Shown: positions 1 through 50,985 of the stretch, one piece after another | Layout of the letters: every line of letters begins with the position of its first letter | Position numbering within the stretch: position 1 is the first letter of the stretch | Assembly (NCBI GenBank): GCA_023266475.1 | Contig: JAHFQA010000003.1 | Coordinates: 1-50,985, forward strand | Reading direction: 5' to 3' | Source of the DNA: Candidatus Woesearchaeota archaeon | Lineage (GTDB): Archaea; Nanobdellota; Nanobdellia; Woesearchaeales; GW2011-AR4 | DNA: 50,985 nucleotides | Made by a program: the position numbers and the translations under genes | Notes under the pieces: model-generated | Seen by the model: the letters and a program-made list of their open reading frames with translations, nothing else | Databases searched by the model: none | Told to the model about the DNA's origin: nothing

Positions 1-19
1 TATTATTTGCTTGATTGAA

Positions 20-694
20 TTACTTTTTCTTGCATATAAACATGCAATGGTCTTTTTGGAAAGGCTCAAGCTCCCTGTAATCTATTATTGTGAGATATTT
101 TTCCAATTTTTCTTTTATTTCCTTAAAAATCTGCTTTGGGCTCCTAGTAACATCTATGCTTCTTGCTTTTGCAGCCAATAAGCAATAGCCACCTCCCTTC
201 AAAAACAAACTGACATTCTTTAGAAATATGTCAATCTGATTTTTTTGGGCAACATCTTGGTATACAACGTCAACACCACAAATTTTTTCCTTTATGTCAT
301 CTCTCTTATTTGCGTCGGCCAGTACAGGTGCAATATTTTTTCTTTTATAACACAAGAATATCATGTCACGCATAACCCTTGGAGCAATGTCGACAGCAAA
401 TACAAATCCATCAATTCCTACAATGTCGGAAACATGACTCACGGTTGTGCCAGACGCAGAGCCAAGGTACAAGACAACATCATTTTTCCTAATGCTTATA
501 TTAGGGCTGCCTTTTAAAATTGCAGCGGCAAGCTTGCTCTTATAAGCATCCCATTCCCTGTACTCAATTCCATTTTCCTTTATAAGCCCTTCATCATAAA
601 CTTTTTGGCCAGGAACCATGTTTATTGTATAAAGCTGCCGTCTCCTTGAATCCTGCAATTCATATACTTCAAATATCTTAGATTGCTTTATCAT
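20..694 (-). CDS. flpA: Fibrillarin-like rRNA/tRNA 2'-O-methyltransferase
   Basis: ORF 20..724 has the fibrillarin SAM-MTase core (VLYLGSASGTTVSHVSDIV, AKARSIDVT). The track start at 724 is TTG. The first ATG (694) lies 2 nt after the Nop5 stop (696..698), the classic archaeal nop5-flpA arrangement. Confidence 0.93.
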   Translation of the reverse strand: MIKQSKIFEVYELQDSRRRQLYTINMVPGQKVYDEGLIKENGIEYREWDAYKSKLAAAILKGSPNISIRKNDVVLYLGSASGTTVSHVSDIVGIDGFVFAVDIAPRVMRDMIFLCYKRKNIAPVLADANKRDDIKEKICGVDVVYQDVAQKNQIDIFLKNVSLFLKGGGYCLLAAKARSIDVTRSPKQIFKEIKEKLEKYLTIIDYRELEPFQKDHCMFICKKK

Positions 695-695
695 T

Positions 696-1640
696 TTAAT
701 TCTTATTGATGAATTTTTCCTCAAGTGCTTTTCTTAACTTGTCACCGATAAATTGGCCATGAAAGAAATCAACCTTGGCAGCAATTGAGATTTTGTCTGC
801 TAAGGCCCTTGCAATTTTCCCATGCATCATTTCGGCTGACTGCGCTATCAATGGATGGCCAACTATGATGCCATGCCTTGGCGGCTTTGCGCCTGTTTTC
901 ATATGCCTGAATAAGGCCTTTTCTGCACCCAAAATCTGGATTGTGGAAGAGGGCATTTCGCTAAGCCTTTTCAGGCTTCCAGCGTGTTCAATCAATTTTG
1001 AACCTATCATAACATCACAGACAGCCTTTATGTTTGGACATGATTTATCCATTAGGCTCGAGATGTAATCCAATTGGCTTTTTCTTAAATTGTACAAATC
1101 TTGAATTTGATGAGCTATATTTTTAATTGGTTGCAAGTCTTTTTCACTTAAATTAGCGCCGATAGAGCCGTTTTCGTCAATGCCCAATTTTTTTAGCAGC
1201 TCATGTTTTTCATTTGCAAGAATTTCCTGTACAAACAATTCATGGCTTTGAATCGACCTTGAGTATTCGGGATTGTACAGGTCATACCATTCCCTCAGCC
1301 GTTTTACAAGAATATTTATTGATTTGTCAATGTCTCCAATGAAATTAACGGATTGTGCGATAAAATTGTCATTATTCACCGAATTTTTAACATTTAACTT
1401 GGCCAGCTGAAGGTTTTTATCATAAAAATTGCCCAAGAATTCCTTATTTTTAAAATAGTTAAGGATATTTTTTATAGCAGTTTCGTCAGGCTCTTTTAAA
1501 TTTTTATGCTTATTAAGAAGTTTATCAATAAATTTTTCCTTATTATTATATTCCTCCAAATCCTTGAATAATATTTCATCCTCTACTTTAAATTTCTCAT
1601 CAAAAACAAAAACCCCAAGTACGTTTGAAAACAGGTACAT
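696..1640 (-). CDS. nop5: Nop56/58 (Nop5) box C/D snoRNP protein
   Basis: C-terminal Nop domain motifs (LGAEKALFRHMKTGAKPPRHGIIVGHP, HGKIARALADKISIAAKVD). Sits directly upstream of fibrillarin. Confidence 0.9.
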   Translation of the reverse strand: MYLFSNVLGVFVFDEKFKVEDEILFKDLEEYNNKEKFIDKLLNKHKNLKEPDETAIKNILNYFKNKEFLGNFYDKNLQLAKLNVKNSVNNDNFIAQSVNFIGDIDKSINILVKRLREWYDLYNPEYSRSIQSHELFVQEILANEKHELLKKLGIDENGSIGANLSEKDLQPIKNIAHQIQDLYNLRKSQLDYISSLMDKSCPNIKAVCDVMIGSKLIEHAGSLKRLSEMPSSTIQILGAEKALFRHMKTGAKPPRHGIIVGHPLIAQSAEMMHGKIARALADKISIAAKVDFFHGQFIGDKLRKALEEKFINKN

Positions 1641-1781
1641 GCCTCTAAGAAGTTATTGTTATTTTTTAAAGTTATTGAATTTATAGATTTTTATAGTATA
1701 ATAACATTCATGGTCCAACCTATAGTGAAAACCATTGATTAAATAACAAAATTAATAAACAAAAAAGATAACTAAATTCCT

Positions 1782-2084
1782 ATGGTGCTTGTTTATATTA
1801 CCTGCAAAGACAATAAAGAGGCTGAAAAGATATCATTGCATTTGCTGAAGAAAAGATTGATTGCATGCTCCAATATAATTCCAACAAAAAGCTTATATCG
1901 CTGGGAAGATAAAATTGTCAAAGTGAAAGAGACTGTTATCATTGCAAAGACAAATAACAAGAATTACAGAACTGCTGTAAATGAGGTAAAAAGAATTCAT
2001 TCTTATGAAATTCCGTGCATTGTTAAAATAGATGCAAAAGCTGTTAAAGACTATGAATGTTGGGCAAATAATGAATTAAAATAA
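1782..2084 (+). CDS. cutA: CutA1 divalent-cation tolerance protein
   Basis: 100 aa, the right length for CutA. Family-typical segments LIACSNIIP, SLYRWEDKI, HSYEIPCIV. Confidence 0.85.
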   Translation: MVLVYITCKDNKEAEKISLHLLKKRLIACSNIIPTKSLYRWEDKIVKVKETVIIAKTNNKNYRTAVNEVKRIHSYEIPCIVKIDAKAVKDYECWANNELK

Positions 2085-2116
2085 GTTATTTAAATAAGCA
2101 ATAACAATATAAAGCA

Positions 2117-3790
2117 ATGTTCCATATAATAAAAGAGGTGCGGGATTTAAATAGGTTTAACCAGATACTGGCAGTTCTCTTTGAGGAAGGATTCGACTTC
2201 TTATTGGCAAAGATCGGGCTTAAGCATAGAATTCCGTTTACCAAAAGGCTCAAGTCGAAACTGAGAAAACATCAGGAAATAAAGCCAGAGTTGAGGCTTA
2301 GAAGGACGCTTGAAAGGCTCGGTCCAACTTTTATCAAATTCGGCCAGGTTTTAAGCGTTAGGCCAGACTTAATACCAAAAGAGTACTCAAAAGAGCTGGA
2401 AAAGCTTCAGGACAGCGTTCCCCCATTTCCCTTTAGCGATATAAAGGATATTATTGAAAAGGAGTTTGGAAAAAGCTTAGAGCACCTTTTCCTTCATTTT
2501 GAAAAAAAACCAATAGCATCCGCTTCCATTAGCCAGGTGCATGCTGCAATGCTAAAAACAGGCGAAAAGGTTGCTGTAAAGGTGCAAAGGCCGCATGTAA
2601 AAAAAATAATGGAAACTGACATCGACATAATGTATTACTTTGCAAACCTTCTCGAAAGGAATATTGATAAAATAAAAAAATACAAGCCGGCAAAAATTGT
2701 AAGCGAGTTCAAGGAATGGACAGAAAAGGAGCTTGACTTCAGGCTCGAAGCAAGAAATGCAAAAAGGTTTTACCAGAACTTCAAGGGGAGCAAAAGTGTG
2801 CATATTCCAAAGGTTTATGATGAATTTACGACAGAGAAGGTATTAACTTTGGAGTTTATAGATGGCATTGAGCTCCATAACATTAAAGAAATCAAAAAAA
2901 GAAATCTGGACTTTGCCAGAATAATTAATAACGGGTTTGAAGCAATTCTAACCCAGGTTTTTGTGCATGGAATTTTTCATGCAGACCCTCATCCAGGAAA
3001 CATGATTATTATGAAAGATAATTCTATTGCCTTTGTTGATTTTGGCATTGTTGGGTATTTTGATGAAAAGCTAAAGAATAAGTCAGTTGATTTGCTTTAT
3101 GGCATTGTTGAACAGGACGATGAGCTGATAATTGACACGCTCCTGAGTATGGGTATGGAAAGTGAAGACATAGATTTTGAGCAGCTAAAAACCGACATTG
3201 GCTTCATAATCCAGCCTTTGCAGCATTCATCAATAAAAGAAATAAAAGTCAGCAAGATTCTGGAAGAAATTCTCGATACTGCACTAAGTCACAATTTGAG
3301 GGTGCCGGCGTCCTTCGTGCTTTTTGGAAAAACCATCATTACCCTTGAGGGCGTTGCTTTGGAATACGATCCGGACTTCAAGATGGTTGAAACAACAAAG
3401 CCATTTATTGAAAAAATTGTTGCAAGAAGGGCCAGCCCATTATATGTCTGGAAGAGTTTTATGCACAATATTAACAGGTACAGGAAATTTGCAGATGAAT
3501 TTCCTGAAAAAGCTGAAAGGGCGCTTGATAAAATACAAAGAGGCACAATAAAGGTAGACATAGAAGACACTGACATTAAGAAATTATCTCTTGAAATAGA
3601 CAAAAGCAGCAATAGGGTTTCTTATGGTTTGCTGGTTGCGGCCTTGCTTATAACATCTGCAATACTTGTAAATGTAGAGAAAGGGCCTTCAATATTTGGA
3701 ATTCCATTTCTTGCATTCGCTGGCTTTATATTTGCGTTTTTTTTCACTGTGATTCTGTTTATTTCAATAATTCGCGAAAAACACTGGTGA
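2117..3790 (+). CDS. ABC1/UbiB (AarF) family atypical kinase
   Basis: ABC1 kinase motifs (PIASASISQVHAA, VAVKVQRP, FHADPHPGNM, FVDFGIVG) plus two C-terminal hydrophobic helices. Confidence 0.88.
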   Translation: MFHIIKEVRDLNRFNQILAVLFEEGFDFLLAKIGLKHRIPFTKRLKSKLRKHQEIKPELRLRRTLERLGPTFIKFGQVLSVRPDLIPKEYSKELEKLQDSVPPFPFSDIKDIIEKEFGKSLEHLFLHFEKKPIASASISQVHAAMLKTGEKVAVKVQRPHVKKIMETDIDIMYYFANLLERNIDKIKKYKPAKIVSEFKEWTEKELDFRLEARNAKRFYQNFKGSKSVHIPKVYDEFTTEKVLTLEFIDGIELHNIKEIKKRNLDFARIINNGFEAILTQVFVHGIFHADPHPGNMIIMKDNSIAFVDFGIVGYFDEKLKNKSVDLLYGIVEQDDELIIDTLLSMGMESEDIDFEQLKTDIGFIIQPLQHSSIKEIKVSKILEEILDTALSHNLRVPASFVLFGKTIITLEGVALEYDPDFKMVETTKPFIEKIVARRASPLYVWKSFMHNINRYRKFADEFPEKAERALDKIQRGTIKVDIEDTDIKKLSLEIDKSSNRVSYGLLVAALLITSAILVNVEKGPSIFGIPFLAFAGFIFAFFFTVILFISIIREKHW

Positions 3791-3796
3791 ATTTAG

Positions 3797-4303
3797 ATGC
3801 CTCAAGCAGTTGTTCATGTGCTTTTTACAATAATTGCAATTGATGTATTTAGAGACCACTTTATAAAGAACAAAAGAAAAATACCATTGAATTATGTTTT
3901 TATAGGCGGCATTGCTGGGTTATTGCCTGACATTGATGTTCCGTTATTTTGGCTTCTTAATAATTTCCTTGGCTTTAATGTTCCTTTTTTCCACAGGATT
4001 TTTACTCACACTTTTCTTTTTGCTTTGATTTTTTTAGCTATATCCCTTATTTATTTTGATTTTAACAAGAAGGCAAGCATGTTGTTTGGGATAATAACAT
4101 TCGGCGTTTCATTTCATATTTTTCTTGACTGGCTCCTTGTTGGCGCAGTTGCACCATTTTACCCATTTTATGATGCTGCTTACGGATTAAACCTTGTCGG
4201 AAGACTGGGGCTGCCATTGGCAATTGAGGGCTTGGAAGCAGTTGTATTGCTTTGGTGGCTATGGCATGAAGAAAAAACACATAAAATAAGCGATTTTATT
4301 TAG
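3797..4303 (+). CDS. Membrane-bound metal-dependent hydrolase (DUF457/YdjM-like)
   Basis: Polytopic 168-aa protein with LLPDIDVP and FHRIFTHTFLF motifs typical of DUF457. Confidence 0.65.
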   Translation: MPQAVVHVLFTIIAIDVFRDHFIKNKRKIPLNYVFIGGIAGLLPDIDVPLFWLLNNFLGFNVPFFHRIFTHTFLFALIFLAISLIYFDFNKKASMLFGIITFGVSFHIFLDWLLVGAVAPFYPFYDAAYGLNLVGRLGLPLAIEGLEAVVLLWWLWHEEKTHKISDFI

Positions 4304-4317
4304 AAATCCAAAAAATC

Positions 4318-4566
4318 TCAAAGCAATCCAAAATCCTTGAGAAATTTGGTAATTAGGGCAACTAAAAAAACAACTCCAACAGCTGTAAATATATTATTTT
4401 TTGCCTTGTCTTTTGCGTATATAATTATAAATGTCACTAAGATGCCAATTACAAGAGAAAGCCACTTCCAGCCATTGGAAATACCTAAATAAAAAATAAT
4501 TGCCTCAATTACCGCAATAGGCCCAGCAACCATAGTTATTAGGTTCCAGTTATAGGTTTCTTCCAT
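4318..4566 (-). CDS. Small hydrophobic membrane protein, unknown function
   Basis: 82-aa ORF with hydrophobic helices in an otherwise unoccupied gap. No family recognised. Confidence 0.5.
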   Translation of the reverse strand: MEETYNWNLITMVAGPIAVIEAIIFYLGISNGWKWLSLVIGILVTFIIIYAKDKAKNNIFTAVGVVFLVALITKFLKDFGLL

Positions 4567-4697
4567 TTTTGAGTTGTTATTTTTTAATATTTTATTACTT
4601 TAGTAAAAGTTACCATTTAATTCTTGCTTTTTGTGCTTCTTGCCGTTCACATTAGCGTGCAATAAATAATTTCCAAAAATCTTGAAAAATCAAAAAT

Positions 4698-5375
4698 TTA
4701 CTCAATAACAGTACCCTTGAATTTATTTCCATCTAACAAATTTTCCAAATTCTTCAAATCCTTTCCAATAATTTTCACTTTTATTTTTGATTTTTGCGCT
4801 TCTTTTGCTGCTATTGGATCAAAAGGAGCACTCATTCCTGCTTTCCACTTTTTGCTGATTAGCCTGCTGTAATTTTCCCATTGTATTTTTTTTATTACTT
4901 TTGCATCTTTGTGCTTTCTTGGGTCTTTGTCATATACATAATCAACATTGCTCATGTTGACCACTTCTTTAACGCCAAGGTTTTTTGCAAGTAAAACTGC
5001 GTCATAGTCTGTGCTCCATCCAGGAAGCCAGCCTGCAGCAATTATTATATTTTTTTTAAAAGTTATTTTATCATTCGGATTTGCGACAATTGGGTCTTGC
5101 GCATCATTTCCAAAAATGTATCGCATTAAGAGTGCATTCAATCTTGTAGCATAAATCCCAAGCCAATCGAGATCTTCACTGCTTAATTTTTCTATTTTTA
5201 ATGCAGTTTGCTGAATTTCCCTTGCAATCATTCCTCCGCCGCAGATAATAACAAATCTATAACCTTGTTTAATATATTTTTCTATGGATTTCTTGAAATT
5301 TTTTAAGAAATTAATATCTATTTTATCAGGAACAATTAAAGAGCCGCCTAATGACAGAACAACTGTTTTTTGCAT
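4698..5375 (-). CDS. pyrH: Archaeal-type uridylate (UMP) kinase, amino-acid-kinase fold
   Basis: 225 aa. N-terminal VVLSLGGSLIV and VIICGGGMIAREI motifs, with length typical of archaeal PyrH. Confidence 0.75.
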   Translation of the reverse strand: MQKTVVLSLGGSLIVPDKIDINFLKNFKKSIEKYIKQGYRFVIICGGGMIAREIQQTALKIEKLSSEDLDWLGIYATRLNALLMRYIFGNDAQDPIVANPNDKITFKKNIIIAAGWLPGWSTDYDAVLLAKNLGVKEVVNMSNVDYVYDKDPRKHKDAKVIKKIQWENYSRLISKKWKAGMSAPFDPIAAKEAQKSKIKVKIIGKDLKNLENLLDGNKFKGTVIE

Positions 5376-5411
5376 TTTACATATTATTAAAACAAGAATA
5401 TAAAAAGATTT

Positions 5412-5765
5412 CTAATTGCTTCCAATCCCAATAAATGTCACGCCTATTATAATCAATGCGATGCCAAACCATTTAAGCTTGTTCATTTTTTCTCCCAAGA
5501 ATTTTACGCTTAAAAGGCTTACCCAAATATAGCTTAATGCGACAAAAGGGTACAAAACAGACAAATCACCACCTTTTAATGCTGGAATGAAAAGCAGTGT
5601 TCCTAATGCGTATAAGCTGACTCCTCCAAATAAAGCATAGTTTGTAACTAAGGAATTTATCTTTGAAAGTTTTTTGGCAGACGCCTTTTTGAGAAGGATT
5701 GGTCCAAAGGCACCTATTAAAGTGGCTGCAATCACCAATCCAATTGCCCAAAGTTTAGTTGCCAT
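5412..5765 (-). CDS. EamA/SMR-like small 4-TM transporter subunit
   Basis: 117 aa, four hydrophobic helices. Paralogue of the adjacent gene (both start MATKLWA). Resembles half-size DMT/ArnE-F-like pairs. Confidence 0.65.
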   Translation of the reverse strand: MATKLWAIGLVIAATLIGAFGPILLKKASAKKLSKINSLVTNYALFGGVSLYALGTLLFIPALKGGDLSVLYPFVALSYIWVSLLSVKFLGEKMNKLKWFGIALIIIGVTFIGIGSN

Positions 5766-5766
5766 T

Positions 5767-6141
5767 TTACATTGCTCCTTGAATATTGTCCTTGCTTCCG
5801 AAGCCGATCAATGCTATTCCAAGAATTATTGTTATTACTCCAATCCATTTGAAATTATTCATTACTTCATTCAGAAACTTAACGCTCAGAAAACTAACCC
5901 AGATATAGCTTGTTGCGATGATAGGATACAACACAGAAACTTCACCTCCTCTAAACGAGATTATTATCAAAATTCCCCCTATTATATAAAGCAAAATTCC
6001 GCCAATAAGATAATAATTTGATAATATGCCAACAATATGAAAAGTTAAATTCCTAGAGCCTATCTTCCATAAAATCTGGGCTGATGATGTAAGGATTGTT
6101 GTGAAAAGAACAAGCAAAGCCGCCCATAGTTTGGTTGCCAT
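5767..6141 (-). CDS. EamA/SMR-like small 4-TM transporter subunit
   Basis: 124 aa, tandem paralogue of 5412..5765 (shared VLYP..A.SYIWVS.LSVKFL motif). Confidence 0.65.
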   Translation of the reverse strand: MATKLWAALLVLFTTILTSSAQILWKIGSRNLTFHIVGILSNYYLIGGILLYIIGGILIIISFRGGEVSVLYPIIATSYIWVSFLSVKFLNEVMNNFKWIGVITIILGIALIGFGSKDNIQGAM

Positions 6142-6411
6142 TTGAGTTTTTATGAATAAATTGATTTGATAGTAATATATTTGATTAGTTTATCGAATTT
6201 TGTCTTTAATAGTTTATTTGCTAATTCTTATTTTAGTATTTTTGAATTGTTATTTTTTAATAAATTTTCTAGTTAATATTCAATGTTTATTGAATTTTTC
6301 ATTATTGGGTTTTAGTGTTGTTTTATTTAATGTTGGATTAATGGTGTTTTTAATTTTATTATTTTCTGACGCAACGCATTAATTTTAAAATTATTTAAAA
6401 AATACAACTTT

Positions 6412-8130
6412 TTACTTCAGCATTATCTCCACAAAAGAAGAGTATGCTGGCCTTGTGATGAAAACTCCAATTGTGACTCCAATTATTGTTGTTATTGCAA
6501 ATCCTTTTAGCAAACCAGCTCCTGCAAATATCAGCGGAATCATGGCAACAACAACAGTGGCATATGCGAGCATTATAATTACAAATGCCCTTTTGACTTT
6601 TTCCTTCCAGTTGTAAATATTGCTTGTTTCTCCCTTCAAAGTTTCATCTGTTATGACAATCTGGTCGTCAACTCCGGTTCCTATTGCAACAAGAATTCCT
6701 GCAATTGCAGCCAAATCTACGTTCCAGCCTATAAATGCAGCAACTCCAAGCAAGATTATAACTTCAGAAAGCATTGTGATAAGAATAGGTATAGCAATTA
6801 TCAATTTTCTATATCTTATTGCAACAACAACTGCAACTGATAATATTGCAAGCAAAGACATGAAGATTGCATTTTTCACAAATCCTTCTCCCAAAACAGG
6901 CGATATTGAATCAGTTTTTACTATATTCAGCTTGACCGGCAATGAGCCAGTTATTAAGATAGTCTGCAGCCTTTTCATATTAAGCTGGGAATTAATTACT
7001 GCATCCTGCTGATTTGAGCCTATGCCAGGGCCTGAAATGGAAATCCGGGTTTCTGCTTTGCCCTTTAAGTCGCAGGCAATTTGAAGCTGGTCCACGAGCT
7101 TATCGTCCAAGAATAAATCTATCTTTTGGCTCAATGAGCAGCCGCTTCTGCTGTCTGGGTTGGATATTGATTCTAAATCCTTTGTTGCTTCTGCCTGCCT
7201 CTGCGCAGCATCAGCGCTTAAGGTAATTCCAAAACTGAATGTGCATATCCACTGGCCGTTGCTTGGATTACATCCTTCGACACGCGCTTCTTGAGCGCTT
7301 CTTGCAACATAAACAATATCCTGGCCGCCTCTGAATACGGTCTTGTTGCCAATCCTTGACTCAAATTTTCCCTGTTTTGCCAATAAATCCTTAATCTCTT
7401 CCTCGGTTGCTCCTGCAATTTCAACAACAATGTATTGGTTGCCTACCAAATCGTTTGCATCCCTTATAACAATATCACTTAAGCCGTAAACGTTAAGCCT
7501 TTCCTTCATATTATCAATTAGAATGCTTAGCCTATCTGGGTCTAATTTTTCCTCTGGCTGAAGCAATACCCTTGTGCCACCTTGCAAATCAAGGCCTTTG
7601 CGTATGTTTGTTTGCGGCGCTTCGTAAACTCTCATGCCTAAATCTTCAAATCCTTTGCTTATCTGCTTTGTTTTTGGCACAATTATTGTCCTAGTTATTG
7701 TTTCATTTACAGTTTGAAGAGTGCCGTTTATTGTTATATTTTTCTCGATTAATTCTGTTACAATTTTTTCTTCTGTCTCATTTAACTCTATCGTTTCAAA
7801 TTTTTCCAATGGAATTAGCTTGTATATTGCTCTTGATGTCTTGATTTGTACAGGCTTATTTGAATTTAATGAAGATGAATACTTGTAATAGTCTTCGACG
7901 TTTTTGATTGGATTATTATTGATCGTTAGAATTCTCTCTCTTGCAACGGGTAATATGTTCGGCCTTGGCTGGGGAATGCCAGCTATGTTGGCAGAACTGT
8001 TTGATATGATATTTCTTATTGCAACTCCCTCGCTTAGGGAAGGGTGGATTGCGACTATTGATATTACTAGAAATAATGTCAAAATAATTACTCTCCAATT
8101 TGTAATCAGTTTTTTAATTCTGTAGTTCAT
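6412..8130 (-). CDS. secD: Protein-export membrane protein SecD
   Basis: N-terminal TM, large extracytoplasmic domain, C-terminal 6-TM SecD core (AIGTGVDDQIVITDE). 4-nt overlap with secF. Confidence 0.88.
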   Translation of the reverse strand: MNYRIKKLITNWRVIILTLFLVISIVAIHPSLSEGVAIRNIISNSSANIAGIPQPRPNILPVARERILTINNNPIKNVEDYYKYSSSLNSNKPVQIKTSRAIYKLIPLEKFETIELNETEEKIVTELIEKNITINGTLQTVNETITRTIIVPKTKQISKGFEDLGMRVYEAPQTNIRKGLDLQGGTRVLLQPEEKLDPDRLSILIDNMKERLNVYGLSDIVIRDANDLVGNQYIVVEIAGATEEEIKDLLAKQGKFESRIGNKTVFRGGQDIVYVARSAQEARVEGCNPSNGQWICTFSFGITLSADAAQRQAEATKDLESISNPDSRSGCSLSQKIDLFLDDKLVDQLQIACDLKGKAETRISISGPGIGSNQQDAVINSQLNMKRLQTILITGSLPVKLNIVKTDSISPVLGEGFVKNAIFMSLLAILSVAVVVAIRYRKLIIAIPILITMLSEVIILLGVAAFIGWNVDLAAIAGILVAIGTGVDDQIVITDETLKGETSNIYNWKEKVKRAFVIIMLAYATVVVAMIPLIFAGAGLLKGFAITTIIGVTIGVFITRPAYSSFVEIMLK

Positions 8131-9071
8131 ATTACAATTCCTTTTTTTGCCTTTCTTTCAACATAAAGGCGCAGCAAGCCCACGTTTTGAATCCATGTGT
8201 TGAATATGTCAGCAATCAATCCAATCAATAGTATGAGCATAATCTGCCTAATAACTTCTGATTGGGTAACAATCATAGCAACTGTAACAGCAACAAGTGC
8301 AGTCATTGTTTCTGTCATTCCTGTTTTTATTGAGCTCATTATCCTATCCATGACTGTCCCTTCTTTTCTTTTCAACACCCTGACAGTCAATAAAATGTCT
8401 GTGTCAACTGAATAGCCTATGAGCATCAAGAATGCGGCAATTCCAGCTGTTCCAACTCTGACTCCCATTAAATTTATAACTGCCAGCGCAAAAATCATAT
8501 CTGAGAAAGCTGCAATAATAACTGCCATGCTCGGAATAAATGTCCTAAAATAAATAAAAATAACCAATCCCATAAAAAGAAATGCAACAGCCAAGGCAAT
8601 AAGCGACTCTCGGAAAAAGCTTGCTCCCAGTGAAGATCCAATTATTTCTATGCCATAATTAACTTTTGTCAAATCAATCTGGAGCGATTCTCCAATTGAT
8701 GCCAGAAACACATCAAGATCTGCTTTGTTATTTCCATCTATATCTGCTTCCACAATAACGCCAGCTACAGCACCTGCACTTCTTAGTGTCCTGACAACAA
8801 CGTCATTGTGCGGAAATTTGGAGTGAATTTGCTTTTCAATTTGGCTTGCATCAATTGCCTTTTCCAATGGAATTGTAACAGTAACTCCACCTTTTAATGA
8901 AATGTCCCTTATCAAGAAATCGTTCGTTGAATATAGTTGATAGCCAATCTGAGCTAAAGAAAAAAACAAAATCAAAAAAGGTATAACTAGCAGAAGCTTG
9001 TATTTCTTGTCGTAAAATTCATATAAGGATTGCTTTATTGATTTTATTTGACCACTATTTGATTGTTCCAT
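8127..9071 (-). CDS. secF: Protein-export membrane protein SecF
   Basis: 314 aa, SecF-type C-terminal TM bundle (LIGYSVDTDILLTVRVLKRKEG). Operonic with secD. Confidence 0.88.
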   Translation of the reverse strand: MEQSNSGQIKSIKQSLYEFYDKKYKLLLVIPFLILFFSLAQIGYQLYSTNDFLIRDISLKGGVTVTIPLEKAIDASQIEKQIHSKFPHNDVVVRTLRSAGAVAGVIVEADIDGNNKADLDVFLASIGESLQIDLTKVNYGIEIIGSSLGASFFRESLIALAVAFLFMGLVIFIYFRTFIPSMAVIIAAFSDMIFALAVINLMGVRVGTAGIAAFLMLIGYSVDTDILLTVRVLKRKEGTVMDRIMSSIKTGMTETMTALVAVTVAMIVTQSEVIRQIMLILLIGLIADIFNTWIQNVGLLRLYVERKAKKGIVI

Positions 9072-9202
9072 AAATTAACCCTTAAAAGCCTTTGTAGAAT
9101 AAAGAACGGTTAATAAAGGTTTTGAAAATGTGAGGCAATTTCAAAGCCCAGCAAATCTATCATTTTCTCTGGTTTTGATTAGATTTATTGAAATTAAAAT
9201 AT

Positions 9203-10981
9203 TTATTTCTTCATTCCGCAAGCTCGTATAAATCCATAGAATATTGGCGATGGGTTCCCCAGCCTGCTTTTAAATTCCGGATGGGATTGTGTTCCTATAA
9301 AAAATCGGTGCTCTGGCAACTCGATATATTCCATCAGCTTGGTTTTGTCGCCTCTTATATAATAACCTGAGAAAACCAATCCATTCTTTTCCAACAAGGC
9401 AATATAACTTGGATTAACTTCATACCTATGCCTGTGCCTTTCCAAAACAATTTTGTTCCCTTTGGTAAGAATTCCAATTCTAAAAGCATGTCTTTTATCT
9501 TTAATCAATTCCTGCAGCCTTTTAGTATCCTCTAAAAGCCTTCCAGTTTCTTCATATAATTTCAAGACCTGCGTTTTGTCTTTCATAACTGATGCATAAA
9601 CTCCAAGGCGCATTGTGCCGCCGTACATGCTCTTTTCTAGAATTTCCCTTTGCGCGGGCTGGACATCAATGACAGGAGCGCTGGTTTTTGGATTAACTTC
9701 TGTTGTATTTGCATCTTTCAAGCCGCAAACATTCCTTGCAAACTCAATGATTGCCAACTGCAAGCCATAGCATAATCCTAAATATGGAATTTTATTTATT
9801 CTTGCAAAATTAATGGCTTTTATCTTGCCTTCTACACCAGACGAGCCAAAACCGCCTGGGACAATAATGCCATCATAATCTCTCAAGACATTCAATGATT
9901 CACTAAAAAATCTATGGGATTTTTTGTGCCCAGAAAATCTTTGATTTTCTTGGGTTTTGTCACCTTCAAATATCTTTGAGTCAAGCCAATTAATTTCAAC
10001 GCCCATATTCAGCGAAGCGCCTGCATGCAGCAATGATTGATTAATTGATAAGTAAGAATCTGCCAGTGCATAATCACCAATGTCAATATACTTCCCCACA
10101 ATCGCAACCTTGACATTTTTTTTCGGCTTCAGGATGTTATCAACAAGATTTTTCCACCCAGCCCAGTTTGGCTGTTTTTTTGACTTCATTCCAAACTCTT
10201 TGAGAATCTTTTCGCCAAGCTTTTCCTTTTCCAAATCCAAAGGAATTTGGTAAACGGTCTCTATGTCCGGCTCTGAAATAACATGCTCTGAAATAATATT
10301 TGCATAAGTTTCAATTTTCTTTTTTCTCACAACATCTAATGGCTTTTTCGCCCTGCAGATTATAAAATCCGGAAAAATTCCTGACTCGCTTAATAATCTA
10401 ATTGCCTGCTGAGTTGGCTTTGTTTTCATCTCCTCAATGTGGCTTGGAATTGGCAAGTAAGTGACAAGAACATAACTTAGGTTTTGCTTGCCAACTTCTC
10501 TTTCAAGGCTTTTCAATGCAAACAAAAAGGGAATATTTTCATAATCGCCTATTGTGCCACCTACTTCAACCAAAACAAAATCATAGCTGTTGCTTGCATC
10601 TTTTATTCTCTTTTTTATCTCGTCAGGAATATGTGGAATAAACTGGACTGTCTGACCCAAATACTCCCCTTGCCTTTCTTTGTCAATAACTGTCTTGTAA
10701 ATCTGGCCCGTGGTGATATTATTTCTTTTTGGTATGTCTAAATTTAGAAATCTTTCGTAAGTTCCCAAATCCTGGTCAATTTCACCACCGTCATCTGTTA
10801 CCCAGACTTCACCATGCTCTGTCGGTCTTAGAGTGCCGGCATCATAATTAAGGTAAGGGTCAATTTTTATTGCAGTTACATTGTAGCCATGTTCCTGAAG
10901 GATTTTGCCGATTGAAGCTGTTGTCACTCCTTTGCCAACTCCACTCATTACTCCACCAGCAACGACAATGTATTTAGGCAT
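9203..10981 (-). CDS. pyrG: CTP synthase
   Basis: Synthetase N-domain (IVVAGGVMSGVGKG) and class-I GATase (GLCYGLQ, ERHRHRYEVN). 592 aa, longer than I would expect for this family. Confidence 0.95.
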   Translation of the reverse strand: MPKYIVVAGGVMSGVGKGVTTASIGKILQEHGYNVTAIKIDPYLNYDAGTLRPTEHGEVWVTDDGGEIDQDLGTYERFLNLDIPKRNNITTGQIYKTVIDKERQGEYLGQTVQFIPHIPDEIKKRIKDASNSYDFVLVEVGGTIGDYENIPFLFALKSLEREVGKQNLSYVLVTYLPIPSHIEEMKTKPTQQAIRLLSESGIFPDFIICRAKKPLDVVRKKKIETYANIISEHVISEPDIETVYQIPLDLEKEKLGEKILKEFGMKSKKQPNWAGWKNLVDNILKPKKNVKVAIVGKYIDIGDYALADSYLSINQSLLHAGASLNMGVEINWLDSKIFEGDKTQENQRFSGHKKSHRFFSESLNVLRDYDGIIVPGGFGSSGVEGKIKAINFARINKIPYLGLCYGLQLAIIEFARNVCGLKDANTTEVNPKTSAPVIDVQPAQREILEKSMYGGTMRLGVYASVMKDKTQVLKLYEETGRLLEDTKRLQELIKDKRHAFRIGILTKGNKIVLERHRHRYEVNPSYIALLEKNGLVFSGYYIRGDKTKLMEYIELPEHRFFIGTQSHPEFKSRLGNPSPIFYGFIRACGMKK

Positions 10982-11218
10982 TTTTCAAGCCACCATTTGA
11001 TAAATTAAAATTAGATAGCTTAAATATAGAAAATTTTAAATTAGGGAATATGATGCTTAAGAATGAAGAATTATTTTTATTAAATTTTATTGAGTGCATT
11101 AATTGGACATGAAACAAGTTTTATTTATAGTTTATGGTTTGATGAATAAATTAGAATTGATTGCTATATTGAAAATAATATAGTAAAAGTTTATATTAAT
11201 GCAATTTCTTCCACTTTC

Positions 11219-11665
11219 ATGAAAACCGACTTGGTTGTTGCTGGATACATCTTCAATAAAAACAAAGTATTGCTGATTCACCACAGAAAGCTTGACTTGT
11301 GGCTGCCTGTCGGCGGGCATATTGACAAAGATGAAACTCCAAACGAAGCGCTCTTTCGCGAAATAAAAGAAGAAGTTGGAATTGATGTTGAGATTTTAAA
11401 TAAAAGTGATATTCCAGCTGTTGGAAATGTAAAGCAAAATCTAGCTGCCCCATTTCATGTAAACATTCATTCTGTAGGCGACCATGAGCATTGCTGCTTT
11501 TTTTATTTGTGTAAAGCATTAAACGCTGAGAAACTAAAGATAAATGGCGAGCTTAAATATTTTGACTGGTTTTCCAAAAAAGATTTAAGTAAAAATTATG
11601 TTCCAGTTGATGTTGGGAATATTGGTTTTAAAGCATTTGAATTATTTCAAAAACTAAAACAATAA
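11219..11665 (+). CDS. NUDIX hydrolase
   Basis: Complete Nudix box GGHIDKDETPNEALFREIKEEVGI. Confidence 0.88.
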   Translation: MKTDLVVAGYIFNKNKVLLIHHRKLDLWLPVGGHIDKDETPNEALFREIKEEVGIDVEILNKSDIPAVGNVKQNLAAPFHVNIHSVGDHEHCCFFYLCKALNAEKLKINGELKYFDWFSKKDLSKNYVPVDVGNIGFKAFELFQKLKQ

Positions 11666-11697
11666 TGTTTATATGTTTTGCTATATTCTAATATTTC

Positions 11698-12030
11698 ATG
11701 GACTTAACTCAAAAGAAATGCGCACCTTGCGAGGCTGGAACTCCTCCGCTGGAAGAATCAAAAATAAATGAGCTTCTTAAAGAGATTCATGCATGGAAGC
11801 TGAAAGACAGGCATCTATACAAGAAATTAAAATTCAAGGACTTTGTTGACGCGATAAAGTTCGTAAATTCTCTTGCGGAAATTGCGGAATCTGAAGGGCA
11901 TCACCCAGATTTTTCTGTTCATTACAACATAGTTGAAGTAGAAATCTGGACTCATGCAATAAATGGCTTGTCAGAAAACGACTTTATTTTAGCTTCTAGA
12001 ATTGATGCATTAATCAAAAAAATTAATTAA
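11698..12030 (+). CDS. Pterin-4a-carbinolamine dehydratase (PCD/DCoH)
   Basis: 110 aa with C.PC N-terminus and the EGHHPD catalytic motif. Confidence 0.88.
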   Translation: MDLTQKKCAPCEAGTPPLEESKINELLKEIHAWKLKDRHLYKKLKFKDFVDAIKFVNSLAEIAESEGHHPDFSVHYNIVEVEIWTHAINGLSENDFILASRIDALIKKIN

Positions 12031-12597
12031 TCCAATGAAAAATTTATATCCGTCAAATCCAGGAATTGGGAGCATGTTGAAAATAAACAAGAACATGTTT
12101 ATTCTGCTTGTCAAGACCAAAAGCAAGTAGTATTTTTTTGTGAAATACTTTTTCTTCAGCAAAAACCAGGCTCCAATCCATAAAAAAATATTTACTAATG
12201 GCCCTGCAAGCGCAGTCAAGGCATACTGCAATTGTGTGCCTTTGCCAGCAATACTGACATATCCAGGTATAAAAAACATAAATCCAAAGCCTGTTAATTT
12301 TGAAATAATCGTGAAAATACCTAAAATCAAGGTAAATGAACTCCTATAAAATGCATAGAATACTGCATTCAACCCAAAACCAATTGCAACAAACTTGTGG
12401 GCAAGCTCATGTAAAATGATTGCGGGCGCTGTTGCCATAACCGCAAATTTCAGCGCCTCAAAATCAAACCTACTTTTATAATGAAGCAGCGGGTCATAAT
12501 TTTCCCTTCTTACTGGAATCATGTCGGAGAAAATGTAGCCTACAAAAAAAGTCATTAACACAAGGTCGATTAATTCTCCCAAAGTTATAATTGGCAT
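12010..12597 (-). CDS. Site-2 protease family (peptidase M50) membrane metalloprotease
   Basis: HELAHKF zinc motif in a TM helix plus the distal NMLPIPGFDGYK motif. Confidence 0.8.
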   Translation of the reverse strand: MPIITLGELIDLVLMTFFVGYIFSDMIPVRRENYDPLLHYKSRFDFEALKFAVMATAPAIILHELAHKFVAIGFGLNAVFYAFYRSSFTLILGIFTIISKLTGFGFMFFIPGYVSIAGKGTQLQYALTALAGPLVNIFLWIGAWFLLKKKYFTKKYYLLLVLTSRINMFLFIFNMLPIPGFDGYKFFIGLINFFD

Positions 12598-12707
12598 TTT
12601 AGTTAATTTTTTATTATTTTTAATGCCATTTTTTATTTATTATTAAACTTATTGTTTCAATGCTATTATACAAAACATTAATATACTAAAATTTATTCTA
12701 AACAATT

Positions 12708-13064
12708 ATGACACATTTGGTTGCATGCCTTTCATCTGGAGATAAGAGCTGGGCTCACGTTGCAAGGCTGATTAAAGAGTATAACTGGCAAAAGATATTT
12801 CTCATCACAAACGAATTTGGAAAAATGAATTTCAAAGCAGAGAAAGACGTTGAATTTGTTGTTGTTGATTTCCAGAGTCCTGTTGGTGAATTGATTAATA
12901 ACATTAAAAAATTGCTTAGTGGAAAAATAACTGATTTGGAAGTTGCATTAAATATTGTTTCAGGCTCCGGAAAAGAACATATGGCAATTCTTTCTGCATT
13001 GCTTAAGATGGGTGTTGGAGTAAGGCTGATTGCTGTTACAAAGGATGGCATAAAGGAATTGTAG
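12708..13064 (+). CDS. Hypothetical 118-aa alpha/beta protein (possible stand-alone CARF/Csa3-N-like Rossmann domain)
   Basis: Clean ORF in its own gap with an alternating beta/alpha pattern and a NIVSGSGKEHMAIL loop-helix. Coding call is good; the functional call is weak. Confidence 0.55.
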   Translation: MTHLVACLSSGDKSWAHVARLIKEYNWQKIFLITNEFGKMNFKAEKDVEFVVVDFQSPVGELINNIKKLLSGKITDLEVALNIVSGSGKEHMAILSALLKMGVGVRLIAVTKDGIKEL

Positions 13065-13736
13065 CTATCTTTTTTTCTTGTTTTCCCTAATAATATTTAT
13101 GAAATCAGAAACTTCTTTTCCTACATTCTCAGAGTTTAATACCGCTGATATTGCAGCAGCTGAATCTGCCCCTGAGATTATAACATCAGCAACATTTTGC
13201 TTGGTTATGCCTCCGATTGCTACAATAGGTATATTTGTTTTTTTTCTCACCTCCCCTATCATTTGCGTTCCGCACGGCAAGCCTGCATTTATTTTTGTTG
13301 AGGTCACAAAAATCGGACTCAATCCGATGTAATCTGCTCCTGCTTTTTCAGCTACAATTGCCTCGTGCTCGTTATGAACAGTTATTCCTATTATTTTTTC
13401 CCTGCCAAGAAGCTCTCTTGCAAATTTATATTGCATGTCTTCATGGCCTATGTGCACTCCGTCTGCGCCAACTGCAAGCGCAACATCAACTTGGTCATTA
13501 ATGAGAAAGAGTGCATCCTTACAAAGCATCCTGATTTTTAGGGCCTCATCAATTAATGCCTGTGAATTTTTGTTTTTTTCCCTATACTGGATTATTTTGC
13601 AGCCTGCATCTATGGCATTATTTACATCACTTAGAATTCCGTTCCTGCTAAGACTGGAGTCAGTTATAAAATAAAAATCAATATCTTTAAGATTATCTTT
13701 CTTCAATTTTAGCTCTCTGCTTGAGTTTTTGCCCAT
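13065..13736 (-). CDS. thiE: Thiamine-phosphate synthase
   Basis: ThiE motifs ([38 protein letters not shown]). The track ORF extends to 13823 inside thiM. Likely start is an internal ATG (13736) or the TTG at 13706. Confidence 0.85.
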
Positions 13737-14481
13737 CGAGGTTGTAAGCTTCATCATAGAAATTTTCCTTGAAGGTGCCTGGACCATTTGACTTGGATGC
13801 TGCAAGCTCACCTGCAATGCCAAAAGCGCTTAAAGCACATGCTGCAGCCTTGGCGTAATCTTTCTCAACTCCGGCAAACGCGCCTATTATAGAGGCAGCC
13901 ATGCAGCCAGTTCCAACTATGCATCCCATCATTGCATGGCCGTTGTTGACAAGGTAAACTTTTTTTCCGTCAGTGACGATGTCCTGCTTGCCTGTAATCA
14001 CAACAACCGATTTGTATCGATTAGCCAATTTTACTGCAATTTCAACAAGTGATCCATCAACTTTAGTTGACTCAACACCTTTTGTCACAACATTTTCTCC
14101 AGCAAGTTTAGCAATTTCTGATGCATTTCCCTTTATTATGTCAATTTTAATTTTATCAAGAAGCTCAAATGCTTTGTCATCCCTTAGTTTAGTGGCGCCA
14201 ACACCGACAGCATCCAAAACAACTGGAATTCCTTTTTTATTTGCGCTTTTTCCAGCCAAAATCATTGCTTCAATGAGTTCAGAAGTCAGAGTTCCTATGT
14301 TTAAAACCAGAGAAGATGCAACTGCAGCCATTTCAGCAGCTTCCTCTTTTGCATGAGCCATAACTGGCAATGCACCAAATGCACGAGTCATGTTAGCGCA
14401 ATCATAAATAGTCACCCAGTTAGTGATGTGATGGACTAATGGCTTGTTTTGCCTTACTCTATTGAAAATCTCTGAGATCAT
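13693..14481 (-). CDS. thiM: Hydroxyethylthiazole kinase
   Basis: ThiM-like sequence ([32 protein letters not shown]). Adjacent to thiE. Confidence 0.9.
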
Positions 14482-14541
14482 TGCAACACCCCACTTTTAT
14501 ATAAATGGATATTCAGTTTGCTTTTAAATTTTGTTAAACTG

Positions 14542-15129
14542 TCATTTAACGCTCATATAAACCCAATAGCCAGATTTTTTTGCAACAACTTTGGCATTCC
14601 CGAAAACTTCCTCGATTTTCTTACTTAATATTTTTCCGCCTTTATTGTGCCTTGCAACTAATTGTAAAGTTCCATTATTTTTTAAATAATTTTTAGATTG
14701 CTCTATTAACTTAAAACAAATTTCTTTGCCAGCAGTTTGCGGAGGATTTACTAAAATCGCATCAAATTCATTTTGTCTTATTTTTTCATACAAATTTCCC
14801 TGATAAACCTCAGCATTCACATTGTTTAATTCAATATTCTTTTTAGCCAACATAACTGCGCGTTCATTTACATCACTCAAAACAACATTTGAACTGAACA
14901 ATTTTGCAGCCACAATTCCAAGAACCCCTATACCGCACCCAATATCAAGAACATTGGAATGCTCGTCAAGAAACATATTTTCCGCCAATATTAAAGTGCC
15001 TTTGTCAATTTTATTTTTTGAAAATACTCCTGATGATGTGCAGAACTCAAAATGTATGCCATTTATTTTTTGCTTTATTTTTTTTATCTTTAATTGCGAT
15101 TTCTGCTGTTCAGAATAGTAATGTTCCAT
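14542..15129 (-). CDS. Class I SAM-dependent methyltransferase (MTS/RsmC-like small domain)
   Basis: VLDIGCGIGVLG SAM motif and ILVNPP motif; 195 aa. Confidence 0.8.
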   Translation of the reverse strand: MEHYYSEQQKSQLKIKKIKQKINGIHFEFCTSSGVFSKNKIDKGTLILAENMFLDEHSNVLDIGCGIGVLGIVAAKLFSSNVVLSDVNERAVMLAKKNIELNNVNAEVYQGNLYEKIRQNEFDAILVNPPQTAGKEICFKLIEQSKNYLKNNGTLQLVARHNKGGKILSKKIEEVFGNAKVVAKKSGYWVYMSVK

Positions 15130-15954
15130 TTACGCTTCTTCCTGCCCCATAATATTGTATAAGTTATAAAGAATCCTATCAACGCCTTTTACGAGGTCAA
15201 TTCCATTTCCCTCTACTACAATGCAATTATTTTTGTAGTACACCCTAAACTTTTCAGCCTCTTTGATATAGAGAACAAGCTTATCCGTATCATCACATGT
15301 TGTAATTGGCTTTTTTTTACAAACATCAGTTTCATTTCTGTCGCATGCTGGAATTGGTATTTTCTCAAACACCTTTGACATGTGGACATCAAAGTCTGCA
15401 ACTGCAAGCCCGACATATTGCAGTGATCTTCCTGTTGGGTTGAAGGTTACATAAAACTCAGTCTGGTTGTTAAAAAATTCACCGTCAAGAGCTCCTTCGA
15501 TAACTATCTCTTTTAAATCCCTTGGAGAATACCGCAATGCCAGATTGTAGACTTTTGTCCCTTTTGGCGACGATAATTGAGTATACCACACATTATCCAG
15601 AATTATAAAGCTGTATATCCCCTTGTACAGATAACCCTGCGAGGGATTTAATTTGCCCTTCAAATTCAAAATATGCAATTCTTCTATGGTTTTGGGCTTT
15701 TGCTTGTAAAAATAGCTAAAGGCTAAAATTGCAGCCAGAAGCAAAAAAATAATTGTAATTGTTATCAACAAAACAACTTCGGAAGATTTTGTTGGCTCTT
15801 CATTAACATCAGCTCGATTTATTTCTTTTATCTTTTTGTCAAATCCCTTCACATCTGATTCTAACTTTTTCTTTTCCTTCTCAAATTGCTCTTTATCAAT
15901 TATTCCTGATTCAAGGCTTCCCTTCAAAATTTCAAGCTTTTTTCTAGAGTCCAT
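15130..15954 (-). CDS. Single-pass membrane protein, coiled-coil N-terminus, Cys-containing C-terminal domain
   Basis: 274 aa with one TM (VVLLITITIIFLLLAAILAF). C-terminal domain is paralogous to the next gene. Confidence 0.6.
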   Translation of the reverse strand: MDSRKKLEILKGSLESGIIDKEQFEKEKKKLESDVKGFDKKIKEINRADVNEEPTKSSEVVLLITITIIFLLLAAILAFSYFYKQKPKTIEELHILNLKGKLNPSQGYLYKGIYSFIILDNVWYTQLSSPKGTKVYNLALRYSPRDLKEIVIEGALDGEFFNNQTEFYVTFNPTGRSLQYVGLAVADFDVHMSKVFEKIPIPACDRNETDVCKKKPITTCDDTDKLVLYIKEAEKFRVYYKNNCIVVEGNGIDLVKGVDRILYNLYNIMGQEEA

Positions 15955-16532
15955 TATTTCAAAACTCCAAATATGATATATAATAACCTATCCTTTACCT
16001 TAATAAAATCTGCACTGCTTGATGCCTCAGCTGTTATACAGTCGCCTTCCAAACCAATGCTTGTTGAATTTGAATACCTAAAATAAACTACCGGCACATT
16101 CAGAGTTGAGTCGTCGCATATTATTACAGGCAATTCAAATGTGCTATTGGCTGTGAATCCCTGCCTGACATAAATTCCATAATTTGCAAGTGTCAATGAC
16201 ATTTGGTGCTCTGCAAGGGCAATTGATTGGGAATTGCTGCTGTTTGAATCATAGGTTATGTCTATTTCCGGCTTATCCTGCAATCTTTTTGACAAATCTC
16301 CTGATACAGGCACATTTTCGACATCAGCGGGCAAAAAGCTGAAAGCAGCTGTCCTGCCGTTAATTTTTGCCTCCCATCTGTCAGGAAATTTAACAAAAAC
16401 AATTCCGTTATATTTCACCTTCTCTTCAACGCCGGAAAATCCAAAAAATACAAAACTGAATGATGTTCCAATCATAATTATTACAATAAATAATATCAGC
16501 CACCATCTCTTTTTTTCCTTCTTTTCTTTCAT
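15954..16532 (-). CDS. Single-pass membrane protein, paralogue of 15130..15954
   Basis: Track ORF runs to 16607. The ATG at 16532 (MKEKKEKKRWW + TM) is the more plausible start. Shared C-terminal CDD..V.Y....C...E....DR.LY pattern. Confidence 0.55.
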   Translation of the reverse strand: MKEKKEKKRWWLILFIVIIMIGTSFSFVFFGFSGVEEKVKYNGIVFVKFPDRWEAKINGRTAAFSFLPADVENVPVSGDLSKRLQDKPEIDITYDSNSSNSQSIALAEHQMSLTLANYGIYVRQGFTANSTFELPVIICDDSTLNVPVVYFRYSNSTSIGLEGDCITAEASSSADFIKVKDRLLYIIFGVLK

Positions 16533-16632
16533 TTGAATTGCGAATAACAGACCATATTTAAAGGTTTTTCTTAGGCATTTTAAAGTGACATCAGGGCATG
16601 GAAACATTTAAATATTAATATATCGTAACCGC

Positions 16633-16650
16633 TATATCGTTATCGATATA
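16633..16650. promoter_or_regulatory. Palindrome TATATCG-TTAT-CGATATA upstream of the PadR gene (candidate operator/TATA region)
   Basis: 7-bp perfect inverted arms, plus a third direct copy of TATATCG at 16619..16625. 24 nt upstream of the ATG at 16674, in a divergent intergenic region. Confidence 0.35.
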
Positions 16651-16673
16651 TAATCTAATTGGATGATGGCAAA

Positions 16674-17171
16674 ATGATGGCTGGCTATTTGAGATTAATT
16701 GTAATGAAGACTTTGTCAAACAGAAAGCTGACAGGCTATGACTTAATTAAGCAGATTGAAAAAGACACAGGCACATGGAAGCCAAGCTTCGGCTCTATTT
16801 ACCCGCTTCTTGAAAAATTGCTGAAGGAAAGGCTTGTAAAAGTTGAAGTTAACGGAAGAAGGAAGATTTACTTTTTAACTGCAGAGGGCAAAAATCATCT
16901 TGAAGTGATTGACAAGAGCAAAAATAAGCTGATTGACAGCTTAATTGCCACATGGAACACTTTCGGAAAAATAACAGACAGGAGGGAAATAAATTTTATG
17001 CTTGAAATATTCAACAGCTTAAGGAAAGGCCAAATGCCATTTAAGGAGCTTAATCCCGAACTTAACAAATTCAGGGCAACGATATTCGAGCTTTATTCAA
17101 CTGGAAAGGACAGGAAAAAAATGAAATCCGTTTTAATGAGCACTGTTAAAAAACTTAGAGCGATAAGATGA
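16674..17171 (+). CDS. PadR family transcriptional regulator
   Basis: PadR wHTH (LTGYDLIKQIEKDTGTWKPSFGSIYPLLEKLLKERLV). Track start at 16659 is TTG; first ATG is 16674. Confidence 0.85.
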   Translation: MMAGYLRLIVMKTLSNRKLTGYDLIKQIEKDTGTWKPSFGSIYPLLEKLLKERLVKVEVNGRRKIYFLTAEGKNHLEVIDKSKNKLIDSLIATWNTFGKITDRREINFMLEIFNSLRKGQMPFKELNPELNKFRATIFELYSTGKDRKKMKSVLMSTVKKLRAIR

Positions 17172-17863
17172 ACAAATCCATAATTAAACTGGAGAATGTC
17201 TGGAAAGTATACAAGATGGGAGACACTGACGTGAAGGCGCTGCAGGGGCTTGGCCTTGACATAAAAGAAGGCGAGTTCGTCGCAATAATGGGCCCTTCAG
17301 GAAGCGGGAAATCTACTGCAGTCAACATGATAGGGTGCCTTGATGTTCCGACAAAGGGAAAAATATTCCTTGACGGGCACGACATATCAAAGCTGAGCGA
17401 GTCAGAACTGGCCCAAATAAGGGGAAGAAAAATTGGGTTTATATTCCAGCAGTTTAACTTAATCCCTACAATGACAGCATTGGAAAACGTCATGCTTCCA
17501 ATGATTTTTCAAGGTGTAGACGAAAATAAACGAATAGCAAGGGCAATTCAATTATTGGAATTAGTAGATTTAGGGGAAAGAATTAATCACAAGCCAACAG
17601 AACTAAGCGGAGGCCAGCAGCAAAGAGTGGCAATTGCAAGGGCTCTTGCAAATAATCCTGAAGTCATTATTGCGGACGAGCCAACTGGAAATCTGGACAG
17701 CAAAACCGGAACAAATGTTCTAGAGTTTCTCGAAAAACTTCACAGAAAAGAAGGTAAAACAATAGTTATGGTAACCCATGACGCTAATCTTTCAAAGATT
17801 GCAGAACGCACAGAATTTTTGAAAGATGGCAGAATTGTAAAATCGTTAAGCAACCACAGGTGA
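17168..17863 (+). CDS. ABC transporter ATP-binding protein (MacB/LolD type)
   Basis: Walker A GPSGSGKST, signature LSGGQQQRVAIARAL, Walker B IIADEPTGNLD. 4-nt overlap with the PadR gene. Confidence 0.92.
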   Translation: MNKSIIKLENVWKVYKMGDTDVKALQGLGLDIKEGEFVAIMGPSGSGKSTAVNMIGCLDVPTKGKIFLDGHDISKLSESELAQIRGRKIGFIFQQFNLIPTMTALENVMLPMIFQGVDENKRIARAIQLLELVDLGERINHKPTELSGGQQQRVAIARALANNPEVIIADEPTGNLDSKTGTNVLEFLEKLHRKEGKTIVMVTHDANLSKIAERTEFLKDGRIVKSLSNHR

Positions 17864-19116
17864 GGAAAATGAAAAGTAGAATATTGTTTATATTGTTTAT
17901 ATTCGGAGTCATATTTACAGCCAGCGTATCTGCACAGATTGACACTGCATACTTGGGTAGGTCTCCGGCTATTATTGTAGGCATGATAAGGCAGGAGCCA
18001 GACCCTGTTGAGCCTGGAAATCAGGTTGAAGTAAGCTTCAAGCTGGACAATAATGGAACTACTGCTGAAAATGTCATATTTGAAATTGTCCCAGAGTATC
18101 CATTCTCGCTATTGCCGGATCAGTATTCATCCAAAACAATCGGAGTTTTAGGCTCGTCGCAATACGGAAAACAGAGCGTCATTCTAAAATACAAGCTTAA
18201 AGTTGCACAGGACGCCTCTGATGAAAGTCATCAGATTAAGGTAAGATACAAGAACAGCGATTTAAATTCCTGGGTTACAATTGATACATTTAAAATCAAG
18301 GTGCAGACGCATGATGTAATTTTGGGAATTGAAAGAGTTTCGACATTTCCTGCTGTAACAGCCTCAGGTAGCAAAACAAAACTTACAATAGAATTGAAAA
18401 ATTATGCGACATCCATCATCAAGGACATAAAATTATTGCTTAATTTGGACAAAAACGGAGATGATACAATGCCATTTGCCCCGATTGGCTCAAGCAATGA
18501 AAAAGTAATCCCTTACATTGAGCCACAGGCTATTTTACCGGTTGATTTTGACCTTCTTGTTGATGCAGATGCATCATCAAAATCATATAAAATTCCATTG
18601 GTTTTGAAGTATTCAGATTCTTTGAATAAGAATTACTCAAAAACAAATTTGATAACTGTTGTTGTAGGCGATTCTCCTGACCTGGGCGTAACTCTGGAGA
18701 GAACTGAAATTTTTACTTCAGGCAGCACAGGAAGTGTTGTATTAAGGCTTGTCAATAAGGGAACCCCTGATATAAAATTCCTTAACGTGAAGGTCTTGCC
18801 TAATGAAAATGTAAAGGTTATAGGGGCAGATGAAGTTTACGTTGGTAAGCTTGACAGCGACGACTTTTCAACAGCAGAGTTCAAACTTAATGTTAAAGGT
18901 GGAGATAGCGTGAATATTCCAGTCCAGGTTGATTATAAGGACACAAACAACAACAATTACAAGGAAAACAAGGAGGTCGAGCTAAAATTGTACAGCAGCA
19001 GCGAAGCAAAGAACTTTGGTGTAAAGAAAAACAGCAATTGGACTTGGATTGTCGTGATAGTATTCATAGCTGGAGCAGGCTATTACTTTTACAGGAAAAG
19101 AAAATACAAAAAATAA
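17860..19116 (+). CDS. Secreted/anchored beta-rich surface protein (COG1361 / CARDB-like S-layer-domain protein)
   Basis: N-terminal signal-like helix, repeated beta-rich modules, C-terminal TM plus basic tail (WIVVIVFIAGAGYYFYRKRKYKK). Start is GTG at 17860 or ATG at 17869. Confidence 0.65.
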   Translation: MRKMKSRILFILFIFGVIFTASVSAQIDTAYLGRSPAIIVGMIRQEPDPVEPGNQVEVSFKLDNNGTTAENVIFEIVPEYPFSLLPDQYSSKTIGVLGSSQYGKQSVILKYKLKVAQDASDESHQIKVRYKNSDLNSWVTIDTFKIKVQTHDVILGIERVSTFPAVTASGSKTKLTIELKNYATSIIKDIKLLLNLDKNGDDTMPFAPIGSSNEKVIPYIEPQAILPVDFDLLVDADASSKSYKIPLVLKYSDSLNKNYSKTNLITVVVGDSPDLGVTLERTEIFTSGSTGSVVLRLVNKGTPDIKFLNVKVLPNENVKVIGADEVYVGKLDSDDFSTAEFKLNVKGGDSVNIPVQVDYKDTNNNNYKENKEVELKLYSSSEAKNFGVKKNSNWTWIVVIVFIAGAGYYFYRKRKYKK

Positions 19117-19218
19117 TTTTTTATTGTATATTTTTATTCATTTATTAAAAGTTTATTAATGTTCGATACTTAATGAACTTAGCCTTTTGAATTTATTTTA
19201 ATTTATCTTTGCACTAAA

Positions 19219-20433
19219 ATGCTTAAGGACTACTTTAAGTTTGCTTTTGGATCTATAAGTCATCGAAAATTAAGGTCGTGGCTTACTATGATAGGAATTT
19301 TTATAGGCATTGCTGCAGTAGTCGCTTTGATTTCTCTTGGGCAAGGGTTTAAGCAGGCAATAGACAAGGAATTTGAAAAGATAGGGACAGACAAACTGTT
19401 TATAACAGCCAAAGGCGGTTTTGGTCCGCCCGGAACAAATGCTGTTGTGCAGATTACGAAAGAAGATTTAAGGGTTGTAAGAATGGCAGGCGGGATTGAA
19501 AACGCAGCCGGATTCCTACTAGAAAATTCAAAAGTTGAATTCGAGGATAATGTTGGATTTTTCCAGGTTCAGAGCATTCCGAAAGGTGAAGGCAGAAAAC
19601 TTCTTGCTGAGACTCAAAGCCTAATAGTAAAAGAAGGGCGCGACTTAAGAGACAATGACAGGTTTAGTGTTGTAGTTGGCATAAATTTTGTAGAAAAGGA
19701 ATTGCTTGGAAAAAATCTTAGGCTACGGGACAGAATAAAAATCAACAATAAGGAATTTACTATAATAGGAATTCTAGGGAAGACTGGGGACCCAGGAAGA
19801 GACAACTCATTATTTATTCCTGAAGATATATTGAGGGATGTTTTCAGCGAGCCAGACAAGATCGACACAATAATGGTAAAAGTTGCGAATGTTGCGAATA
19901 TAGACACAATTGCAGAAAAAATAAAGAATGATTTGAGGGGTTTCAGAAATGTAAAAAAAGATGATGAAGATTTTGATGTCCAAACTCCCGAGCAGTTGCT
20001 GGGTTCATTTGGTGACGTCATAAATATTGTGCAATCAGTATTGATAGGGATAGCTGCAATCTCCTTGCTTGTAGGAGGAATTGGAATTGCAAATACAATG
20101 TACACTGCTGTAATTGAAAGGACAAAGGAAATCGGAATTATGAAGTCTGTAGGCGGGCGGAACAGGGACATTTTGCTGATTTTTATTATTGAGAGCGGCA
20201 TGCTTGGTGCAATTGGCGGTCTGATAGGCGTTGTCCTCGGATTTGGACTAAGCTATGGCGTTGAATTGGCCGCGAAAAATATTATTGGAACAAATCTGAT
20301 AGAAGCATATTTTTCCTACTATTTGTTTTTTGGTGCCTTATTGTTTTCATTTGTTATAGGCGCAATATTTGGAGTTATGCCTGCAAAGCAAGCGTCTTCA
20401 TTGCAGCCGGTTGAGGCCTTGCGTTCAAAATGA
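19219..20433 (+). CDS. ABC transporter permease, MacB/FtsX type
   Basis: N-terminal TM, large extracytoplasmic domain, C-terminal FtsX-like 3-TM bundle (ANTMYTAVIERTKEIGIMKSVGG). Confidence 0.88.
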   Translation: MLKDYFKFAFGSISHRKLRSWLTMIGIFIGIAAVVALISLGQGFKQAIDKEFEKIGTDKLFITAKGGFGPPGTNAVVQITKEDLRVVRMAGGIENAAGFLLENSKVEFEDNVGFFQVQSIPKGEGRKLLAETQSLIVKEGRDLRDNDRFSVVVGINFVEKELLGKNLRLRDRIKINNKEFTIIGILGKTGDPGRDNSLFIPEDILRDVFSEPDKIDTIMVKVANVANIDTIAEKIKNDLRGFRNVKKDDEDFDVQTPEQLLGSFGDVINIVQSVLIGIAAISLLVGGIGIANTMYTAVIERTKEIGIMKSVGGRNRDILLIFIIESGMLGAIGGLIGVVLGFGLSYGVELAAKNIIGTNLIEAYFSYYLFFGALLFSFVIGAIFGVMPAKQASSLQPVEALRSK

Positions 20434-22614
20434 TAAAAGACTACATCAAAGTCGGTGTAAGCAACTTATTGCATAGAAGAATGCGTTCATGGCTTACTAT
20501 GATAGGAATATTCATTGGCATAGCAACTGTTGTTGCGTTAATCTCTTTGGGACAGGGAATGAAAGAAGCAATTGGAAATGTATTTTTAAACATCGGCTCA
20601 GACAAACTCGCTGTCATGGCAAAAAGCAGCTCGCAATTTTCTGGGCCGCCTGGCAGCAGCGCAGCCTCAAATTTAACAACTCACGACGTTGATGTGATAA
20701 AAAGAGTTCAGGGAGTTGATGTTGTTGGAGCAAGGCTGATTAAGCCTGCCAAGCTGGAATTCAACAAGGAAGTTAAATTTTATTTTGCAGCCTCAATGCC
20801 GGATGACGAAGAAGGAAGGAAGCTTATTACGGAATTTAACCACTATGAGCCAGAAAAGGGAAGGCTGCTGAAGAATGGCGATAAATTCAAAGTCTTTATT
20901 GGCAACAGCGTTGCAAACAAAGGCGTATTCAAGAAAAAAAATATTGAGCTTGGGAATAAAATAAAAATAAATGATGCAGAATTTGATGTAGTTGGAATTC
21001 TTAAGAAAAGCGGAAATCCTCAGCAAGACAGGGTTGTGATTGTTCCAGAAGATGCCTTAAGGGAAGTTTTGAAAATCGACAAAAAAAAGGTTGATGTGAT
21101 TGCTGTCAAAGTTCAGAAAGGCATTGATGTTAACAATGTAGCTCGTGAAATCGAGAACGCAATGCGGCGCGACAGGGATTTAGATATTGGAAAGGAAGAT
21201 TTCCAAGTTCAGACACCTCAGCAGATTTTATCAATACTTGATAATATTTTAACAATAGTTGAGATTGTGCTTATTGGAATAGCTGCAATCTCCTTGCTTG
21301 TAGGAGGAATTGGAATTGCAAATACAATGTACACTGCTGTAATTGAAAGGACAAAGGAAATCGGAATTATGAAGTCTGTAGGCGGGCGGAACAGGGACAT
21401 TTTGCTGATTTTTATTATTGAGAGCGGCATGCTTGGTGCAATTGGCGGTCTGATAGGCGTTGTCCTCGGATTTGGACTAAGCTATGGCGTTGAATTGGCC
21501 GCGAAAAATATTATTGGAACAAATCTGATAGAAGCATATTTTTCCTACTATTTGTTTTTTGGTGCCTTATTGTTTTCATTTGTTATAGGCGCAATATTTG
21601 GAGTTATGCCTGCAAAGCAAGCGTCTTCATTGCAGCCGGTTGAGGCCTTGCGTTCAAAATGATAAAAGACTACATCAAAGTCGGTGTAAGCAACTTATTG
21701 CATAGAAGAATGCGTTCATGGCTTACTATGATAGGAATATTCATTGGCATAGCAACTGTTGTTGCGTTAATCTCTTTGGGACAGGGAATGAAAGAAGCAA
21801 TTGGAAATGTATTTTTAAACATCGGCTCAGACAAACTCGCTGTCATGGCAAAAAGCAGCTCGCAATTTTCTGGGCCGCCTGGCAGCAGCGCAGCCTCAAA
21901 TTTAACAACTCACGACGTTGATGTGATAAAAAGAGTTCAGGGAGTTGATGTTGTTGGAGCAAGGCTGATTAAGCCTGCCAAGCTGGAATTCAACAAGGAA
22001 GTTAAATTTTATTTTGCAGCCTCAATGCCGGATGACGAAGAAGGAAGGAAGCTTATTACGGAATTTAACCACTATGAGCCAGAAAAGGGAAGGCTGCTGA
22101 AGAATGGCGATAAATTCAAAGTCTTTATTGGCAACAGCGTTGCAAACAAAGGCGTATTCAAGAAAAAAAATATTGAGCTTGGGAATAAAATAAAAATAAA
22201 TGATGCAGAATTTGATGTAGTTGGAATTCTTAAGAAAAGCGGAAATCCTCAGCAAGACAGGGTTGTGATTGTTCCAGAAGATGCCTTAAGGGAAGTTTTG
22301 AAAATCGACAAAAAAAAGGTTGATGTGATTGCTGTCAAAGTTCAGAAAGGCATTGATGTTAACAATGTAGCTCGTGAAATCGAGAACGCAATGCGGCGCG
22401 ACAGGGATTTAGATATTGGAAAGGAAGATTTCCAAGTTCAGACACCTCAGCAGATTTTATCAATACTTGATAATATTTTAACAATAGTTGAGATTGTGCT
22501 TATTGGAATAGCTGCAATCTCCTTGCTTGTAGGAGGAATTGGAATTGCAAATACAATGTACACTGCTGTAATTGAAAGGACAAAGGAAATCGGAATTATG
22601 AAGTCTGTAGGCGG
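20050..22614 (+). repeat. Perfect tandem direct repeat, period 1229 bp, two copies plus a 107-bp third copy
   Basis: 20050..21278 matches 21279..22507 at every position I compared. The 107-bp segment occurs three times (20050..20156, 21279..21385, 22508..22614). Confidence 0.9.
20430..21662 (+). CDS. ABC transporter permease, MacB/FtsX type (chimeric product of the tandem duplication)
   Basis: The N-terminal ~320 aa are identical to 21659..22891. The C-terminal ~130 aa are identical to 19219..20433. Confidence 0.75.
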   Translation: MIKDYIKVGVSNLLHRRMRSWLTMIGIFIGIATVVALISLGQGMKEAIGNVFLNIGSDKLAVMAKSSSQFSGPPGSSAASNLTTHDVDVIKRVQGVDVVGARLIKPAKLEFNKEVKFYFAASMPDDEEGRKLITEFNHYEPEKGRLLKNGDKFKVFIGNSVANKGVFKKKNIELGNKIKINDAEFDVVGILKKSGNPQQDRVVIVPEDALREVLKIDKKKVDVIAVKVQKGIDVNNVAREIENAMRRDRDLDIGKEDFQVQTPQQILSILDNILTIVEIVLIGIAAISLLVGGIGIANTMYTAVIERTKEIGIMKSVGGRNRDILLIFIIESGMLGAIGGLIGVVLGFGLSYGVELAAKNIIGTNLIEAYFSYYLFFGALLFSFVIGAIFGVMPAKQASSLQPVEALRSK

Positions 22615-22891
22615 CCAGAACAGGGACATTTTATTGATTTTTATTATTGAGAGCGGCTTACTGGGCTTGGTTGGCGGGGTAATTGGAATTTCAATTGGAA
22701 TTGGATTAAGCAAGCTTGTTGAGTATCTTGCATTTACAATTTTAGGAACAAGCCTGATAAAGGCTTATTTCCCATGGTATTTGATAGTTGGATCTTTATT
22801 ATTTTCGGTGCTGATTGGAACAGTATCTGGGCTGCTTCCTGCAAAACAGGCTGCTTCGCTGAAGCCAGTGGATGCTTTGAGATATGAATAA
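21659..22891 (+). CDS. ABC transporter permease, MacB/FtsX type
   Basis: Same architecture as the first permease but with its own divergent C-terminal TM bundle. Confidence 0.88.
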   Translation: MIKDYIKVGVSNLLHRRMRSWLTMIGIFIGIATVVALISLGQGMKEAIGNVFLNIGSDKLAVMAKSSSQFSGPPGSSAASNLTTHDVDVIKRVQGVDVVGARLIKPAKLEFNKEVKFYFAASMPDDEEGRKLITEFNHYEPEKGRLLKNGDKFKVFIGNSVANKGVFKKKNIELGNKIKINDAEFDVVGILKKSGNPQQDRVVIVPEDALREVLKIDKKKVDVIAVKVQKGIDVNNVAREIENAMRRDRDLDIGKEDFQVQTPQQILSILDNILTIVEIVLIGIAAISLLVGGIGIANTMYTAVIERTKEIGIMKSVGGQNRDILLIFIIESGLLGLVGGVIGISIGIGLSKLVEYLAFTILGTSLIKAYFPWYLIVGSLLFSVLIGTVSGLLPAKQAASLKPVDALRYE

Positions 22892-22904
22892 TATTATTAA
22901 AAAA

Positions 22905-22978
22905 AGCCTCCGAGGAGATTTGAACTCCCGACCTGCGCTTTACGAGAGCGCCGCTCTACCAGGCTGAGCCACAGAGGC
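22905..22978 (-). tRNA. tRNA-Thr (anticodon CGU)
   Basis: The reverse complement folds as a cloverleaf. Acceptor GCCTCTG/CGGAGGC, D-arm GCTC-AGCCTGGTA-GAGC, anticodon stem GCGCT/AGCGC with loop CTCGTAA, T-arm GGGAG-TTCAAAT-CTCCT. 74 nt, no encoded CCA, followed by a T-run. Confidence 0.9.
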
Positions 22979-23121
22979 AATAAAATAAGAATAATAATCA
23001 ATATTTTAAAAATATTCGTAAAAATTTGAAGTTTCTGTCAAAGTTCTCCTTCAGAGTTAGTTTTAGTCCTTTTTCCCTTTGACAATAAGGCAATTCAATA
23101 AAAATAATTTCTATTAAAATA

Positions 23122-23292
23122 TTACTTAATCACCTTAAGCATTTCTTCTTTTGAAATGAATTTTTTCTGGCATTCAAAGCAAACCGGATGCAGTTTTCCA
23201 TTTTTATCCTTGACATAAGTTCCAAGGATTTTACTAAGAAAAGTCGTATCAATTGATTTATTGCAGATTGAGCATTTCATTTTAGCGTTCAT
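23122..23292 (-). CDS. Small zinc-ribbon protein (56 aa; below the ORF-track cutoff)
   Basis: My translation: MNAKMKCSICNKSIDTTFLSKILGTYVKDKNGKLHPVCFECQKKFISKEEMLKVIK. It has CxxC...CxxC and fills an otherwise empty gap divergent from ABCE1. Confidence 0.5.
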   Translation of the reverse strand: MNAKMKCSICNKSIDTTFLSKILGTYVKDKNGKLHPVCFECQKKFISKEEMLKVIK

Positions 23293-23450
23293 ATTTATAT
23301 TATTTTATAATTGTTTTGTTTGCTTAATGCCATTTATTCCACAATATTTAAAAACAATGATTGTTTTTAATGCTTTATGCTCATTTTAATGTCAAAATAC
23401 CAAACAAAACAATTTTTCTAGTATACACTATCTAGTTATATTTCTTAAAA

Positions 23451-25205
23451 ATGACGCGACTAGCTATTGTGGATAACGAGAAGCTTAAAGATATGCAACA
23501 GAAATTGCATATACAGAGCATATGTCCGGTTAACAGGACGGGAAATGAATGCATCAAGATAGAGGCAGATGGAAAGCTTTCAATTGACGAGCACCTTTGT
23601 ACAGGATGCGGAATCTGCCCCAAAGCAGCACCTCTTGCAATAAAGATAATAAACCTGCCCGAAGAACTGACAACAAAGCCAATACACAGATTCGGAGAAA
23701 ACAAATTTGTCCTTTATTCAATTCCTACACCGACATTTGGAAAAGTAACAGGAATCCTTGGAGTCAATGGGATTGGGAAATCAACTGCGATTAAAATCTT
23801 AGCATCTGTCCTAAAGCCAAATTTTGGAGATTATGACACATACGACTCAAACTTTGATGAGTTGATTTCATTCTTCAAAGGTACAGAAGCCCAGGGTTTT
23901 TTTGAAAAAATCAAGCAAGGTGAAATAAAAGTTGCCTACAAGCCCCAGCAAGTTGACTTGATTCCGAAATCAACAAAAGGCAAAGTCATTGATTTGCTCA
24001 AGAAGGTTGACGAAAAAAACGAGCTAAAGAGAGTAGTTAACGAATTGCAGATTAATGAAATTTTAAACAATGAAATATCCGAAATATCAGGAGGGGAATT
24101 ACAAAGGGTTGCAATTGCTGCCACTGTTTTGAAGAATGCCAACCTGTATATTTTTGACGAGCCGACGAGCTATTTGGACATAAAGCAGAGAATAAACGTA
24201 AGCAAATTCGTCAAGTCACTGATTGACGCGAATAATTCTGTAATTGTTGTTGAGCACGACTTGGTAATATTAGACTATATTGCTGATTTAGTTCATTTAA
24301 TGTATGGAAAAGAAGATGCTTATGGAATAGTAAGTGGGGTTAAGCCAGTAAGAAATGGTATTAATGTTTACTTGTCAGGCTATATCAAGGAAGAAAATAT
24401 AAGATTTAGAGACTCTACAATAAAATTTGCTGAAAAACCGCCTATAAAGAAGAAGCACGCAAAAGAAATCGTTTCATCATGGAAAGACATTGAAAAGAAA
24501 CTAGGAAATTTTCATCTAAAAGCTCATCACGGCTCAATACACAAAGATGAGATAATTGGAATTTTAGGAGAGAATGGAATAGGCAAGACAACTTTTGTAA
24601 AGGTACTAGCCAGTACATTAAAGCAGGATAAAGGGGAGATTGAAAAAAAAGTAACTGTGAGCTACAAGCCCCAATACCTTGAAGTTTCAGATTCGTTAGT
24701 TATAGATGTTCTCAAGATTGCATTCAATAAATATGAAAACCAGATTATACATCCATTAAACATAGTCCCGTTATCATTAAAAAAATTAAATGAGTTGTCT
24801 GGCGGGGAGCTTCAGAGAGTAGCAATCGCTTATTGTTTGCAGCAAGATGCGGATTTGTACCTGCTTGACGAGCCATCTGCTTATCTTGATTCTGAGCAAA
24901 GACTCATACTTTCTAAGATTATAAGGGATTTCATTGAGAACAAGGGCGCGTCTGCATTAATCGTTGACCATGATTTATTGTTTGTAGATTATATAAGCGA
25001 CAGGCTAATTGTTTTTGAGGGAAGGCCGGCAATTGAAGGAAATGCAGCTGGACCGTTTGAAATGGAAGAGGGAATGAACAAATTTTTGAAAGAATTACAA
25101 ATAACGCTTCGTCGTGATCCCGAAACACATAGGCCAAGAGTAAATAAACTGGATTCAAGATTAGACAGGGAGCAAAAGGAAAGCGGGAGATATTATTACA
25201 ATTAA
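23451..25205 (+). CDS. abce1: ABCE1 / RNase L inhibitor ribosome-recycling ATPase
   Basis: N-terminal ferredoxin-like domain (CTGCGIC), two ABC cassettes (GVNGIGKST, GENGIGKTT; twice SGGELQRVAIA), archaeal-typical length of 584 aa. Confidence 0.95.
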   Translation: MTRLAIVDNEKLKDMQQKLHIQSICPVNRTGNECIKIEADGKLSIDEHLCTGCGICPKAAPLAIKIINLPEELTTKPIHRFGENKFVLYSIPTPTFGKVTGILGVNGIGKSTAIKILASVLKPNFGDYDTYDSNFDELISFFKGTEAQGFFEKIKQGEIKVAYKPQQVDLIPKSTKGKVIDLLKKVDEKNELKRVVNELQINEILNNEISEISGGELQRVAIAATVLKNANLYIFDEPTSYLDIKQRINVSKFVKSLIDANNSVIVVEHDLVILDYIADLVHLMYGKEDAYGIVSGVKPVRNGINVYLSGYIKEENIRFRDSTIKFAEKPPIKKKHAKEIVSSWKDIEKKLGNFHLKAHHGSIHKDEIIGILGENGIGKTTFVKVLASTLKQDKGEIEKKVTVSYKPQYLEVSDSLVIDVLKIAFNKYENQIIHPLNIVPLSLKKLNELSGGELQRVAIAYCLQQDADLYLLDEPSAYLDSEQRLILSKIIRDFIENKGASALIVDHDLLFVDYISDRLIVFEGRPAIEGNAAGPFEMEEGMNKFLKELQITLRRDPETHRPRVNKLDSRLDREQKESGRYYYN

Positions 25206-25765
25206 GCCCTTCCCTTGCTTTCACCCAAAGTAACTCCGGCAGCAATTAAATGCGCCAGTCTGATTGGCTCTGGAATCAGGCTTCTAGTGCAGACGATTTT
25301 GAGGATTTTTCTTGATTTTTCCAAATCAATTCCATTCAACTGGACAAAAATATTGTCAATTTTTTCAACCTTTCCTGCTTTTTCTATTAATTTTATTTTG
25401 TTTTTCTTTTTTATTTTTATTAATGTTTTCTTAATTTTTTCAATGTCCGGACTTCTTCTTATTGCAACAATAACGGGCAGGTTAGTTTTTTTGCTTAATT
25501 TTTTGACATCAACAATGTTGAAACCAGCAACTGCAATTCCATCAAGAAAAATACATTGCAATTGAGGCTTGAACTTGCATTTGTTTATCATTTCAATTAT
25601 CTTATCTGTTGAATCATTTCCGTCAACGGACACTTTTGTAGATAAAATGCCGTCAACCCAAGAGCCTCCCCTCATTACAACACCAACTACAAGTATTTTC
25701 TTGTCATTGAACTTGTTGAAAGGGCTGTCATCAATTCCAATAACCCTGATTTCTTTCTTGACCAT
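25202..25765 (-). CDS. DUF99 (UPF0215) family protein, endonuclease-V-like fold
   Basis: N-terminus RVIGIDDSPF and GVVMRGG are typical of archaeal DUF99 proteins. Confidence 0.7.
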   Translation of the reverse strand: MVKKEIRVIGIDDSPFNKFNDKKILVVGVVMRGGSWVDGILSTKVSVDGNDSTDKIIEMINKCKFKPQLQCIFLDGIAVAGFNIVDVKKLSKKTNLPVIVAIRRSPDIEKIKKTLIKIKKKNKIKLIEKAGKVEKIDNIFVQLNGIDLEKSRKILKIVCTRSLIPEPIRLAHLIAAGVTLGESKGRA

Positions 25766-26001
25766 CTTAATAGTAGCTTATTTCTAATATTAGTAATTAT
25801 TTTTCTGATATATTATAAATTGATATTTTTCAGTGTTATTCCCCAATAAGTTAATTTATCGGTTTATGTATTAGGGTATTTGTTATTGTTATCCTTTAGT
25901 TATTACTATTAGTCCTACTTGCGCTTGAAAATTAGCGCATTCAAATAAATAAAATAACAATTAAAAAATTAAAATCAAAACGATTTAAAAAATAAAAAAA
26001 C

Positions 26002-26913
26002 CTATTCCCTGAACTCTATGTCATCAATTATACCATCGGAGTCCAAGTCAATTCCTTCAACTACTTTCGCCTTAATGCTGGGATTGTGAATATTTCCATT
26101 GGTAATTTTCTTGAAGTCTTTCAAAAATGCAATAATCGCTGCTCTTGTGCCGCTGAATCTTTTTCCAGCAACAACCAAAACGAATTTGTCTTTGGTGAGT
26201 GGGCTTTTTGCCTTAACAATAAGGCCACACTCATCTTGTGGATAAGTTTCATTGGATATTGTTGACTTGATATTGCCGTCTTCAAACCTTATGGGGAGCT
26301 TCGAATTTACTTTTTCAACAACTTTGTTGACAACAGGACCGCCGATTAGGATAAGATTATTGTTGAAATCCTCGTCCCTTACTTCTGTATCGAGCTTTAC
26401 ATTGAATTTTGGAACGTAATTGAGAAAAGTCCCCAAAAATAATGCCAGGTCCATTCCATAATATCCGTCCCTGCTTCTTGCCTTGTCAGGGCCGTGCGGG
26501 TCAGGGGATCCAACAATGATTAAGGAATCCATCTTTCCGTCTTTTATAAACGGCTCAAGAAACTCTGATTCATTTCTGATCTGGCCGATCTTGCTTGTTG
26601 TCTCAAAATTCTTGAATTTTATTACAAAAGCCGGCTCTGTCAATGCATAGAAGTTAGCTGTAGCTCCTTGTTTTGTTTCCTTTCTAACAATTTTTATGAT
26701 TCCGGCTTTTTTAAGGTTCCTTATATGATAGTAAATTTTTTGCTCGTGAACTTTCAGGGATTTGGCAACATCTATTGGATACATTGGCTCTTTCGACAGA
26801 AGATTAAGGATTTTGTGAGCCAGCGGAGAGCTCACGCTTCTTGCATTCTCGACATTTATTTCCTTTGCAGGCAATGAGTAAACTTCGTTTTTTTGCTTGT
26901 CTATTACGAACAT
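26002..26913 (-). CDS. ArsR-like wHTH transcriptional regulator with uncharacterised C-terminal domain
   Basis: N-terminal wHTH (SPLAHKILNLLSKEPMYPIDVAKSLKVHEQKIYYHIRNLKKAGII) plus a ~200-aa alpha/beta C-terminal domain. Confidence 0.65.
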   Translation of the reverse strand: MFVIDKQKNEVYSLPAKEINVENARSVSSPLAHKILNLLSKEPMYPIDVAKSLKVHEQKIYYHIRNLKKAGIIKIVRKETKQGATANFYALTEPAFVIKFKNFETTSKIGQIRNESEFLEPFIKDGKMDSLIIVGSPDPHGPDKARSRDGYYGMDLALFLGTFLNYVPKFNVKLDTEVRDEDFNNNLILIGGPVVNKVVEKVNSKLPIRFEDGNIKSTISNETYPQDECGLIVKAKSPLTKDKFVLVVAGKRFSGTRAAIIAFLKDFKKITNGNIHNPSIKAKVVEGIDLDSDGIIDDIEFRE

Positions 26914-27024
26914 AAAGACATGATAGAATAACTACTATAAAAAGTTTTTTAATGGTGTTATAGATTAAATGTGTATATAGGATTTAATGAAAGATTTAAA
27001 AAATCCGTATTATTACCATAGAGT

Positions 27025-27654
27025 ATGAATCTGGAAGCTATTACTGAAGCGGACAATATACCGAAAATAGTAAGAATCAACCGCAATAAAGCTTATCTAA
27101 GATTTGGATTTAAATGCAGGTATTATAATGTTGACACAGTGCATCTTGGATTTGATGGCAGTGCAACTCAAAGATTCGAGCTTGTTTATGAAGCACCTTT
27201 AGAAAGGGACAGGAGATTTGACCCCTCACCATTTCTTGAAACCATTTTTGTGTTATTTGGATATTTCAAATATGATGACGGCGTTTTGTACAAGATCCAG
27301 ATAGATGGTTCGCCACTGCCTAATCAAAATCAGGATATGACGAGTCAAGCTCAAGTTGACGACCGATTTATTGTATTCCAGAGCCGCAGGCTTTATGCTG
27401 CTTTTATGAATGGCCTTCTTGAGGACTATCAGATAAACCCGGATAGGAATAAAGAGCCTGCCCAAGCCTTACTTAAAACTTTCAGGATTTTCTCTGAAGT
27501 GACGGCACCGAGCTTTAACGGGAACAATCGCCATATGGGCTTATTAAACCCGCGTCTGTTGGAAATGGGGAAAGACCCAATATTGAATAAATATATTGTT
27601 AAGGCAAGAGAAATGATCCGGCAAGAGCAGCAAGCATTAAAATATTTTTTATAA
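27025..27654 (+). CDS. Hypothetical protein
   Basis: 209-aa ORF occupying its own gap. No motif recognised. Locally looks less AT-rich than its neighbours. Confidence 0.55.
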   Translation: MNLEAITEADNIPKIVRINRNKAYLRFGFKCRYYNVDTVHLGFDGSATQRFELVYEAPLERDRRFDPSPFLETIFVLFGYFKYDDGVLYKIQIDGSPLPNQNQDMTSQAQVDDRFIVFQSRRLYAAFMNGLLEDYQINPDRNKEPAQALLKTFRIFSEVTAPSFNGNNRHMGLLNPRLLEMGKDPILNKYIVKAREMIRQEQQALKYFL

Positions 27655-27729
27655 TACTCCTAAAAATTCTTTAATAAGATATATAAATAAGCTATGCTAT
27701 ACTTTTACATCTCATCTTATAAACGTTTT

Positions 27730-27765
27730 CGGTGCGCCTTGCTCCTCTTTTGGTGCACCGTTTTT
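27730..27765 (+). terminator. GC-rich hairpin plus T-run between the hypothetical gene and glmS
   Basis: CGGTGCGCC (27730..27738) pairs with GGTGCACCG (27752..27760), with one G-U. 13-nt loop, then TTTTT (27761..27765). AAACG/CGTTT flanks. Confidence 0.4.
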
Positions 27766-27803
27766 GTTTCAAAATATAATATTAATCTATGAGGCTGAAA
27801 TAA

Positions 27804-29636
27804 ATGTGCGGAATTGTGGGTGTTGTAAGCAACAAAGATGTCAATCAAAAGCTTCTCAACGGGCTGGCAAATCTTGAATACAGGGGCTATGATTCTGTAG
27901 GAATGTGCTTCATTTACAACAAAAATTTCAGAATTAAAAAAGGAGTTGGCAAGCTTGAAGAAGTGCACAAGAAAGTTAATTTCTTAAAATTTCCTGGAAA
28001 TATTGGAATTGCCCATTGCAGGTGGAGCACTCACGGAGGCGTAACTGAAAAAAACGCACATCCGCATGTTGACTGCACAAACAAGATCAGCGTAGTGCAT
28101 AACGGCATAATAGAAAATTACTCGGAATTAAAAGTCGAGCTTATGAAAAAAGGCCACAAATTTAATTCTGAAACTGATACAGAAGTTATTGCTCATCTCA
28201 TTGAAGAAAACTTAAAGGGCCATAAGATAGAAGATTCTATAAAATTGGCACTAAAAAAAATTGAGGGAAGTTATGCTCTTGGAATTCTTTTTGCTGACGA
28301 GCCTGAAAAATTAATTGCCGCAAGAAATGAAAGCCCATTGATTATAGGAATTGGCGACAATGAAAATTTTATTGCCTCTGATGTGCCTTCCATTTTAGAT
28401 TATACGAAAAAAATAGTTTATCTTGAAGACAGGGAAATGGCTGTCTTGACAAAAGACAAAGTCAGCATATTTGATTTGGACGGAAATCTGAAAAACAAGA
28501 TAATAAATATTATAAAATGGGATGCGGCGGCAGCGCAAAAAAGCGGCTACAGGCATTTTATGCTGAAAGAGATTTATGAGCAGCCAAGGGCAATTGCAGA
28601 TACTTTGAATGAGAGAATAAGGAACAACAATGTTGTTTTTGAAAAGGAGTTCGCATTGACTAATGAATTCTTAAAAAAAATAAAGAGAATTATAATAGTT
28701 GCTTGTGGGACTTCTTGGCATGCGTCATTGGTTGGCGAATTTATGCTTGAGGAACTTGCAAAAATTCCTGTGGAAGTTGAATATGCATCTGAATTTAGGT
28801 ACAGGCATCCAATACTAGACAAAGATACACTTATAATTGCCGTATCACAATCTGGAGAAACTGCTGACACAATCGCTGCCTTAAAGGAAGCCAAGAATTA
28901 TGGAGTCAAAACTTTGTCAATATGCAATGTAATGGGAAGTTCTATAACAAGAATATCTGATGGAGTAATATATACAAGGGCAGGCCCTGAAATAGGTGTT
29001 GCGTCTACCAAGGCATTTACAACTCAATTGGCTGTTATGTATCTGTTTACTATTTTGCTTTCAAAATTAAAAAAGACATTAAATGACAAACAAATAAAGG
29101 ATATGATAGATGGAATAAGAAAGATTCCATTGCAGCTGCAGTCTGTCTTGGATGAAGATGGTGAAATATTGAAATGCGCAGAGCTTTACCACCAGAAATT
29201 AAATTCAATTTATCTTGGAAGGGGCGTGAATTTTCCCATTGCTTTAGAAGGCGCACTTAAACTTAAAGAGGTCAGCTATATACATGCTGAAGGATACCCT
29301 GCAGCCGAGATGAAGCACGGGCCTATAGCATTAATAGACAAAAATATGCCAGTTGTCTTGATTGCGCCTCATGACATCTACACTTACAAAAAGGTGCTGG
29401 GCAATATTGAAGAAGTAAAAGCAAGAGGGGGAATTATAATTGCAATTGCAACAGAAGGCGACAAGGAAATACCGAAAAAGGCAAAGCATACAATTTTTAT
29501 ACCTAAGACTTTATATACATTAAGCTCTATACTTGCTGTTGTGCCTTTGCAGTTGCTAGCTTACCATATTGCAGACAAGCTGGGAAGGGATATAGACAAG
29601 CCTAGATCGCTTGCTAAAACTGTAACGGTGGAGTAA
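27804..29636 (+). CDS. glmS: Glutamine--fructose-6-phosphate aminotransferase
   Basis: MCGIVG N-terminal nucleophile, two SIS domains (VSQSGETADT), C-terminal KPRSLAKTVTVE. Confidence 0.96.
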   Translation: MCGIVGVVSNKDVNQKLLNGLANLEYRGYDSVGMCFIYNKNFRIKKGVGKLEEVHKKVNFLKFPGNIGIAHCRWSTHGGVTEKNAHPHVDCTNKISVVHNGIIENYSELKVELMKKGHKFNSETDTEVIAHLIEENLKGHKIEDSIKLALKKIEGSYALGILFADEPEKLIAARNESPLIIGIGDNENFIASDVPSILDYTKKIVYLEDREMAVLTKDKVSIFDLDGNLKNKIINIIKWDAAAAQKSGYRHFMLKEIYEQPRAIADTLNERIRNNNVVFEKEFALTNEFLKKIKRIIIVACGTSWHASLVGEFMLEELAKIPVEVEYASEFRYRHPILDKDTLIIAVSQSGETADTIAALKEAKNYGVKTLSICNVMGSSITRISDGVIYTRAGPEIGVASTKAFTTQLAVMYLFTILLSKLKKTLNDKQIKDMIDGIRKIPLQLQSVLDEDGEILKCAELYHQKLNSIYLGRGVNFPIALEGALKLKEVSYIHAEGYPAAEMKHGPIALIDKNMPVVLIAPHDIYTYKKVLGNIEEVKARGGIIIAIATEGDKEIPKKAKHTIFIPKTLYTLSSILAVVPLQLLAYHIADKLGRDIDKPRSLAKTVTVE

Positions 29637-29693
29637 ACTTATTATTGAAATAAAAAAGGATTTTTAAGTGAATGTATCAGGTTTTAACCAAAA

Positions 29694-30149
29694 ATGGAAG
29701 ATCGATCCCATCCGAAAATATTGCCTCCGCATGTGGCGATCATATCCTTAATTATAATTATTTTTCTTCATTATTTGATGCCAACTCCTTTAATACAAGG
29801 ACCATATAATTATTTTGGAATTTTATTTTTTGCTGCCGGACTTTTATTTTTATTCTTATCATTTGGGATATTCAAGAGAAAGGAAACTCCGATTTTGCCT
29901 GGACAGAAACCTACTGCTTTAGTCATAGAAGGACCTTACAAATTCACCAGAAATCCTATGTACCTTGGAGTTACAACAGCACTCTTAGGAGTTGCGATTT
30001 TCCTAGGAGACATCCTTGCATTTTTAGCTCCAATTATTTTCTTTATTTTTGTTAGCATAAGATTTATTCCAAGAGAAGAAAAACTAATGGAAAGCTTGTT
30101 TGGTAAGAAATACTTGGATTACAAGAAAAAAGTGCGAAGATGGATTTAA
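29694..30149 (+). CDS. Isoprenylcysteine carboxyl / phospholipid methyltransferase family membrane protein
   Basis: Polytopic, with GPYKFTRNPMYLG and EEKLMESLFGKKYLDYKKKV motifs. Confidence 0.75.
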   Translation: MEDRSHPKILPPHVAIISLIIIIFLHYLMPTPLIQGPYNYFGILFFAAGLLFLFLSFGIFKRKETPILPGQKPTALVIEGPYKFTRNPMYLGVTTALLGVAIFLGDILAFLAPIIFFIFVSIRFIPREEKLMESLFGKKYLDYKKKVRRWI

Positions 30150-30297
30150 ATTTTTGAATTTAGTTATTTTTTTATAAGAATTTTTATAGATATTATTGAA
30201 TGGCGCATATTGTCCAGCGCAAGTAGGGCTAAATTAGATATTATGATTGAAATTCCATTATCGATTGAACAATAACCAATACAATAAAAAAACTGAA

Positions 30298-30765
30298 ATG
30301 AAAATACGCACAGCGACTTTAAAAGACGCAAAGGGAATTGCTAATGTTCTTGTCCAAAGCTATAATATCAAAGACTTGAAAGAAGGCATTGAAGTTTTCA
30401 ATAACGAAATTAAAAAAAATCATAATTGCATAGTTGCTGAAGAAAACGGAAAAATAATCGGCATGGTTACATGGCTGATGCATGGATTGCCAAAACACCA
30501 ATTAGCAGAGCTTGACAGGATAGCTGTCCTGCCTGAATATCGTGGAAAAGGCGTAGCCCACAAATTGTTTGATTCATTAATAAAAGATGCAAAATCTTTT
30601 TACAAAAAAAATAAATCAAAGCTGAGAAAATTATATTTATTGACGCATGCTGACAACATAAGGGCGCATAAATTCTATGAAAAGCTTGGATTCAAGCATG
30701 AAACAACTCTTAAAGAGCATTATTATAAAGGAAAAGATGAGTATGTATGTAGTATGTTTTTTTGA
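30298..30765 (+). CDS. GNAT family N-acetyltransferase
   Basis: Acetyl-CoA motif RIAVLPEYRGKGVAHKLF. Track ORF begins at 30247; the ATG at 30298 (MKIRTATLKD) fits GNAT N-termini. Confidence 0.85.
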   Translation: MKIRTATLKDAKGIANVLVQSYNIKDLKEGIEVFNNEIKKNHNCIVAEENGKIIGMVTWLMHGLPKHQLAELDRIAVLPEYRGKGVAHKLFDSLIKDAKSFYKKNKSKLRKLYLLTHADNIRAHKFYEKLGFKHETTLKEHYYKGKDEYVCSMFF

Positions 30766-30778
30766 GTGATAGGTTTTG

Positions 30779-31015
30779 TTATCCTAAGTTATTCTTCCAC
30801 TTTCTTACTAAAAAATAGAAGAAAATAGCAATTCCAAAAAATGTAATTAAACTAATATTTCCACTTAAGATTAAATTCCTTTCATTTTTCTCACGCCACC
30901 ATATGTAATTAGCCGCATAACCTCCAAAAAATCCAAATAGCCCAAAAATTAAACTTAATAGTATAGTTAATCCCCGTTCTCTTTTACATTCTTTTTCTTT
31001 TTTTGATATTTTCAT
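30779..31015 (-). CDS. Small two-TM membrane protein
   Basis: 78-aa ORF with two hydrophobic helices. No family recognised. Confidence 0.45.
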   Translation of the reverse strand: MKISKKEKECKRERGLTILLSLIFGLFGFFGGYAANYIWWREKNERNLILSGNISLITFFGIAIFFYFLVRKWKNNLG

Positions 31016-31099
31016 TTCTATTGTATTCCTGACTTCAGCTACCTAAAAGTCGAAACATTTTTATACTTAAAATTTAGTTAATGTTTTTGTGATTATTAC

Positions 31100-32125
31100 A
31101 TGAAAAAAGAGGTTCTATTTATAACTTTATTATTTGTGATTATTATTTCTGTTGCTTGTAATAATATAGACCTTTCTAAATTAAGTGATAAAGATTTACA
31201 GCGAGTATCAAAAGAATTAATTGTATGCAACCCGCCTTATATCAGACATGCTTCTAATTGTTGTTTAGATAAAAATGGTAATGCAATTTGTGATAATGAT
31301 GAAAAAGTAAGTGAAACACCTTCAGGGATAAATGCTCCAGTCAAAGAAACACCAGCACAACCTACCCATCCTGAAACTCCAATTGGAAATGAAAAATATA
31401 AATGTAAGAAAAATATTTTATCAGGTTATCCACCATTAGACGAAAATACCAAAAATGAATTAACAAAATGTGCAGGTAATGAACTTTGTTATAAAAGTTT
31501 AATTTCAAAAGGGGCTGTTATAAGTGGTGATAAATTAATACTTCCAGAAAATGCAAATATGAGAATGTGCGAATTAGTTGAGGAACATGATGCATATTAT
31601 GTTTGTTATAGAACTTTTGCTTATGCAAAACAAGACCCATGTATATGTGGATTAGCTGATAACAAAAAATTTAATGATTTATTCCAAGAGGCTTGCTATT
31701 CTGAAGTCGGAAAGGTAATGAATGATGAAAATATATGTAATATGATTACCAATGATAACCCAGAAGCACTTTTTTACAAATCTAAATGTTTAGAAGCAGT
31801 TGGAGTGTCTAAACAGGATGTAAATATATGTGAAACAATACCTTCAGCACAAGGTTATTCTGATAGGAGTTCTTGTTATTTCCAAATAGCTATGATTAAA
31901 CAAGACCCCACAATCTGCCAAAAAGAGTATGCCGATACTTGTTATGGAGAGTTGGGGATAAGAAATAAAGATTTAGAGATGTGTAACAAAGTTGTCAATG
32001 ATATCATATTGAAGGGGCGTTGTTTATATGAAGTGGCAAAAGCTAAACAAGATTCTTCATTATGTAGCCAAATAGTCTATGGTGGTTGGAGAAATCAATG
32101 CAACAAAGATTTCGGTTTAGCTTAG
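31100..32125 (+). CDS. Secreted Cys-rich repeat protein (lipoprotein-like N-terminus)
   Basis: Signal helix ending ...IISVAC, a Pro/Thr linker, then six to seven repeats of C-[YL]-x8-[KN]-[QD]-[DE]-x3-C. Confidence 0.7.
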   Translation: MKKEVLFITLLFVIIISVACNNIDLSKLSDKDLQRVSKELIVCNPPYIRHASNCCLDKNGNAICDNDEKVSETPSGINAPVKETPAQPTHPETPIGNEKYKCKKNILSGYPPLDENTKNELTKCAGNELCYKSLISKGAVISGDKLILPENANMRMCELVEEHDAYYVCYRTFAYAKQDPCICGLADNKKFNDLFQEACYSEVGKVMNDENICNMITNDNPEALFYKSKCLEAVGVSKQDVNICETIPSAQGYSDRSSCYFQIAMIKQDPTICQKEYADTCYGELGIRNKDLEMCNKVVNDIILKGRCLYEVAKAKQDSSLCSQIVYGGWRNQCNKDFGLA

Positions 32126-32175
32126 TAATTTAAATATTATAAAAATTTCTTTCAACAAATATATTTTGCCTATTA

Positions 32176-32817
32176 TCAAAACAATCCCAGCAAATTGAGA
32201 AACTGCTCTTTTGATTCGCATTTGAAATAAGGATTATTTTTCTTTTCATTCCCGATTGTTGAGAATGGAATTTCCCCATAATTATGCCCCGGATAGATTT
32301 CAATATGGTCATCTAATTTTTTCAGCTTCTGCAAACTTTCAAACAATTTTATTGAATCGCCGCCAGCCAAATCTGTTCTTCCGATTGCATTAACAAACAA
32401 AGTGTCTCCTGTTAACAACTTTTTTTCAACAATAAGGCAGATTGCGCCAGGAGTATGGCCAGGGGTATGTATAATTTTTATTTTTATGTTTCCAATTTTT
32501 ATTTCATCATTGTTTTTTAGTGTGGCTGCTTTTATTGAATCAGTGTTAATAGTCTTTTTAATCTCATCAAAATCCAATTCATGGCAATACACAGTTGAAT
32601 TTGTCGCTTCGGCCAGCTTATTAGTTTTCTGGATATGGTCAAAATGAGAATGAGTCAAGATTATTTTTTTTATTTTCAGGTTTTCTTTATTTGAAATTTC
32701 TATTAATTTATCAACTTCCCATCCTGCATCGACAACAGCAGCTTCTTTTGTGTTTTCGTCTCCTATTAAATATACAAAATTCTGCATCGGGCCGACTGGA
32801 ATTTGATGGAATATCAT
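32176..32817 (-). CDS. MBL-fold metallo-hydrolase (glyoxalase II-like)
   Basis: THSHFDH metal motif, HTPGHTPG, and GDTLF. Confidence 0.88.
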   Translation of the reverse strand: MIFHQIPVGPMQNFVYLIGDENTKEAAVVDAGWEVDKLIEISNKENLKIKKIILTHSHFDHIQKTNKLAEATNSTVYCHELDFDEIKKTINTDSIKAATLKNNDEIKIGNIKIKIIHTPGHTPGAICLIVEKKLLTGDTLFVNAIGRTDLAGGDSIKLFESLQKLKKLDDHIEIYPGHNYGEIPFSTIGNEKKNNPYFKCESKEQFLNLLGLF

Positions 32818-33179
32818 TTTACAAATTCTACATTTGCCAAATTCTCAAATTGTCCGTCACCTGTAAGAAATTTAAAGTTATGCTTCAATGATAATGTATA
32901 GCCGACACAGTCCGTTAATGATAAATCTATTTTTTTATTTATATGCCTAAAGTAAATTGCCCCTACAATAATTTCTGGAGTTATCTCCAAAAGCTTAAAA
33001 TTAGAATTGTCAAACCATTCATCCGCTGATATTTTTCCATCCTTCCTCAATATGAGCTGGTATATTTCCCCTATATTCAAAACACTGGTTACAATTTCAA
33101 ATTCTTGAAATCCTTTATAAGAAGGGTTAATTCCATTATCCATTTCTATGATGGCGTAAGAATCAAAAAAATATGTCAT
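32814..33179 (-). CDS. vapC: PIN-domain toxin VapC
   Basis: PIN acidic residues in context (YFFDSYAIIE, LTDCVGY, LTGDGQF). The ATG at 33179 lies 7 nt after the antitoxin stop. The track ORF extension to 33215 overlaps vapB. Confidence 0.8.
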   Translation of the reverse strand: MTYFFDSYAIIEMDNGINPSYKGFQEFEIVTSVLNIGEIYQLILRKDGKISADEWFDNSNFKLLEITPEIIVGAIYFRHINKKIDLSLTDCVGYTLSLKHNFKFLTGDGQFENLANVEFVK

Positions 33180-33186
33180 TTTTATA

Positions 33187-33414
33187 TTAAAAACCCACAT
33201 TAAATTCTTTGTCAATTTCCCTCATTAGCTTCTCAGTAGGCTCTTTAAATTTAAAAGTACCCCAAATATCTTTCCCTTTGGTTATAGGTTTTGTGCTTAT
33301 CATTAATATAATTTCTTGATTCGGCTTTATATTTTCTTCTTTAACTACTTCTTTGGGTATCAATACGCCTATGGAATTTCCCCATTTCTTTGTTTTGACT
33401 TTTATTTCCATCAT
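33187..33414 (-). CDS. vapB: AbrB/SpoVT-fold antitoxin VapB
   Basis: KKWGNSIGVLIPKEVV looped-hinge-helix signature. Immediately upstream of the PIN gene. Confidence 0.8.
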   Translation of the reverse strand: MMEIKVKTKKWGNSIGVLIPKEVVKEENIKPNQEIILMISTKPITKGKDIWGTFKFKEPTEKLMREIDKEFNVGF

Positions 33415-33418
33415 AATA

Positions 33419-33436
33419 AGTTATACATGTATAACT
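33419..33436. promoter_or_regulatory. Perfect 18-bp palindrome AGTTATACATGTATAACT just upstream of vapB (candidate operator)
   Basis: Self-complementary over all 18 nt. 5 nt upstream of the vapB ATG, with a TTTTTATA-like box on the coding strand just beyond it. Confidence 0.5.
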
Positions 33437-33454
33437 AGTATAAAAATGTTTCTT

Positions 33455-34198
33455 CTATGCAACTTTCCTTGCAAAGCTCAAAAATCCTGAATGCCCAATG
33501 CCTTTTGACTTTGGCCTTACTTTTCTTTCTTCGACTTCCCACTCCCTTTCAATTAACTCAATCGTCTTGATATAAACATAATTTTCATTATTCCTCAAAG
33601 CATTTACAAAATCAGCGACTTGTGGAATTGAAGGGCTGTAAGACACCAAAAAACCGCCTGAGTTCAGCGCCCTTGCACAATTATCTAAAGCCTTCCAAGG
33701 CTCAGGGACATCAAGAGTTACTACATCAATACTTCTTTCATCAATTTCTTCGTAAATGTTCTTATTTTTTATTTTAATGTTTTTCAATCCTAAAAATTCA
33801 ATATTTGACTTGACAATCTCAATAAAATCTTCCCTTATTTCATAAGTAACGACTTCTTTTGCTAAACTTGCCAGGAAACAGGACAATGCTCCTGAGCCAG
33901 AGCCAGCATCAAGAATCTTGCTTTCCTTGTTAATGCCAGTTTCAGCTATAATCAATCCAATGTCCTTTAAAGGAATTATCTGTGCGTCTCTTTTTATCTT
34001 TTTGTACACATCAATAAAAGCTGGGCTGAATATATAGAATTCCTTGTTGGTATTTGACTTAATCAAGTCGCCTTCATTTGCTTTTTTGAGATCGTCTTTT
34101 TTTATATAGCCGTATTGCGTATGCAAATCCTGATTGAGATCCTTTGCATAGAACTTTCTGCCCTGCTTTGTAATAAGAACTCTTTGGATATTTGTCAT
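33455..34198 (-). CDS. trmI: tRNA (adenine-N1)-methyltransferase TrmI/Gcd14 family
   Basis: N-terminal beta domain plus SAM motif ILDAGSGSGALS and VTLDVPEPW. Confidence 0.85.
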   Translation of the reverse strand: MTNIQRVLITKQGRKFYAKDLNQDLHTQYGYIKKDDLKKANEGDLIKSNTNKEFYIFSPAFIDVYKKIKRDAQIIPLKDIGLIIAETGINKESKILDAGSGSGALSCFLASLAKEVVTYEIREDFIEIVKSNIEFLGLKNIKIKNKNIYEEIDERSIDVVTLDVPEPWKALDNCARALNSGGFLVSYSPSIPQVADFVNALRNNENYVYIKTIELIEREWEVEERKVRPKSKGIGHSGFLSFARKVA

Positions 34199-34252
34199 AA
34201 TAAAAAAGAAAGAAAGAAAGAATCTATAAAAATTTAATCAAAAAAAGCAAGT

Positions 34253-34480
34253 TTACTTCCTGCCTTTTTTCATTTCGCTTCCTTGGCAGTGGCTGCATGC
34301 AGGCATTGCCAGCTTCATTACGCCTTTGAGTATTAACAATACCCCTAGTACGTGCCAAATATACATTGACCAGTACATAGCCGTCAATAGCACCACAATT
34401 CCTACTACTATAAATTTACCTCCCCAACATTTTGCACACATACCATCATGACACATTGCATCCATGTTTAACACCTCCAA
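34253..34480 (-). CDS. Small Cys-rich two-TM membrane protein
   Basis: 75 aa. CHDGMCAKC at the N-terminus and CSHC at the C-terminus flank two TM helices. Confidence 0.5.
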   Translation of the reverse strand: MEVLNMDAMCHDGMCAKCWGGKFIVVGIVVLLTAMYWSMYIWHVLGVLLILKGVMKLAMPACSHCQGSEMKKGRK

Positions 34481-34760
34481 GTGTTGAATTGTATTACATT
34501 AAATTAGGAGTATTTAAACTTTGCTATTTTAAGCAGTAAATCAAAAACAAAAGATTTAAAAATAGTAAATATTAGTTCTTAATAAAAGTACTACTAACTG
34601 TTAAATTTAAATATTGATTATTAAAATTCAATTATTTAATTATAAAAAAAGATTTATAAATTGAATAAAAAAACTATTCAATTATAAATAAATAATATTT
34701 AACTATAAAAAAAGATTAATCAATAATAAAAAATAAGTGACTATTTATAAAAAATAGACA

Positions 34761-35282
34761 ATGCTATCATTATCTGACAACGAATTTAGTGTAATTAGCT
34801 TTCTTGTTAGAAATTTCACTGAAAGGCTTACAATACGCAATATTGCTCAACGACTGGGCTTTAGTTCAGCAGGAGTCTTTAATATTCTGAAAAAACTGGA
34901 AAAACAGAATATTGTAATTGGCCAAAAGCTTGGAACTGGGTTGTTCTACCAAATCAATTTTGACAGCAAGATTGCAGAGCATTTGGCTGGAATTGTGCTC
35001 CTTTACTCTGATGAAAAACTTGACAAGATTGAAAATGGGCAGATTAAGCACGCAAAGGCAGCTATTCTTGACAAAAAAAATTTGCTTTTGCTAGTAGACA
35101 ATGTTACGATCCCTGAAATTTCAATTCCGAACATAAATATTATTGCAAAAACAGAAGATGAGCTAGTTGGATTGTTTAGAAAACGAGATCCTGACACGCT
35201 TCAACTACTAAAGAAGGGCGTAGTCTTGTTTGGCGAAGATAAGATTGTTGAGATTATAAAAAATTGCAGTTCAAGGTTTTAG
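34761..35282 (+). CDS. wHTH protein with degenerate minimal-nucleotidyltransferase-like C-terminal domain
   Basis: wHTH (LTIRNIAQRLGFSSAGVFNILKKLEKQNIV). The C-terminus resembles MNT proteins (AAILDKKNLLLLVD, LLKKGVVLFGEDKI) but lacks the GS...DxD catalytic motif. Confidence 0.6.
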   Translation: MLSLSDNEFSVISFLVRNFTERLTIRNIAQRLGFSSAGVFNILKKLEKQNIVIGQKLGTGLFYQINFDSKIAEHLAGIVLLYSDEKLDKIENGQIKHAKAAILDKKNLLLLVDNVTIPEISIPNINIIAKTEDELVGLFRKRDPDTLQLLKKGVVLFGEDKIVEIIKNCSSRF

Positions 35283-35435
35283 AATGAAAATAACAAAAAT
35301 AATCTTGCCTAACTCCTTAGCTACAGATTCAAGCTCATTGGGAATCTCAACTCTTAGTTTAGCCATATCATCACCTTCATATGAAAATATACTAGAATTG
35401 GCTGTATGATTATTTAAAACTTTCGCTGAAACAAA

Positions 35436-38400
35436 ATGAAAATACTAAATAAAAAGTTGACAAGTAGTTTAATTTTGATATTCATATTACTTTCAACTGT
35501 CATTTATGCCAGGCCGGTAACAGACATATTCTCAGGCGGCTTAATTCAAATTAATAATTTTTTTGAGAATGAAGGCTATGCTCCATATGCAAAAGCTATT
35601 GACTTTTTCTTCTTTTCAATTCTGTTTATAGCAATCTATATGATGGGCGCAAGGTATGCCTTTAAGGAAATCAAAAGGCCTGAGCAAGTTATTGTGATCT
35701 TGCTTGGGCTGATGACAGCTTTCCTGCTTGTTCTAGCTGATATTTCAGCTGTAATATTGCTGCCGTATATTCAGTGGCTTCTTTATACGTTGCTGTTTAT
35801 CCTGTATTGGTGGCTGTTGAAAGGCATCCAGAATAAATTCTGGCGATTTGTTTTGGCGTTGCTTTTGACAATATTGACAATTGCTTTGATTCAAGGGTTG
35901 TTTAATACATTAACAGCGCCTCAAGCTCCTGAGTTAGGTGTTCCATCATTTGGATTAGGAGGAATTGGCGGCTTTTTCAAGGATTTGTTTGGAAGCTTTA
36001 AAGGAATTGACTTAGGCGGAGTTTCAGCGCCTGGCGTGCCTCCCTGGATGAAGGATTTGTTTGGATTGCCTTCTGTTACAACACCAACTGGACCAACTCC
36101 GTTGCCAGGTATAACAACACCCGGAGGAGGAGCTGGCGGTGGTGCTGGAGGAGGTGGTGGTATAGGGGGAACTCCTTGGTACAAAAATCAATGGACATAT
36201 CTTATTCCATTGGCAATTCTGCTGTTAGCTCTTGCAATTTGGGGAGGGGCTAAATTAAGAAAAAAAGGTGAGGGGAAGAAAGAGGAGGAAGGAAAAGAAG
36301 CAGGAAAACAACAAACAACAGAATCTATTGAGATTCAGAAAATAATACAAGAAATAGACGTATATTTGAAACTAAAGTATGAAATTCTTAAAAAAATTTA
36401 TATAATATACAAAAGAAAAAATCTGCTGAATCCTGACCCAACAGAATATTATTCACTTGATAAATATCATAAAAAAATTAAAGAACTTTTGGATAAAGAT
36501 GCATCTTATTTGCTCGACCCAGATACACATACCGGCCAAGATCTTTTTGAGGAAGGCAATAAGGTACACGAGCTGATAAAAACAGAAATTGGACTTGGAA
36601 AAGCCCTTGTTGAACTGCTCAGCATGGAGTATAAGCTAAGCGGCTTTAAAGATAAAAAAGGAGATATCCAAAAATGGGCAGAATCAACCATAAAAGAATT
36701 TGTCAAGTCTAAAGAAGAGTTTGATAGCAAAACTGATGAGTATAAGCAATACCATAACCAGCTTATGGCTTATTTTAACAAATTGGTAAAAATTTCTGAT
36801 AACGCAAAATCAAATATACATGATTATTTTGAAATTACAAAAAAGCATATTGAAAAAGAACAGGAGTTAGAGAAATTACTTGATCCAAAGAAACTTGAGG
36901 AATTGGTAAAAACGGCAAGGGTCAAGCAATGGCTTGAATTGGTTGAAATCAAAACCGTGGAATCACGTAATTTTTCCGGGATATCCAAATTTGTCAAAGA
37001 TGAAAGGGATTTCTTGAAGAAGTATTTATTTCCTGCAATAAATCAGGAAAGAGGCTACCTCAGGTATATCAAAAGGCTAATAGAATTATTAGCCTCTAAA
37101 ATGGAAATTAAGGTGATTGTACAGGACTTGAAGGTTTATGAGAAAGGGATATTGGAAGGGGAGGAAAAATGGTCAGATATAACAGAATCAAGACTAAAAC
37201 CCGGAATCAAGTATGGAACTGAGATTAAAGTTGCAACGCGTGTATTCAGGGGTCCTGAATCTGGAGAATTAAATCCCAGATTCATCGCCCAATGTTATGT
37301 TTACAAATATGCTTCTGACAAAACTGAAAGTGAAATTCATCCTGGCGGAAGACCTAAGCCACCTTGGATTCCAATAAAGAAAACTAAAAATATGTCTAGC
37401 ATAGAGTTTAGAAATTTGATAGAAAAATACAAACAAACAGAAGAGTACAAAAAGAAGCTAGAAGAATATGAAGATGCAATTAACCAACGCAACATTCAAT
37501 TACTTCTACACACAAAACCTGTACAAAAAACTATAGAAGAAGTGCTAGAATTTGAATCTACCAAGGATTTTGGCACATTAGAGCCTGGAAAATATAAAAT
37601 AGTTGTATATGTCAAATCTATTTTGAAGGAGCAAGAACTTGCGATGAAGGAAGACTTGGCCCTTCAGAATAAAGATAATCCTAACTATGTTAATCTAGAT
37701 TACCCGAATGCTTTAACTAGATACGGATGGGATACAAAGCATGTAGATATTTTTATACAAAGCCTGCCTGAAACAAAAATAGAAGTTGAGATAGAGCCAA
37801 AAGAAGTCAGAAAGAAAATTAAAAATGAAGAAGGGATTGATGAAGGAACTGATTTCAAAATTACTGTTACAGCTATTGAAGGAAAGCCGCCATTTACAGT
37901 CTATTATGATATTCTAAAAGATCCTATCATTGGAGCTGAAAATCCGCCTATTTTTGTTTTGGAGCGGCCGATTCATGTTGATCTTAAAGATCCTTATATC
38001 TTTACTCAAAGGATAATAATCAGCAATCTGGATGATAGGTATTTGAATAAAGACAAAAATTACTTAATCCATGGAAAATACCTTATTCGAATTTATGTAA
38101 CGGGCTCTTCTGGAATTGAAAGATTGGACAAAAAAGATGAAACAATTAAGATAATAGTAAAAGAGCCCCCTAAGACGGAAATAAGCGATTTAATTATAAG
38201 CAAGCATGTCCCCAAGAGAGTAATAGACATTAGACTCGGAAATATAGGCGAAAATTTTAAGTGGAAAGATATAACAAATACTGCTTTAAATCCTGGAATT
38301 AAATATAGAACACCAATAAAAATTTCAACGAAAATACTGAAAGGAATTTCAACATTAACAGCTTCTTGCGAGATATTCATAAAGAGGAGGCCTGGTGATA

Positions 38401-39989
38401 TGAGTTATGTTATGGGTCTTATTGACAATCCTGACGAAATGGAGAAAATTTATCCCGGGTTTGTAATCCCACCTTCTAAGCTGATACCGACAGATGCAAA
38501 AGAAGTCGAATTCAGCTCCGGAGAATTTGGAAACCTTGCACTAGGTGAGTATAAGATATATATTTCTGTTGAAGGTTATGATATAGCAAAGAAGTCAATT
38601 GATATTAAGATTATAAAAACTAAAGAACAAATTATAGAAGATGATAAAAAAGCAAGAGAAAGGCAATTACTCCTAAATGCGGATGAACAAGAAGTCTTCA
38701 AAAAATTACAGGAATTTTTATTGAGAATAGAAAAAATAAATTCAGCATTTGAGAAATTAATAGAAAGTGAAGGAGATATAAACTCCCACACTGCAAGGCA
38801 AATTTCAAGGGCAAGGGACGAATTGAAATTGGTTAATTATGATACTGATTCGGCAATTGATATTATTAGGATTTTAAACGATAATGAAGCTGTAGAACAT
38901 ATTATATATGAAATAAAGAGAAAACAAGGAACCAATTCAGGATGGTATGTTTATTATTATGGCACAAATGCATTTGAATTTATCAAATCAACACTAATTC
39001 CTTATATTGAAGATAAATTAGAGAGACTTGAAAGAATAGCTGAAAATCCTTATTTGGCTGATGAAACAATATTTAAGAGGCCCGAAGAATTAATACAACA
39101 GCCTCTTCAACCACCTATAATAATTCTGGAACCATTAGAAAACTCAAGCCATGCAATCGACTCGTATATAAGATTTGAAGCAAGAGTTGTTGGAGCCGAT
39201 GACTTGATAAGTTCAGGAAAAGCAAGCATACATTGGGTTTTAAAGCAAGTTGGAACTGAATGGACACTACTAATCCTTAACATTGATAATCTTGCTCAAA
39301 TCCCATTTGCTGATGTAGATGGCAAAAAGTTTGAGCCCAATAAAGAAGCAGATCTTTCCGTGGGATTATTTGATACCGATGGAAATTTAATAGAAATTAA
39401 TGGCAAGTATATTTTTAACAAAATCTCAATAAAATTAACTCGGCCATTAACGCCTACGACTCGAAAGATTGGGGAAGTTACAGAGCCATTATCAATCCCG
39501 CAGGAAATTTTGAAAAAACCCTTAGCAACCGGCGAAAGAAATAAATATTTTGAAGGATTAGCAAGAAGTCGTAAATTTAGCCAGCCACAACAATATATTC
39601 CAGCTACATCTTCTGAGCTTTTAAATGAATGGGGCGGGTCGCTTGAAAGAAAAGGGGAAAAAGAAGGAGTGGAAAAGAAAAGAAGCTTGGTAAGTGATTA
39701 CAAAAAAGAGTTCTTAGTCATTTTGAATAGTATAAAAGAAGACAGGGCAACATTAAGACAACGGATTAGTAAATCAGGATTAGCAAAAGAAAATATGCAA
39801 GAAGTAAGAAAATTATTAAGTGAACTAGACGAGAATATTGAAAAGGCCGGCAAAACATACAAAAAAATGTATTTAGAATCAGCCAAGAGCAAGATTTACG
39901 ATTTGACATCATTAACTAGGGATGTCCAGAAACCAGTAGGAAAAAGGATAGTAAAAAATAAAACTTTAAATAAAAGTAAAATTAAATAA
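35436..39989 (+). CDS. Giant (1517 aa) polytopic membrane protein with Gly/Pro-rich loop, coiled coils and duplicated beta-rich modules; unknown function
   Basis: Uninterrupted 4.55-kb ORF. About six hydrophobic helices in aa 1-272, a GGGAGGGAGGGGGIGG tract, Lys/Glu-rich coiled-coil stretches, and a repeated KW.DIT...L.PGIKY.T.IK / FG.L..G.YKI module. Confidence 0.8.
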   Translation: MKILNKKLTSSLILIFILLSTVIYARPVTDIFSGGLIQINNFFENEGYAPYAKAIDFFFFSILFIAIYMMGARYAFKEIKRPEQVIVILLGLMTAFLLVLADISAVILLPYIQWLLYTLLFILYWWLLKGIQNKFWRFVLALLLTILTIALIQGLFNTLTAPQAPELGVPSFGLGGIGGFFKDLFGSFKGIDLGGVSAPGVPPWMKDLFGLPSVTTPTGPTPLPGITTPGGGAGGGAGGGGGIGGTPWYKNQWTYLIPLAILLLALAIWGGAKLRKKGEGKKEEEGKEAGKQQTTESIEIQKIIQEIDVYLKLKYEILKKIYIIYKRKNLLNPDPTEYYSLDKYHKKIKELLDKDASYLLDPDTHTGQDLFEEGNKVHELIKTEIGLGKALVELLSMEYKLSGFKDKKGDIQKWAESTIKEFVKSKEEFDSKTDEYKQYHNQLMAYFNKLVKISDNAKSNIHDYFEITKKHIEKEQELEKLLDPKKLEELVKTARVKQWLELVEIKTVESRNFSGISKFVKDERDFLKKYLFPAINQERGYLRYIKRLIELLASKMEIKVIVQDLKVYEKGILEGEEKWSDITESRLKPGIKYGTEIKVATRVFRGPESGELNPRFIAQCYVYKYASDKTESEIHPGGRPKPPWIPIKKTKNMSSIEFRNLIEKYKQTEEYKKKLEEYEDAINQRNIQLLLHTKPVQKTIEEVLEFESTKDFGTLEPGKYKIVVYVKSILKEQELAMKEDLALQNKDNPNYVNLDYPNALTRYGWDTKHVDIFIQSLPETKIEVEIEPKEVRKKIKNEEGIDEGTDFKITVTAIEGKPPFTVYYDILKDPIIGAENPPIFVLERPIHVDLKDPYIFTQRIIISNLDDRYLNKDKNYLIHGKYLIRIYVTGSSGIERLDKKDETIKIIVKEPPKTEISDLIISKHVPKRVIDIRLGNIGENFKWKDITNTALNPGIKYRTPIKISTKILKGISTLTASCEIFIKRRPGDMSYVMGLIDNPDEMEKIYPGFVIPPSKLIPTDAKEVEFSSGEFGNLALGEYKIYISVEGYDIAKKSIDIKIIKTKEQIIEDDKKARERQLLLNADEQEVFKKLQEFLLRIEKINSAFEKLIESEGDINSHTARQISRARDELKLVNYDTDSAIDIIRILNDNEAVEHIIYEIKRKQGTNSGWYVYYYGTNAFEFIKSTLIPYIEDKLERLERIAENPYLADETIFKRPEELIQQPLQPPIIILEPLENSSHAIDSYIRFEARVVGADDLISSGKASIHWVLKQVGTEWTLLILNIDNLAQIPFADVDGKKFEPNKEADLSVGLFDTDGNLIEINGKYIFNKISIKLTRPLTPTTRKIGEVTEPLSIPQEILKKPLATGERNKYFEGLARSRKFSQPQQYIPATSSELLNEWGGSLERKGEKEGVEKKRSLVSDYKKEFLVILNSIKEDRATLRQRISKSGLAKENMQEVRKLLSELDENIEKAGKTYKKMYLESAKSKIYDLTSLTRDVQKPVGKRIVKNKTLNKSKIK

Positions 39990-40245
39990 TTTATATCCAA
40001 AATTTTAATTATATGGGAAATTCAAAAAAATTCCCAACCCAACTACAAGATATATGCTACTTACAGCAAACGCAGTTAATTTTCCCAAAAAAAAATGCGT
40101 TTTGTGAACTAATCACTTTTATAAAAATTTAGTTCGTTGGCTAAAAAAGGAGTTCTAGCTTTGGATAATTTTATTAGAATTCAAGTTTAAGCATAAAGTT
40201 TATATATTATATCTTATACATCATTTGAATTATATTATTTATGTG

Positions 40246-40291
40246 ATGTAAAATGGAATTAATTCAGCTGGCAAAAAGGCTTGAAGGATTG
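40246..40291 (+). repeat. 46-bp direct repeat, copy 1 (left boundary of the AbiE cassette)
   Basis: ATGTAAAATGGAATTAATTCAGCTGGCAAAAAGGCTTGAAGGATTG, identical to 41941..41986. Carries an orphan start plus 13 codons (MELIQLAKRLEGL) ending in TAG. Confidence 0.95.
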
Positions 40292-40341
40292 TAGTCAGCA
40301 ACAGTATAGTAATAGAAAGATATATAAATATGTTATGTATT

Positions 40342-40368
40342 ATATTGTTATAAAAAATATAACAATAT
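40342..40368. promoter_or_regulatory. Inverted repeat ATATTGTTATA-AAAAA-TATAACAATAT upstream of abiEi (candidate autoregulatory operator overlapping a TATA-like box)
   Basis: Perfect 11-bp arms, ending 9 nt before the ATG at 40377. Confidence 0.45.
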
Positions 40369-40376
40369 GTGATAAA

Positions 40377-41003
40377 ATGGTATTAAGGCTGCTTGTAAGG
40401 AAACTGGAGTTAACAGATAAGAGATTCATCACAAGGAAAGAACTTAAATCCTACTGCAAAGAATTGAAGCTAGATTATTATACAGCTATACGGTATCTTA
40501 CATCAAACAGCTATTTAATAAGAATTTTGAGAGGCGTATTCTACATTAAGTCCATAGAAGAAAGAAAGCTAAAAAAAATAAATATAAACTATATAGATGC
40601 CTTGAAAGAAGCATTAAAAATTAAAGATGTCAAATGGTACTTTGGGCTGGAGTCTGCAATTAAATTAAATAACCTCACGCATGAATATTTTGCAATTGAG
40701 ACTATTATAACAGATTCAATGTTCAGGCCGAGACCCATAGAAATATTAGGCACAAAGATTAAATTTGTTAAGATAAGCAAGAATTTGTTTGCTTTTGGGC
40801 TTATTGGAAAAGATTTTAAGCACTCAGATATAGAAAAAACATTGCTGGACATTATTTATCTCGGGAAATATAATAATTATTCAGAAGAAGAAATAAGAAA
40901 TAAAATAGTATCTTTACTAAAAAATTGCGAAAAAAGCAAACTAATGAAATATGCAGAACATTATCCCAAAACAGCTAGCAAACTTTTACTCAAATTAATA
41001 TGA
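40377..41003 (+). CDS. abiEi: AbiEi-like wHTH antitoxin (type IV TA / abortive infection)
   Basis: Sits upstream of, and overlaps by 4 nt (ATGA), an AbiEii-type gene. N-terminal wHTH-like segment (FITRKELKSYCKELKLDYYTAIRYLTSNSYLIRILRGVFY). Track start at 40281 is a TTG inside the repeat. Confidence 0.65.
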   Translation: MVLRLLVRKLELTDKRFITRKELKSYCKELKLDYYTAIRYLTSNSYLIRILRGVFYIKSIEERKLKKININYIDALKEALKIKDVKWYFGLESAIKLNNLTHEYFAIETIITDSMFRPRPIEILGTKIKFVKISKNLFAFGLIGKDFKHSDIEKTLLDIIYLGKYNNYSEEEIRNKIVSLLKNCEKSKLMKYAEHYPKTASKLLLKLI

Positions 41004-41926
41004 TAGAAACTAAACTTATAGATTATTTGGCTGAGAAATCTGAAATAAAGAATAAAGGTTTGATTGAAAAAGACTTTATTATTCAATCACTACTAGCTAG
41101 CTTTTCGAAAAACAACTACATCAGCAAAAATTTTGTATTTAAAGGAGGTACTTGCCTTGTCAAGTGCTATCTGGGCTATTTCAGATTTTCAGAAGATCTT
41201 GATTTCACATTTATAAGCCAGAATTCATTTAAGAACAAAAGCGAAAAGGAAATAAGAAGATTGCTGTCTGCTGAGATAAATAAATTGATTGGAATAATTG
41301 TTGATATTTCAAATGCTTACGGGCTGGATTTTAAGGCAGAGAAGCATAATAAAAAGTATGTTGAATTTGGAGGCAGCAATAAATTCTTGACATTAAAGAT
41401 ATGGTATATGTCATCTGTAAATAAACTAGAGCAGTTCATCAAAATTCAAATTAATTTTGTTGAGCTTTTTGTGTACAAATTCAAAAAATTAATAGCAGAG
41501 CCATTGGTTAGTGTTCAAAAAAAAGAGGCTGAATTCTTATTCCCTGATTATTCATATATTTTACTGGCAAAACCAAAATTAACAGTGTATGATACAAGAG
41601 AACTTCTATTAGAAAAAGTACGAGCTATTTTGACAAGAAGGGAAATAAAAGCAAGAGATTTTGTTGATGTATTTCTTATCAATAAAAAATTAAACAAAAA
41701 CATCAGGGCGTTTAAAGAAGGCATTATATTAAAGACCCTATTTATGCTAAAGTATGAAAAATACAGGGAAAACTTAGAAGAGAAAACTAATTTGAAAGAA
41801 TGGGTAAAGGCAGGCCAAGAACATTATCTTCTTTTGAAACCCTTAAATGGATTTGAGCATTTTCTAAGAGAGACAAAATTATTCCTCAACGAGCTTGTAA
41901 GAGAAATCTTAAGGAAACAAGTATGA
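41000..41926 (+). CDS. abiEii: AbiEii/AbiGii (DUF1814) nucleotidyltransferase toxin
   Basis: Family-typical N-terminal NTase motif FVFKGGTCLVKCYLGYFRFSEDLDF and C-terminal LLEKVRAILTRREIKARDFVDVF. Confidence 0.8.
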   Translation: MIETKLIDYLAEKSEIKNKGLIEKDFIIQSLLASFSKNNYISKNFVFKGGTCLVKCYLGYFRFSEDLDFTFISQNSFKNKSEKEIRRLLSAEINKLIGIIVDISNAYGLDFKAEKHNKKYVEFGGSNKFLTLKIWYMSSVNKLEQFIKIQINFVELFVYKFKKLIAEPLVSVQKKEAEFLFPDYSYILLAKPKLTVYDTRELLLEKVRAILTRREIKARDFVDVFLINKKLNKNIRAFKEGIILKTLFMLKYEKYRENLEEKTNLKEWVKAGQEHYLLLKPLNGFEHFLRETKLFLNELVREILRKQV

Positions 41927-41940
41927 ATATAGATATTGTC

Positions 41941-41986
41941 ATGTAAAATGGAATTAATTCAGCTGGCAAAAAGGCTTGAAGGATTG
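41941..41986 (+). repeat. 46-bp direct repeat, copy 2 (spans the true 5' end of the next wHTH gene)
   Basis: Identical to 40246..40291. Contains the ATG at 41948. Confidence 0.95.
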
Positions 41987-42574
41987 CAAACGGTAGACAG
42001 CATAGCCAAAACCCTTGAAATAGACAGAAGAACAGCAATCAATTATGTCTGGAAATTAAGAAAAGATGGCTATGTAGGGACAATTTACGGAAAAAGGAAG
42101 ATAAGAATGTACAGGATATCTCCAATAAGACTTATTAAAACTGGTTATCCGGGACTTTACGAATTCCTGAATCAAAACTCCAGAATTAAAATCTATGCAC
42201 CATATACTAACAGGATTTATGACCATAAGCCAACTGCAGAAGAAATGATAGTAAAAGCTGTTAAAACTGGTGATTTAAGAACCATACTTTCTGCATTAGC
42301 TTTGTTTAATAAAATAAAAGATTGGCCAGTTTTAAGCCAGAGAGCAAAAGAAGAGCATATTGGCAGAAAAATAGGGGCTTTGTACGATACAGCAAGATCA
42401 ATAATGAGGGTTAAAAGAATGGACAAAAGAGCAAGAAAGGCACTCTTAAAGAGTCATGTAAAAGATAAGTTTATAGTGAAAGGCGCAAAAACAAATGACT
42501 TAAAAGATATTGAAAAAGTATGGAAAGTATATCTGCCTTTTAATAAAGCAGATTTGGAGGCCTATAAAATATGA
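41948..42574 (+). CDS. wHTH protein, putative antitoxin/regulator partner of the downstream nucleotidyltransferase
   Basis: N-terminal wHTH (VDSIAKTLEIDRRTAINYVWKLRKDGYV). 4-nt ATGA overlap with the next gene. Track start at 41936 is TTG. Confidence 0.6.
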   Translation: MELIQLAKRLEGLQTVDSIAKTLEIDRRTAINYVWKLRKDGYVGTIYGKRKIRMYRISPIRLIKTGYPGLYEFLNQNSRIKIYAPYTNRIYDHKPTAEEMIVKAVKTGDLRTILSALALFNKIKDWPVLSQRAKEEHIGRKIGALYDTARSIMRVKRMDKRARKALLKSHVKDKFIVKGAKTNDLKDIEKVWKVYLPFNKADLEAYKI

Positions 42575-43260
42575 TTAACTTGCAAGAGCAGATAAGCCTT
42601 TTTAAGATAATAGGGAGCCAGCTCAAAAATAAAGTGGAATGCGTTGCAATAGGCGGCTCCGCATTGATGTTCTATGGAGCAAAAATCACTACAAAAGATG
42701 TTGATTTGGTTTTATTGAAAAGAGAGGATTTAGAAACTGTAAAGAATGTGCTTTTTCATTCGGGGTTTGACGAAAGAAAAAATATTAAAGGCATTTTTAG
42801 GGAAGACGAAGATATGGTCAAACCCATTATGATGGGCGGCAAAGATACAAGGTTTGATCTTTTCTTAAATGAAGTTATAGGCTTCAAAATTCATGAAAAG
42901 ATTATTGAAAGAATTAAAGAAGTTCATGAATTTGGCAATTTCAAAGTAAATATAGCAAGCCCTGAAGATATTTTAATGATGAAAGGATGCACAGAAAGGG
43001 AAAAAGACAGGGATGACGCTGCAGAATTAATAAAAAAATTTAATATTAATTGGGACATTATTCTCGATGAAACATCAAATCAAGCAAAAATTGGGATAGC
43101 TGCTTTTCCAATATTGCTTTATGATTTTTTAACAGAGATAAGGGATAATTACAAGCTAGATGTTCCAAAAAAAATAACAAAAGAACTTCTTTCTATTGCA
43201 AGTAAAAGAATAAAAGAATTAAGGAAAAAGGGCAAGTTGATCAAAGTCACCAAATATTGA
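42571..43260 (+). CDS. Pol-beta-superfamily nucleotidyltransferase (DUF2204/AbiEii-like class), putative toxin
   Basis: NTase signature IGGSALMFYGAKITTKDVDLVL, a third acidic residue in RFDLF, and the helical SPEDILMMKGCTEREKDRDD motif. Confidence 0.65.
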   Translation: MINLQEQISLFKIIGSQLKNKVECVAIGGSALMFYGAKITTKDVDLVLLKREDLETVKNVLFHSGFDERKNIKGIFREDEDMVKPIMMGGKDTRFDLFLNEVIGFKIHEKIIERIKEVHEFGNFKVNIASPEDILMMKGCTEREKDRDDAAELIKKFNINWDIILDETSNQAKIGIAAFPILLYDFLTEIRDNYKLDVPKKITKELLSIASKRIKELRKKGKLIKVTKY

Positions 43261-43429
43261 AAACCACAAGTCAGAAAGATAGCACAAAGGAAAATTCCCA
43301 ATATATATCATACTAACCATTGGTTTTTGAGTATGCTCGAAAACTTTTACAAAATCCAGTGAATAATAAAAAATTCCTATATACAAAAAATAAAACTTTA
43401 TATACTTTAAATGAAATAATAATCTAAAA

Positions 43430-43879
43430 ATGCCAATTCAACAGCAAGACTTGCCGCCGCCTCCTAAAAAAGGCATATTTGGGCATTCGCAGCAGCCTCA
43501 AGGGCCTAGCGTAAGCGATTTGACTTCTGACATGAATACATTCAGCAGGAGATTAAGGCTCTTGGAAGAAGGATTTACAAACCTAAGGAGATTTTTCCAA
43601 GTAACTGAAGAAAACATTTTGGCAAAGAACAAGCATTACTCTGCTGAAATAAAGACAATAAATTCTGACATCACTGAAATAAGGAAGGAAATGCAGGAAA
43701 CAAGAGACAAGCTGGTTCTTGTAATCAGGGAATTGCAAACGTGCGCAAGAAAGGAAGAAGTCAAAGTGCTTGAAAAATACATAAACCTATGGAATCCTGT
43801 GAAGTTTGTAACCCAAAATGAGGTTGAGCAAATTATTGATGAAGTTCTGGAGAAAAAAGGCAGTAATAAAACAAATTGA
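43430..43879 (+). CDS. Coiled-coil protein with Pro/Gln-rich N-terminus, unknown function
   Basis: 149-aa ORF with heptad-like charged sequence. Its stop abuts the stop of the convergent MNT gene. Confidence 0.55.
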   Translation: MPIQQQDLPPPPKKGIFGHSQQPQGPSVSDLTSDMNTFSRRLRLLEEGFTNLRRFFQVTEENILAKNKHYSAEIKTINSDITEIRKEMQETRDKLVLVIRELQTCARKEEVKVLEKYINLWNPVKFVTQNEVEQIIDEVLEKKGSNKTN

Positions 43880-44503
43880 TTATCTTTCTTTAATAATATC
43901 AGATTCTAAAATTCTTGTCGGAATTAAAATTTGAACCTCTAGATAATCCATTTTCCAGCTGTTTAGATAATCTTTAACTTTTTCAGATTCTTCGACTGGA
44001 GAGAGAATAATCCTTTCAGAAAACTTAAATAACTTTAATTTTTTAAGCATACCCTCGCTGTTTCTCCCATATAAGCTGTAATAAAAGCGCATTCTTTGTG
44101 ATTTATTAAAGCTTTTAATATCATATCTGAATAGTACCATGGGTTTATATCCAAGACCATCAGCTATATACTTTCTTTGTACCAAACTGTAACCTTCAGA
44201 AATATAAGATTCTCTGGCAATAAATGCGGAATCAAATAAATCCTTATAGGATTTTTGTACTAAGTCTATTTCAACACCTAAGACTTCAATTGCTTTTTTT
44301 ATTTTGTAACTAAGTTCTGGATTAATTTTTGTTTTATAAATCACAAGTAAATCTAGATCCTTGGGCTTTTCTTTTCCCTTAACTGAGGAACCAAATACTA
44401 CTACGTCCAAGATTTCAACCACATTTTCCTTAACTATATTTTGAATTTTAGATGCTAATTTTGCATTCTTCAATAATTCTTTCCACATTTTTCCTGACCT
44501 CAT
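43880..44503 (-). CDS. Minimal nucleotidyltransferase (MNT) with ~100-aa C-terminal extension
   Basis: VVVFGSSVKGKEKPKDLDLLVIY MNT signature. ATG at 44503 or 44488; either overlaps the HEPN gene end (44448). Confidence 0.8.
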   Translation of the reverse strand: MRSGKMWKELLKNAKLASKIQNIVKENVVEILDVVVFGSSVKGKEKPKDLDLLVIYKTKINPELSYKIKKAIEVLGVEIDLVQKSYKDLFDSAFIARESYISEGYSLVQRKYIADGLGYKPMVLFRYDIKSFNKSQRMRFYYSLYGRNSEGMLKKLKLFKFSERIILSPVEESEKVKDYLNSWKMDYLEVQILIPTRILESDIIKER

Positions 44504-44783
44504 CGCATGTTAATTTATCAATTGTCAAAGAATAAGTTTGCCTGTAGATTGGATAATATTTGTCCAAAATGGAATATTGTTCAGAAAAATTCTCTTTTAA
44601 AATGCTAAATCTTTCTGTATGGTCTTTCGGTGTTTTCCCTTTTTTTTGCAATATTATTAAGTCCAGTACAACAAACAGGCATTTAAAATATAATATAGTT
44701 GAAGAAGTATAATCTCCTGCACTATAAACTATTTCCGCTGAATTCTTGAAACTTTTAATATTTTTAATCAAATCTTCTTTCAT
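44448..44783 (-). CDS. HEPN domain protein (COG2250 type)
   Basis: Helical protein with GDYTSSTILYFKCLFVVLDLIILQKKGKTPKDHTERF and YYPIYRQTY, matching HEPN partners of MNTs. The track ORF (GTG at 44900) runs through the operator region, so I prefer the ATG at 44783. Confidence 0.7.
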   Translation of the reverse strand: MKEDLIKNIKSFKNSAEIVYSAGDYTSSTILYFKCLFVVLDLIILQKKGKTPKDHTERFSILKENFSEQYSILDKYYPIYRQTYSLTIDKLTCDEVRKNVERIIEECKISI

Positions 44784-44896
44784 GTTGGTAGTGGAAACGA
44801 ATAGGTTATTTAAATAGCTTTCGGTTGGTAACACCAACTTTGTTGGTAGGAAAAACATTTTAGCCTTATTTAGACTTTTTTGTTGGTTATACCAAC
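44784..44896. promoter_or_regulatory. Operator array: two GTTGGT-N3-ACCAAC palindromes plus two half-sites around a TTTAAATA box upstream of the HEPN-MNT operon
   Basis: Palindromes at 44824..44838 (GTTGGTAACACCAAC) and 44882..44896 (GTTGGTTATACCAAC). GTTGGTA half-sites at 44784..44790 and 44842..44848. TATA-like 44807..44816. Confidence 0.5.
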
Positions 44897-44917
44897 GCAC
44901 TTAGCATAGAAGCCTAA

Positions 44918-45076
44918 ATACTTACGGAATGTAAGGGCAAATATGAGAAAAAAGGTAGTATTATAGGTCTTGCAGATTTGATTATAGCAAGCCAAGCCAA
45001 GGAATATAATAGGGTATTAGTCACACAGGACAAATCCTTTGAAAAAATATATGAAATCACTAAGGTAAAAGTGTAA
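44918..45076 (+). pseudogene. C-terminal remnant of a PIN-domain (VapC) gene
   Basis: Open frame with no start reads ILTECKGKYEKKGSIIGLADLIIASQAKEYNRVLVTQDKSFEKIYEITKVKV-stop. The LADLIIA....N..LVT.D..F segment is the typical PIN C-terminus. Confidence 0.6.
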
Positions 45077-45132
45077 TACGAAAGCTTTAAATACATTTAT
45101 TAAAAGTATAATCACAAAAGAGAGGTGTATTA

Positions 45133-45834
45133 ATGGCTTTCTTAAAGTTTGGCAAGAAAAAGAAAGAGGATATTTTAGACTTGCCTGATTTAAATGCGCC
45201 AGAACCGACTATGGGATCAAGTGAAAAGCAAAGCCCGATTGAGCAAGTTCTAATGATGAAACAGCAAGGTTATACAAACAACCAAATAGTCCAGATGCTT
45301 CAAAGCCAGGGCTACAATACAAACCAGATTTACAATGCCATAAACCAAGCCGGCATAAGCGCGGATTTTCAAAGCCAAAATCAGCCTGAAACCGGAATGC
45401 CGGAATACGGCCAGAGCTATGAGCAGCAGCCTTACCAGCCGCCGATTCAAGCCCAGAATTTTCAGCCGCCAAGAGAGATTCAGGTTCCTGTAACAGTTGA
45501 CGAAGAAAGAATTCAGGAAGTCGCAGAAGCTGTAATTGATGAAAAATGGGAGGAATTTGCCGGCGATATAAGAAAAGTAATTGAATGGAAGGATAAAACA
45601 GAAGACAGGATTGCGAAACTGGAGCAGCAGATTATCGACTTGAGGCTAAGCGTGGATAATTTGTCAAAGAGCATCGTGGGAAAGATTTCTGCATATGACC
45701 AAAACATCTTGGATGTTGGAACAGAAATAAAGGCAATGGAAAAGGTGTTCCAGAAAGTATTGCCAAGTTTAACTGAAAGTGTTAATAAATTGGATAGAAT
45801 GGCTAAGGGGGCAAAAGAACCCCAGAAGAAATGA
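45133..45834 (+). CDS. Gln/Pro-rich plus coiled-coil protein, unknown function
   Basis: 233-aa ORF. Duplicated QGY(T/N)xNQI helix motif, Q/P-rich linker, C-terminal coiled coil. Confidence 0.6.
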   Translation: MAFLKFGKKKKEDILDLPDLNAPEPTMGSSEKQSPIEQVLMMKQQGYTNNQIVQMLQSQGYNTNQIYNAINQAGISADFQSQNQPETGMPEYGQSYEQQPYQPPIQAQNFQPPREIQVPVTVDEERIQEVAEAVIDEKWEEFAGDIRKVIEWKDKTEDRIAKLEQQIIDLRLSVDNLSKSIVGKISAYDQNILDVGTEIKAMEKVFQKVLPSLTESVNKLDRMAKGAKEPQKK

Positions 45835-46048
45835 ATTTTTTGAATTGAATTTTGTTATTTTTAATGATTTTTCTTATTTCTATTTTTTATTGGTTTGTTG
45901 CCAATTGTCACGGCAGACAGAAATAAAAAAAATAAAGTAAAGATTAGCCTTAAGAAAAACACAACCAATAAACTAAAAACCCAATAACGATTGAACACTA
46001 GCGGAAAAAGTTAAATAAAAATATCTATAAAATTATCAAATTTCTTTC

Positions 46049-46549
46049 CTAATGCCCTCTTGAAGCCAATAATGCAATCGTAAAGACGGCTATTGCAAGA
46101 ACTAGAACTGTTCCAAGAAAGTTAGGATGAAAAATAAGATTTACCGTTTTTGAAAGGTCTGTTTGAGTTTCTGAAGGAATGTTTGCGCTTTCCCTTACTT
46201 TTATAGCAGCCCCAACTAAAACAATCAGCACAATAAAGACAAGAAATATGCCCTTTAACGCAGGAAATGACTCTAGGCCACCGCCAAGCATTTTCGAGGC
46301 CATGCTTACCAGGATAATAAGCACAAATATAACTGCCAAAAAAGGCGCTGTGCTTGCAACAACGCTTGTTGCTATCGGCGAAACCAAAACAAACAGCCCA
46401 AGCAACAAACCAACAAGTATATTAACAAAGTTATTGCTGCCAATCACTTTTGACCAGAGCAAGGTTGCATAAACAACTATCCATACAAATAGAAAAACAA
46501 AAATGCTTGTGAAATGCGCTAAGCCTGTAACATCTAAGAATGTTGCCAT
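46049..46549 (-). CDS. Polytopic membrane protein, divergent member of a tandem paralogue trio
   Basis: 166 aa. N-terminus MATFLDVTGLAHF resembles its two neighbours. Ends ...SRGH. Confidence 0.6.
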   Translation of the reverse strand: MATFLDVTGLAHFTSIFVFLFVWIVVYATLLWSKVIGSNNFVNILVGLLLGLFVLVSPIATSVVASTAPFLAVIFVLIILVSMASKMLGGGLESFPALKGIFLVFIVLIVLVGAAIKVRESANIPSETQTDLSKTVNLIFHPNFLGTVLVLAIAVFTIALLASRGH

Positions 46550-46567
46550 ATTTGTAAACTAAAAAGT

Positions 46568-47182
46568 TTAATGGCCGCCGCCGCCTTTGCCAAACAGTTT
46601 GCTTAAATCAACACCTAAGCGGTTAAGCGTGCCCTTGTCTTCCCTGTCTTTTGAGTCGCTTGTAACCCATGCAATTATAATTCCAAATACTAAAAGCATG
46701 ATGGCAACCGCTATTCCTTCAGTCCCGAAAAAGTCTTCAAGAGTTTGTCCAAAATAACCAGACCACCAGCCTGCTGCACCTCCAAAGATAATGATGATTA
46801 CTACCAAGGAAAACAAGGTTATCCATCCTGGAGCTGTCACTCCCAAGAATACCATGTCCTGGCCAAATACTCCAATCATAATAAGCAGAAATATGATTGC
46901 AACAAGCACTAGAGAAACTTGAGGCAAAGCGTCATTGATAATAATGACAGGGTCTGAATTTGCTGGAAAACGCCCTGTAACATGAGGAACAACAACCAGC
47001 AATCCAACCACAATAGCCACTACCACGCTAAGGTTTTTCTTGCCTTCACCCAAAATTTTAGTCTTCTGCAGTATTGCAAATATAATTACAAAAATCAGCA
47101 AGAATGGCAGAAGCACGTCTGTAAGACCTACGCTGTCCAAAAACCTGACCAATCCTTCAGGCCTAAAAGCTTGAGCAACCAT
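46568..47182 (-). CDS. Polytopic membrane protein, tandem paralogue
   Basis: 204 aa. FLDSVGLTDVLLPFLLIFVIIFAILQKTKILG is shared with 47252..47833. Ends GGGGH. Confidence 0.65.
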   Translation of the reverse strand: MVAQAFRPEGLVRFLDSVGLTDVLLPFLLIFVIIFAILQKTKILGEGKKNLSVVVAIVVGLLVVVPHVTGRFPANSDPVIIINDALPQVSLVLVAIIFLLIMIGVFGQDMVFLGVTAPGWITLFSLVVIIIIFGGAAGWWSGYFGQTLEDFFGTEGIAVAIMLLVFGIIIAWVTSDSKDREDKGTLNRLGVDLSKLFGKGGGGH

Positions 47183-47251
47183 TTTAATAACACCTCTTTA
47201 AGACAAATTTTATTTATTTAATCATTAGTATATAAATTTTGTGAATTTGTG

Positions 47252-47833
47252 CTAGTGGCTGCTTCCTCCATGCGAGGCGCCTTTTGAAGGCTCCTTTACA
47301 GCATACACCACAAATAACACTATTATAGCAAGGAGTATTATTGAGCCAGCCACTTCATCGCCGCCAGAGCCTGCAAAGTCACCTAATCGCTCAAGCCATG
47401 TCCTGCCATCAGCAGTTTTTATTGCATCAAGGAAAATCCCAACAATGGACAGGAACACTATTATCATAAAGACAATCTTCCAGCCACCTTCAAGGTAAAC
47501 TGGCTCACCCTCCTTGTAAAATGATCCGACCAGCAGCAAGAACAAAACTGAAAGAAACAAAACAACAACAGCATTAGACGAAACCTTAACAATAGTTTCA
47601 ACAAGCTTTGATGATGCTATAACCAGAAACGCCATTACAAAAGAGGCTATAGCATTAAGGTTTTTCTTTGTATATTTGTGGCCTTCAATTTCCTCTGTGC
47701 CAAGAACTTTGGTTTTTTCAAGTATTGCAAAAACAATTGTAAAAACAAGCAAAAACGGCAGCACAACATCAAATAACCCGATTTTATCAAAGAATACCAG
47801 AACTTGCCTGAATGGAGTTACAGCAGTTGCCAT
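47252..47833 (-). CDS. Polytopic membrane protein, tandem paralogue
   Basis: 193 aa. FFDKIGLFDVVLPFLLVFTIVFAILEKTKVLG. Ends HGGSSH. Confidence 0.65.
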   Translation of the reverse strand: MATAVTPFRQVLVFFDKIGLFDVVLPFLLVFTIVFAILEKTKVLGTEEIEGHKYTKKNLNAIASFVMAFLVIASSKLVETIVKVSSNAVVVLFLSVLFLLLVGSFYKEGEPVYLEGGWKIVFMIIVFLSIVGIFLDAIKTADGRTWLERLGDFAGSGGDEVAGSIILLAIIVLFVVYAVKEPSKGASHGGSSH

Positions 47834-47906
47834 AAGCTAATTTGGCTAATGTAGGTATTTAAAGTTTTCGGAAATATTTATAAAGAAAACATCAACCTAG
47901 GCAAAT

Positions 47907-48476
47907 ATGATTAATAAAAATGAATTCAAGAAAATACAGCAGGAAATGCACAAGATTGAATTGAAGAGAGAGGAAGTTATACAATTGTCAAGGAATATCA
48001 TTACAGTTTCAAAGCAGATAATTTACGCTGCGCAAAGAAATGACTTAAAGGAAGCTGAAAAATCCATTAAGAGCATAAAAGAAAATATAAAAAAATTGCG
48101 AAAAATAAATATAAATACTGATACCAACATTAATTCTGTTGCTTTGCAGGAGTATGTTGAAGCTATTGCTTTCTTTGAATTTGTAAAAAACAAAAAGATA
48201 CCAACAAAAGAGAGCCTTGGGGTAAGCGCTGAAGATTATTTAAGCGGACTTTGTGATTTGACAGGAGAGTTAGTTAGGAAAGCAATTTATGATGTAATAC
48301 ACAAGAAGTTTGATGAAGCAACAATAATAAAGGAATTGGTGCATGACATTTATGGCGAGTTCTTAAAACTCCACTTGAGAAACGGCGAACTGAGGAAAAA
48401 ATCTGATTCCATAAAATGGAACTTGAAAAAACTTGAAGAAGTAATGTATGACATTTCTATGAAGGGAAATAACTAA
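47907..48476 (+). CDS. Translin family protein
   Basis: Helical 189-aa protein with the translin signature EDYLSGLCDLTGELVRKAI. Confidence 0.75.
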   Translation: MINKNEFKKIQQEMHKIELKREEVIQLSRNIITVSKQIIYAAQRNDLKEAEKSIKSIKENIKKLRKININTDTNINSVALQEYVEAIAFFEFVKNKKIPTKESLGVSAEDYLSGLCDLTGELVRKAIYDVIHKKFDEATIIKELVHDIYGEFLKLHLRNGELRKKSDSIKWNLKKLEEVMYDISMKGNN

Positions 48477-48757
48477 GAATTCCTTTCAACATATTTATTG
48501 AATTTTTTTGAAAGATTTATTGGATTTGGGTGATATTATTTTATTGTATTTCTTTAATTTTAATTATTGTTGAATTTATACTGATTTTTGATTAAAATAT
48601 ATTTTTCAATCCGCCTTCTGAAAATAATAGTGCTCGGCGGCAAAGGCAAGTAATATCTTTTATGAATTTTTTAGTTTCACAGCCTTTTCGCCTCGCTCAT
48701 ACATTTAAACTGAATTCATCAATAATTTTAAATACCTTCTTCAAATCCAGCAATATA

Positions 48758-50985
48758 ATGAAAAGAACCCATACCTGCGGTGAATTATCAGCTAAAGATA
48801 TAAACAAAAAAGTAGCTCTTTGCGGTTGGTGCTCTACTAGAAGGGACCATGGCGGAGTTATTTTTATAGACTTAAGGGACAGGTATGGAATTACTCAAAT
48901 TGTTTTTGATCCAAGCAATGACATGCCCAGCCATAAGATTGCAGAAAATTTGAGAAGGGAAGATGTAATAATTGTCCAAGGCATTGTTAGGAAAAGGCCG
49001 CAAGGTATGGAAAATGAAAGGGTGCAAACTGGCCAGATAGAGGTTCTTATCAATAAAATTCTAACAGTCAACAAAGCGCAGACGCCCCCTCTGGAGATTG
49101 AAGACAGAATTGAGGCTTCTGAAGAAGTTAGGCTAAAATACAGGTATCTTGATTTAAGAAGGCCAAAGATGCAGAAGCAATTGATCTTCAGGCATGAAGT
49201 GGCAAACGCCATAAGGGAATATTTCAATGAAAATAAATTTGTTGAGATTGAAACTCCTATGTTAATCAAAAGCACTCCAGAAGGGGCAAGGGATTATCTT
49301 GTTCCAAGCAGAATTCACTTAGGCAATTTTTATTCATTGCCGCAGTCACCCCAAATCTACAAGCAAATTTTAATGATAGCTGGATTTGACAGGTATTACC
49401 AGTTTGCAAGATGCCTTAGAGACGAAGATTTAAGGACTGACAGGCAGCCTGAGCATACTCAAGTTGATGTAGAGATGTCGTTTGCTGATGTCGAAGACAT
49501 ATTTCATCTTACAGAAGGATTGATCAAGCATGTTTTCAGGAAGGTTCTTAACAGGGATGTAAAGATTCCATTCAAAAGATTTACCTATCTTGAGGCAATG
49601 GAAAAGTTCGGCACTGACAAGCCAGATATAAGGTTTGGCATGGAATGCTGTACAGTAACAGAAATAGTTCAAAAATCAGAGTTTAAGGTTTTTCTTGATG
49701 TTGTTAAGAAACAAGGGGTTGTCAAAGTTCTCAATGCTGAAGGATGCGGAGAAAAATTAAGCAGAAACCAAATTGATGAATTGATTGAGTTTGCGAAACA
49801 GAATGGCGCACAAGGGTTAGCTTGGATGAAGGTTGCAAAAAATCACGCACTTGAAAGCAATATCGCCAAATTTTTCCAACTTGATGTGCAGAAAAGGCTA
49901 ATTGAAATTATAAACGCAAAGCCAGGAGATTTGCTGCTATTTGCTGCTGACAAGCCAAAGATTGTCAATGAGGTTCTATCTCGAATAAGATTAAAATTAG
50001 GCCATGAGCTGGAAGTTATAAAGGATGATTTTACATTCTGCTTTGTTACTGATTTTCCGATGTTTGAATGGAATGAGGATGAGCAAAAGTGGGACTTTGG
50101 CCACAATCCATTTACAATGCCAAAAGAGGAAGACTTAAAATATTTAGAGACGTCACCTGAGAAAGTATTCTCATACCAGTATGATTTTGTCATGAATGGC
50201 TCTGAGTTATTTTCAGGCTCTGTTAGAAACACCATACCGGAATTGCAGGAAAAAACGTTCAAAGTTACTGGTTTATCTAAGGATCAGATACAAGAAAGAT
50301 TTGGGTTTTTGCTTGAGGCATATAAATATGGGGCGCCAAGCCATGCCGGATTCGGATTGGGGTTTGACAGGCTGGCTTCTCTAATGCAAGGAATACATGA
50401 CATAAGGGAGGTTATAGCTTTTCCAAAGAACAAATCTGCTCAAAACCCAATGGACGGCTCCCCAAGCGAAGTGAGCGAAAAACAATTGCAGGAATTGCAC
50501 ATTAAGTTGGATTTTGTAAAAGAAAATGTAAATGTCGTTTTTACCAAAATTAGGGATGTTTTAAATAAGGAAAAAATTGAATATGAAGTGATTGAGCACA
50601 AGCCAGTTTTTACAAGCAAAGAGGCAGCTGAAGTTCGAGGAACAGAGCTGAAGCAAGGATGCAAGGCATTGGTTTGCAAGACGGAAGAAGGGTTTATTCA
50701 GGCAGTTGTTTCAGGTGCAAGGGAACTGGACATGGGGAAGCTGCAAGGATTAACATTGTTCAAGAAAATTGAATTAGCTGACGCAAAAGAAGTAAGAAAA
50801 GTAACTGGATGCAATATTGGAAGCGTTCCTCCATTCGGAAACCTCTTTGATTTAAAAGTTTATTTCGACAAATCAGTTGTCGAGAATGAGATTGTGGCTT
50901 TTAATGCAGGGCAGCATACAAAAAGCATAAAGATGAAGGCAAAGGATTTAATTAGAGTTGTGAATCCGGTTGTTGGGGAGTTTTC
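48758..50985 (+). CDS. aspS: Bacterial-type aspartyl-tRNA synthetase fused to a C-terminal YbaK/ProX-like (tRNA_edit) domain; 3' end outside the window
   Basis: Not in the ORF track because no stop falls in the window. My translation from the ATG at 48758 is continuous. It shows an OB fold, motif 2 (FARCLRDEDLRTDRQPEHTQVDVEMSF), a GAD insertion (FGTDKPDIRFG), HNPFTMP and motif 3 (GFGLGFDRLASLM). After ...QELHIKL comes a ~150-aa YbaK-like domain (GCNIGSVPPFG). Confidence 0.9.
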   Translation, partial: MKRTHTCGELSAKDINKKVALCGWCSTRRDHGGVIFIDLRDRYGITQIVFDPSNDMPSHKIAENLRREDVIIVQGIVRKRPQGMENERVQTGQIEVLINKILTVNKAQTPPLEIEDRIEASEEVRLKYRYLDLRRPKMQKQLIFRHEVANAIREYFNENKFVEIETPMLIKSTPEGARDYLVPSRIHLGNFYSLPQSPQIYKQILMIAGFDRYYQFARCLRDEDLRTDRQPEHTQVDVEMSFADVEDIFHLTEGLIKHVFRKVLNRDVKIPFKRFTYLEAMEKFGTDKPDIRFGMECCTVTEIVQKSEFKVFLDVVKKQGVVKVLNAEGCGEKLSRNQIDELIEFAKQNGAQGLAWMKVAKNHALESNIAKFFQLDVQKRLIEIINAKPGDLLLFAADKPKIVNEVLSRIRLKLGHELEVIKDDFTFCFVTDFPMFEWNEDEQKWDFGHNPFTMPKEEDLKYLETSPEKVFSYQYDFVMNGSELFSGSVRNTIPELQEKTFKVTGLSKDQIQERFGFLLEAYKYGAPSHAGFGLGFDRLASLMQGIHDIREVIAFPKNKSAQNPMDGSPSEVSEKQLQELHIKLDFVKENVNVVFTKIRDVLNKEKIEYEVIEHKPVFTSKEAAEVRGTELKQGCKALVCKTEEGFIQAVVSGARELDMGKLQGLTLFKKIELADAKEVRKVTGCNIGSVPPFGNLFDLKVYFDKSVVENEIVAFNAGQHTKSIKMKAKDLIRVVNPVVGEF

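Follow-up and report, generated by a model that had tools for sequence, protein, structure and literature searches.

Locus layout

The window, the whole 50,985-nt stretch of DNA analyzed here, carries a small winged-helix (wHTH) gene followed on the same strand by a long membrane protein gene. Both open reading frames lie where the initial annotation had placed them, and the longer one starts with ATG and runs uninterrupted through 1517 codons. At the window's GC content of ~34%, ~7% of random codons are stops, so that by our arithmetic a stop-free run of this length would arise by chance with a probability of ~1e-50.

34741..34760 (+): promoter-proximal conserved block CTATTTATAAAAAATAGACA, abutting the wHTH start codon
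34761..35282 (+): wHTH gene (gene 1), 173 aa
35283..35435 (+): intergenic spacer, 153 nt, holding a 41-codon ORF (35284..35409)
35436..39989 (+): membrane protein gene (gene 2), 1517 aa

Comparison of upstream regions reveals that the block preceding the wHTH ATG is common to ~25 loci, with the family consensus ATATTAATAAAAAATAAACA. With up to 3 mismatches allowed, the block matches nowhere else in the window, yet one or more matches also turned up in 14 of 100 shuffles. It may be the TATA-to-start region or an operator. The spacer contains an AT-rich, TATA-like stretch ~20-25 nt ahead of the gene 2 ATG, a putative promoter for the membrane protein. The two genes are separated by 1-5 nt in most other genomes, compared with 153 nt in the window, and the 41-aa spacer ORF is also called in contig L038, whose DNA is 97.8% identical to the window.

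A winged helix joined to a dead nucleotidyltransferase

The gene 1 product consists of two domains.

34761..35006 (+): winged-helix DNA-binding domain, aa 1-82 (Pfam MarR_2, AlphaFold2, Foldseek)
35046..35279 (+): predicted dead MNT-type nucleotidyltransferase (NTase) domain, aa 96-173 (hhalign and BLASTP to L001:67-657)

The N-terminal half is the winged helix-turn-helix domain that defines MarR/ArsR-type proteins. Pfam MarR_2 matches aa 4-52 with 33.3 bits (cut-off 27), AlphaFold2 models aa 1-82 with a pLDDT of 78-93, and the best Foldseek matches are AdcR, SmtB, CzrA and ZitR (E 3e-4 to 1e-3). The NTase half was missed by Pfam, a PDB sequence search and Foldseek, which detected the wHTH alone. 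Its ancestry is seen in the match to L001:67-657, a genuine wHTH protein with a Pol-beta NTase that passes the Pfam cut-offs for Polbeta and NTP_transf_2 and is followed by a HEPN gene (L001:641-1174). The wHTH family alignment matches this protein over aa 1-171 with 97.2% hhalign probability (E 3e-11), and BLASTP aligns the two proteins over their full length (E 1e-12).

The catalytic residues, meanwhile, have been replaced. The G-S pair has become D113-N114, the DxD motif reads E/D119-I-S/T/A121, the third carboxylate is substituted by A/T/V/S/I129, and ~24 aa are deleted relative to L001:67-657. None of the 122 wHTH family members examined retains the catalytic G-S pair, the second Asp of the DxD motif or the third carboxylate. 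Mutagenesis has shown the GSX10DXD motif to be essential for MntA activity (PMC7641770). The end-to-end hhalign match (97%) to a wHTH-MNT antitoxin and the substituted residues bear out the earlier proposal of a dead NTase and, by homology, identify the C-terminal half as derived from an MNT-type antitoxin and catalytically dead.

A conserved membrane module

The membrane protein divides into a conserved N-terminal part and a far larger region behind its sixth hydrophobic helix.

35436..35510 (+): signal peptide, aa 1-25, predicted cleavage after an A-x-A-like site, between VIYA and RP
35511..35912 (+): conserved membrane module, aa 26-159, amphipathic helix and four-helix bundle
35916..36176 (+): Gly/Pro/Thr-rich loop, aa 161-247, predicted extracellular, with two KDLFG amphipathic helices
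36192..36266 (+): sixth hydrophobic helix, aa 253-277, a predicted stop-transfer anchor, followed by KLRKKGEGKK
36288..36288 (no strand): recombination breakpoint, end of 97.8% DNA identity with L038 (BLASTN)
36288..37145 (+): predicted cytoplasmic helical domain, aa 285-570, family-wide and fast-evolving, with motifs DLYHK, LLDP and KLEKW..RW
37158..38615 (+): variable beta-rich modules, ~aa 575-735, 785-910 and 915-1060, the first and third being mutual repeats
38616..39986 (+): variable helical region, aa 1061-1225, beta module, ~aa 1228-1335, and helical Lys-rich tail, aa 1410-1517 (sequence similarity)

Hydropathy analysis places helices at aa 7-25, 54-72, 85-103, 105-123, 138-156 and 256-274. 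The AlphaFold2 model, built on a 33-sequence alignment, has them at aa 6-23, 25-44, 49-75, 81-100, 105-129, 134-159 and 253-277, with a pLDDT above 85 for aa 41-150 and of 84-97 over the membrane module. Both agree with the initial annotation on four further transmembrane helices within aa 1-160 and a sixth thereafter. The first helix had been taken for a signal anchor, but the near-invariance of the A-Y-A site followed by K/R-P favors a cleavable signal peptide. Its n-region is K-rich and its core hydrophobic, at least 90% of sequences keep Ala 25, and AYA-KPFT is the consensus around the cut.

Following the predicted cleavage site, a predicted extracellular amphipathic helix (aa 26-48) precedes the bundle (aa 49-159), which has two basic loops on its predicted cytoplasmic side. 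The module is 69-84% identical to its relatives, on par with GlmS and the GCD14 methyltransferase, and its alignment contains 34 invariant columns. The membrane helices are rich in Leu and Phe, with no obvious pore-lining polar residues. The Gly/Pro loop with its repeated KDLFG motif lies at 35916..36176, as had been described; the repeats start at aa 182 and 206 and a poly-Gly/Ala tract, GGGAGGGAGGGGGIGG, spans aa 230-245. AlphaFold2 predicts short helices at aa 176-187 and 203-208 within an otherwise disordered loop. The motif GFFKSxGxSFKGI...DLFGxP is kept across the family, and an indel of a PGITT repeat unit distinguishes the window from L038. The sixth helix is present in all close homologues.

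No match in Pfam, NCBIfam, PHROGs, PADLOC, PDB or BFVD explains the protein, which thus merits its earlier description as uncharacterized. A VirB6/TrbL-type component was considered and rejected: Pfam gave no such match in the window's protein or 65 relatives, and no Foldseek hit against the PDB was better than E 5.

The region behind the sixth helix

The helical domain (aa 285-570) is present in ~35 family members (phmmer) and has no relative in the PDB or Pfam. It was rejected as a HEPN domain, with an hhalign probability of 0.2% and no Pfam HEPN match. The payload that follows can be described as Ig-like beta modules and helical segments, with the beta-module boundaries set by eye from the sequence. 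An internal repeat pairs aa 578-661 with aa 942-1034 (BLASTP E 7e-10), and both copies match one segment of P0009. The C-terminal tail resembles P0007 (aa 1230-1517, E 8e-20) and P0025; beyond family matches such as these, a word-indexed search of 5.8 billion clusters returned no further homologue for aa 641-1517.

In composition, the region contains ~17% K+R and ~16% D+E per 100 aa. The Lys/Glu richness and beta modules described initially are both present, whereas the coiled coils were overstated: a crude heptad scan flags aa 1449-1481 alone and passes over the remaining helical-looking parts. Walker A, HExxH, CxxC and GxSxG are all absent from the membrane protein, as the initial annotation had noted of catalytic motifs in general, and library and motif searches found no catalytic motif, known domain or toxin domain in the window's own payload.

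The payloads of relatives include papain-like peptidases, GT4/GT2 glycosyltransferases, a PP2C phosphatase and FHA-TIG. Among 33 close homologues, ~3 carry glycosyltransferases and 11 carry Peptidase_C1; the GT4/GT2 fusions are in P0004, P0013 and P0029. In homologues with the same sixth helix, the fused domains score E 7e-14 for GT4, 4e-13 for GT2 and 5e-40 for PP2C. Some relatives possess domains that are usually extracellular, namely PKD, CarboxypepD_reg, SdrD_B, SLT and OmpA, as well as TIG and SpaA. Family members range from 559 to 2180 aa in length, so the giant size noted initially is not a family property.

Membrane topology

The predicted inside loops contain 3.4 and 2.6 K+R per 10 aa, compared with 0.05-0.99 in the outside loops, and a K/R cluster always follows the sixth helix. 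In homologues, GT4/GT2, PP2C and FHA domains sit behind this helix with no intervening membrane helix, and in P0218 the FHA domain is directly followed by TIG, again with no helix between. P0023 has a weak extra hydrophobic segment ahead of its PKD domain, which could put that domain alone outside. Sequons in the region are not enriched (5 observed, 5.3 expected). The signal peptide, the charge bias and the fusions to cytoplasmic-type enzymes all support the positive-inside reading proposed at the outset, with the C-terminal part predicted to be cytoplasmic.

Recombinational replacement of the cytoplasmic part

The most unusual feature of the locus, one absent from the initial annotation, is that recombination has replaced all of the protein behind the sixth helix. 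By BLASTN, window positions 33533..36288 are 97.8% identical to L038 1..2772 and the match ends abruptly at 36288, beyond which the two proteins are just ~20-40% identical. Breaks at the same position are found in L013/L016, L024/L027 and L019/L023, making four independent pairs with window/L038, and in all four the break is just behind the Gly/Pro loop or the sixth helix. Downstream of the membrane gene, DNA homology resumes in two of the three other pairs. As DNA homology stops at this junction and the proteins then diverge, the cytoplasmic part is therefore a replaceable cassette, and these alignments show both the helical domain and the payload to be exchanged.

Family-wide, similarity in the N-terminal part is decoupled from that in the cytoplasmic part (Spearman 0.19, 1378 pairs); for many pairs, identity is 90% or more in the former, yet 25-40% in the latter. 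The wHTH protein does not co-vary with the cassette, as P0036 matches the window's wHTH protein at 99% identity beside a different cassette.

Distribution and genomic neighborhood

Of 28 species-representative loci, 26 have the wHTH gene directly upstream of the membrane gene and in the same orientation, which, together with distant relatives, confirms the proposed pairing. It is likewise upstream in all five homologue loci inspected earlier, the contigs of which are also among the 28. In distant L007 and L008, there is a 4-nt overlap between the wHTH and membrane genes, and the wHTH product is 39-46% identical to the window's; the membrane domains are ~20% identical and match the window's at profile level only (E ~1e-17 to 1e-19). 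The wHTH neighbor is absent in the close member L028 and in distant L009 and L049, where the membrane genes lie instead behind unrelated uncharacterized genes and an ATPase_2 gene.

The order GlmS-PEMT-GNAT-metallo-beta-lactamase-GCD14-small membrane protein-wHTH-membrane gene is found in L003-L006, and judged by gene order the upstream flank is core Woesearchaeota synteny. The two-gene unit, found in most of the related genomes examined, is by the same comparisons conserved and chromosomal in Woesearchaeota and other DPANN archaea; homology searches show the family confined to DPANN. Downstream genes differ per locus: AbiE in the window, a PIN toxin-antitoxin (TA) system, a GT2 gene or uncharacterized reverse-strand genes elsewhere. 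In L003 the gene directly downstream encodes a 1242-aa GT2 protein. The TA/abortive-infection (Abi) islet noted initially does contain AbiEi and AbiEii (PADLOC E 3e-48 and 2e-60), although these are an incidental, variable downstream neighbor. PADLOC-DB has no match for the membrane protein and matches gene 1 at the wHTH level only, and the membrane protein family was not found on viral contigs.

Possible function

Our tentative reading, to which we give a probability of roughly 45%, is that the membrane protein serves as a platform anchored in the membrane and carrying a variable payload, under the control of a repurposed antitoxin. The conserved envelope module comprises the predicted cleaved signal peptide, the outward amphipathic helix, the four-helix bundle, the Gly/Pro KDLFG loop and the stop-transfer helix. 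A second layer is the family-wide, rapidly diverging helical domain, predicted to be cytoplasmic, and a third the strain-specific payload, likewise predicted to be cytoplasmic. In this reading a conserved site in the envelope would hold variable binding or enzymatic modules beneath the membrane. Gene 1's wHTH/dead-MNT product, predicted to bind DNA, would autoregulate the operon and may dock non-enzymatically on the conserved rather than the variable part of the membrane protein. The turnover of cassettes suggests diversifying, conflict-type selection by viruses, hosts or competitors acting on cytoplasmic binding or modification, although some of it could stem from the variable islet next door and not from selection on the protein itself.

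A TA or abortive-infection module would divide the roles otherwise, with the membrane module as membrane-damaging effector, the cytoplasmic part as infection sensor and the wHTH/dead-MNT protein as repressor or non-enzymatic antitoxin. The descent of gene 1 from a wHTH-MNT antitoxin, the TA-like order of an antitoxin-like gene and then an effector with translational coupling, the gathering of TA and defense genes beside the locus in several genomes, sub-threshold GT4-conflict matches in two relatives, and a rate of cassette replacement resembling the turnover of immune-gene sensors all speak for it. The unit, however, occupies a fixed syntenic position in nearly every related genome and is conserved at a housekeeping level, unlike sporadic defense islands; the membrane protein lacks both a PADLOC match and viral occurrences, and its Leu/Phe-rich helices lack obvious pore-lining residues. 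We consider such a module unlikely. The glycosyltransferase fusions, the GT2 protein behind the L003 gene, GlmS in the conserved upstream flank and the behavior of a replacement island with conserved flanks would fit a platform for envelope or glycan biogenesis, its swapped modules making or reshaping variable structures of the surface, much as replacement glycosylation islands do. Yet glycosyltransferases occur in just ~3 of 33 close homologues, with Peptidase_C1 in 11, the window's protein has no enzyme domain, and the GlmS linkage may be plain synteny, which makes this role improbable.

That the large C-terminal part is instead outside the cell, in a surface adhesin or host-interaction protein, is suggested by the Ig-like beta modules, by the PKD, TIG, CarboxypepD_reg, SdrD_B, SpaA, SLT and OmpA domains of relatives, and by a hypervariability typical of exposed proteins. 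We find it quite improbable: the K/R cluster behind the sixth helix and the loop charges fit the inside orientation, GT4/GT2, PP2C and FHA occupy the same position with no membrane helix between, the extra segment in P0023 could export its PKD domain alone, sequons are not enriched, and no adhesin domain in the window's protein exceeds the Pfam threshold. A giant surface adhesin of DPANN or small-genome archaea was rejected, as the bulk of the protein is predicted inside and its size is not shared (559-2180 aa). The conserved N-terminal part joined to recombining cassettes, with peptidase, glycosyltransferase and phosphatase payloads in relatives, also recalls a polymorphic effector delivered to another cell, with the N-terminal module for trafficking and the cassette as payload. 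However, there is no conserved immunity-like gene downstream, searches gave neither a demarcation motif nor a recognized toxin tip, the predicted orientation turns the payload toward the cytoplasm of the producer itself, and the cassettes exceed 1000 aa and share a common helical domain; such delivery is very improbable. A variant in which an episymbiont bears a membrane-anchored, cytoplasm-facing polymorphic effector is the most speculative reading and receives very little credence from us. Here the outward amphipathic, Gly-rich helices of the loop would engage the membrane of a partner cell, and once fusion or a cytoplasmic bridge had made the two membranes continuous, lateral diffusion would carry the anchored protein across. 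Its strain-specific payload, be it binding modules, a papain-like peptidase, a glycosyltransferase or a phosphatase, would thereby be shown to the partner's cytoplasm, the dead antitoxin domain silencing it in the producer. An arms race with the host would then account for the toxin-like replacement of cassettes.

DPANN archaea account for much of archaeal diversity, and for most of their conserved genes no role is known. Conservation of gene 1 and of the membrane module is close to that of housekeeping genes, and the unit has no relative in any curated library. The pattern is unusual in that one reading frame joins a slow core membrane module to a cytoplasmic part exchanged as a cassette between otherwise nearly identical genomes. 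Such diversifying replacement of domains predicted to face inward is hard to explain by standard models of surface variation and thus points to an interface of conflict or interaction in these symbionts that has so far gone unrecognized. A further point is that an MNT antitoxin has here been repurposed as the catalytically dead partner of a non-HEPN protein. With its promoter, its small predicted DNA-binding protein and its expressible membrane module, it offers a handle for Woesearchaeota biology.

Comparison with known systems

Sub-threshold matches to Pfam DUF2070 (PF09843), a group of archaeal predicted membrane proteins itself without known function, cover the membrane-helix region of 5 of 65 distant members. 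Membership was rejected, as the best score, in a distant member, is 15 bits against a cut-off of 30 and the window's protein has no match.

Gene 1 resembles MntA of the HEPN-MNT (HepT/MntA, type VII) system in its archaeal wHTH-fused form along its full length, with a wHTH and a Pol-beta-type NTase fold, and is likewise the upstream member of a tightly coupled pair. It differs in that its GSX10DXD motif is destroyed (DN...D/E-I-S), with the third carboxylate lost and ~24 aa deleted, and in that its neighbor is a polytopic membrane protein and not a HEPN RNase toxin with Rx4-6H. The two-gene locus, moreover, belongs to the syntenic core and is not mobile.

The hallmark of polymorphic toxin systems is a conserved N-terminal part behind which C-terminal cassettes recombine (PMC3482391). 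The membrane protein is similar to CdiA-CT and Rhs in the exchange of its C-terminal part at a fixed junction and in its variable enzyme domains, peptidases included. In contrast to these toxins, its variable part is very large, predicted to be cytoplasmic and equipped with a shared helical domain; an exposed or otherwise known toxin tip is lacking, and no co-varying immunity gene lies downstream.

In BlaR1/BlaI and MecR1/MecI, a winged-helix repressor is paired with a membrane sensor. The unit similarly sets a small wHTH gene beside a polytopic membrane protein with an extracellular element and a cytoplasmic domain, though it has no homology to these systems, no zinc-protease motif, another gene order and a dead NTase on the regulator. 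The likeness concerns a possible mode of working, not membership.

Replacement-type flexible genomic islands, among them islands for variable glycosylation or surface structures, have conserved flanks and content that is highly divergent or non-homologous between related genomes. The membrane gene locus is alike in its conserved flanks and its divergent content, glycosyltransferases included, but here the 5' boundary falls inside a coding sequence, making a single protein a chimera of core and flexible parts.

Organization of the gene pair and its membrane protein

Both reading frames lie exactly where the initial annotation had placed them, and the second runs without a break:

34761..35282, forward strand, 173-residue winged-helix (wHTH) protein with a degenerate nucleotidyltransferase (NTase) domain
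35436..39989, forward strand, 1517-residue polytopic membrane protein

From the GC content of the region (~33–36%), we calculate a probability of ~1e-50 for a chance open frame of 1517 codons, so the ORF cannot be random. Its anatomy, first read from the sequence alone, is largely borne out. Hydropathy gives six hydrophobic segments (residues 7–25, 54–72, 85–103, 105–123, 138–156 and 256–274), and the Gly/Pro loop at residues 161–247 (35916..36176) carries KDLFG at residues 182 and 206 plus the tract GGGAGGGAGGGGGIGG. A motif scan of the protein found neither Walker A nor HExxH, as stated before, nor CxxC or GxSxG. The large C-terminal part is indeed rich in Lys and Glu, but the coiled coils ascribed to it were overstated, as a crude heptad scan returns only residues 1449–1481. 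An internal repeat relates residues 578–661 to 942–1034 (E 7e-10).

A signal peptide is predicted for residues 1–25; its A-x-A-type site (AYA followed by KP) hardly varies. The predicted structure continues with an amphipathic helix and then a bundle of four helices (pLDDT 84–97). Residues 285–625 constitute a family-wide domain with motifs of its own (DLYHK, LLDP and KLEKW...RW). Within the Gly/Pro/Thr loop, contig L038 of a related genome has two copies of the five-residue unit PGITT and the window a single one (~36100–36130), which indicates repeat-unit length variation in the predicted outward-facing linker.

The 1517-residue protein has no match above threshold in Pfam, NCBIfam, PHROGs or PADLOC. 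PDB sequence searches with the whole protein or a profile of residues 281–630 returned only low-complexity and coiled-coil noise, the domain at 285–625 has no Pfam or PDB relative, and the best Foldseek E value for the N-terminal model is no better than 1.4 in PDB or BFVD. Comparison with HEPN, the toxin partner in HEPN-MNT (minimal nucleotidyltransferase) modules, led us to reject a HEPN identity for the cytoplasmic domain. A VirB6/TrbL-like role, prompted by the polytopic helices and the Gly/Pro region, was dropped as no profile or fold signal emerged.

When 1.84 billion representatives were searched with a profile, 202 relatives emerged, with no annotated family among them. Among 5.8 billion clusters searched by word index, residues 641–1517 retrieved only the query itself; they show weak pairwise similarity to four relatives. 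Sub-threshold DUF2070 matches in five of 65 distant members may be taken as no more than a hint, and the literature searched, on DUF2070 and on giant, hypervariable or MarR-linked membrane proteins of DPANN archaea, does not describe the family. No relatives were found in IMG/VR, and a viral origin was therefore rejected. All relatives are from Woesearchaeota, Nanoarchaeota/Nanoarchaeia and one Micrarchaeia family, confining the family to DPANN archaea; some assemblies are labelled "uncultured Methanosarcinales", with genes at least 80% identical to Woesearchaeota MAGs. Lengths within the family range from 559 to 2180 residues and thus large size is not a family feature.

The wHTH protein is a degenerate antitoxin relative

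Pfam detects only a MarR_2/HTH_24 winged helix in the first protein (residues 4–52), and a PDB profile search and Foldseek with the AlphaFold2 model (pLDDT 76) find only ArsR/MarR-type winged helices; the NTase domain was seen by none of the three. With the C-terminal domain alone, hhalign probabilities against a mixed three-NTase alignment, DUF6036, AbiEi and an HTH protein were below 2%. The NTase relation emerged only with a full-length wHTH-MNT protein from the related locus L001 as the reference. This 196-residue protein (L001 67–657) contains a wHTH and a Pol-beta NTase above Pfam cut-offs and is followed by a HEPN gene, the two being a wHTH-MNT/HEPN toxin-antitoxin pair. Over its whole length, the window protein can be aligned to this reference (BLASTP E 1e-12; hhalign 97.2%, E 3e-11).

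In this alignment, G-S of the antitoxin motif is replaced by D113-N114, D-I-D by E/D119-I-S/T/A121 and the third carboxylate by A/T/V/S/I129, and ~24 residues are deleted. Neither G-S nor the second Asp is kept in any of 122 family sequences. As MntA activity depends on the GSX10DXD motif (PMC7641770), the alignment and the loss of the motif show that the earlier description as a dead NTase was right. All 359 relatives are 172–173 residues long, with 69–82% identity among the 120 matches listed.

Linkage and genomic neighborhood

The proposed pairing is upheld: 26 of 28 species-representative loci have the wHTH gene immediately before the membrane gene in the same orientation, in most cases separated from it by 1–5 nt, and one of the two exceptions begins at a contig edge. 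Even in distant members, recognized through their membrane domains only at profile E ~1e-17 to 1e-19, a 171–173-residue wHTH homologue (39–46% identical) overlaps the membrane gene by 4 nt. The window is atypical in having a 153-nt spacer that holds a 41-codon ORF (35284–35409). This ORF, also called in L038, begins 1 nt past the wHTH stop codon, the start site of the membrane gene in other genomes, and could be a remnant or a small gene.

The upstream flank is syntenic with four other genomes in the order GlmS, PEMT-like, GNAT, metallo-beta-lactamase fold, GCD14-type methyltransferase, 70–75-residue Cys-motif membrane protein, wHTH and membrane gene. Every genome has its own downstream content: AbiEi/AbiEii, an HTH + DUF6036 pair and an NTase here and PIN toxin-antitoxin (TA) pairs, glycosyltransferases or unknown genes elsewhere. 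Thus the TA/abortive-infection (Abi) islet, at whose edge the initial annotation set the pair, does exist downstream, but as a variable neighbor outside the unit. Features of the flanks are:

30779..31015, small membrane ORF
31100–32125, 341-residue Cys-rich protein with signal peptide, no Pfam match
32814–33414, reverse strand, PIN/MazE TA pair
34253–34480, reverse strand, 75-residue membrane protein with motifs CHDGMCAKC and CSHC, divergent from the wHTH gene
40242–40291 and 41937–41986, 50-nt direct repeat, 98% identical
40281..41926, AbiEi/AbiEii
41936–43260, forward strand, HTH protein (41936..42574), then DUF6036 NTase
43880..44503, reverse strand, Polbeta/NTP_transf_2 protein overlapping a 150-residue ORF without family match, within the 43880–44900 part of the islet

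The direct repeat flanks AbiEi/AbiEii, and the 5' end of the HTH gene consists of its second copy. From this bracketing, the AbiE cassette seems to have been inserted as a 1.7-kb segment, duplicating the beginning of the HTH + DUF6036 pair, which is present without AbiE in the related locus L006. The PIN/MazE pair lies between the metallo-beta-lactamase-fold and GCD14 genes, which directly adjoin in L003–L006, making it a second small TA insertion, here in the conserved flank. Relative to related genomes, the Cys-rich gene and the small membrane ORF are inserted between the GNAT and metallo-beta-lactamase-fold genes. Among 28 related loci, 15 have the 75-residue protein at this position; it matches no family above threshold.

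A second context, found in L028, L009, L049 and in part L008, places the membrane gene behind proteins of two families, X1 and X2, with an ATPase_2-type ATPase also upstream in two of these loci. These genes are absent from the window.

Proteins of the alternative neighborhood (L008, L009, L028, L049), all without Pfam assignment
X1: 481–555 residues
X2: 396–813 residues, motif GLDENG.PLEV
Helical protein: 303–358 residues
Four-helix membrane protein: 120–128 residues

Neighbors at L008:9739–12220 and L009:8028–8939 end in basic-x-Ala-Ala (KLAA, RMAA, RAAA, KAA), as do family members P0004, P0013, P0024, P0167, P0170 and P0171; the window protein ends otherwise. Judged by sequence, this ending may be a common C-terminal recognition signal. 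Near such proteins, both loci have a gene of the PAC2 family (after proteasome assembly chaperone 2).

Replacement of the variable cassette

Identity to related genomes was compared along the region.

Identity of window proteins to related genomes
GlmS: 80–84%
GCD14 methyltransferase: 75–81%
wHTH protein: 66–77%
Membrane protein, residues 1–160: 69–84%
Membrane protein, residues 161–280: 49–61%
Membrane protein, residues 281–620: 25–38%
Membrane protein, beyond residue 620: not detectable

L038 DNA is 97.8% identical to 33533..36288, a span that takes in the methyltransferase, small membrane and wHTH genes and, up to residue ~284, the membrane gene; the match then stops abruptly. Beyond the break the two proteins are only ~20–40% identical, and the cytoplasmic domain of L038 is nearer to those of other species than to that of the window. 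The same breakpoint, 650–725 nt into the gene, occurs in the pairs L013/L016, L024/L027 and L019/L023, with homology returning downstream of the stop codon in two of them. Across 53 family members, similarities of the membrane module and the cytoplasmic domain are nearly uncorrelated (Spearman 0.19), many pairs being at least 90% identical in the former yet 25–40% in the latter. The breakpoints and decoupled similarity identify everything behind the sixth helix as the unit of exchange. Since the wHTH protein travels with the membrane module (99% identical in L038), it cannot be the cognate partner of the variable cassette.

A diversity-generating retroelement or other repeat-driven variation was rejected, as 34000..45000 contains no template-like repeats. 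A scan of JGI metagenomes found no near-identical strains.

Predicted topology and payloads

Lys + Arg content per 10 residues is 3.4 and 2.6 in the two predicted inward loops and 0.05–0.99 in outward segments, and a Lys/Arg cluster directly follows the sixth helix. This bias predicts that the Gly/Pro loop is outside and everything beyond residue 277 inside. Independently, relatives with the same sixth helix bear GT4 (E 7e-14), GT2 (4e-13) or PP2C (5e-40) domains further downstream, with no clear membrane helix in between and a marginal hydrophobic segment inside the PP2C match of the homologue P0005. A distant member has FHA followed directly by a TIG Ig-like domain. Together these favor the cytoplasmic C-terminal part proposed earlier. 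A papain-family peptidase domain occurs instead in 11 of 33 close relatives. N-glycosylation sequons in the cytoplasmic part number 5 versus 5.3 expected.

Possible function and relation to known systems

The core is an operon-like pair of a membrane protein and a DNA-binding protein that carries a dead antitoxin domain; the membrane protein consists of a conserved envelope module and a recombining payload predicted to face inward. We tentatively favor a membrane-anchored platform, with a probability of roughly 45% for the model as a whole. The wHTH protein would regulate the operon, a conserved block abutting its start codon, and its MNT fold may have been retained to bind the conserved part of the membrane protein. 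The membrane module would anchor that protein to a conserved site in the envelope, where it perhaps also senses via two outward-facing amphipathic KDLFG helices, while the cytoplasmic helical domain and payload would bind or modify targets under diversifying, conflict-type selection.

An effector-sensor of the TA or abortive-infection type would fit the antitoxin ancestry of the wHTH protein and the islet nearby; we consider it unlikely. A platform for envelope or glycan biogenesis, in keeping with the glycosyltransferase domains, is improbable. An outward-facing adhesin would suit the Ig-like domain of the distant member, and is quite improbable given the charge bias and the FHA domain beside that Ig-like domain. 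The membrane platform remains our preferred reading.

Least probable is a delivered polymorphic effector. The membrane gene is like polymorphic toxin loci in its recombination pattern (PMC3482391) but is not predicted to share their secretion, and no toxin tip or immunity gene was found. The wHTH protein is a degenerate relative of MntA antitoxins, missing two of that family's three defining features, and the likeness to BlaR1/BlaI-type pairs is by analogy only. As the family is described in none of the libraries, solved structures, viral collection and literature searched, we rate the two-gene unit, on its sequence and predicted topology, as probably lying outside known kinds of system.

Follow-up and report, generated by a model that had tools for sequence, protein, structure and literature searches.

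An AbiE gene pair in a Woesearchaeota-type (DPANN) chromosome lies between two identical 46-bp copies of the start of the gene that follows it. [quoted passage not shown] The repeat, the families of the encoded proteins, the empty sites in relatives, the junctions shared between loci that carry the cassette, the mosaic alleles at these loci, and the recurrence of the same signature at other sites are all directly observed. The insertion is neither recent nor private to the lineage of the window, i.e., the whole stretch of DNA that was analysed (50,985 nucleotides of contig JAHFQA010000003.1, assembly GCA_023266475.1, Candidatus Woesearchaeota archaeon).

The direct repeat and the invaded operon

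An earlier note on this sequence had described perfect 46-bp repeats bracketing the AbiE genes, and we indeed find two exact copies of the 46-mer ATGTAAAATGGAATTAATTCAGCTGGCAAAAAGGCTTGAAGGATTG, with 0 mismatches between them (Table 1). A third copy is absent from the 51-kb window when up to 3 mismatches are allowed, and 100 shuffles gave an expectation of 0 matches. The repeat can be extended to 50 nt with one mismatch (49/50), and its copies are spaced by 1695 nt. Copy 2 includes the ATG (41948) and codons 1-13 of a wHTH gene of 208 aa, and copy 1 has the identical ATG (40253) and 13 codons followed by TAG, just as the note had read them. An 85-nt leader, abiEi, abiEii, and a spacer of 10-14 nt fill the interval between the copies, for an insert of 1.65 kb. 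The tail of the resulting mini-ORF varies between 4 and 35 aa in relatives, and copy 1 of locus L011 stops at codon 5, so that the peptide is probably not selected. The note had also mentioned weaker similarity past the repeat. When a 7-nt gap is introduced, the similarity beyond copy 1 beats 298 of 300 shuffles (2/300 score as well), and comparable decayed tails are present in L036 and L039. It is suggestive, though only that, of a decayed rest of copy 1.

Table 1. Features of the locus, with positions in the window
Feature	Position	Strand	Description
Putative promoter P1 of the resident wHTH-DUF6036 operon	40199..40250	+	TATA box and inverted-repeat arms
Direct repeat copy 1	40242..40291 (exact 46-mer 40246-40291)	+	Promoter-proximal orphaned wHTH leader and codons 1-13
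Orphan mini-ORF	40253..40294	+	Copy 1 reading frame, MELIQLAKRLEGL then stop
Possible decayed continuation of copy 1	40292..40317	+	Weak homology to wHTH codons 16-22, 7-nt gap
Putative cassette promoter region P2	40320..40366	+	TATA-like ATATATAAAT (40320-40329) and 23-bp palindrome
abiEi, predicted antitoxin and transcriptional regulator, 208 aa	40377..41003	+	PADLOC AbiEi 1.7e-48
abiEii, predicted DUF1814 nucleotidyltransferase toxin, 308 aa	41000..41926	+	Pfam PF08843 and PADLOC
Direct repeat copy 2	41937..41986 (exact 46-mer 41941-41986)	+	Functional wHTH gene start
Resident wHTH gene, 208 aa	41948..42574	+	Strongly conserved in Woesearchaeota
Resident DUF6036 nucleotidyltransferase gene, 229 aa	42571..43260	+	PF19502 1.1e-7

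Both copies are also present in L001 (97.9% identity, independent ENA assembly), with one extra mismatch in copy 1. The contig of L002 (99.6% identity) extends only to copy 2, and one further contig has a matching gene order, known at the gene level only. Since assemblies made independently from other samples show the identical arrangement, as do six more loci of other lineages, the repeat is not an assembly artefact. Exact-pattern scans of the JGI metagenome and GTDB genome collections found neither the 46-mer nor the wHTH 5' end, and degenerate-pattern scans of both collections for the wHTH 5' end gave no match; loci in relatives were located by protein-guided scans.

The resident wHTH gene has 239 homologues, and among the 120 listed the identity is 69-99% and nearly all proteins have 208 aa. 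Matches of the protein to HTH profiles are weak (HTH_11, TrmB, Csa3-HTH). Its stop overlaps the start of the DUF6036 gene by 4 nt, and the latter is found 3' of the wHTH gene in 29/29 species loci, directly adjoining it except in L005/L007 and L010. Upstream of copy 1, a TATA box (TTTATATA, 40199-40206) is located at -54 from the ATG, and the arms TACATCA (40217-40223, -36) and TGATGTA (40244-40250, -9) stand on either side of the expected transcription start. Identical offsets of the TATA box and both arms are seen in 14 of the 15 empty-site relatives and in every checkable filled locus. As the note had suggested, the resident promoter was left upstream together with an orphan mini-ORF. The dyad is a candidate operator for wHTH, and P1 a putative promoter from which transcription may read through into abiE and the resident operon.

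The AbiE cassette

Profile searches bear out the families proposed from the sequence. AbiEii matches PF08843 (1.3e-24, 87.9 bits vs a cut-off of 22.5) and the PADLOC AbiEii profile (2.3e-60, profile positions 5-291 of 296). The PADLOC match of AbiEi covers profile positions 15-200 of 205, and its match to Pfam AbiEi_4 is weak and under the cut-off (0.038). The two genes share 4 nt (41000-41003), where the stop of abiEi meets the start of abiEii, in a bicistronic arrangement. The nucleotidyltransferase (NTase) motifs of AbiEii are said to be a glycine motif, an acidic pair, K...R, and DxxD; residues GG49-50, D66/D68, K206, R213, and D220/D223 are present here and invariant in four homologues. 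Proteins of the AbiEi type have an N-terminal winged helix and a C-terminal domain, and exert negative autoregulation via inverted repeats in the promoter. A 23-bp palindrome (ATTGTTATA-AAAAA-TATAACAAT, 40344-40366) lies between the TATA-like box and the abiEi start codon, and is a candidate AbiEi operator within the putative cassette promoter P2. The P2 region is conserved in clade-A cassettes, including those of L037 and L038, which occupy other sites, and the homology between cassettes at different sites begins about at the TATA box. From its sequence, the pair is predicted to have toxin-antitoxin or abortive-infection activity.

Exact-protein look-ups of the AbiEii and DUF6036 proteins of the window found no record, a scan of viral contigs revealed no relative of the cassette, and sequence searches of the PDB gave no useful match. 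We also considered whether the AbiE and wHTH-DUF6036 modules were recent paralogues. This was rejected because the pairwise similarities (AbiEi/wHTH and AbiEii/DUF6036) are not significant, and the two modules are thus analogous.

Empty sites in relatives

AbiE is missing from 26 of the 29 species genomes with the wHTH-DUF6036 pair. In 15 empty-site relatives (L004, L058, and 13 more), the leader and the ATG are joined directly to the wHTH gene, and these sites are collinear with the locus of the window, the left side corresponding to copy 1 and the right side to copy 2. The empty-site relatives are other species, with wHTH identities of 47-82%, where the published screen of such insertions used genomes of the same species. 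The closest sampled lineage (82%) has an empty site and occurs in the same sample. In most relatives, P1 and the leader directly precede the wHTH gene; the cassette has therefore been inserted as a discrete unit into the operon's 5' end, as the note had proposed. The contig that encodes P0001, a wHTH protein with 99% identity, begins 116 nt 5' of the gene, with no gene called in that stretch, and may represent the empty state in the same strain.

Filled loci and their recombination

Eight filled loci, the window counted, have the same arrangement and the same junctions in a subclade of Woesearchaeota. Their wHTH proteins are 74-90% identical, apart from the near-identical sister of the window, L001. 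At the left junction, copy 1 is followed by a variable tail and the conserved leader GTATARTAATAGAAAG...TATATAAATATG; at the right one, 3-25 nt lie between the abiEii stop and copy 2. The shared junctions suggest a single origin of the insertion, and horizontal spread of a unit with one repeat copy would yield identical junctions. In the tree of wHTH, six of the eight filled loci form one clade. The lineage of the window is outside this main filled clade and its nearest sampled relative is empty, so that a minimum of one additional loss or one horizontal gain is needed.

The divergence between copy 1 and copy 2 ranges from 0 to 12 differences over 39 coding nt. In four genomes, copy 1 is nearest to its own copy 2 (0-2 differences, and at least 3-4 to the copy 2 of other lineages), and in three others it is not (4-12 differences). 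The copies of L040/L011 differ at 10-12 of the 39 nt. The core of the cassette exists in two haplotypes, 55-70% identical, whereas the flanks are ~75-95% identical in all loci. In L039, a cassette resembling that of L005 (mostly 85-99%) is combined with a wHTH background resembling that of L003 (95-98%), and between the window and L003 the identity is 84-87% for AbiE and only 76% for wHTH. This disagreement between the histories of the cassette and of the host gene points to allele swapping by homologous recombination. Recombination may also be the force that keeps the copies identical in the window, if it is assumed to act across only ~50 bp.

Cassettes at other sites

The note had proposed a search for AbiE cassettes at other loci, and such cassettes exist. 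Four related AbiE cassettes elsewhere, and one RelE/ParE-like cassette, have flanking repeats of 17-43 bp at gene starts or stops. The best flank matches of the four AbiE cassettes score 20, 21, 17, and 25, relative to a null distribution with a mean of 9 and a maximum of 14 (n=242). Their repeats lie across the start of a gene, the stop of a gene, a convergent 3' end, and a stop/start junction. The RelE/ParE-like cassette is a second cassette in L005, and has a 22-nt repeat across the overlap between the wHTH stop and the DUF6036 start. Seven of 11 other-site cassettes have no significant flanking repeat. A 12-nt match in L038, located 359 nt 5' of abiEi, was rejected as a repeat since its score is inside the null range, and no tRNA genes were found as targets of the other-site cassettes.

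The repeats at these sites are unlike the wHTH repeat, each being copied from its own target. Since related cassettes elsewhere carry different, target-copied repeats, an att site borne by the element is unlikely. Copy 1 travelling with the cassette was likewise discarded, because the wHTH start is missing from its other-site sisters L037 and L038. The note had favoured att-like or homology-mediated capture: the second part is compatible with the mosaics, which fit homology-mediated spread, and the first is unlikely, as the repeats differ by site.

Origin and fate of the insertion

An old insertion with long target duplication would have proceeded as follows. A compact AbiE module, with its own promoter/operator, the repressor abiEi, and the GTP-type nucleotidyltransferase toxin abiEii, would long ago have entered the resident wHTH-DUF6036 operon, separating its promoter-proximal end from its body. 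The target, from ~-15 to at least +39 and possibly ~+70 relative to the wHTH start codon, would have been duplicated, so that the resident gene remained intact (copy 2) and the native promoter, the leader, and the first 13 codons were stranded upstream as copy 1. Such a mode of insertion would require no recombinase encoded by the cassette. Thereafter, the locus would have been handed down within one subclade, with host homologous recombination reshuffling it through swaps of cassette alleles among lineages, through gene conversion or unequal exchange of the copies and, probably, through precise loss of the cassette by recombination between the repeats. Recombination would hold the copies identical in this genome, and they would have drifted apart in others.

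The earlier note leaned towards a mobile event, and held that the same arrangement with diverged repeats in all relatives would mean an ancient one. The arrangement is indeed shared, by eight loci with common junctions, with repeats that go from identical copies up to heavily diverged ones (0-12 differences), and the ancient pattern is thus found in part. We see no sign of present movement. A recent insertion of a currently mobile cassette, which would use an att-like site or re-enter empty sites as a circle by single crossover, is an unlikely explanation. It accounts well for the perfect repeat (46/46), for the empty sites of the nearest lineage in the same sample, and for the incongruence between cassette and host gene phylogenies, with a cassette leader up to 99% identical in a different host background; the target (leader and 13 codons) is also conserved enough across lineages to be a landing pad. 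However, no circle, tandem amplification, or empty variant of the same strain was found, all strains at 97.9-99.6% identity have the cassette, and the arrangement is common to lineages with 74-90% wHTH identity. Furthermore, viral contigs have no relative of the cassette, and the different repeats elsewhere contradict an element-borne att site.

Selection could also have kept copy 1, either as an operator or initially transcribed region of P1, or as a leader peptide coupling P1 to abiE. All filled loci retain P1 and copy 1, while the DNA upstream of P1 is unalignable, the geometry TACATCA-N20-TGATGTA is fixed (arm starts 27 nt apart) with its right arm inside the repeat, and the differences in copy 1 are mostly synonymous. 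Yet the early stop in L011, the 10-12 differences between the copies of L040/L011, and the variable tails of the mini-ORF speak against it. Codons 2-13 of 14 empty-site genes show no excess of synonymous constraint (0.44 vs 0.40 gene-wide), and thus no DNA or RNA element is evident in them. An Rfam search of 39.5-45.2 kb gave no credible match, and the folding of the P1 leader RNA is not significant (z=-1.55). Selection on a motif would also leave unexplained why copy 1 tracks copy 2 in a lineage-specific manner, and we regard this explanation as quite improbable.

It is very improbable that clade A and clade B cassettes were inserted independently in one hotspot, each with a fresh duplication. 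The two cassette haplotypes are deeply divergent, clade A is nearer to L037/L038 than to clade B, and in four genomes the repeats agree with the host lineage, which speaks for such insertions. However, clades A and B share both junctions and a little-diverged last third of abiEii, which fits the replacement of the core by recombination within a pre-existing insertion. Finally, an exact 46-bp repeat is shorter than many assembler k-mers could resolve at low k, but an assembly artefact, which the note had allowed for and which would be a graph loop through the repeat, is effectively refuted by the independent ENA contig with its extra copy-1 mismatch and by the NCBI and JGI assemblies of other lineages, which have the two copies with lineage-specific repeats.

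Relation to known systems

Insertions with long target duplication have been described for restriction-modification units, with repeats of 46 bp, 47 bp, and longer (PMC2853133; also 2000, Gene 259:99). These repeats often span a translation start or stop, the units lack mobility genes, and insertions occur into operons (PMC2853133). Furuta, Abe and Kobayashi (2010) proposed that the repeats permit later amplification and release, and no archaeal case passed their screen (PMC2853133). Furuta et al. (2010) asked for repeats >30 bp that are not multicopy in the genome, a single-copy empty site, an insert <20 kb with the whole gene unit, and no mobility genes in it or next to it (PMC2853133). The present locus has a repeat of this length, aligns with empty sites, holds a small complete unit, and has no mobility genes that we could find. 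In both cases, a small addiction-type unit without a mobility gene is flanked by repeats that match a single-copy empty site, and the target gene is kept intact by repeats over a translation start or stop. Hence, the observation of the note that 46 bp is long for a target-site duplication holds for transposons, but such a length is typical of this class. The differences concern the cargo, which is restriction-modification in the class and here an AbiE pair, which lacks the double-strand-break activity invoked for restriction-modification units, and the host, since the known cases are bacterial and this one is an old insertion in a DPANN archaeon, inherited in a subclade with homogenisation and cassette swaps.

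Other mobile systems resemble the locus less closely. In line with the note, no integrase or transposase was found in the ORFs within ~9 kb, nor among the 25 Pfam families listed (of 55) for the remaining DNA of the window. The 25 longest inverted-repeat pairs include none that joins both ends of the cassette, and no attC-like imperfect palindrome was seen at the cassette end, where abiEii stops 10-14 nt short of copy 2. Integron cassettes are likewise discrete and promoter-proximal, and toxin-antitoxin cargo is common in chromosomal integrons, but neither an attC nor an integrase was found here. Direct repeats at the ends are shared with integron cassettes and transposons. Unlike in transposons and IS, however, no terminal inverted repeats were seen among those 25 pairs and no transposase was found, and the repeats, from 17 to at least 50 bp, are neither short nor fixed. 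Integrase elements with attL/attR have one att core everywhere, whereas the repeats here are derived from the targets and no integrase was found. A Campbell-type single crossover, by which a circle integrates via a homologous segment, likewise gives direct repeats on both sides, and the mosaics of the locus do show homologous cassette exchange, with breakpoints near the repeats. Yet a first insertion at a new site, by incoming DNA without homology, is beyond what this process can explain, and no circular form or vector of the cassette was observed.

The movement of small toxin-antitoxin and defence modules between chromosomal sites in the absence of a mobility gene is poorly understood. So far, insertion with long target duplication is documented only for bacterial restriction-modification units, and the literature that we searched holds no report of it for toxin-antitoxin cassettes. 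The locus extends the pattern to toxin-antitoxin/abortive-infection cargo and to archaea. As the toxin is not DNA-cleaving, it argues against explanations that require double-strand breaks made by the cargo. It also provides a natural series, with sites that are empty, repeats that look fresh or have decayed, cassette alleles that were swapped, and a cassette that is degraded, which displays the fate of such insertions over time, and it illustrates that an invaded operon can stay intact while the newcomer sits behind the resident promoter.

A more speculative idea, which we find doubtful, is that toxin-antitoxin cassettes of DPANN archaea have a recombinase-free life cycle in which the long repeats are working parts. 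If so, host recombination between the repeats would free a circle made of the cassette and one repeat copy, and the conserved start of the wHTH operon would be a portable landing pad through which such circles enter empty sites, be it in their own lineage or in related ones. With each re-entry, repeats of largely recipient type would form again, and long, variable target duplication at gene boundaries would be the general route of small addiction modules into these reduced genomes.

AbiE, composed of AbiEi and AbiEii, is reportedly a type IV toxin-antitoxin and abortive infection system. The locus, known here from its sequence alone, differs from the known systems by its archaeal host, an AbiEi_4 match below the cut-off, and the presence of only one palindrome. 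It shares with them an AbiEi-like gene overlapping a DUF1814 gene, the NTase residues, and an inverted repeat (23-bp) in the promoter.

The cassette and its flanking repeats

The 46-mer that the earlier note had placed on either side of the AbiE genes occurs exactly twice in the window, and copy 2 is indeed the start of the resident winged-HTH gene (wHTH). No third copy was found in the window, even at three mismatches, and chance would be expected to produce none. Allowing one mismatch, the repeat grows to 50 nt, with a spacing of 1695 nt between the copies. A promoter, a palindrome, abiEi, and abiEii make the cassette a self-contained unit. On one side of it stand the resident promoter and the first 13 codons, on the other the resident operon, still intact.

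Features of the locus, its neighbourhood and related loci (window coordinates unless a related locus is named)
Feature	Coordinates	Strand	Remarks
PIN-domain protein	32814-33215	-	PF01850, 5.8e-7
1517-aa protein	35436-39989	+	stops 210 nt 5' of P1
P1 geometry (resident promoter)	40199-40250		equivalents in L004, L009-L022, L031, L058
Copy 1, 46-mer (50-nt form)	40246-40291 (40242-40291)		ATG at 40253, 13 codons identical to copy 2, then TAG
Leader between copies			85 nt
abiEi	40377-41003		
abiEii	41000-41926		4-nt overlap with abiEi
abiEii codons ~190-308	41570-41926		
Spacer before copy 2			10-14 nt
Copy 2, 46-mer (50-nt form)	41941-41986 (41937-41986)		ATG at 41948, first 13 codons of the 208-aa wHTH gene
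DUF6036, compared region	42571-43083		L001 2719-3231
Third nucleotidyltransferase-type pair	43880-44900	-	directly downstream
L005 second cassette (= L007; GCA_964364025.1)	L005 5581-6329		between wHTH and DUF6036
Cassette decay, L011	L011 144-1069		
Cassette decay, L040	L040 2188-2398		

An assembly artefact can be ruled out as the source of the repeat. Three further ENA contigs, drawn from different samples, encode an identical wHTH protein, and on each of them a gene for a 308-aa AbiEii lies just 5' of wHTH. The related locus L001, from another sample, is 97.9% identical across 3.1 kb and has both repeat copies, copy 1 with one extra mismatch. In L002 (99.6% identity) the contig starts within abiEi, leaving copy 2 alone visible.

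The proposed protein families were upheld by profile searches. AbiEii matches Pfam PF08843 (1.3e-24) and, over almost its full length, the PADLOC AbiEii model (2.3e-60), and its conserved nucleotidyltransferase (NTase) residues are intact and invariant across four homologues. AbiEi matches the PADLOC AbiEi model (1.7e-48) and scores 0.038, under the cut-off, against Pfam AbiEi_4. The wHTH protein has only weak HTH matches (HTH_11, TrmB, Csa3-type HTH), and its partner is a DUF6036 nucleotidyltransferase (PF19502, 1.1e-7). There is no detectable sequence similarity between the AbiE and wHTH-DUF6036 modules.

The resident operon and its empty site

Homologues of the wHTH protein number 239; the 120 listed are 69-99% identical to it and nearly all exactly 208 aa long. 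Taking one genome per species, we obtained 29 loci. DUF6036 lies 3' of wHTH in all of them, immediately so except in L005/L007 and L010. AbiE is found upstream of wHTH in only three of the 29, one of which has an internally deleted abiEii.

Fifteen relatives have the empty site looked for, with the resident promoter (P1) directly before wHTH. Their layout 5' of the ATG is rigid: a TATA element at -54, TACATCA at -36, and its inverted complement TGATGTA at -9. They include L058, the lineage nearest to the window (82%), which comes from the same sample as L002. The same layout stands before copy 1 in the window. Up to where copy 1 ends, and from the first base of copy 2 onward, the window therefore runs collinear with the empty site, as it should if a cassette came in and duplicated its target. 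This supports the core claim that the AbiE module was inserted into the 5' end of wHTH. Two AbiE cassettes located at other sites, L037 and L038, have no copy of the wHTH start; hence, copy 1 derives from the target and does not belong to the cassette.

Across Woesearchaeota and some Aenigmatarchaeota, the wHTH-DUF6036 pair is 47-82% identical to that of the window, a conservation that seems more like that of a housekeeping regulator-enzyme pair than of a typical mobile toxin-antitoxin module. The operon's upstream neighbour varies from lineage to lineage. A 1.8-kb contig (P0001, ENA sample ERZ27296333) encodes a wHTH 99% identical to the window's, 116 nt from the contig start and with no called gene upstream. 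It could stem from a member of the same population with an empty site, or the contig may simply break there.

Filled loci and the age of the insertion

Protein-guided scans revealed seven more loci carrying the cassette (L001, L003, L005, L011, L036, L039, and L040). In all of them copy 1 immediately follows P1, a short variable tail leads to a conserved cassette leader (GTATARTAATAGAAAG..TATATAAATATG) and then the palindrome region, and copy 2 starts 3-25 nt past the abiEii stop. In the wHTH tree six of the seven form one clade with one empty sister, and the window and L001 form a neighbouring branch.

Over the 39 coding nucleotides, the two copies within a locus differ at no position in the window, at one in L003 and L005, two in L036, four in L039, 10 in L040, and 12 in L011. 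In the window, L003, L005, and L036, copy 1 is nearer to its own copy 2 than to that of any other lineage, which points to concerted evolution of the copies. The orphan reading frame starting at the copy-1 ATG (mini-ORF) keeps its first 13 codons, with variable tails and a total of 4-35 aa; in L011 it stops at codon 5. The weak similarity that the earlier note saw beyond the repeats reaches past codon 13 in L036, L039, and the window itself, where 2-5 shuffles in 300 do as well, and is undetectable in three other loci. Hence, the original duplication may have been longer, perhaps around 80 bp.

The earlier interpretation thus stands in part. The structure is real and biologically meaningful, and the empty sites uphold an insertion with target duplication. 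A freshly captured mobile cassette is not borne out, given the same junctions in eight loci and repeats with 0-12 differences: the window locus is an old, inherited, recombining insertion of a known type. Signs of cassette decay were seen in L011, where abiEi is kept and abiEii is reduced to its last ~90 codons, and in L040, with ~100 nt extra between copy 1 and the cassette promoter.

Recombination at the locus

The AbiE tree separates the wHTH-site cassettes into clade A (window, L001, L003, L036) and clade B (L005, L039, L040), and clade A lies closer to L037 and L038, which sit at other sites, than it does to clade B. AbiE and wHTH identities are incongruent: L003 and L039 share 64% (AbiEi) and 65% (AbiEii) against 90% for wHTH, and the window and L003 share 87% and 84% against 76%. 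In sliding windows, the stretch from the cassette promoter to about abiEii codon 190 falls into two haplotypes only 55-70% identical; identity is ~75-95% in all over P1/copy 1, the final third of abiEii, and wHTH. The L039 cassette is mostly 85-99% identical to that of L005, and its wHTH body is 95-98% identical to that of L003. These incongruent identities and mosaics argue that homologous recombination reshuffles the locus, with probable breakpoints near the repeats and within abiEii, which fits the homology-mediated route suggested before. In L001, abiE and wHTH match the window at 99-100% identity and the DUF6036 protein at only 88%, which indicates a recent breakpoint between wHTH and DUF6036.

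The last third of abiEii has 79-94% DNA identity across both haplotypes, and the rest of the cassette only 55-70%. Either a recombination boundary lies within the toxin gene, or its C-terminal domain is under strong constraint.

The same signature at other sites

We compared the 300 nt 5' of abiEi with the 300 nt 3' of abiEii in 17 cassettes, using mismatched pairs as a null (n=242, mean 9.0, maximum 14). All six wHTH-site loci scored 20-49. AbiE cassettes were also found at other loci, as the earlier note had proposed to search, and four of these eleven scored 17-25, exceeding every null value. The insert right end lies 0-11 nt from the abiEii stop in these four (L042, L047, L051, L055). In L042 the repeat takes in a ribosome-binding site, the start codon, and six codons; in L047, the stop codon region of the ATPase gene upstream; in L051, the 3' end of a regulator gene in convergent orientation; and in L055, the stop/start junction between two genes on the same strand. 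They come from JGI metagenome contigs, with AbiEii 44-54% identical to the window's, at unrelated sites with 17-43-nt direct repeats.

L005 carries a different, RelE/ParE-like two-gene cassette (a 93-aa gene plus a 123-aa gene with weak YoeB/ParE-like matches), whose flanking 22-nt repeat (19/22 matching) spans the normally overlapping wHTH stop and DUF6036 start. The same two genes follow wHTH in L006.

Known systems, alternatives and proposed workings

The window locus has the structure of a known class, insertion with long target duplication, described for restriction-modification units. Those units are small, have no mobility genes, and lie between direct repeats (46-47 bp up to several hundred bp) that match a single-copy empty-site sequence; as the repeats frequently cover a translation start or stop, the target gene survives (PMC2853133; reviewed in PMC3874152). 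It differs in its cargo, a toxin-antitoxin pair, and in its archaeal host; no archaeal case passed the screen of that study. In the literature searched, we found no report of this long-target-duplication mode for toxin-antitoxin cassettes.

The att-like route was not borne out, as integrase models, like those of integrons and transposons, fail on their respective defining features. No integrase or transposase was found among the ORFs within ~9 kb, in agreement with the earlier reading, and the 25 Pfam families listed elsewhere in the window include none either. A scan of viral contigs found no relatives of the cassette. The repeat has no Rfam hit and a folding z-score of -1.55, and codons 2-13 of empty-site genes gave no sign of hidden DNA or RNA constraint (synonymous diversity 0.44 vs 0.40 gene-wide).

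Under the reading of an old, recombining insertion, transcription from P1 would continue through the mini-ORF into abiE and onward into wHTH-DUF6036, as no oligo-T tract intervenes. The cassette's own promoter (P2) would be autoregulated by AbiEi at a candidate operator, the 23-bp palindrome, and the TACATCA/TGATGTA dyad is a putative wHTH operator. The repeats could serve as substrates for host recombination, which would account for why the copies are homogenised in some genomes, why relatives have lost the cassette, and why lineages have exchanged cassettes. The primary insertion step would have to create a long duplication where the site had no prior homology.

Genomic neighbourhood

The window encodes fibrillarin, Nop5, SecDF, CTP synthase, and others of this kind, plus one tRNA, and all wHTH homologues bearing names come from Woesearchaeota or Nanoarchaeota genomes; hence, it is an AT-rich DPANN archaeal chromosome. 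In the pair directly downstream, a minimal NTase gene (PF18765/PF01909, weak MntA-like) overlaps one with a weak HEPN domain; together they probably form a HEPN-MNT-like toxin-antitoxin module. As it lies next to AbiE and wHTH-DUF6036, the 40-45 kb region appears as a small islet of three NTase-based modules. Upstream of P1, the 1517-aa protein has membrane segments at its N-terminus, a stretch rich in Gly/Pro, and long, repetitive regions rich in Lys/Glu. The PIN-domain gene may be a further toxin-like member of the neighbourhood; it overlaps a metallo-beta-lactamase-fold gene at that gene's start.

What the first reader, a model, noticed from the sequence alone, without database searches (positions are those of the whole stretch)
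48758..50985. Bacterial-type AspRS in an archaeal context, fused in frame to a YbaK/ProX-like trans-editing domain
The ORF is absent from the supplied track because it runs off the window. It encodes a full bacterial-architecture AspRS including the GAD insertion domain (FGTDKPDIRFG...), whereas archaea normally have the shorter archaeal/eukaryal type. After the usual C-terminus (...AFPKNKSAQNPMDGSPSEVSEKQLQELHIKL), the frame continues without a stop from about 50530. The added ~150 aa read IEYEVIEHKPVFTSKEAAEVRG...KALVCKTEEGFIQAVVSGARELDMGKL...VTGCNIGSVPPFG...VYFDKSV. This matches the YbaK/ProX/ProRS-INS editing fold. I am not aware of an AspRS carrying this deacylase domain. It could proofread mischarged tRNA or act on Asp-tRNA(Asn) if the enzyme is non-discriminating.
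Basis: partly seen in the sequence, partly recalled or inferred. Interest (0 to 1): 0.6.

Follow-up and report, generated by a model that had tools for sequence, protein, structure and literature searches.

The report
AspRS fused to YeaK-type proofreading domain
This tiny DPANN archaeon makes its only aspartyl-tRNA synthetase, an enzyme class thought to need no proofreading, as one protein with an intact YeaK-type tRNA-deacylase domain, and relatives keep that domain fused or adjacent to the genes that make Asp- and Asn-tRNA, which points to a quality-control step I found described in none of the papers searched.

Summary
The ORF starts at 48758 and runs off the contig. A 121-nt perfect overlap with contig C55 adds two codons and a stop, giving 744 aa. 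Pfam finds an OB fold, a class II core, a GAD insertion and tRNA_edit (PF04073, 1.3e-30).

The fusion is not an assembly artefact. More than 120 protein clusters of 740-745 aa from independent Woesearchaeota/Nanoarchaeota assemblies share it.

The added domain is closest to E. coli YeaK (ProXp-ST1), not to YbaK proper. Its catalytic Lys and GXXXP motif are invariant, and it is as conserved as the synthetase core.

Bacterial-type AspRS is normal here: 90 of 101 families sampled in this order have it. This copy carries the RDHGG signature that tracks GatCAB use. The genome has gatCAB and no detectable AsnRS, so the enzyme is probably non-discriminating.

In relatives the same domain clade is a separate gene abutting aspS, sometimes in an aspS-yeaK-asnS operon. 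It is also fused to other AspRS backbones, and a diverged branch is fused to GatB.

The linkage holds for both discriminating-like and non-discriminating-like AspRS. This favours editing of AspRS amino-acid errors over simple Asp-tRNA(Asn) clearance. The substrate is unknown.

I found no paper describing this architecture. This scan has already found the same fusion on at least 15 other genomes.

The parts
48758..50985 (+). aspS::yeaK-like fusion gene. 742 codons lie in the window; the last 2 codons and the stop lie on contig C55 (L002 minus strand, 1494..1619).
48812..49060 (+). N-terminal OB-fold anticodon-binding domain (aa 19-101). It contains the R29-D30-H31-G32-G33 motif at 48842-48856 and a long G-M-E-N loop.
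   Evidence: Pfam PF01336. The motif was checked. It tracks GatB-positive, AsnRS-negative genomes at 41 of 43, against 1 of 30 in GatB-negative, AsnRS-positive genomes.
49118..50434 (+). Class II (IIb) catalytic core, tRNA-synt_2 (aa 121-559), interrupted by the GAD insertion.
   Evidence: NF001750 scores 826 bits and TIGR00459 scores 761 bits, both far over their cut-offs.
49691..49978 (+). GAD insertion domain (aa 312-407), the hallmark of bacterial-type AspRS.
   Evidence: Pfam PF02938, 4.4e-25
50432..50533 (+). AspRS C-terminal tail plus the 8-residue junction DFVKENVN (50510-50533). This stretch has low confidence in the full-length AlphaFold model.
   Evidence: pLDDT is below 50 for residues 559-590. 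The junction maps onto the stop/start boundary of the split aspS | yeaK-like genes in G044 and G037.
50534..50983 (+). YeaK/ProXp-ST1-like aminoacyl-tRNA editing domain (aa 593-742). The Pfam tRNA_edit match covers 50597-50956.
   Evidence: The domain model has pLDDT 94.7. Foldseek TM is 0.80-0.86 to 3op6, 2cx5, 1dbu and 1wdv. phmmer gives 73.6 bits to E. coli YeaK.
50663..50665 (+). Codon of K636, the conserved catalytic lysine of the INS superfamily.
   Evidence: Invariant in the 30 fused homologues and in the 71-sequence family alignment
50819..50833 (+). GSVPP, the GXXXP loop of the INS superfamily (G688-P692).
   Evidence: G688 and P692 are invariant

Best explanation
The gene encodes a 744-aa bifunctional protein. 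It joins a bacterial-type, probably non-discriminating, AspRS to a catalytically intact aminoacyl-tRNA deacylase domain of the YeaK/ProXp-ST1 branch of the INS superfamily, through a short tail. The fusion most plausibly arose when two abutting genes (aspS, then the yeaK-like gene) lost the intervening stop; that split arrangement survives in related families. Proposed mechanism (inferred): AspRS binds tRNA(Asp) and tRNA(Asn) through its anticodon-binding domain. This brings their acceptor ends within reach of the tethered deacylase. The deacylase hydrolyses a wrong aminoacyl group placed on these tRNAs, probably after release and rebinding, as in other class II systems. It would thus act as a proofreading module dedicated to the Asp/Asn charging system. 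Shown here: the architecture, its conservation, the intact active-site motifs, the family placement and the genomic linkage to aspS, asnS and gatB. Inferred: the hydrolytic activity and the tRNA targeting. Unknown: the amino acid removed. It could be a small polar residue such as Ser or Thr, as for YeaK, or another near-cognate of Asp.
For: The architecture holds and is shared by more than 120 independent clusters. The editing domain has mean pairwise identity 0.64, equal to the OB fold and above GAD at 0.54. K636, G688 and P692 are invariant. The nearest characterised relative is E. coli YeaK. phmmer gives 73.6 bits to YeaK, against 62.9 for 3op6, 48 for ProXp-x, 30 for YbaK and 20 for ProXp-ala. 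hhalign gives probability 99.9. YeaK, all fused forms and all adjacent forms share a clade with SH-aLRT 96. Of 24 members of this clade in 101 sampled families, 12 are fused to aspS and 6 abut it, with a 1-nt gap or a 4-nt overlap. The domain is also fused to GAD-less bacterial-type AspRS and to archaeal-type AspRS, and a diverged branch is fused to GatB in 19 clusters. asnS lies in the same operon or within a few kb in G037, G044, G003, G042, G061 and on the P0305 contig. G071 and G050 carry this fusion as well as a ProRS with its own INS-type domain, so the domain is not simply the ProRS-error editor.
Against: No biochemical data exist, and AspRS is not known to need post-transfer editing. 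Free-standing proteins with the same active-site signature occur without any aaRS neighbour, for example P0162, so the catalytic specificity predates the link to AspRS. Only about a quarter of the families in the order carry the clade. The main fused group is one clade, so its 12 genomes count as one event. The relative position of the two active sites is not predicted, because the linker has pLDDT below 50. The pocket positions T619, S620 and H720 differ from YeaK, so Ser/Thr specificity cannot be assumed.
Confidence: 0.55

Rival explanations
1. The domain is a generic, broad-specificity trans-editing factor, like YeaK, which clears Ser- or Thr-tRNAs made by several synthetases. It is merely co-expressed with, and then accidentally fused to, a neighbouring housekeeping gene. 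AspRS would add nothing to its targeting.
For: YeaK/ProXp-ST1 has broad tRNA specificity (review PMC11295145). Free-standing relatives with the same signature are common and lie in unrelated contexts. This is the only PF04073 domain in the genome. The linker looks flexible.
Against: Fusion or adjacency to AspRS recurs on three different AspRS backbones, and a related branch is fused to GatB. Chance neighbourhood does not predict repeated linkage to the same pathway. Eighteen of 24 clade members in the order sample are physically joined to aspS or abut it.
Confidence: 0.25
2. The domain is an Asp-tRNA(Asn) deacylase. It would be a hydrolytic safety valve that removes un-amidated Asp-tRNA(Asn) escaping from the ND-AspRS/GatCAB route before it reaches the ribosome.
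For: No AsnRS was detected in the genome. A gatC-PPIase-gatA-gatB cluster lies about 4.4 kb downstream. The AspRS carries the RDHGG signature that tracks GatCAB use. All 12 fused genomes have GatB and 10 of 12 lack AsnRS. A related domain is fused to GatB. Misincorporation from Asp-tRNA(Asn) is a documented risk (PMC3367201; PMC2330236).
Against: Asp-tRNA(Asn) is the obligatory intermediate here, so cis-hydrolysis would be a futile cycle. The same clade, with the same active-site signature, abuts discriminating-like AspRS in AsnRS-only genomes without GatB (G003, G037, G080) and occurs unlinked to aspS in G031, G063 and G084. The domain would also have to tell tRNA(Asn) from tRNA(Asp) while both carry Asp.
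Confidence: 0.12
3. The domain is a non-hydrolytic acceptor-end binding module. It would hold or hand over Asp-tRNA(Asn) to GatCAB, acting as transamidosome glue for a GAD-containing AspRS.
For: It is linked to both AspRS and GatB, and the gatCAB cluster lies nearby.
Against: The full catalytic set (Lys, GXXXP) is invariant. Members of the clade also occur in genomes without GatB.
Confidence: 0.05
4. The fusion is an assembly or gene-calling artefact, and two separate genes exist in reality.
For: The window ends inside the gene. NCBI lists several stand-alone 'YbaK/EbsC family' proteins at about 80% identity.
Against: More than 120 independent assemblies give the same 740-745 aa frame. Two of those stand-alone proteins (P0132, P0136) were checked, and the DNA behind each holds an intact 743 or 745 aa fused ORF. 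The contig join is supported by conserved synteny.
Confidence: 0.01

Closest known systems
E. coli YeaK = ProXp-ST1, a free-standing Ser-/Thr-tRNA deacylase of the INS superfamily
   Same: It is the best characterised sequence relative: 32% identity, BLASTP 2e-26, phmmer 73.6 bits. It falls in the same clade with SH-aLRT 96. It shares the E-[VI]-R-G-T-x-L-x-Q-G-x-K-A-L-V-C-K block (x = any residue), the GXXXP loop and the FNAG block.
   Different: YeaK is a single-domain protein acting in trans with broad tRNA specificity. Here the domain is the C-terminus of AspRS. The pocket positions T619, S620 and H720 are K, C and L in YeaK, so the amino-acid specificity may differ.
ProRS INS domain and the N-terminal ProXp-ala-ProRS fusions of Plasmodium and Trypanosoma
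   Same: These are the described cases of an INS-superfamily editing domain built into a class II synthetase (PMC11295145, PMC11286415). In T. brucei, fusion raised deacylation about 5-fold over the free domain.
   Different: The partner is ProRS (class IIa), with a known error (Ala). The domain belongs to the INS or ProXp-ala branches, which are much more distant here (28 and 20 bits).
Legionella pneumophila lpg1207 (PDB 3OP6), and T. thermophilus ProX/ProXp-x (2CX5, 2Z0K)
   Same: These are the nearest solved structures: Foldseek E 8e-14 and 2e-13, TM 0.80-0.85; phmmer 62.9 and 48 bits.
   Different: Both are free-standing. 3OP6 is uncharacterised, and ProXp-x acts on Abu- and Ala-tRNA. Both lack R627 of the present family (alignment).
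Bifunctional AspRS-GatC (NCBIfam NF009460)
   Same: It is a bacterial-type AspRS with a C-terminal fusion to a partner of the Asn pathway.
   Different: The appended part is GatC, not a deacylase. The present protein scores 569 bits against a cut-off of 1379, so it is not a member.

Membership tests
Bacterial-type AspRS (TIGR00459 / NF001750) | Whole-protein score over the curated equivalog cut-off | tested here: met
   NF001750 scores 826 bits (cut-off 443) and TIGR00459 scores 761 bits (cut-off 374)
Bacterial-type AspRS (TIGR00459 / NF001750) | GAD insertion within the catalytic core | tested here: met
   PF02938, residues 312-407, 4.4e-25
Non-discriminating AspRS | Genome lacks AsnRS and has GatCAB | tested here: met
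   The only PF00152 protein in the genome is this one. gatC, gatA and gatB lie on C55. The genome is 88% complete; its 98%-complete family mate G015 shows the same pattern.
Non-discriminating AspRS | Charges tRNA(Asn) with Asp | not testable with these tools
   There is only an indirect marker. The RDHGG motif with the long loop occurs in 41 of 43 GatB-positive, AsnRS-negative AspRS and in 1 of 30 GatB-negative, AsnRS-positive AspRS.
INS / YbaK superfamily (PF04073) | Profile match over the cut-off, and the YbaK fold | tested here: met
   106 bits against 25.5. The model has pLDDT 94.7, with TM 0.80-0.86 to 3op6, 2cx5, 1dbu and 1wdv.
INS / YbaK superfamily (PF04073) | Conserved catalytic Lys and GXXXP loop | tested here: met
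   K636, G688 and P692 are invariant in 30 fused and 71 family sequences
INS / YbaK superfamily (PF04073) | Hydrolyses mischarged aminoacyl-tRNA | not testable with these tools
YbaK proper (Cys-tRNA(Pro) deacylase, TIGR00011) | Score over the equivalog cut-off | tested here: not met
   79 bits against a cut-off of 153; PRK10670 gives 32 against 243
ProXp-ST1 / YeaK | Groups with E. coli YeaK to the exclusion of other INS families | tested here: met
   YeaK gives the highest phmmer score among characterised members. The 63-row clade has SH-aLRT 96, with YbaK, ProRS-INS and the other paralogues outside it.
ProXp-ST1 / YeaK | Free-standing single-domain protein | tested here: not met
   The domain is fused to AspRS
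ProXp-ST1 / YeaK | Ser-/Thr-tRNA specificity | tested here: inconclusive
   Most motif blocks are shared, but T619, S620 and H720 differ from YeaK (K, C, L)

The most novel reading that the evidence does not exclude
AspRS, and perhaps AsnRS, in genome-reduced symbionts makes a physiologically relevant aminoacylation error. A dedicated YeaK-derived editor, recruited repeatedly by fusion to AspRS and to GatB, corrects it. This would be the first post-transfer editing system of a class IIb synthetase. In the GatB form it would be a hydrolytic checkpoint built into the tRNA-dependent asparagine pathway.
Probability: 0.3. Interest if true: 0.8.

Novelty: new variant of a known kind. Interest (0 to 1): 0.62.

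Why it matters
No dedicated post-transfer editing domain is described for the class IIb synthetases (AspRS, AsnRS, LysRS), as far as I know. The 2024 review of editing lists INS-superfamily members as single-domain proteins apart from ProRS. A conserved, apparently active deacylase built into AspRS, with a sister fusion on GatB, implies an unrecognised error source at Asp/Asn codons. It also bears on an open question raised in PMC2330236: what keeps misacylated intermediates of indirect pathways out of proteins? The system is directly testable with recombinant protein and would extend the known substrate range of the INS superfamily.

Tried and rejected
(1) tRNA(Asp) and tRNA(Asn) acceptor stems could not be examined. 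ARAGORN and Rfam RF00005 recover only about 20 tRNAs in this MAG, many with introns, and neither Asp nor Asn is among them.

(2) Stand-alone YbaK proteins at about 80% identity looked like a split form. The two checked (P0132, P0136) are annotation artefacts over intact fused ORFs.

(3) The idea that the domain is the missing editor for the INS-less archaeal ProRS was downgraded. G071 and G050 carry this fusion as well as a ProRS with its own INS-type domain.

(4) The idea that it compensates a non-discriminating AspRS in AsnRS-only genomes was tested and not supported. Those AspRS lack the RDHGG signature.

(5) Six of the nine literature searches looked for the fusion (AspRS + YbaK + fusion + archaea; Woesearchaeota + AspRS; 3OP6; bacterial-type AspRS + DPANN; ProXp-7/8/9; GatB + YbaK + AspRS). 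None found a paper on it.

(6) The primary ProXp-ST1 paper could not be read under the id I tried. What I say about YeaK activity rests on the review read.

(7) My recollection that H31 and G83 of Pseudomonas aeruginosa ND-AspRS govern tRNA(Asn) recognition could not be verified. I rely on the internal cross-tabulation instead.

(8) The ESM Atlas feature search gave only generic PF04073 clusters, with scores of 0.79 or less.

(9) The bacterial donor lineage of the AspRS core was not pursued.
Full report
OBSERVATION. The window is a whole contig (C19) of a 1.32-Mb, 80-contig, 88%-complete genome. One frame is open from 48662 to the last base. The start supported by homologues is the ATG at 48758. 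The consensus of 30 full-length relatives and the TIGR00459 match both begin there.

Pfam gives tRNA_anti-codon 19-101, tRNA-synt_2 121-559, GAD 312-407 and tRNA_edit 614-733 (1.3e-30). NCBIfam gives the bacterial aspartate--tRNA ligase equivalogs at 826 and 761 bits.

The last 121 nt of the window are identical to the end of contig C55. C55 adds two codons (S, K) and a stop, so the protein has 744 residues. The join agrees with the synteny seen in two related MAGs: Translin, then the fused gene, then Ham1, gatC, a cyclophilin and, where the locus extends far enough, gatA and gatB.

THE FUSION IS REAL. A search restricted to the C-terminal 158 residues, among proteins of 408-1299 aa, returned 137 hits. 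All of the best 120 carry PF00152 plus PF04073. Most are 740-745 aa, and those that are named come from Woesearchaeota or Nanoarchaeota MAGs.

The apparent stand-alone versions at about 80% identity are annotation artefacts, at least for the two I checked. The DNA behind P0132 and P0136 holds intact 743-aa and 745-aa fused ORFs.

Within 30 fused homologues the editing part has mean pairwise identity 0.64. That equals the OB fold (0.64), lies within the range of the catalytic core (0.57-0.67) and exceeds GAD (0.54). The junction varies in length by at most one residue.

Invariant residues in the editing part include K636 and G688/P692 of the GXXXP loop. H614, T619, S620, R627, G628, Q633, G634, D704, F715, N716, G718, H720 and S723 are also invariant.

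WHAT THE ADDED DOMAIN IS. A domain-only AlphaFold model (pLDDT 94.7) matches the YbaK/INS fold. TM is 0.80-0.86 to 3op6, 2cx5/2z0k, 1dbu and 1wdv.

By sequence it is not YbaK proper. TIGR00011 gives 79 bits against a cut-off of 153. On a common phmmer scale the scores are:
- E. coli YeaK (ProXp-ST1): 73.6 bits
- Legionella lpg1207 (3OP6): 62.9 bits
- T. thermophilus ProXp-x (2CX5): 48 bits
- YbaK: 30-35 bits
- ProRS INS: 28 bits
- ProXp-ala: 20 bits

BLASTP to YeaK gives 32% identity and 2e-26. A 71-sequence family profile matches YeaK at probability 99.9.

In an 88-row tree rooted on YbaK, a 63-row clade with SH-aLRT 96 holds E. coli YeaK, every AspRS-fused form, every aspS-adjacent form, the GatB-fused group and many free-standing proteins. 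Three other groups of free-standing proteins from the same order fall outside it, as do a ProRS-fused domain and the ProRS INS domains. These outside groups co-occur with clade members in the same genomes, so they are paralogues.

YeaK/ProXp-ST1 is described as a Ser-/Thr-tRNA deacylase with broad tRNA specificity (review PMC11295145). The present family keeps most YeaK motif blocks. It has T619, S620 and H720 where YeaK has K, C and L.

CONTEXT IN THE GENOME. This is the only tRNA-synt_2 protein found in the genome. The second, weak match is HisRS. It is also the only PF04073 domain.

No AsnRS was detected. A gatC-cyclophilin-gatA-gatB cluster lies about 4.4 kb downstream on the joined contig. 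A second GatB_N/GatB_Yqey protein of 470 aa, possibly GatE-like, lies on C50. ProRS is of the archaeal type and has no INS domain.

CONTEXT IN THE ORDER. I sampled 101 genomes, one per family.
- Bacterial-type AspRS scores over its cut-off in 90 of 101, and in 6 of 11 genomes from other orders of the class. The 'bacterial enzyme in an archaeon' is therefore an old trait of the lineage.
- PF04073 occurs in 41 of 101 genomes.
- Twenty-four genes belong to the YeaK-like clade, not counting the GatB-fused form listed below.
- Twelve of these are fused to aspS: nine complete, and three cut by a contig end or by a frameshift.
- Six are separate genes immediately downstream of aspS.
- Six lie elsewhere in the genome.
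- One genome (G073) has a diverged member of the clade fused to the N-terminus of GatB. That GatB fusion is conserved in 19 clusters of 615-709 aa.

In G044 the aspS stop and the yeaK-like ATG are 1 nt apart. In G037 the two genes overlap by 4 nt, and asnS follows 57 nt later.

The fused junction maps exactly onto this boundary. It consists of the AspRS end (...ELHIKLD), the residues FVKENVN, and then the first helix of the YeaK fold. Loss of the stop between abutting genes is therefore the likely origin.

The main fused group forms one clade, so it counts as one event. Fusions also exist on GAD-less bacterial-type AspRS (P0286, P0305), on a divergent GAD-type AspRS (P0278) and on archaeal-type 'aspartate--tRNA(Asn) ligase' (P0219, 508 bits against a cut-off of 353). 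The contigs of P0219 and P0278 look bacterial: both carry a D-Ala-D-Ala carboxypeptidase gene next to the fusion, and the P0219 contig also carries RecJ.

PATHWAY CROSS-TABULATION. AsnRS is found in 54 of 101 genomes, GatB proper in 60 of 101, and both in 16.
- All 12 fused genomes have GatB, and 10 of them lack AsnRS.
- All 6 adjacent-gene genomes have AsnRS, often within a few kb of aspS. Only 2 of them have GatB.
- The P0305 lineage has a fused gene with asnS 1.2 kb downstream.

I then extracted the N-terminal 135 residues of 92 further AspRS genes. With the window's own, this gives 93. The motif R29-D30-H31-G32-G33, together with a long G-[ML]-x-N-P-K-L loop (x = any residue), is distributed as follows:
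- 41 of 43 AspRS from GatB-positive, AsnRS-negative genomes
- 12 of 17 from genomes with both
- 1 of 30 from GatB-negative, AsnRS-positive genomes

The window's enzyme has the RDHGG motif and the long form of the loop (GMENERV). The sampled genomes are related, so these counts are not independent. Even so, the motif is a usable internal marker of non-discriminating status.

Importantly, six GatB-negative genomes carry the YeaK-like clade. It abuts aspS in G003, G037 and G080 and lies elsewhere in G031, G063 and G084. All six have the other, discriminating-like form of AspRS. The active-site signature of the domain is the same in fused, adjacent and free members. The GatB-fused branch differs at about eight signature positions.

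MECHANISM. Three things are shown: an intact deacylase-type domain of the YeaK branch, selection on it as strong as on the synthetase core, and repeated physical linkage to aspS, and more loosely to asnS and gatB. The rest is inferred.

The best-supported reading is a proofreading module aimed at tRNA(Asp) and tRNA(Asn) by the AspRS body. It would remove a non-cognate aminoacyl group (confidence 0.55).

Because linkage to AspRS holds for both the ND-like and the D-like enzymes, an error of amino-acid selection by AspRS fits better than clearance of Asp-tRNA(Asn). Clearance would also be a futile cycle in this genome (rival, 0.12).

A generic trans-editor fused by accident remains a serious rival (0.25). 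Free-standing relatives with the same signature are widespread and sit in unrelated contexts. The full-length model gives no information on the mutual orientation of the two domains, because residues 559-590 have pLDDT below 50.

NOVELTY. The searches of 8.4 million full texts that looked for an AspRS-YbaK/YeaK or GatB-YbaK fusion found no description of one. [quoted passage not shown] Public records name these proteins simply 'aspartate--tRNA ligase'.

After reaching the conclusions above, I consulted earlier notes of this scan. The same fusion has been reported at least 15 times on other genomes: DPANN archaea, Patescibacteria, Dojkabacteria and environmental chlamydiae. Several of those reports also name YeaK as the closest known relative. 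The notes agree with my results, but they are not independent evidence.

- the order-wide cross-tabulation with AsnRS and GatB;
- the RDHGG marker, which shows that the linkage is independent of discriminating status;
- the mapping of the fusion junction onto surviving split operons;
- the finding that the GatB-fused branch has a diverged active-site signature.

Noticed in passing
L055:1064-2917 (-), G073 contig C51; proteins P0187-P0205: A tRNA_edit domain is fused to the N-terminus of GatB (618 aa). It is conserved in 19 clusters of 615-709 aa. The host genome has an unfused AspRS 3 kb away and no other PF04073 domain. Its active-site signature differs from the AspRS-fused form.
   Followed up: partly
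L042:956-2941 (-), G071 contig C139: A 662-aa protein has an N-terminal tRNA_edit domain fused to an archaeal-type ProRS. This is the architecture known from Plasmodium and Trypanosoma ProXp-ala-ProRS, found here in a DPANN archaeon that also has the AspRS fusion.
   Followed up: partly
L014:2813-5044 and L015:4180-6417 (GCA_030745935.1, GCA_035288865.1): The gene tables for these two NCBI MAGs list only the last 138-151 codons as a 'YbaK/EbsC family protein'. No gene is listed over the AspRS part, although one intact 743/745-aa ORF is present.
   Followed up: yes
order sample, e.g. G018:C8:4377-5732, G020:C31:9604-10938, G001:C31:2384-3730: About a dozen families carry a bacterial-type AspRS of 440-510 aa that lacks the GAD insertion (model positions 2-291 and 423-583 only).
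   Followed up: no
P0280, P0283; contigs of P0219 and P0278 (L086:11309-12391): A tRNA_edit domain is fused to a D-Ala-D-Ala carboxypeptidase (Peptidase_S11). In two probably bacterial contigs, a Peptidase_S11 gene directly follows the aspS::edit fusion.
   Followed up: no
P0206 (448 aa), P0215 (491 aa), P0343 (411 aa): Other architectures occur in the same domain family: proteins with three tandem tRNA_edit stretches, and a tRNA_edit + DksA-type zinc finger + BON protein.
   Followed up: no
L013:7083-7619 (-), contig C55; also L014 and L015: A cyclophilin-type peptidyl-prolyl isomerase gene sits between gatC and gatA. The arrangement is conserved in related MAGs.
   Followed up: no
whole genome G000: Only about 20 tRNA genes are recoverable, and most have introns. 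One (C61:5406-5509) is called with a CTA anticodon by ARAGORN at relaxed settings, which is probably a miscall.
   Followed up: no
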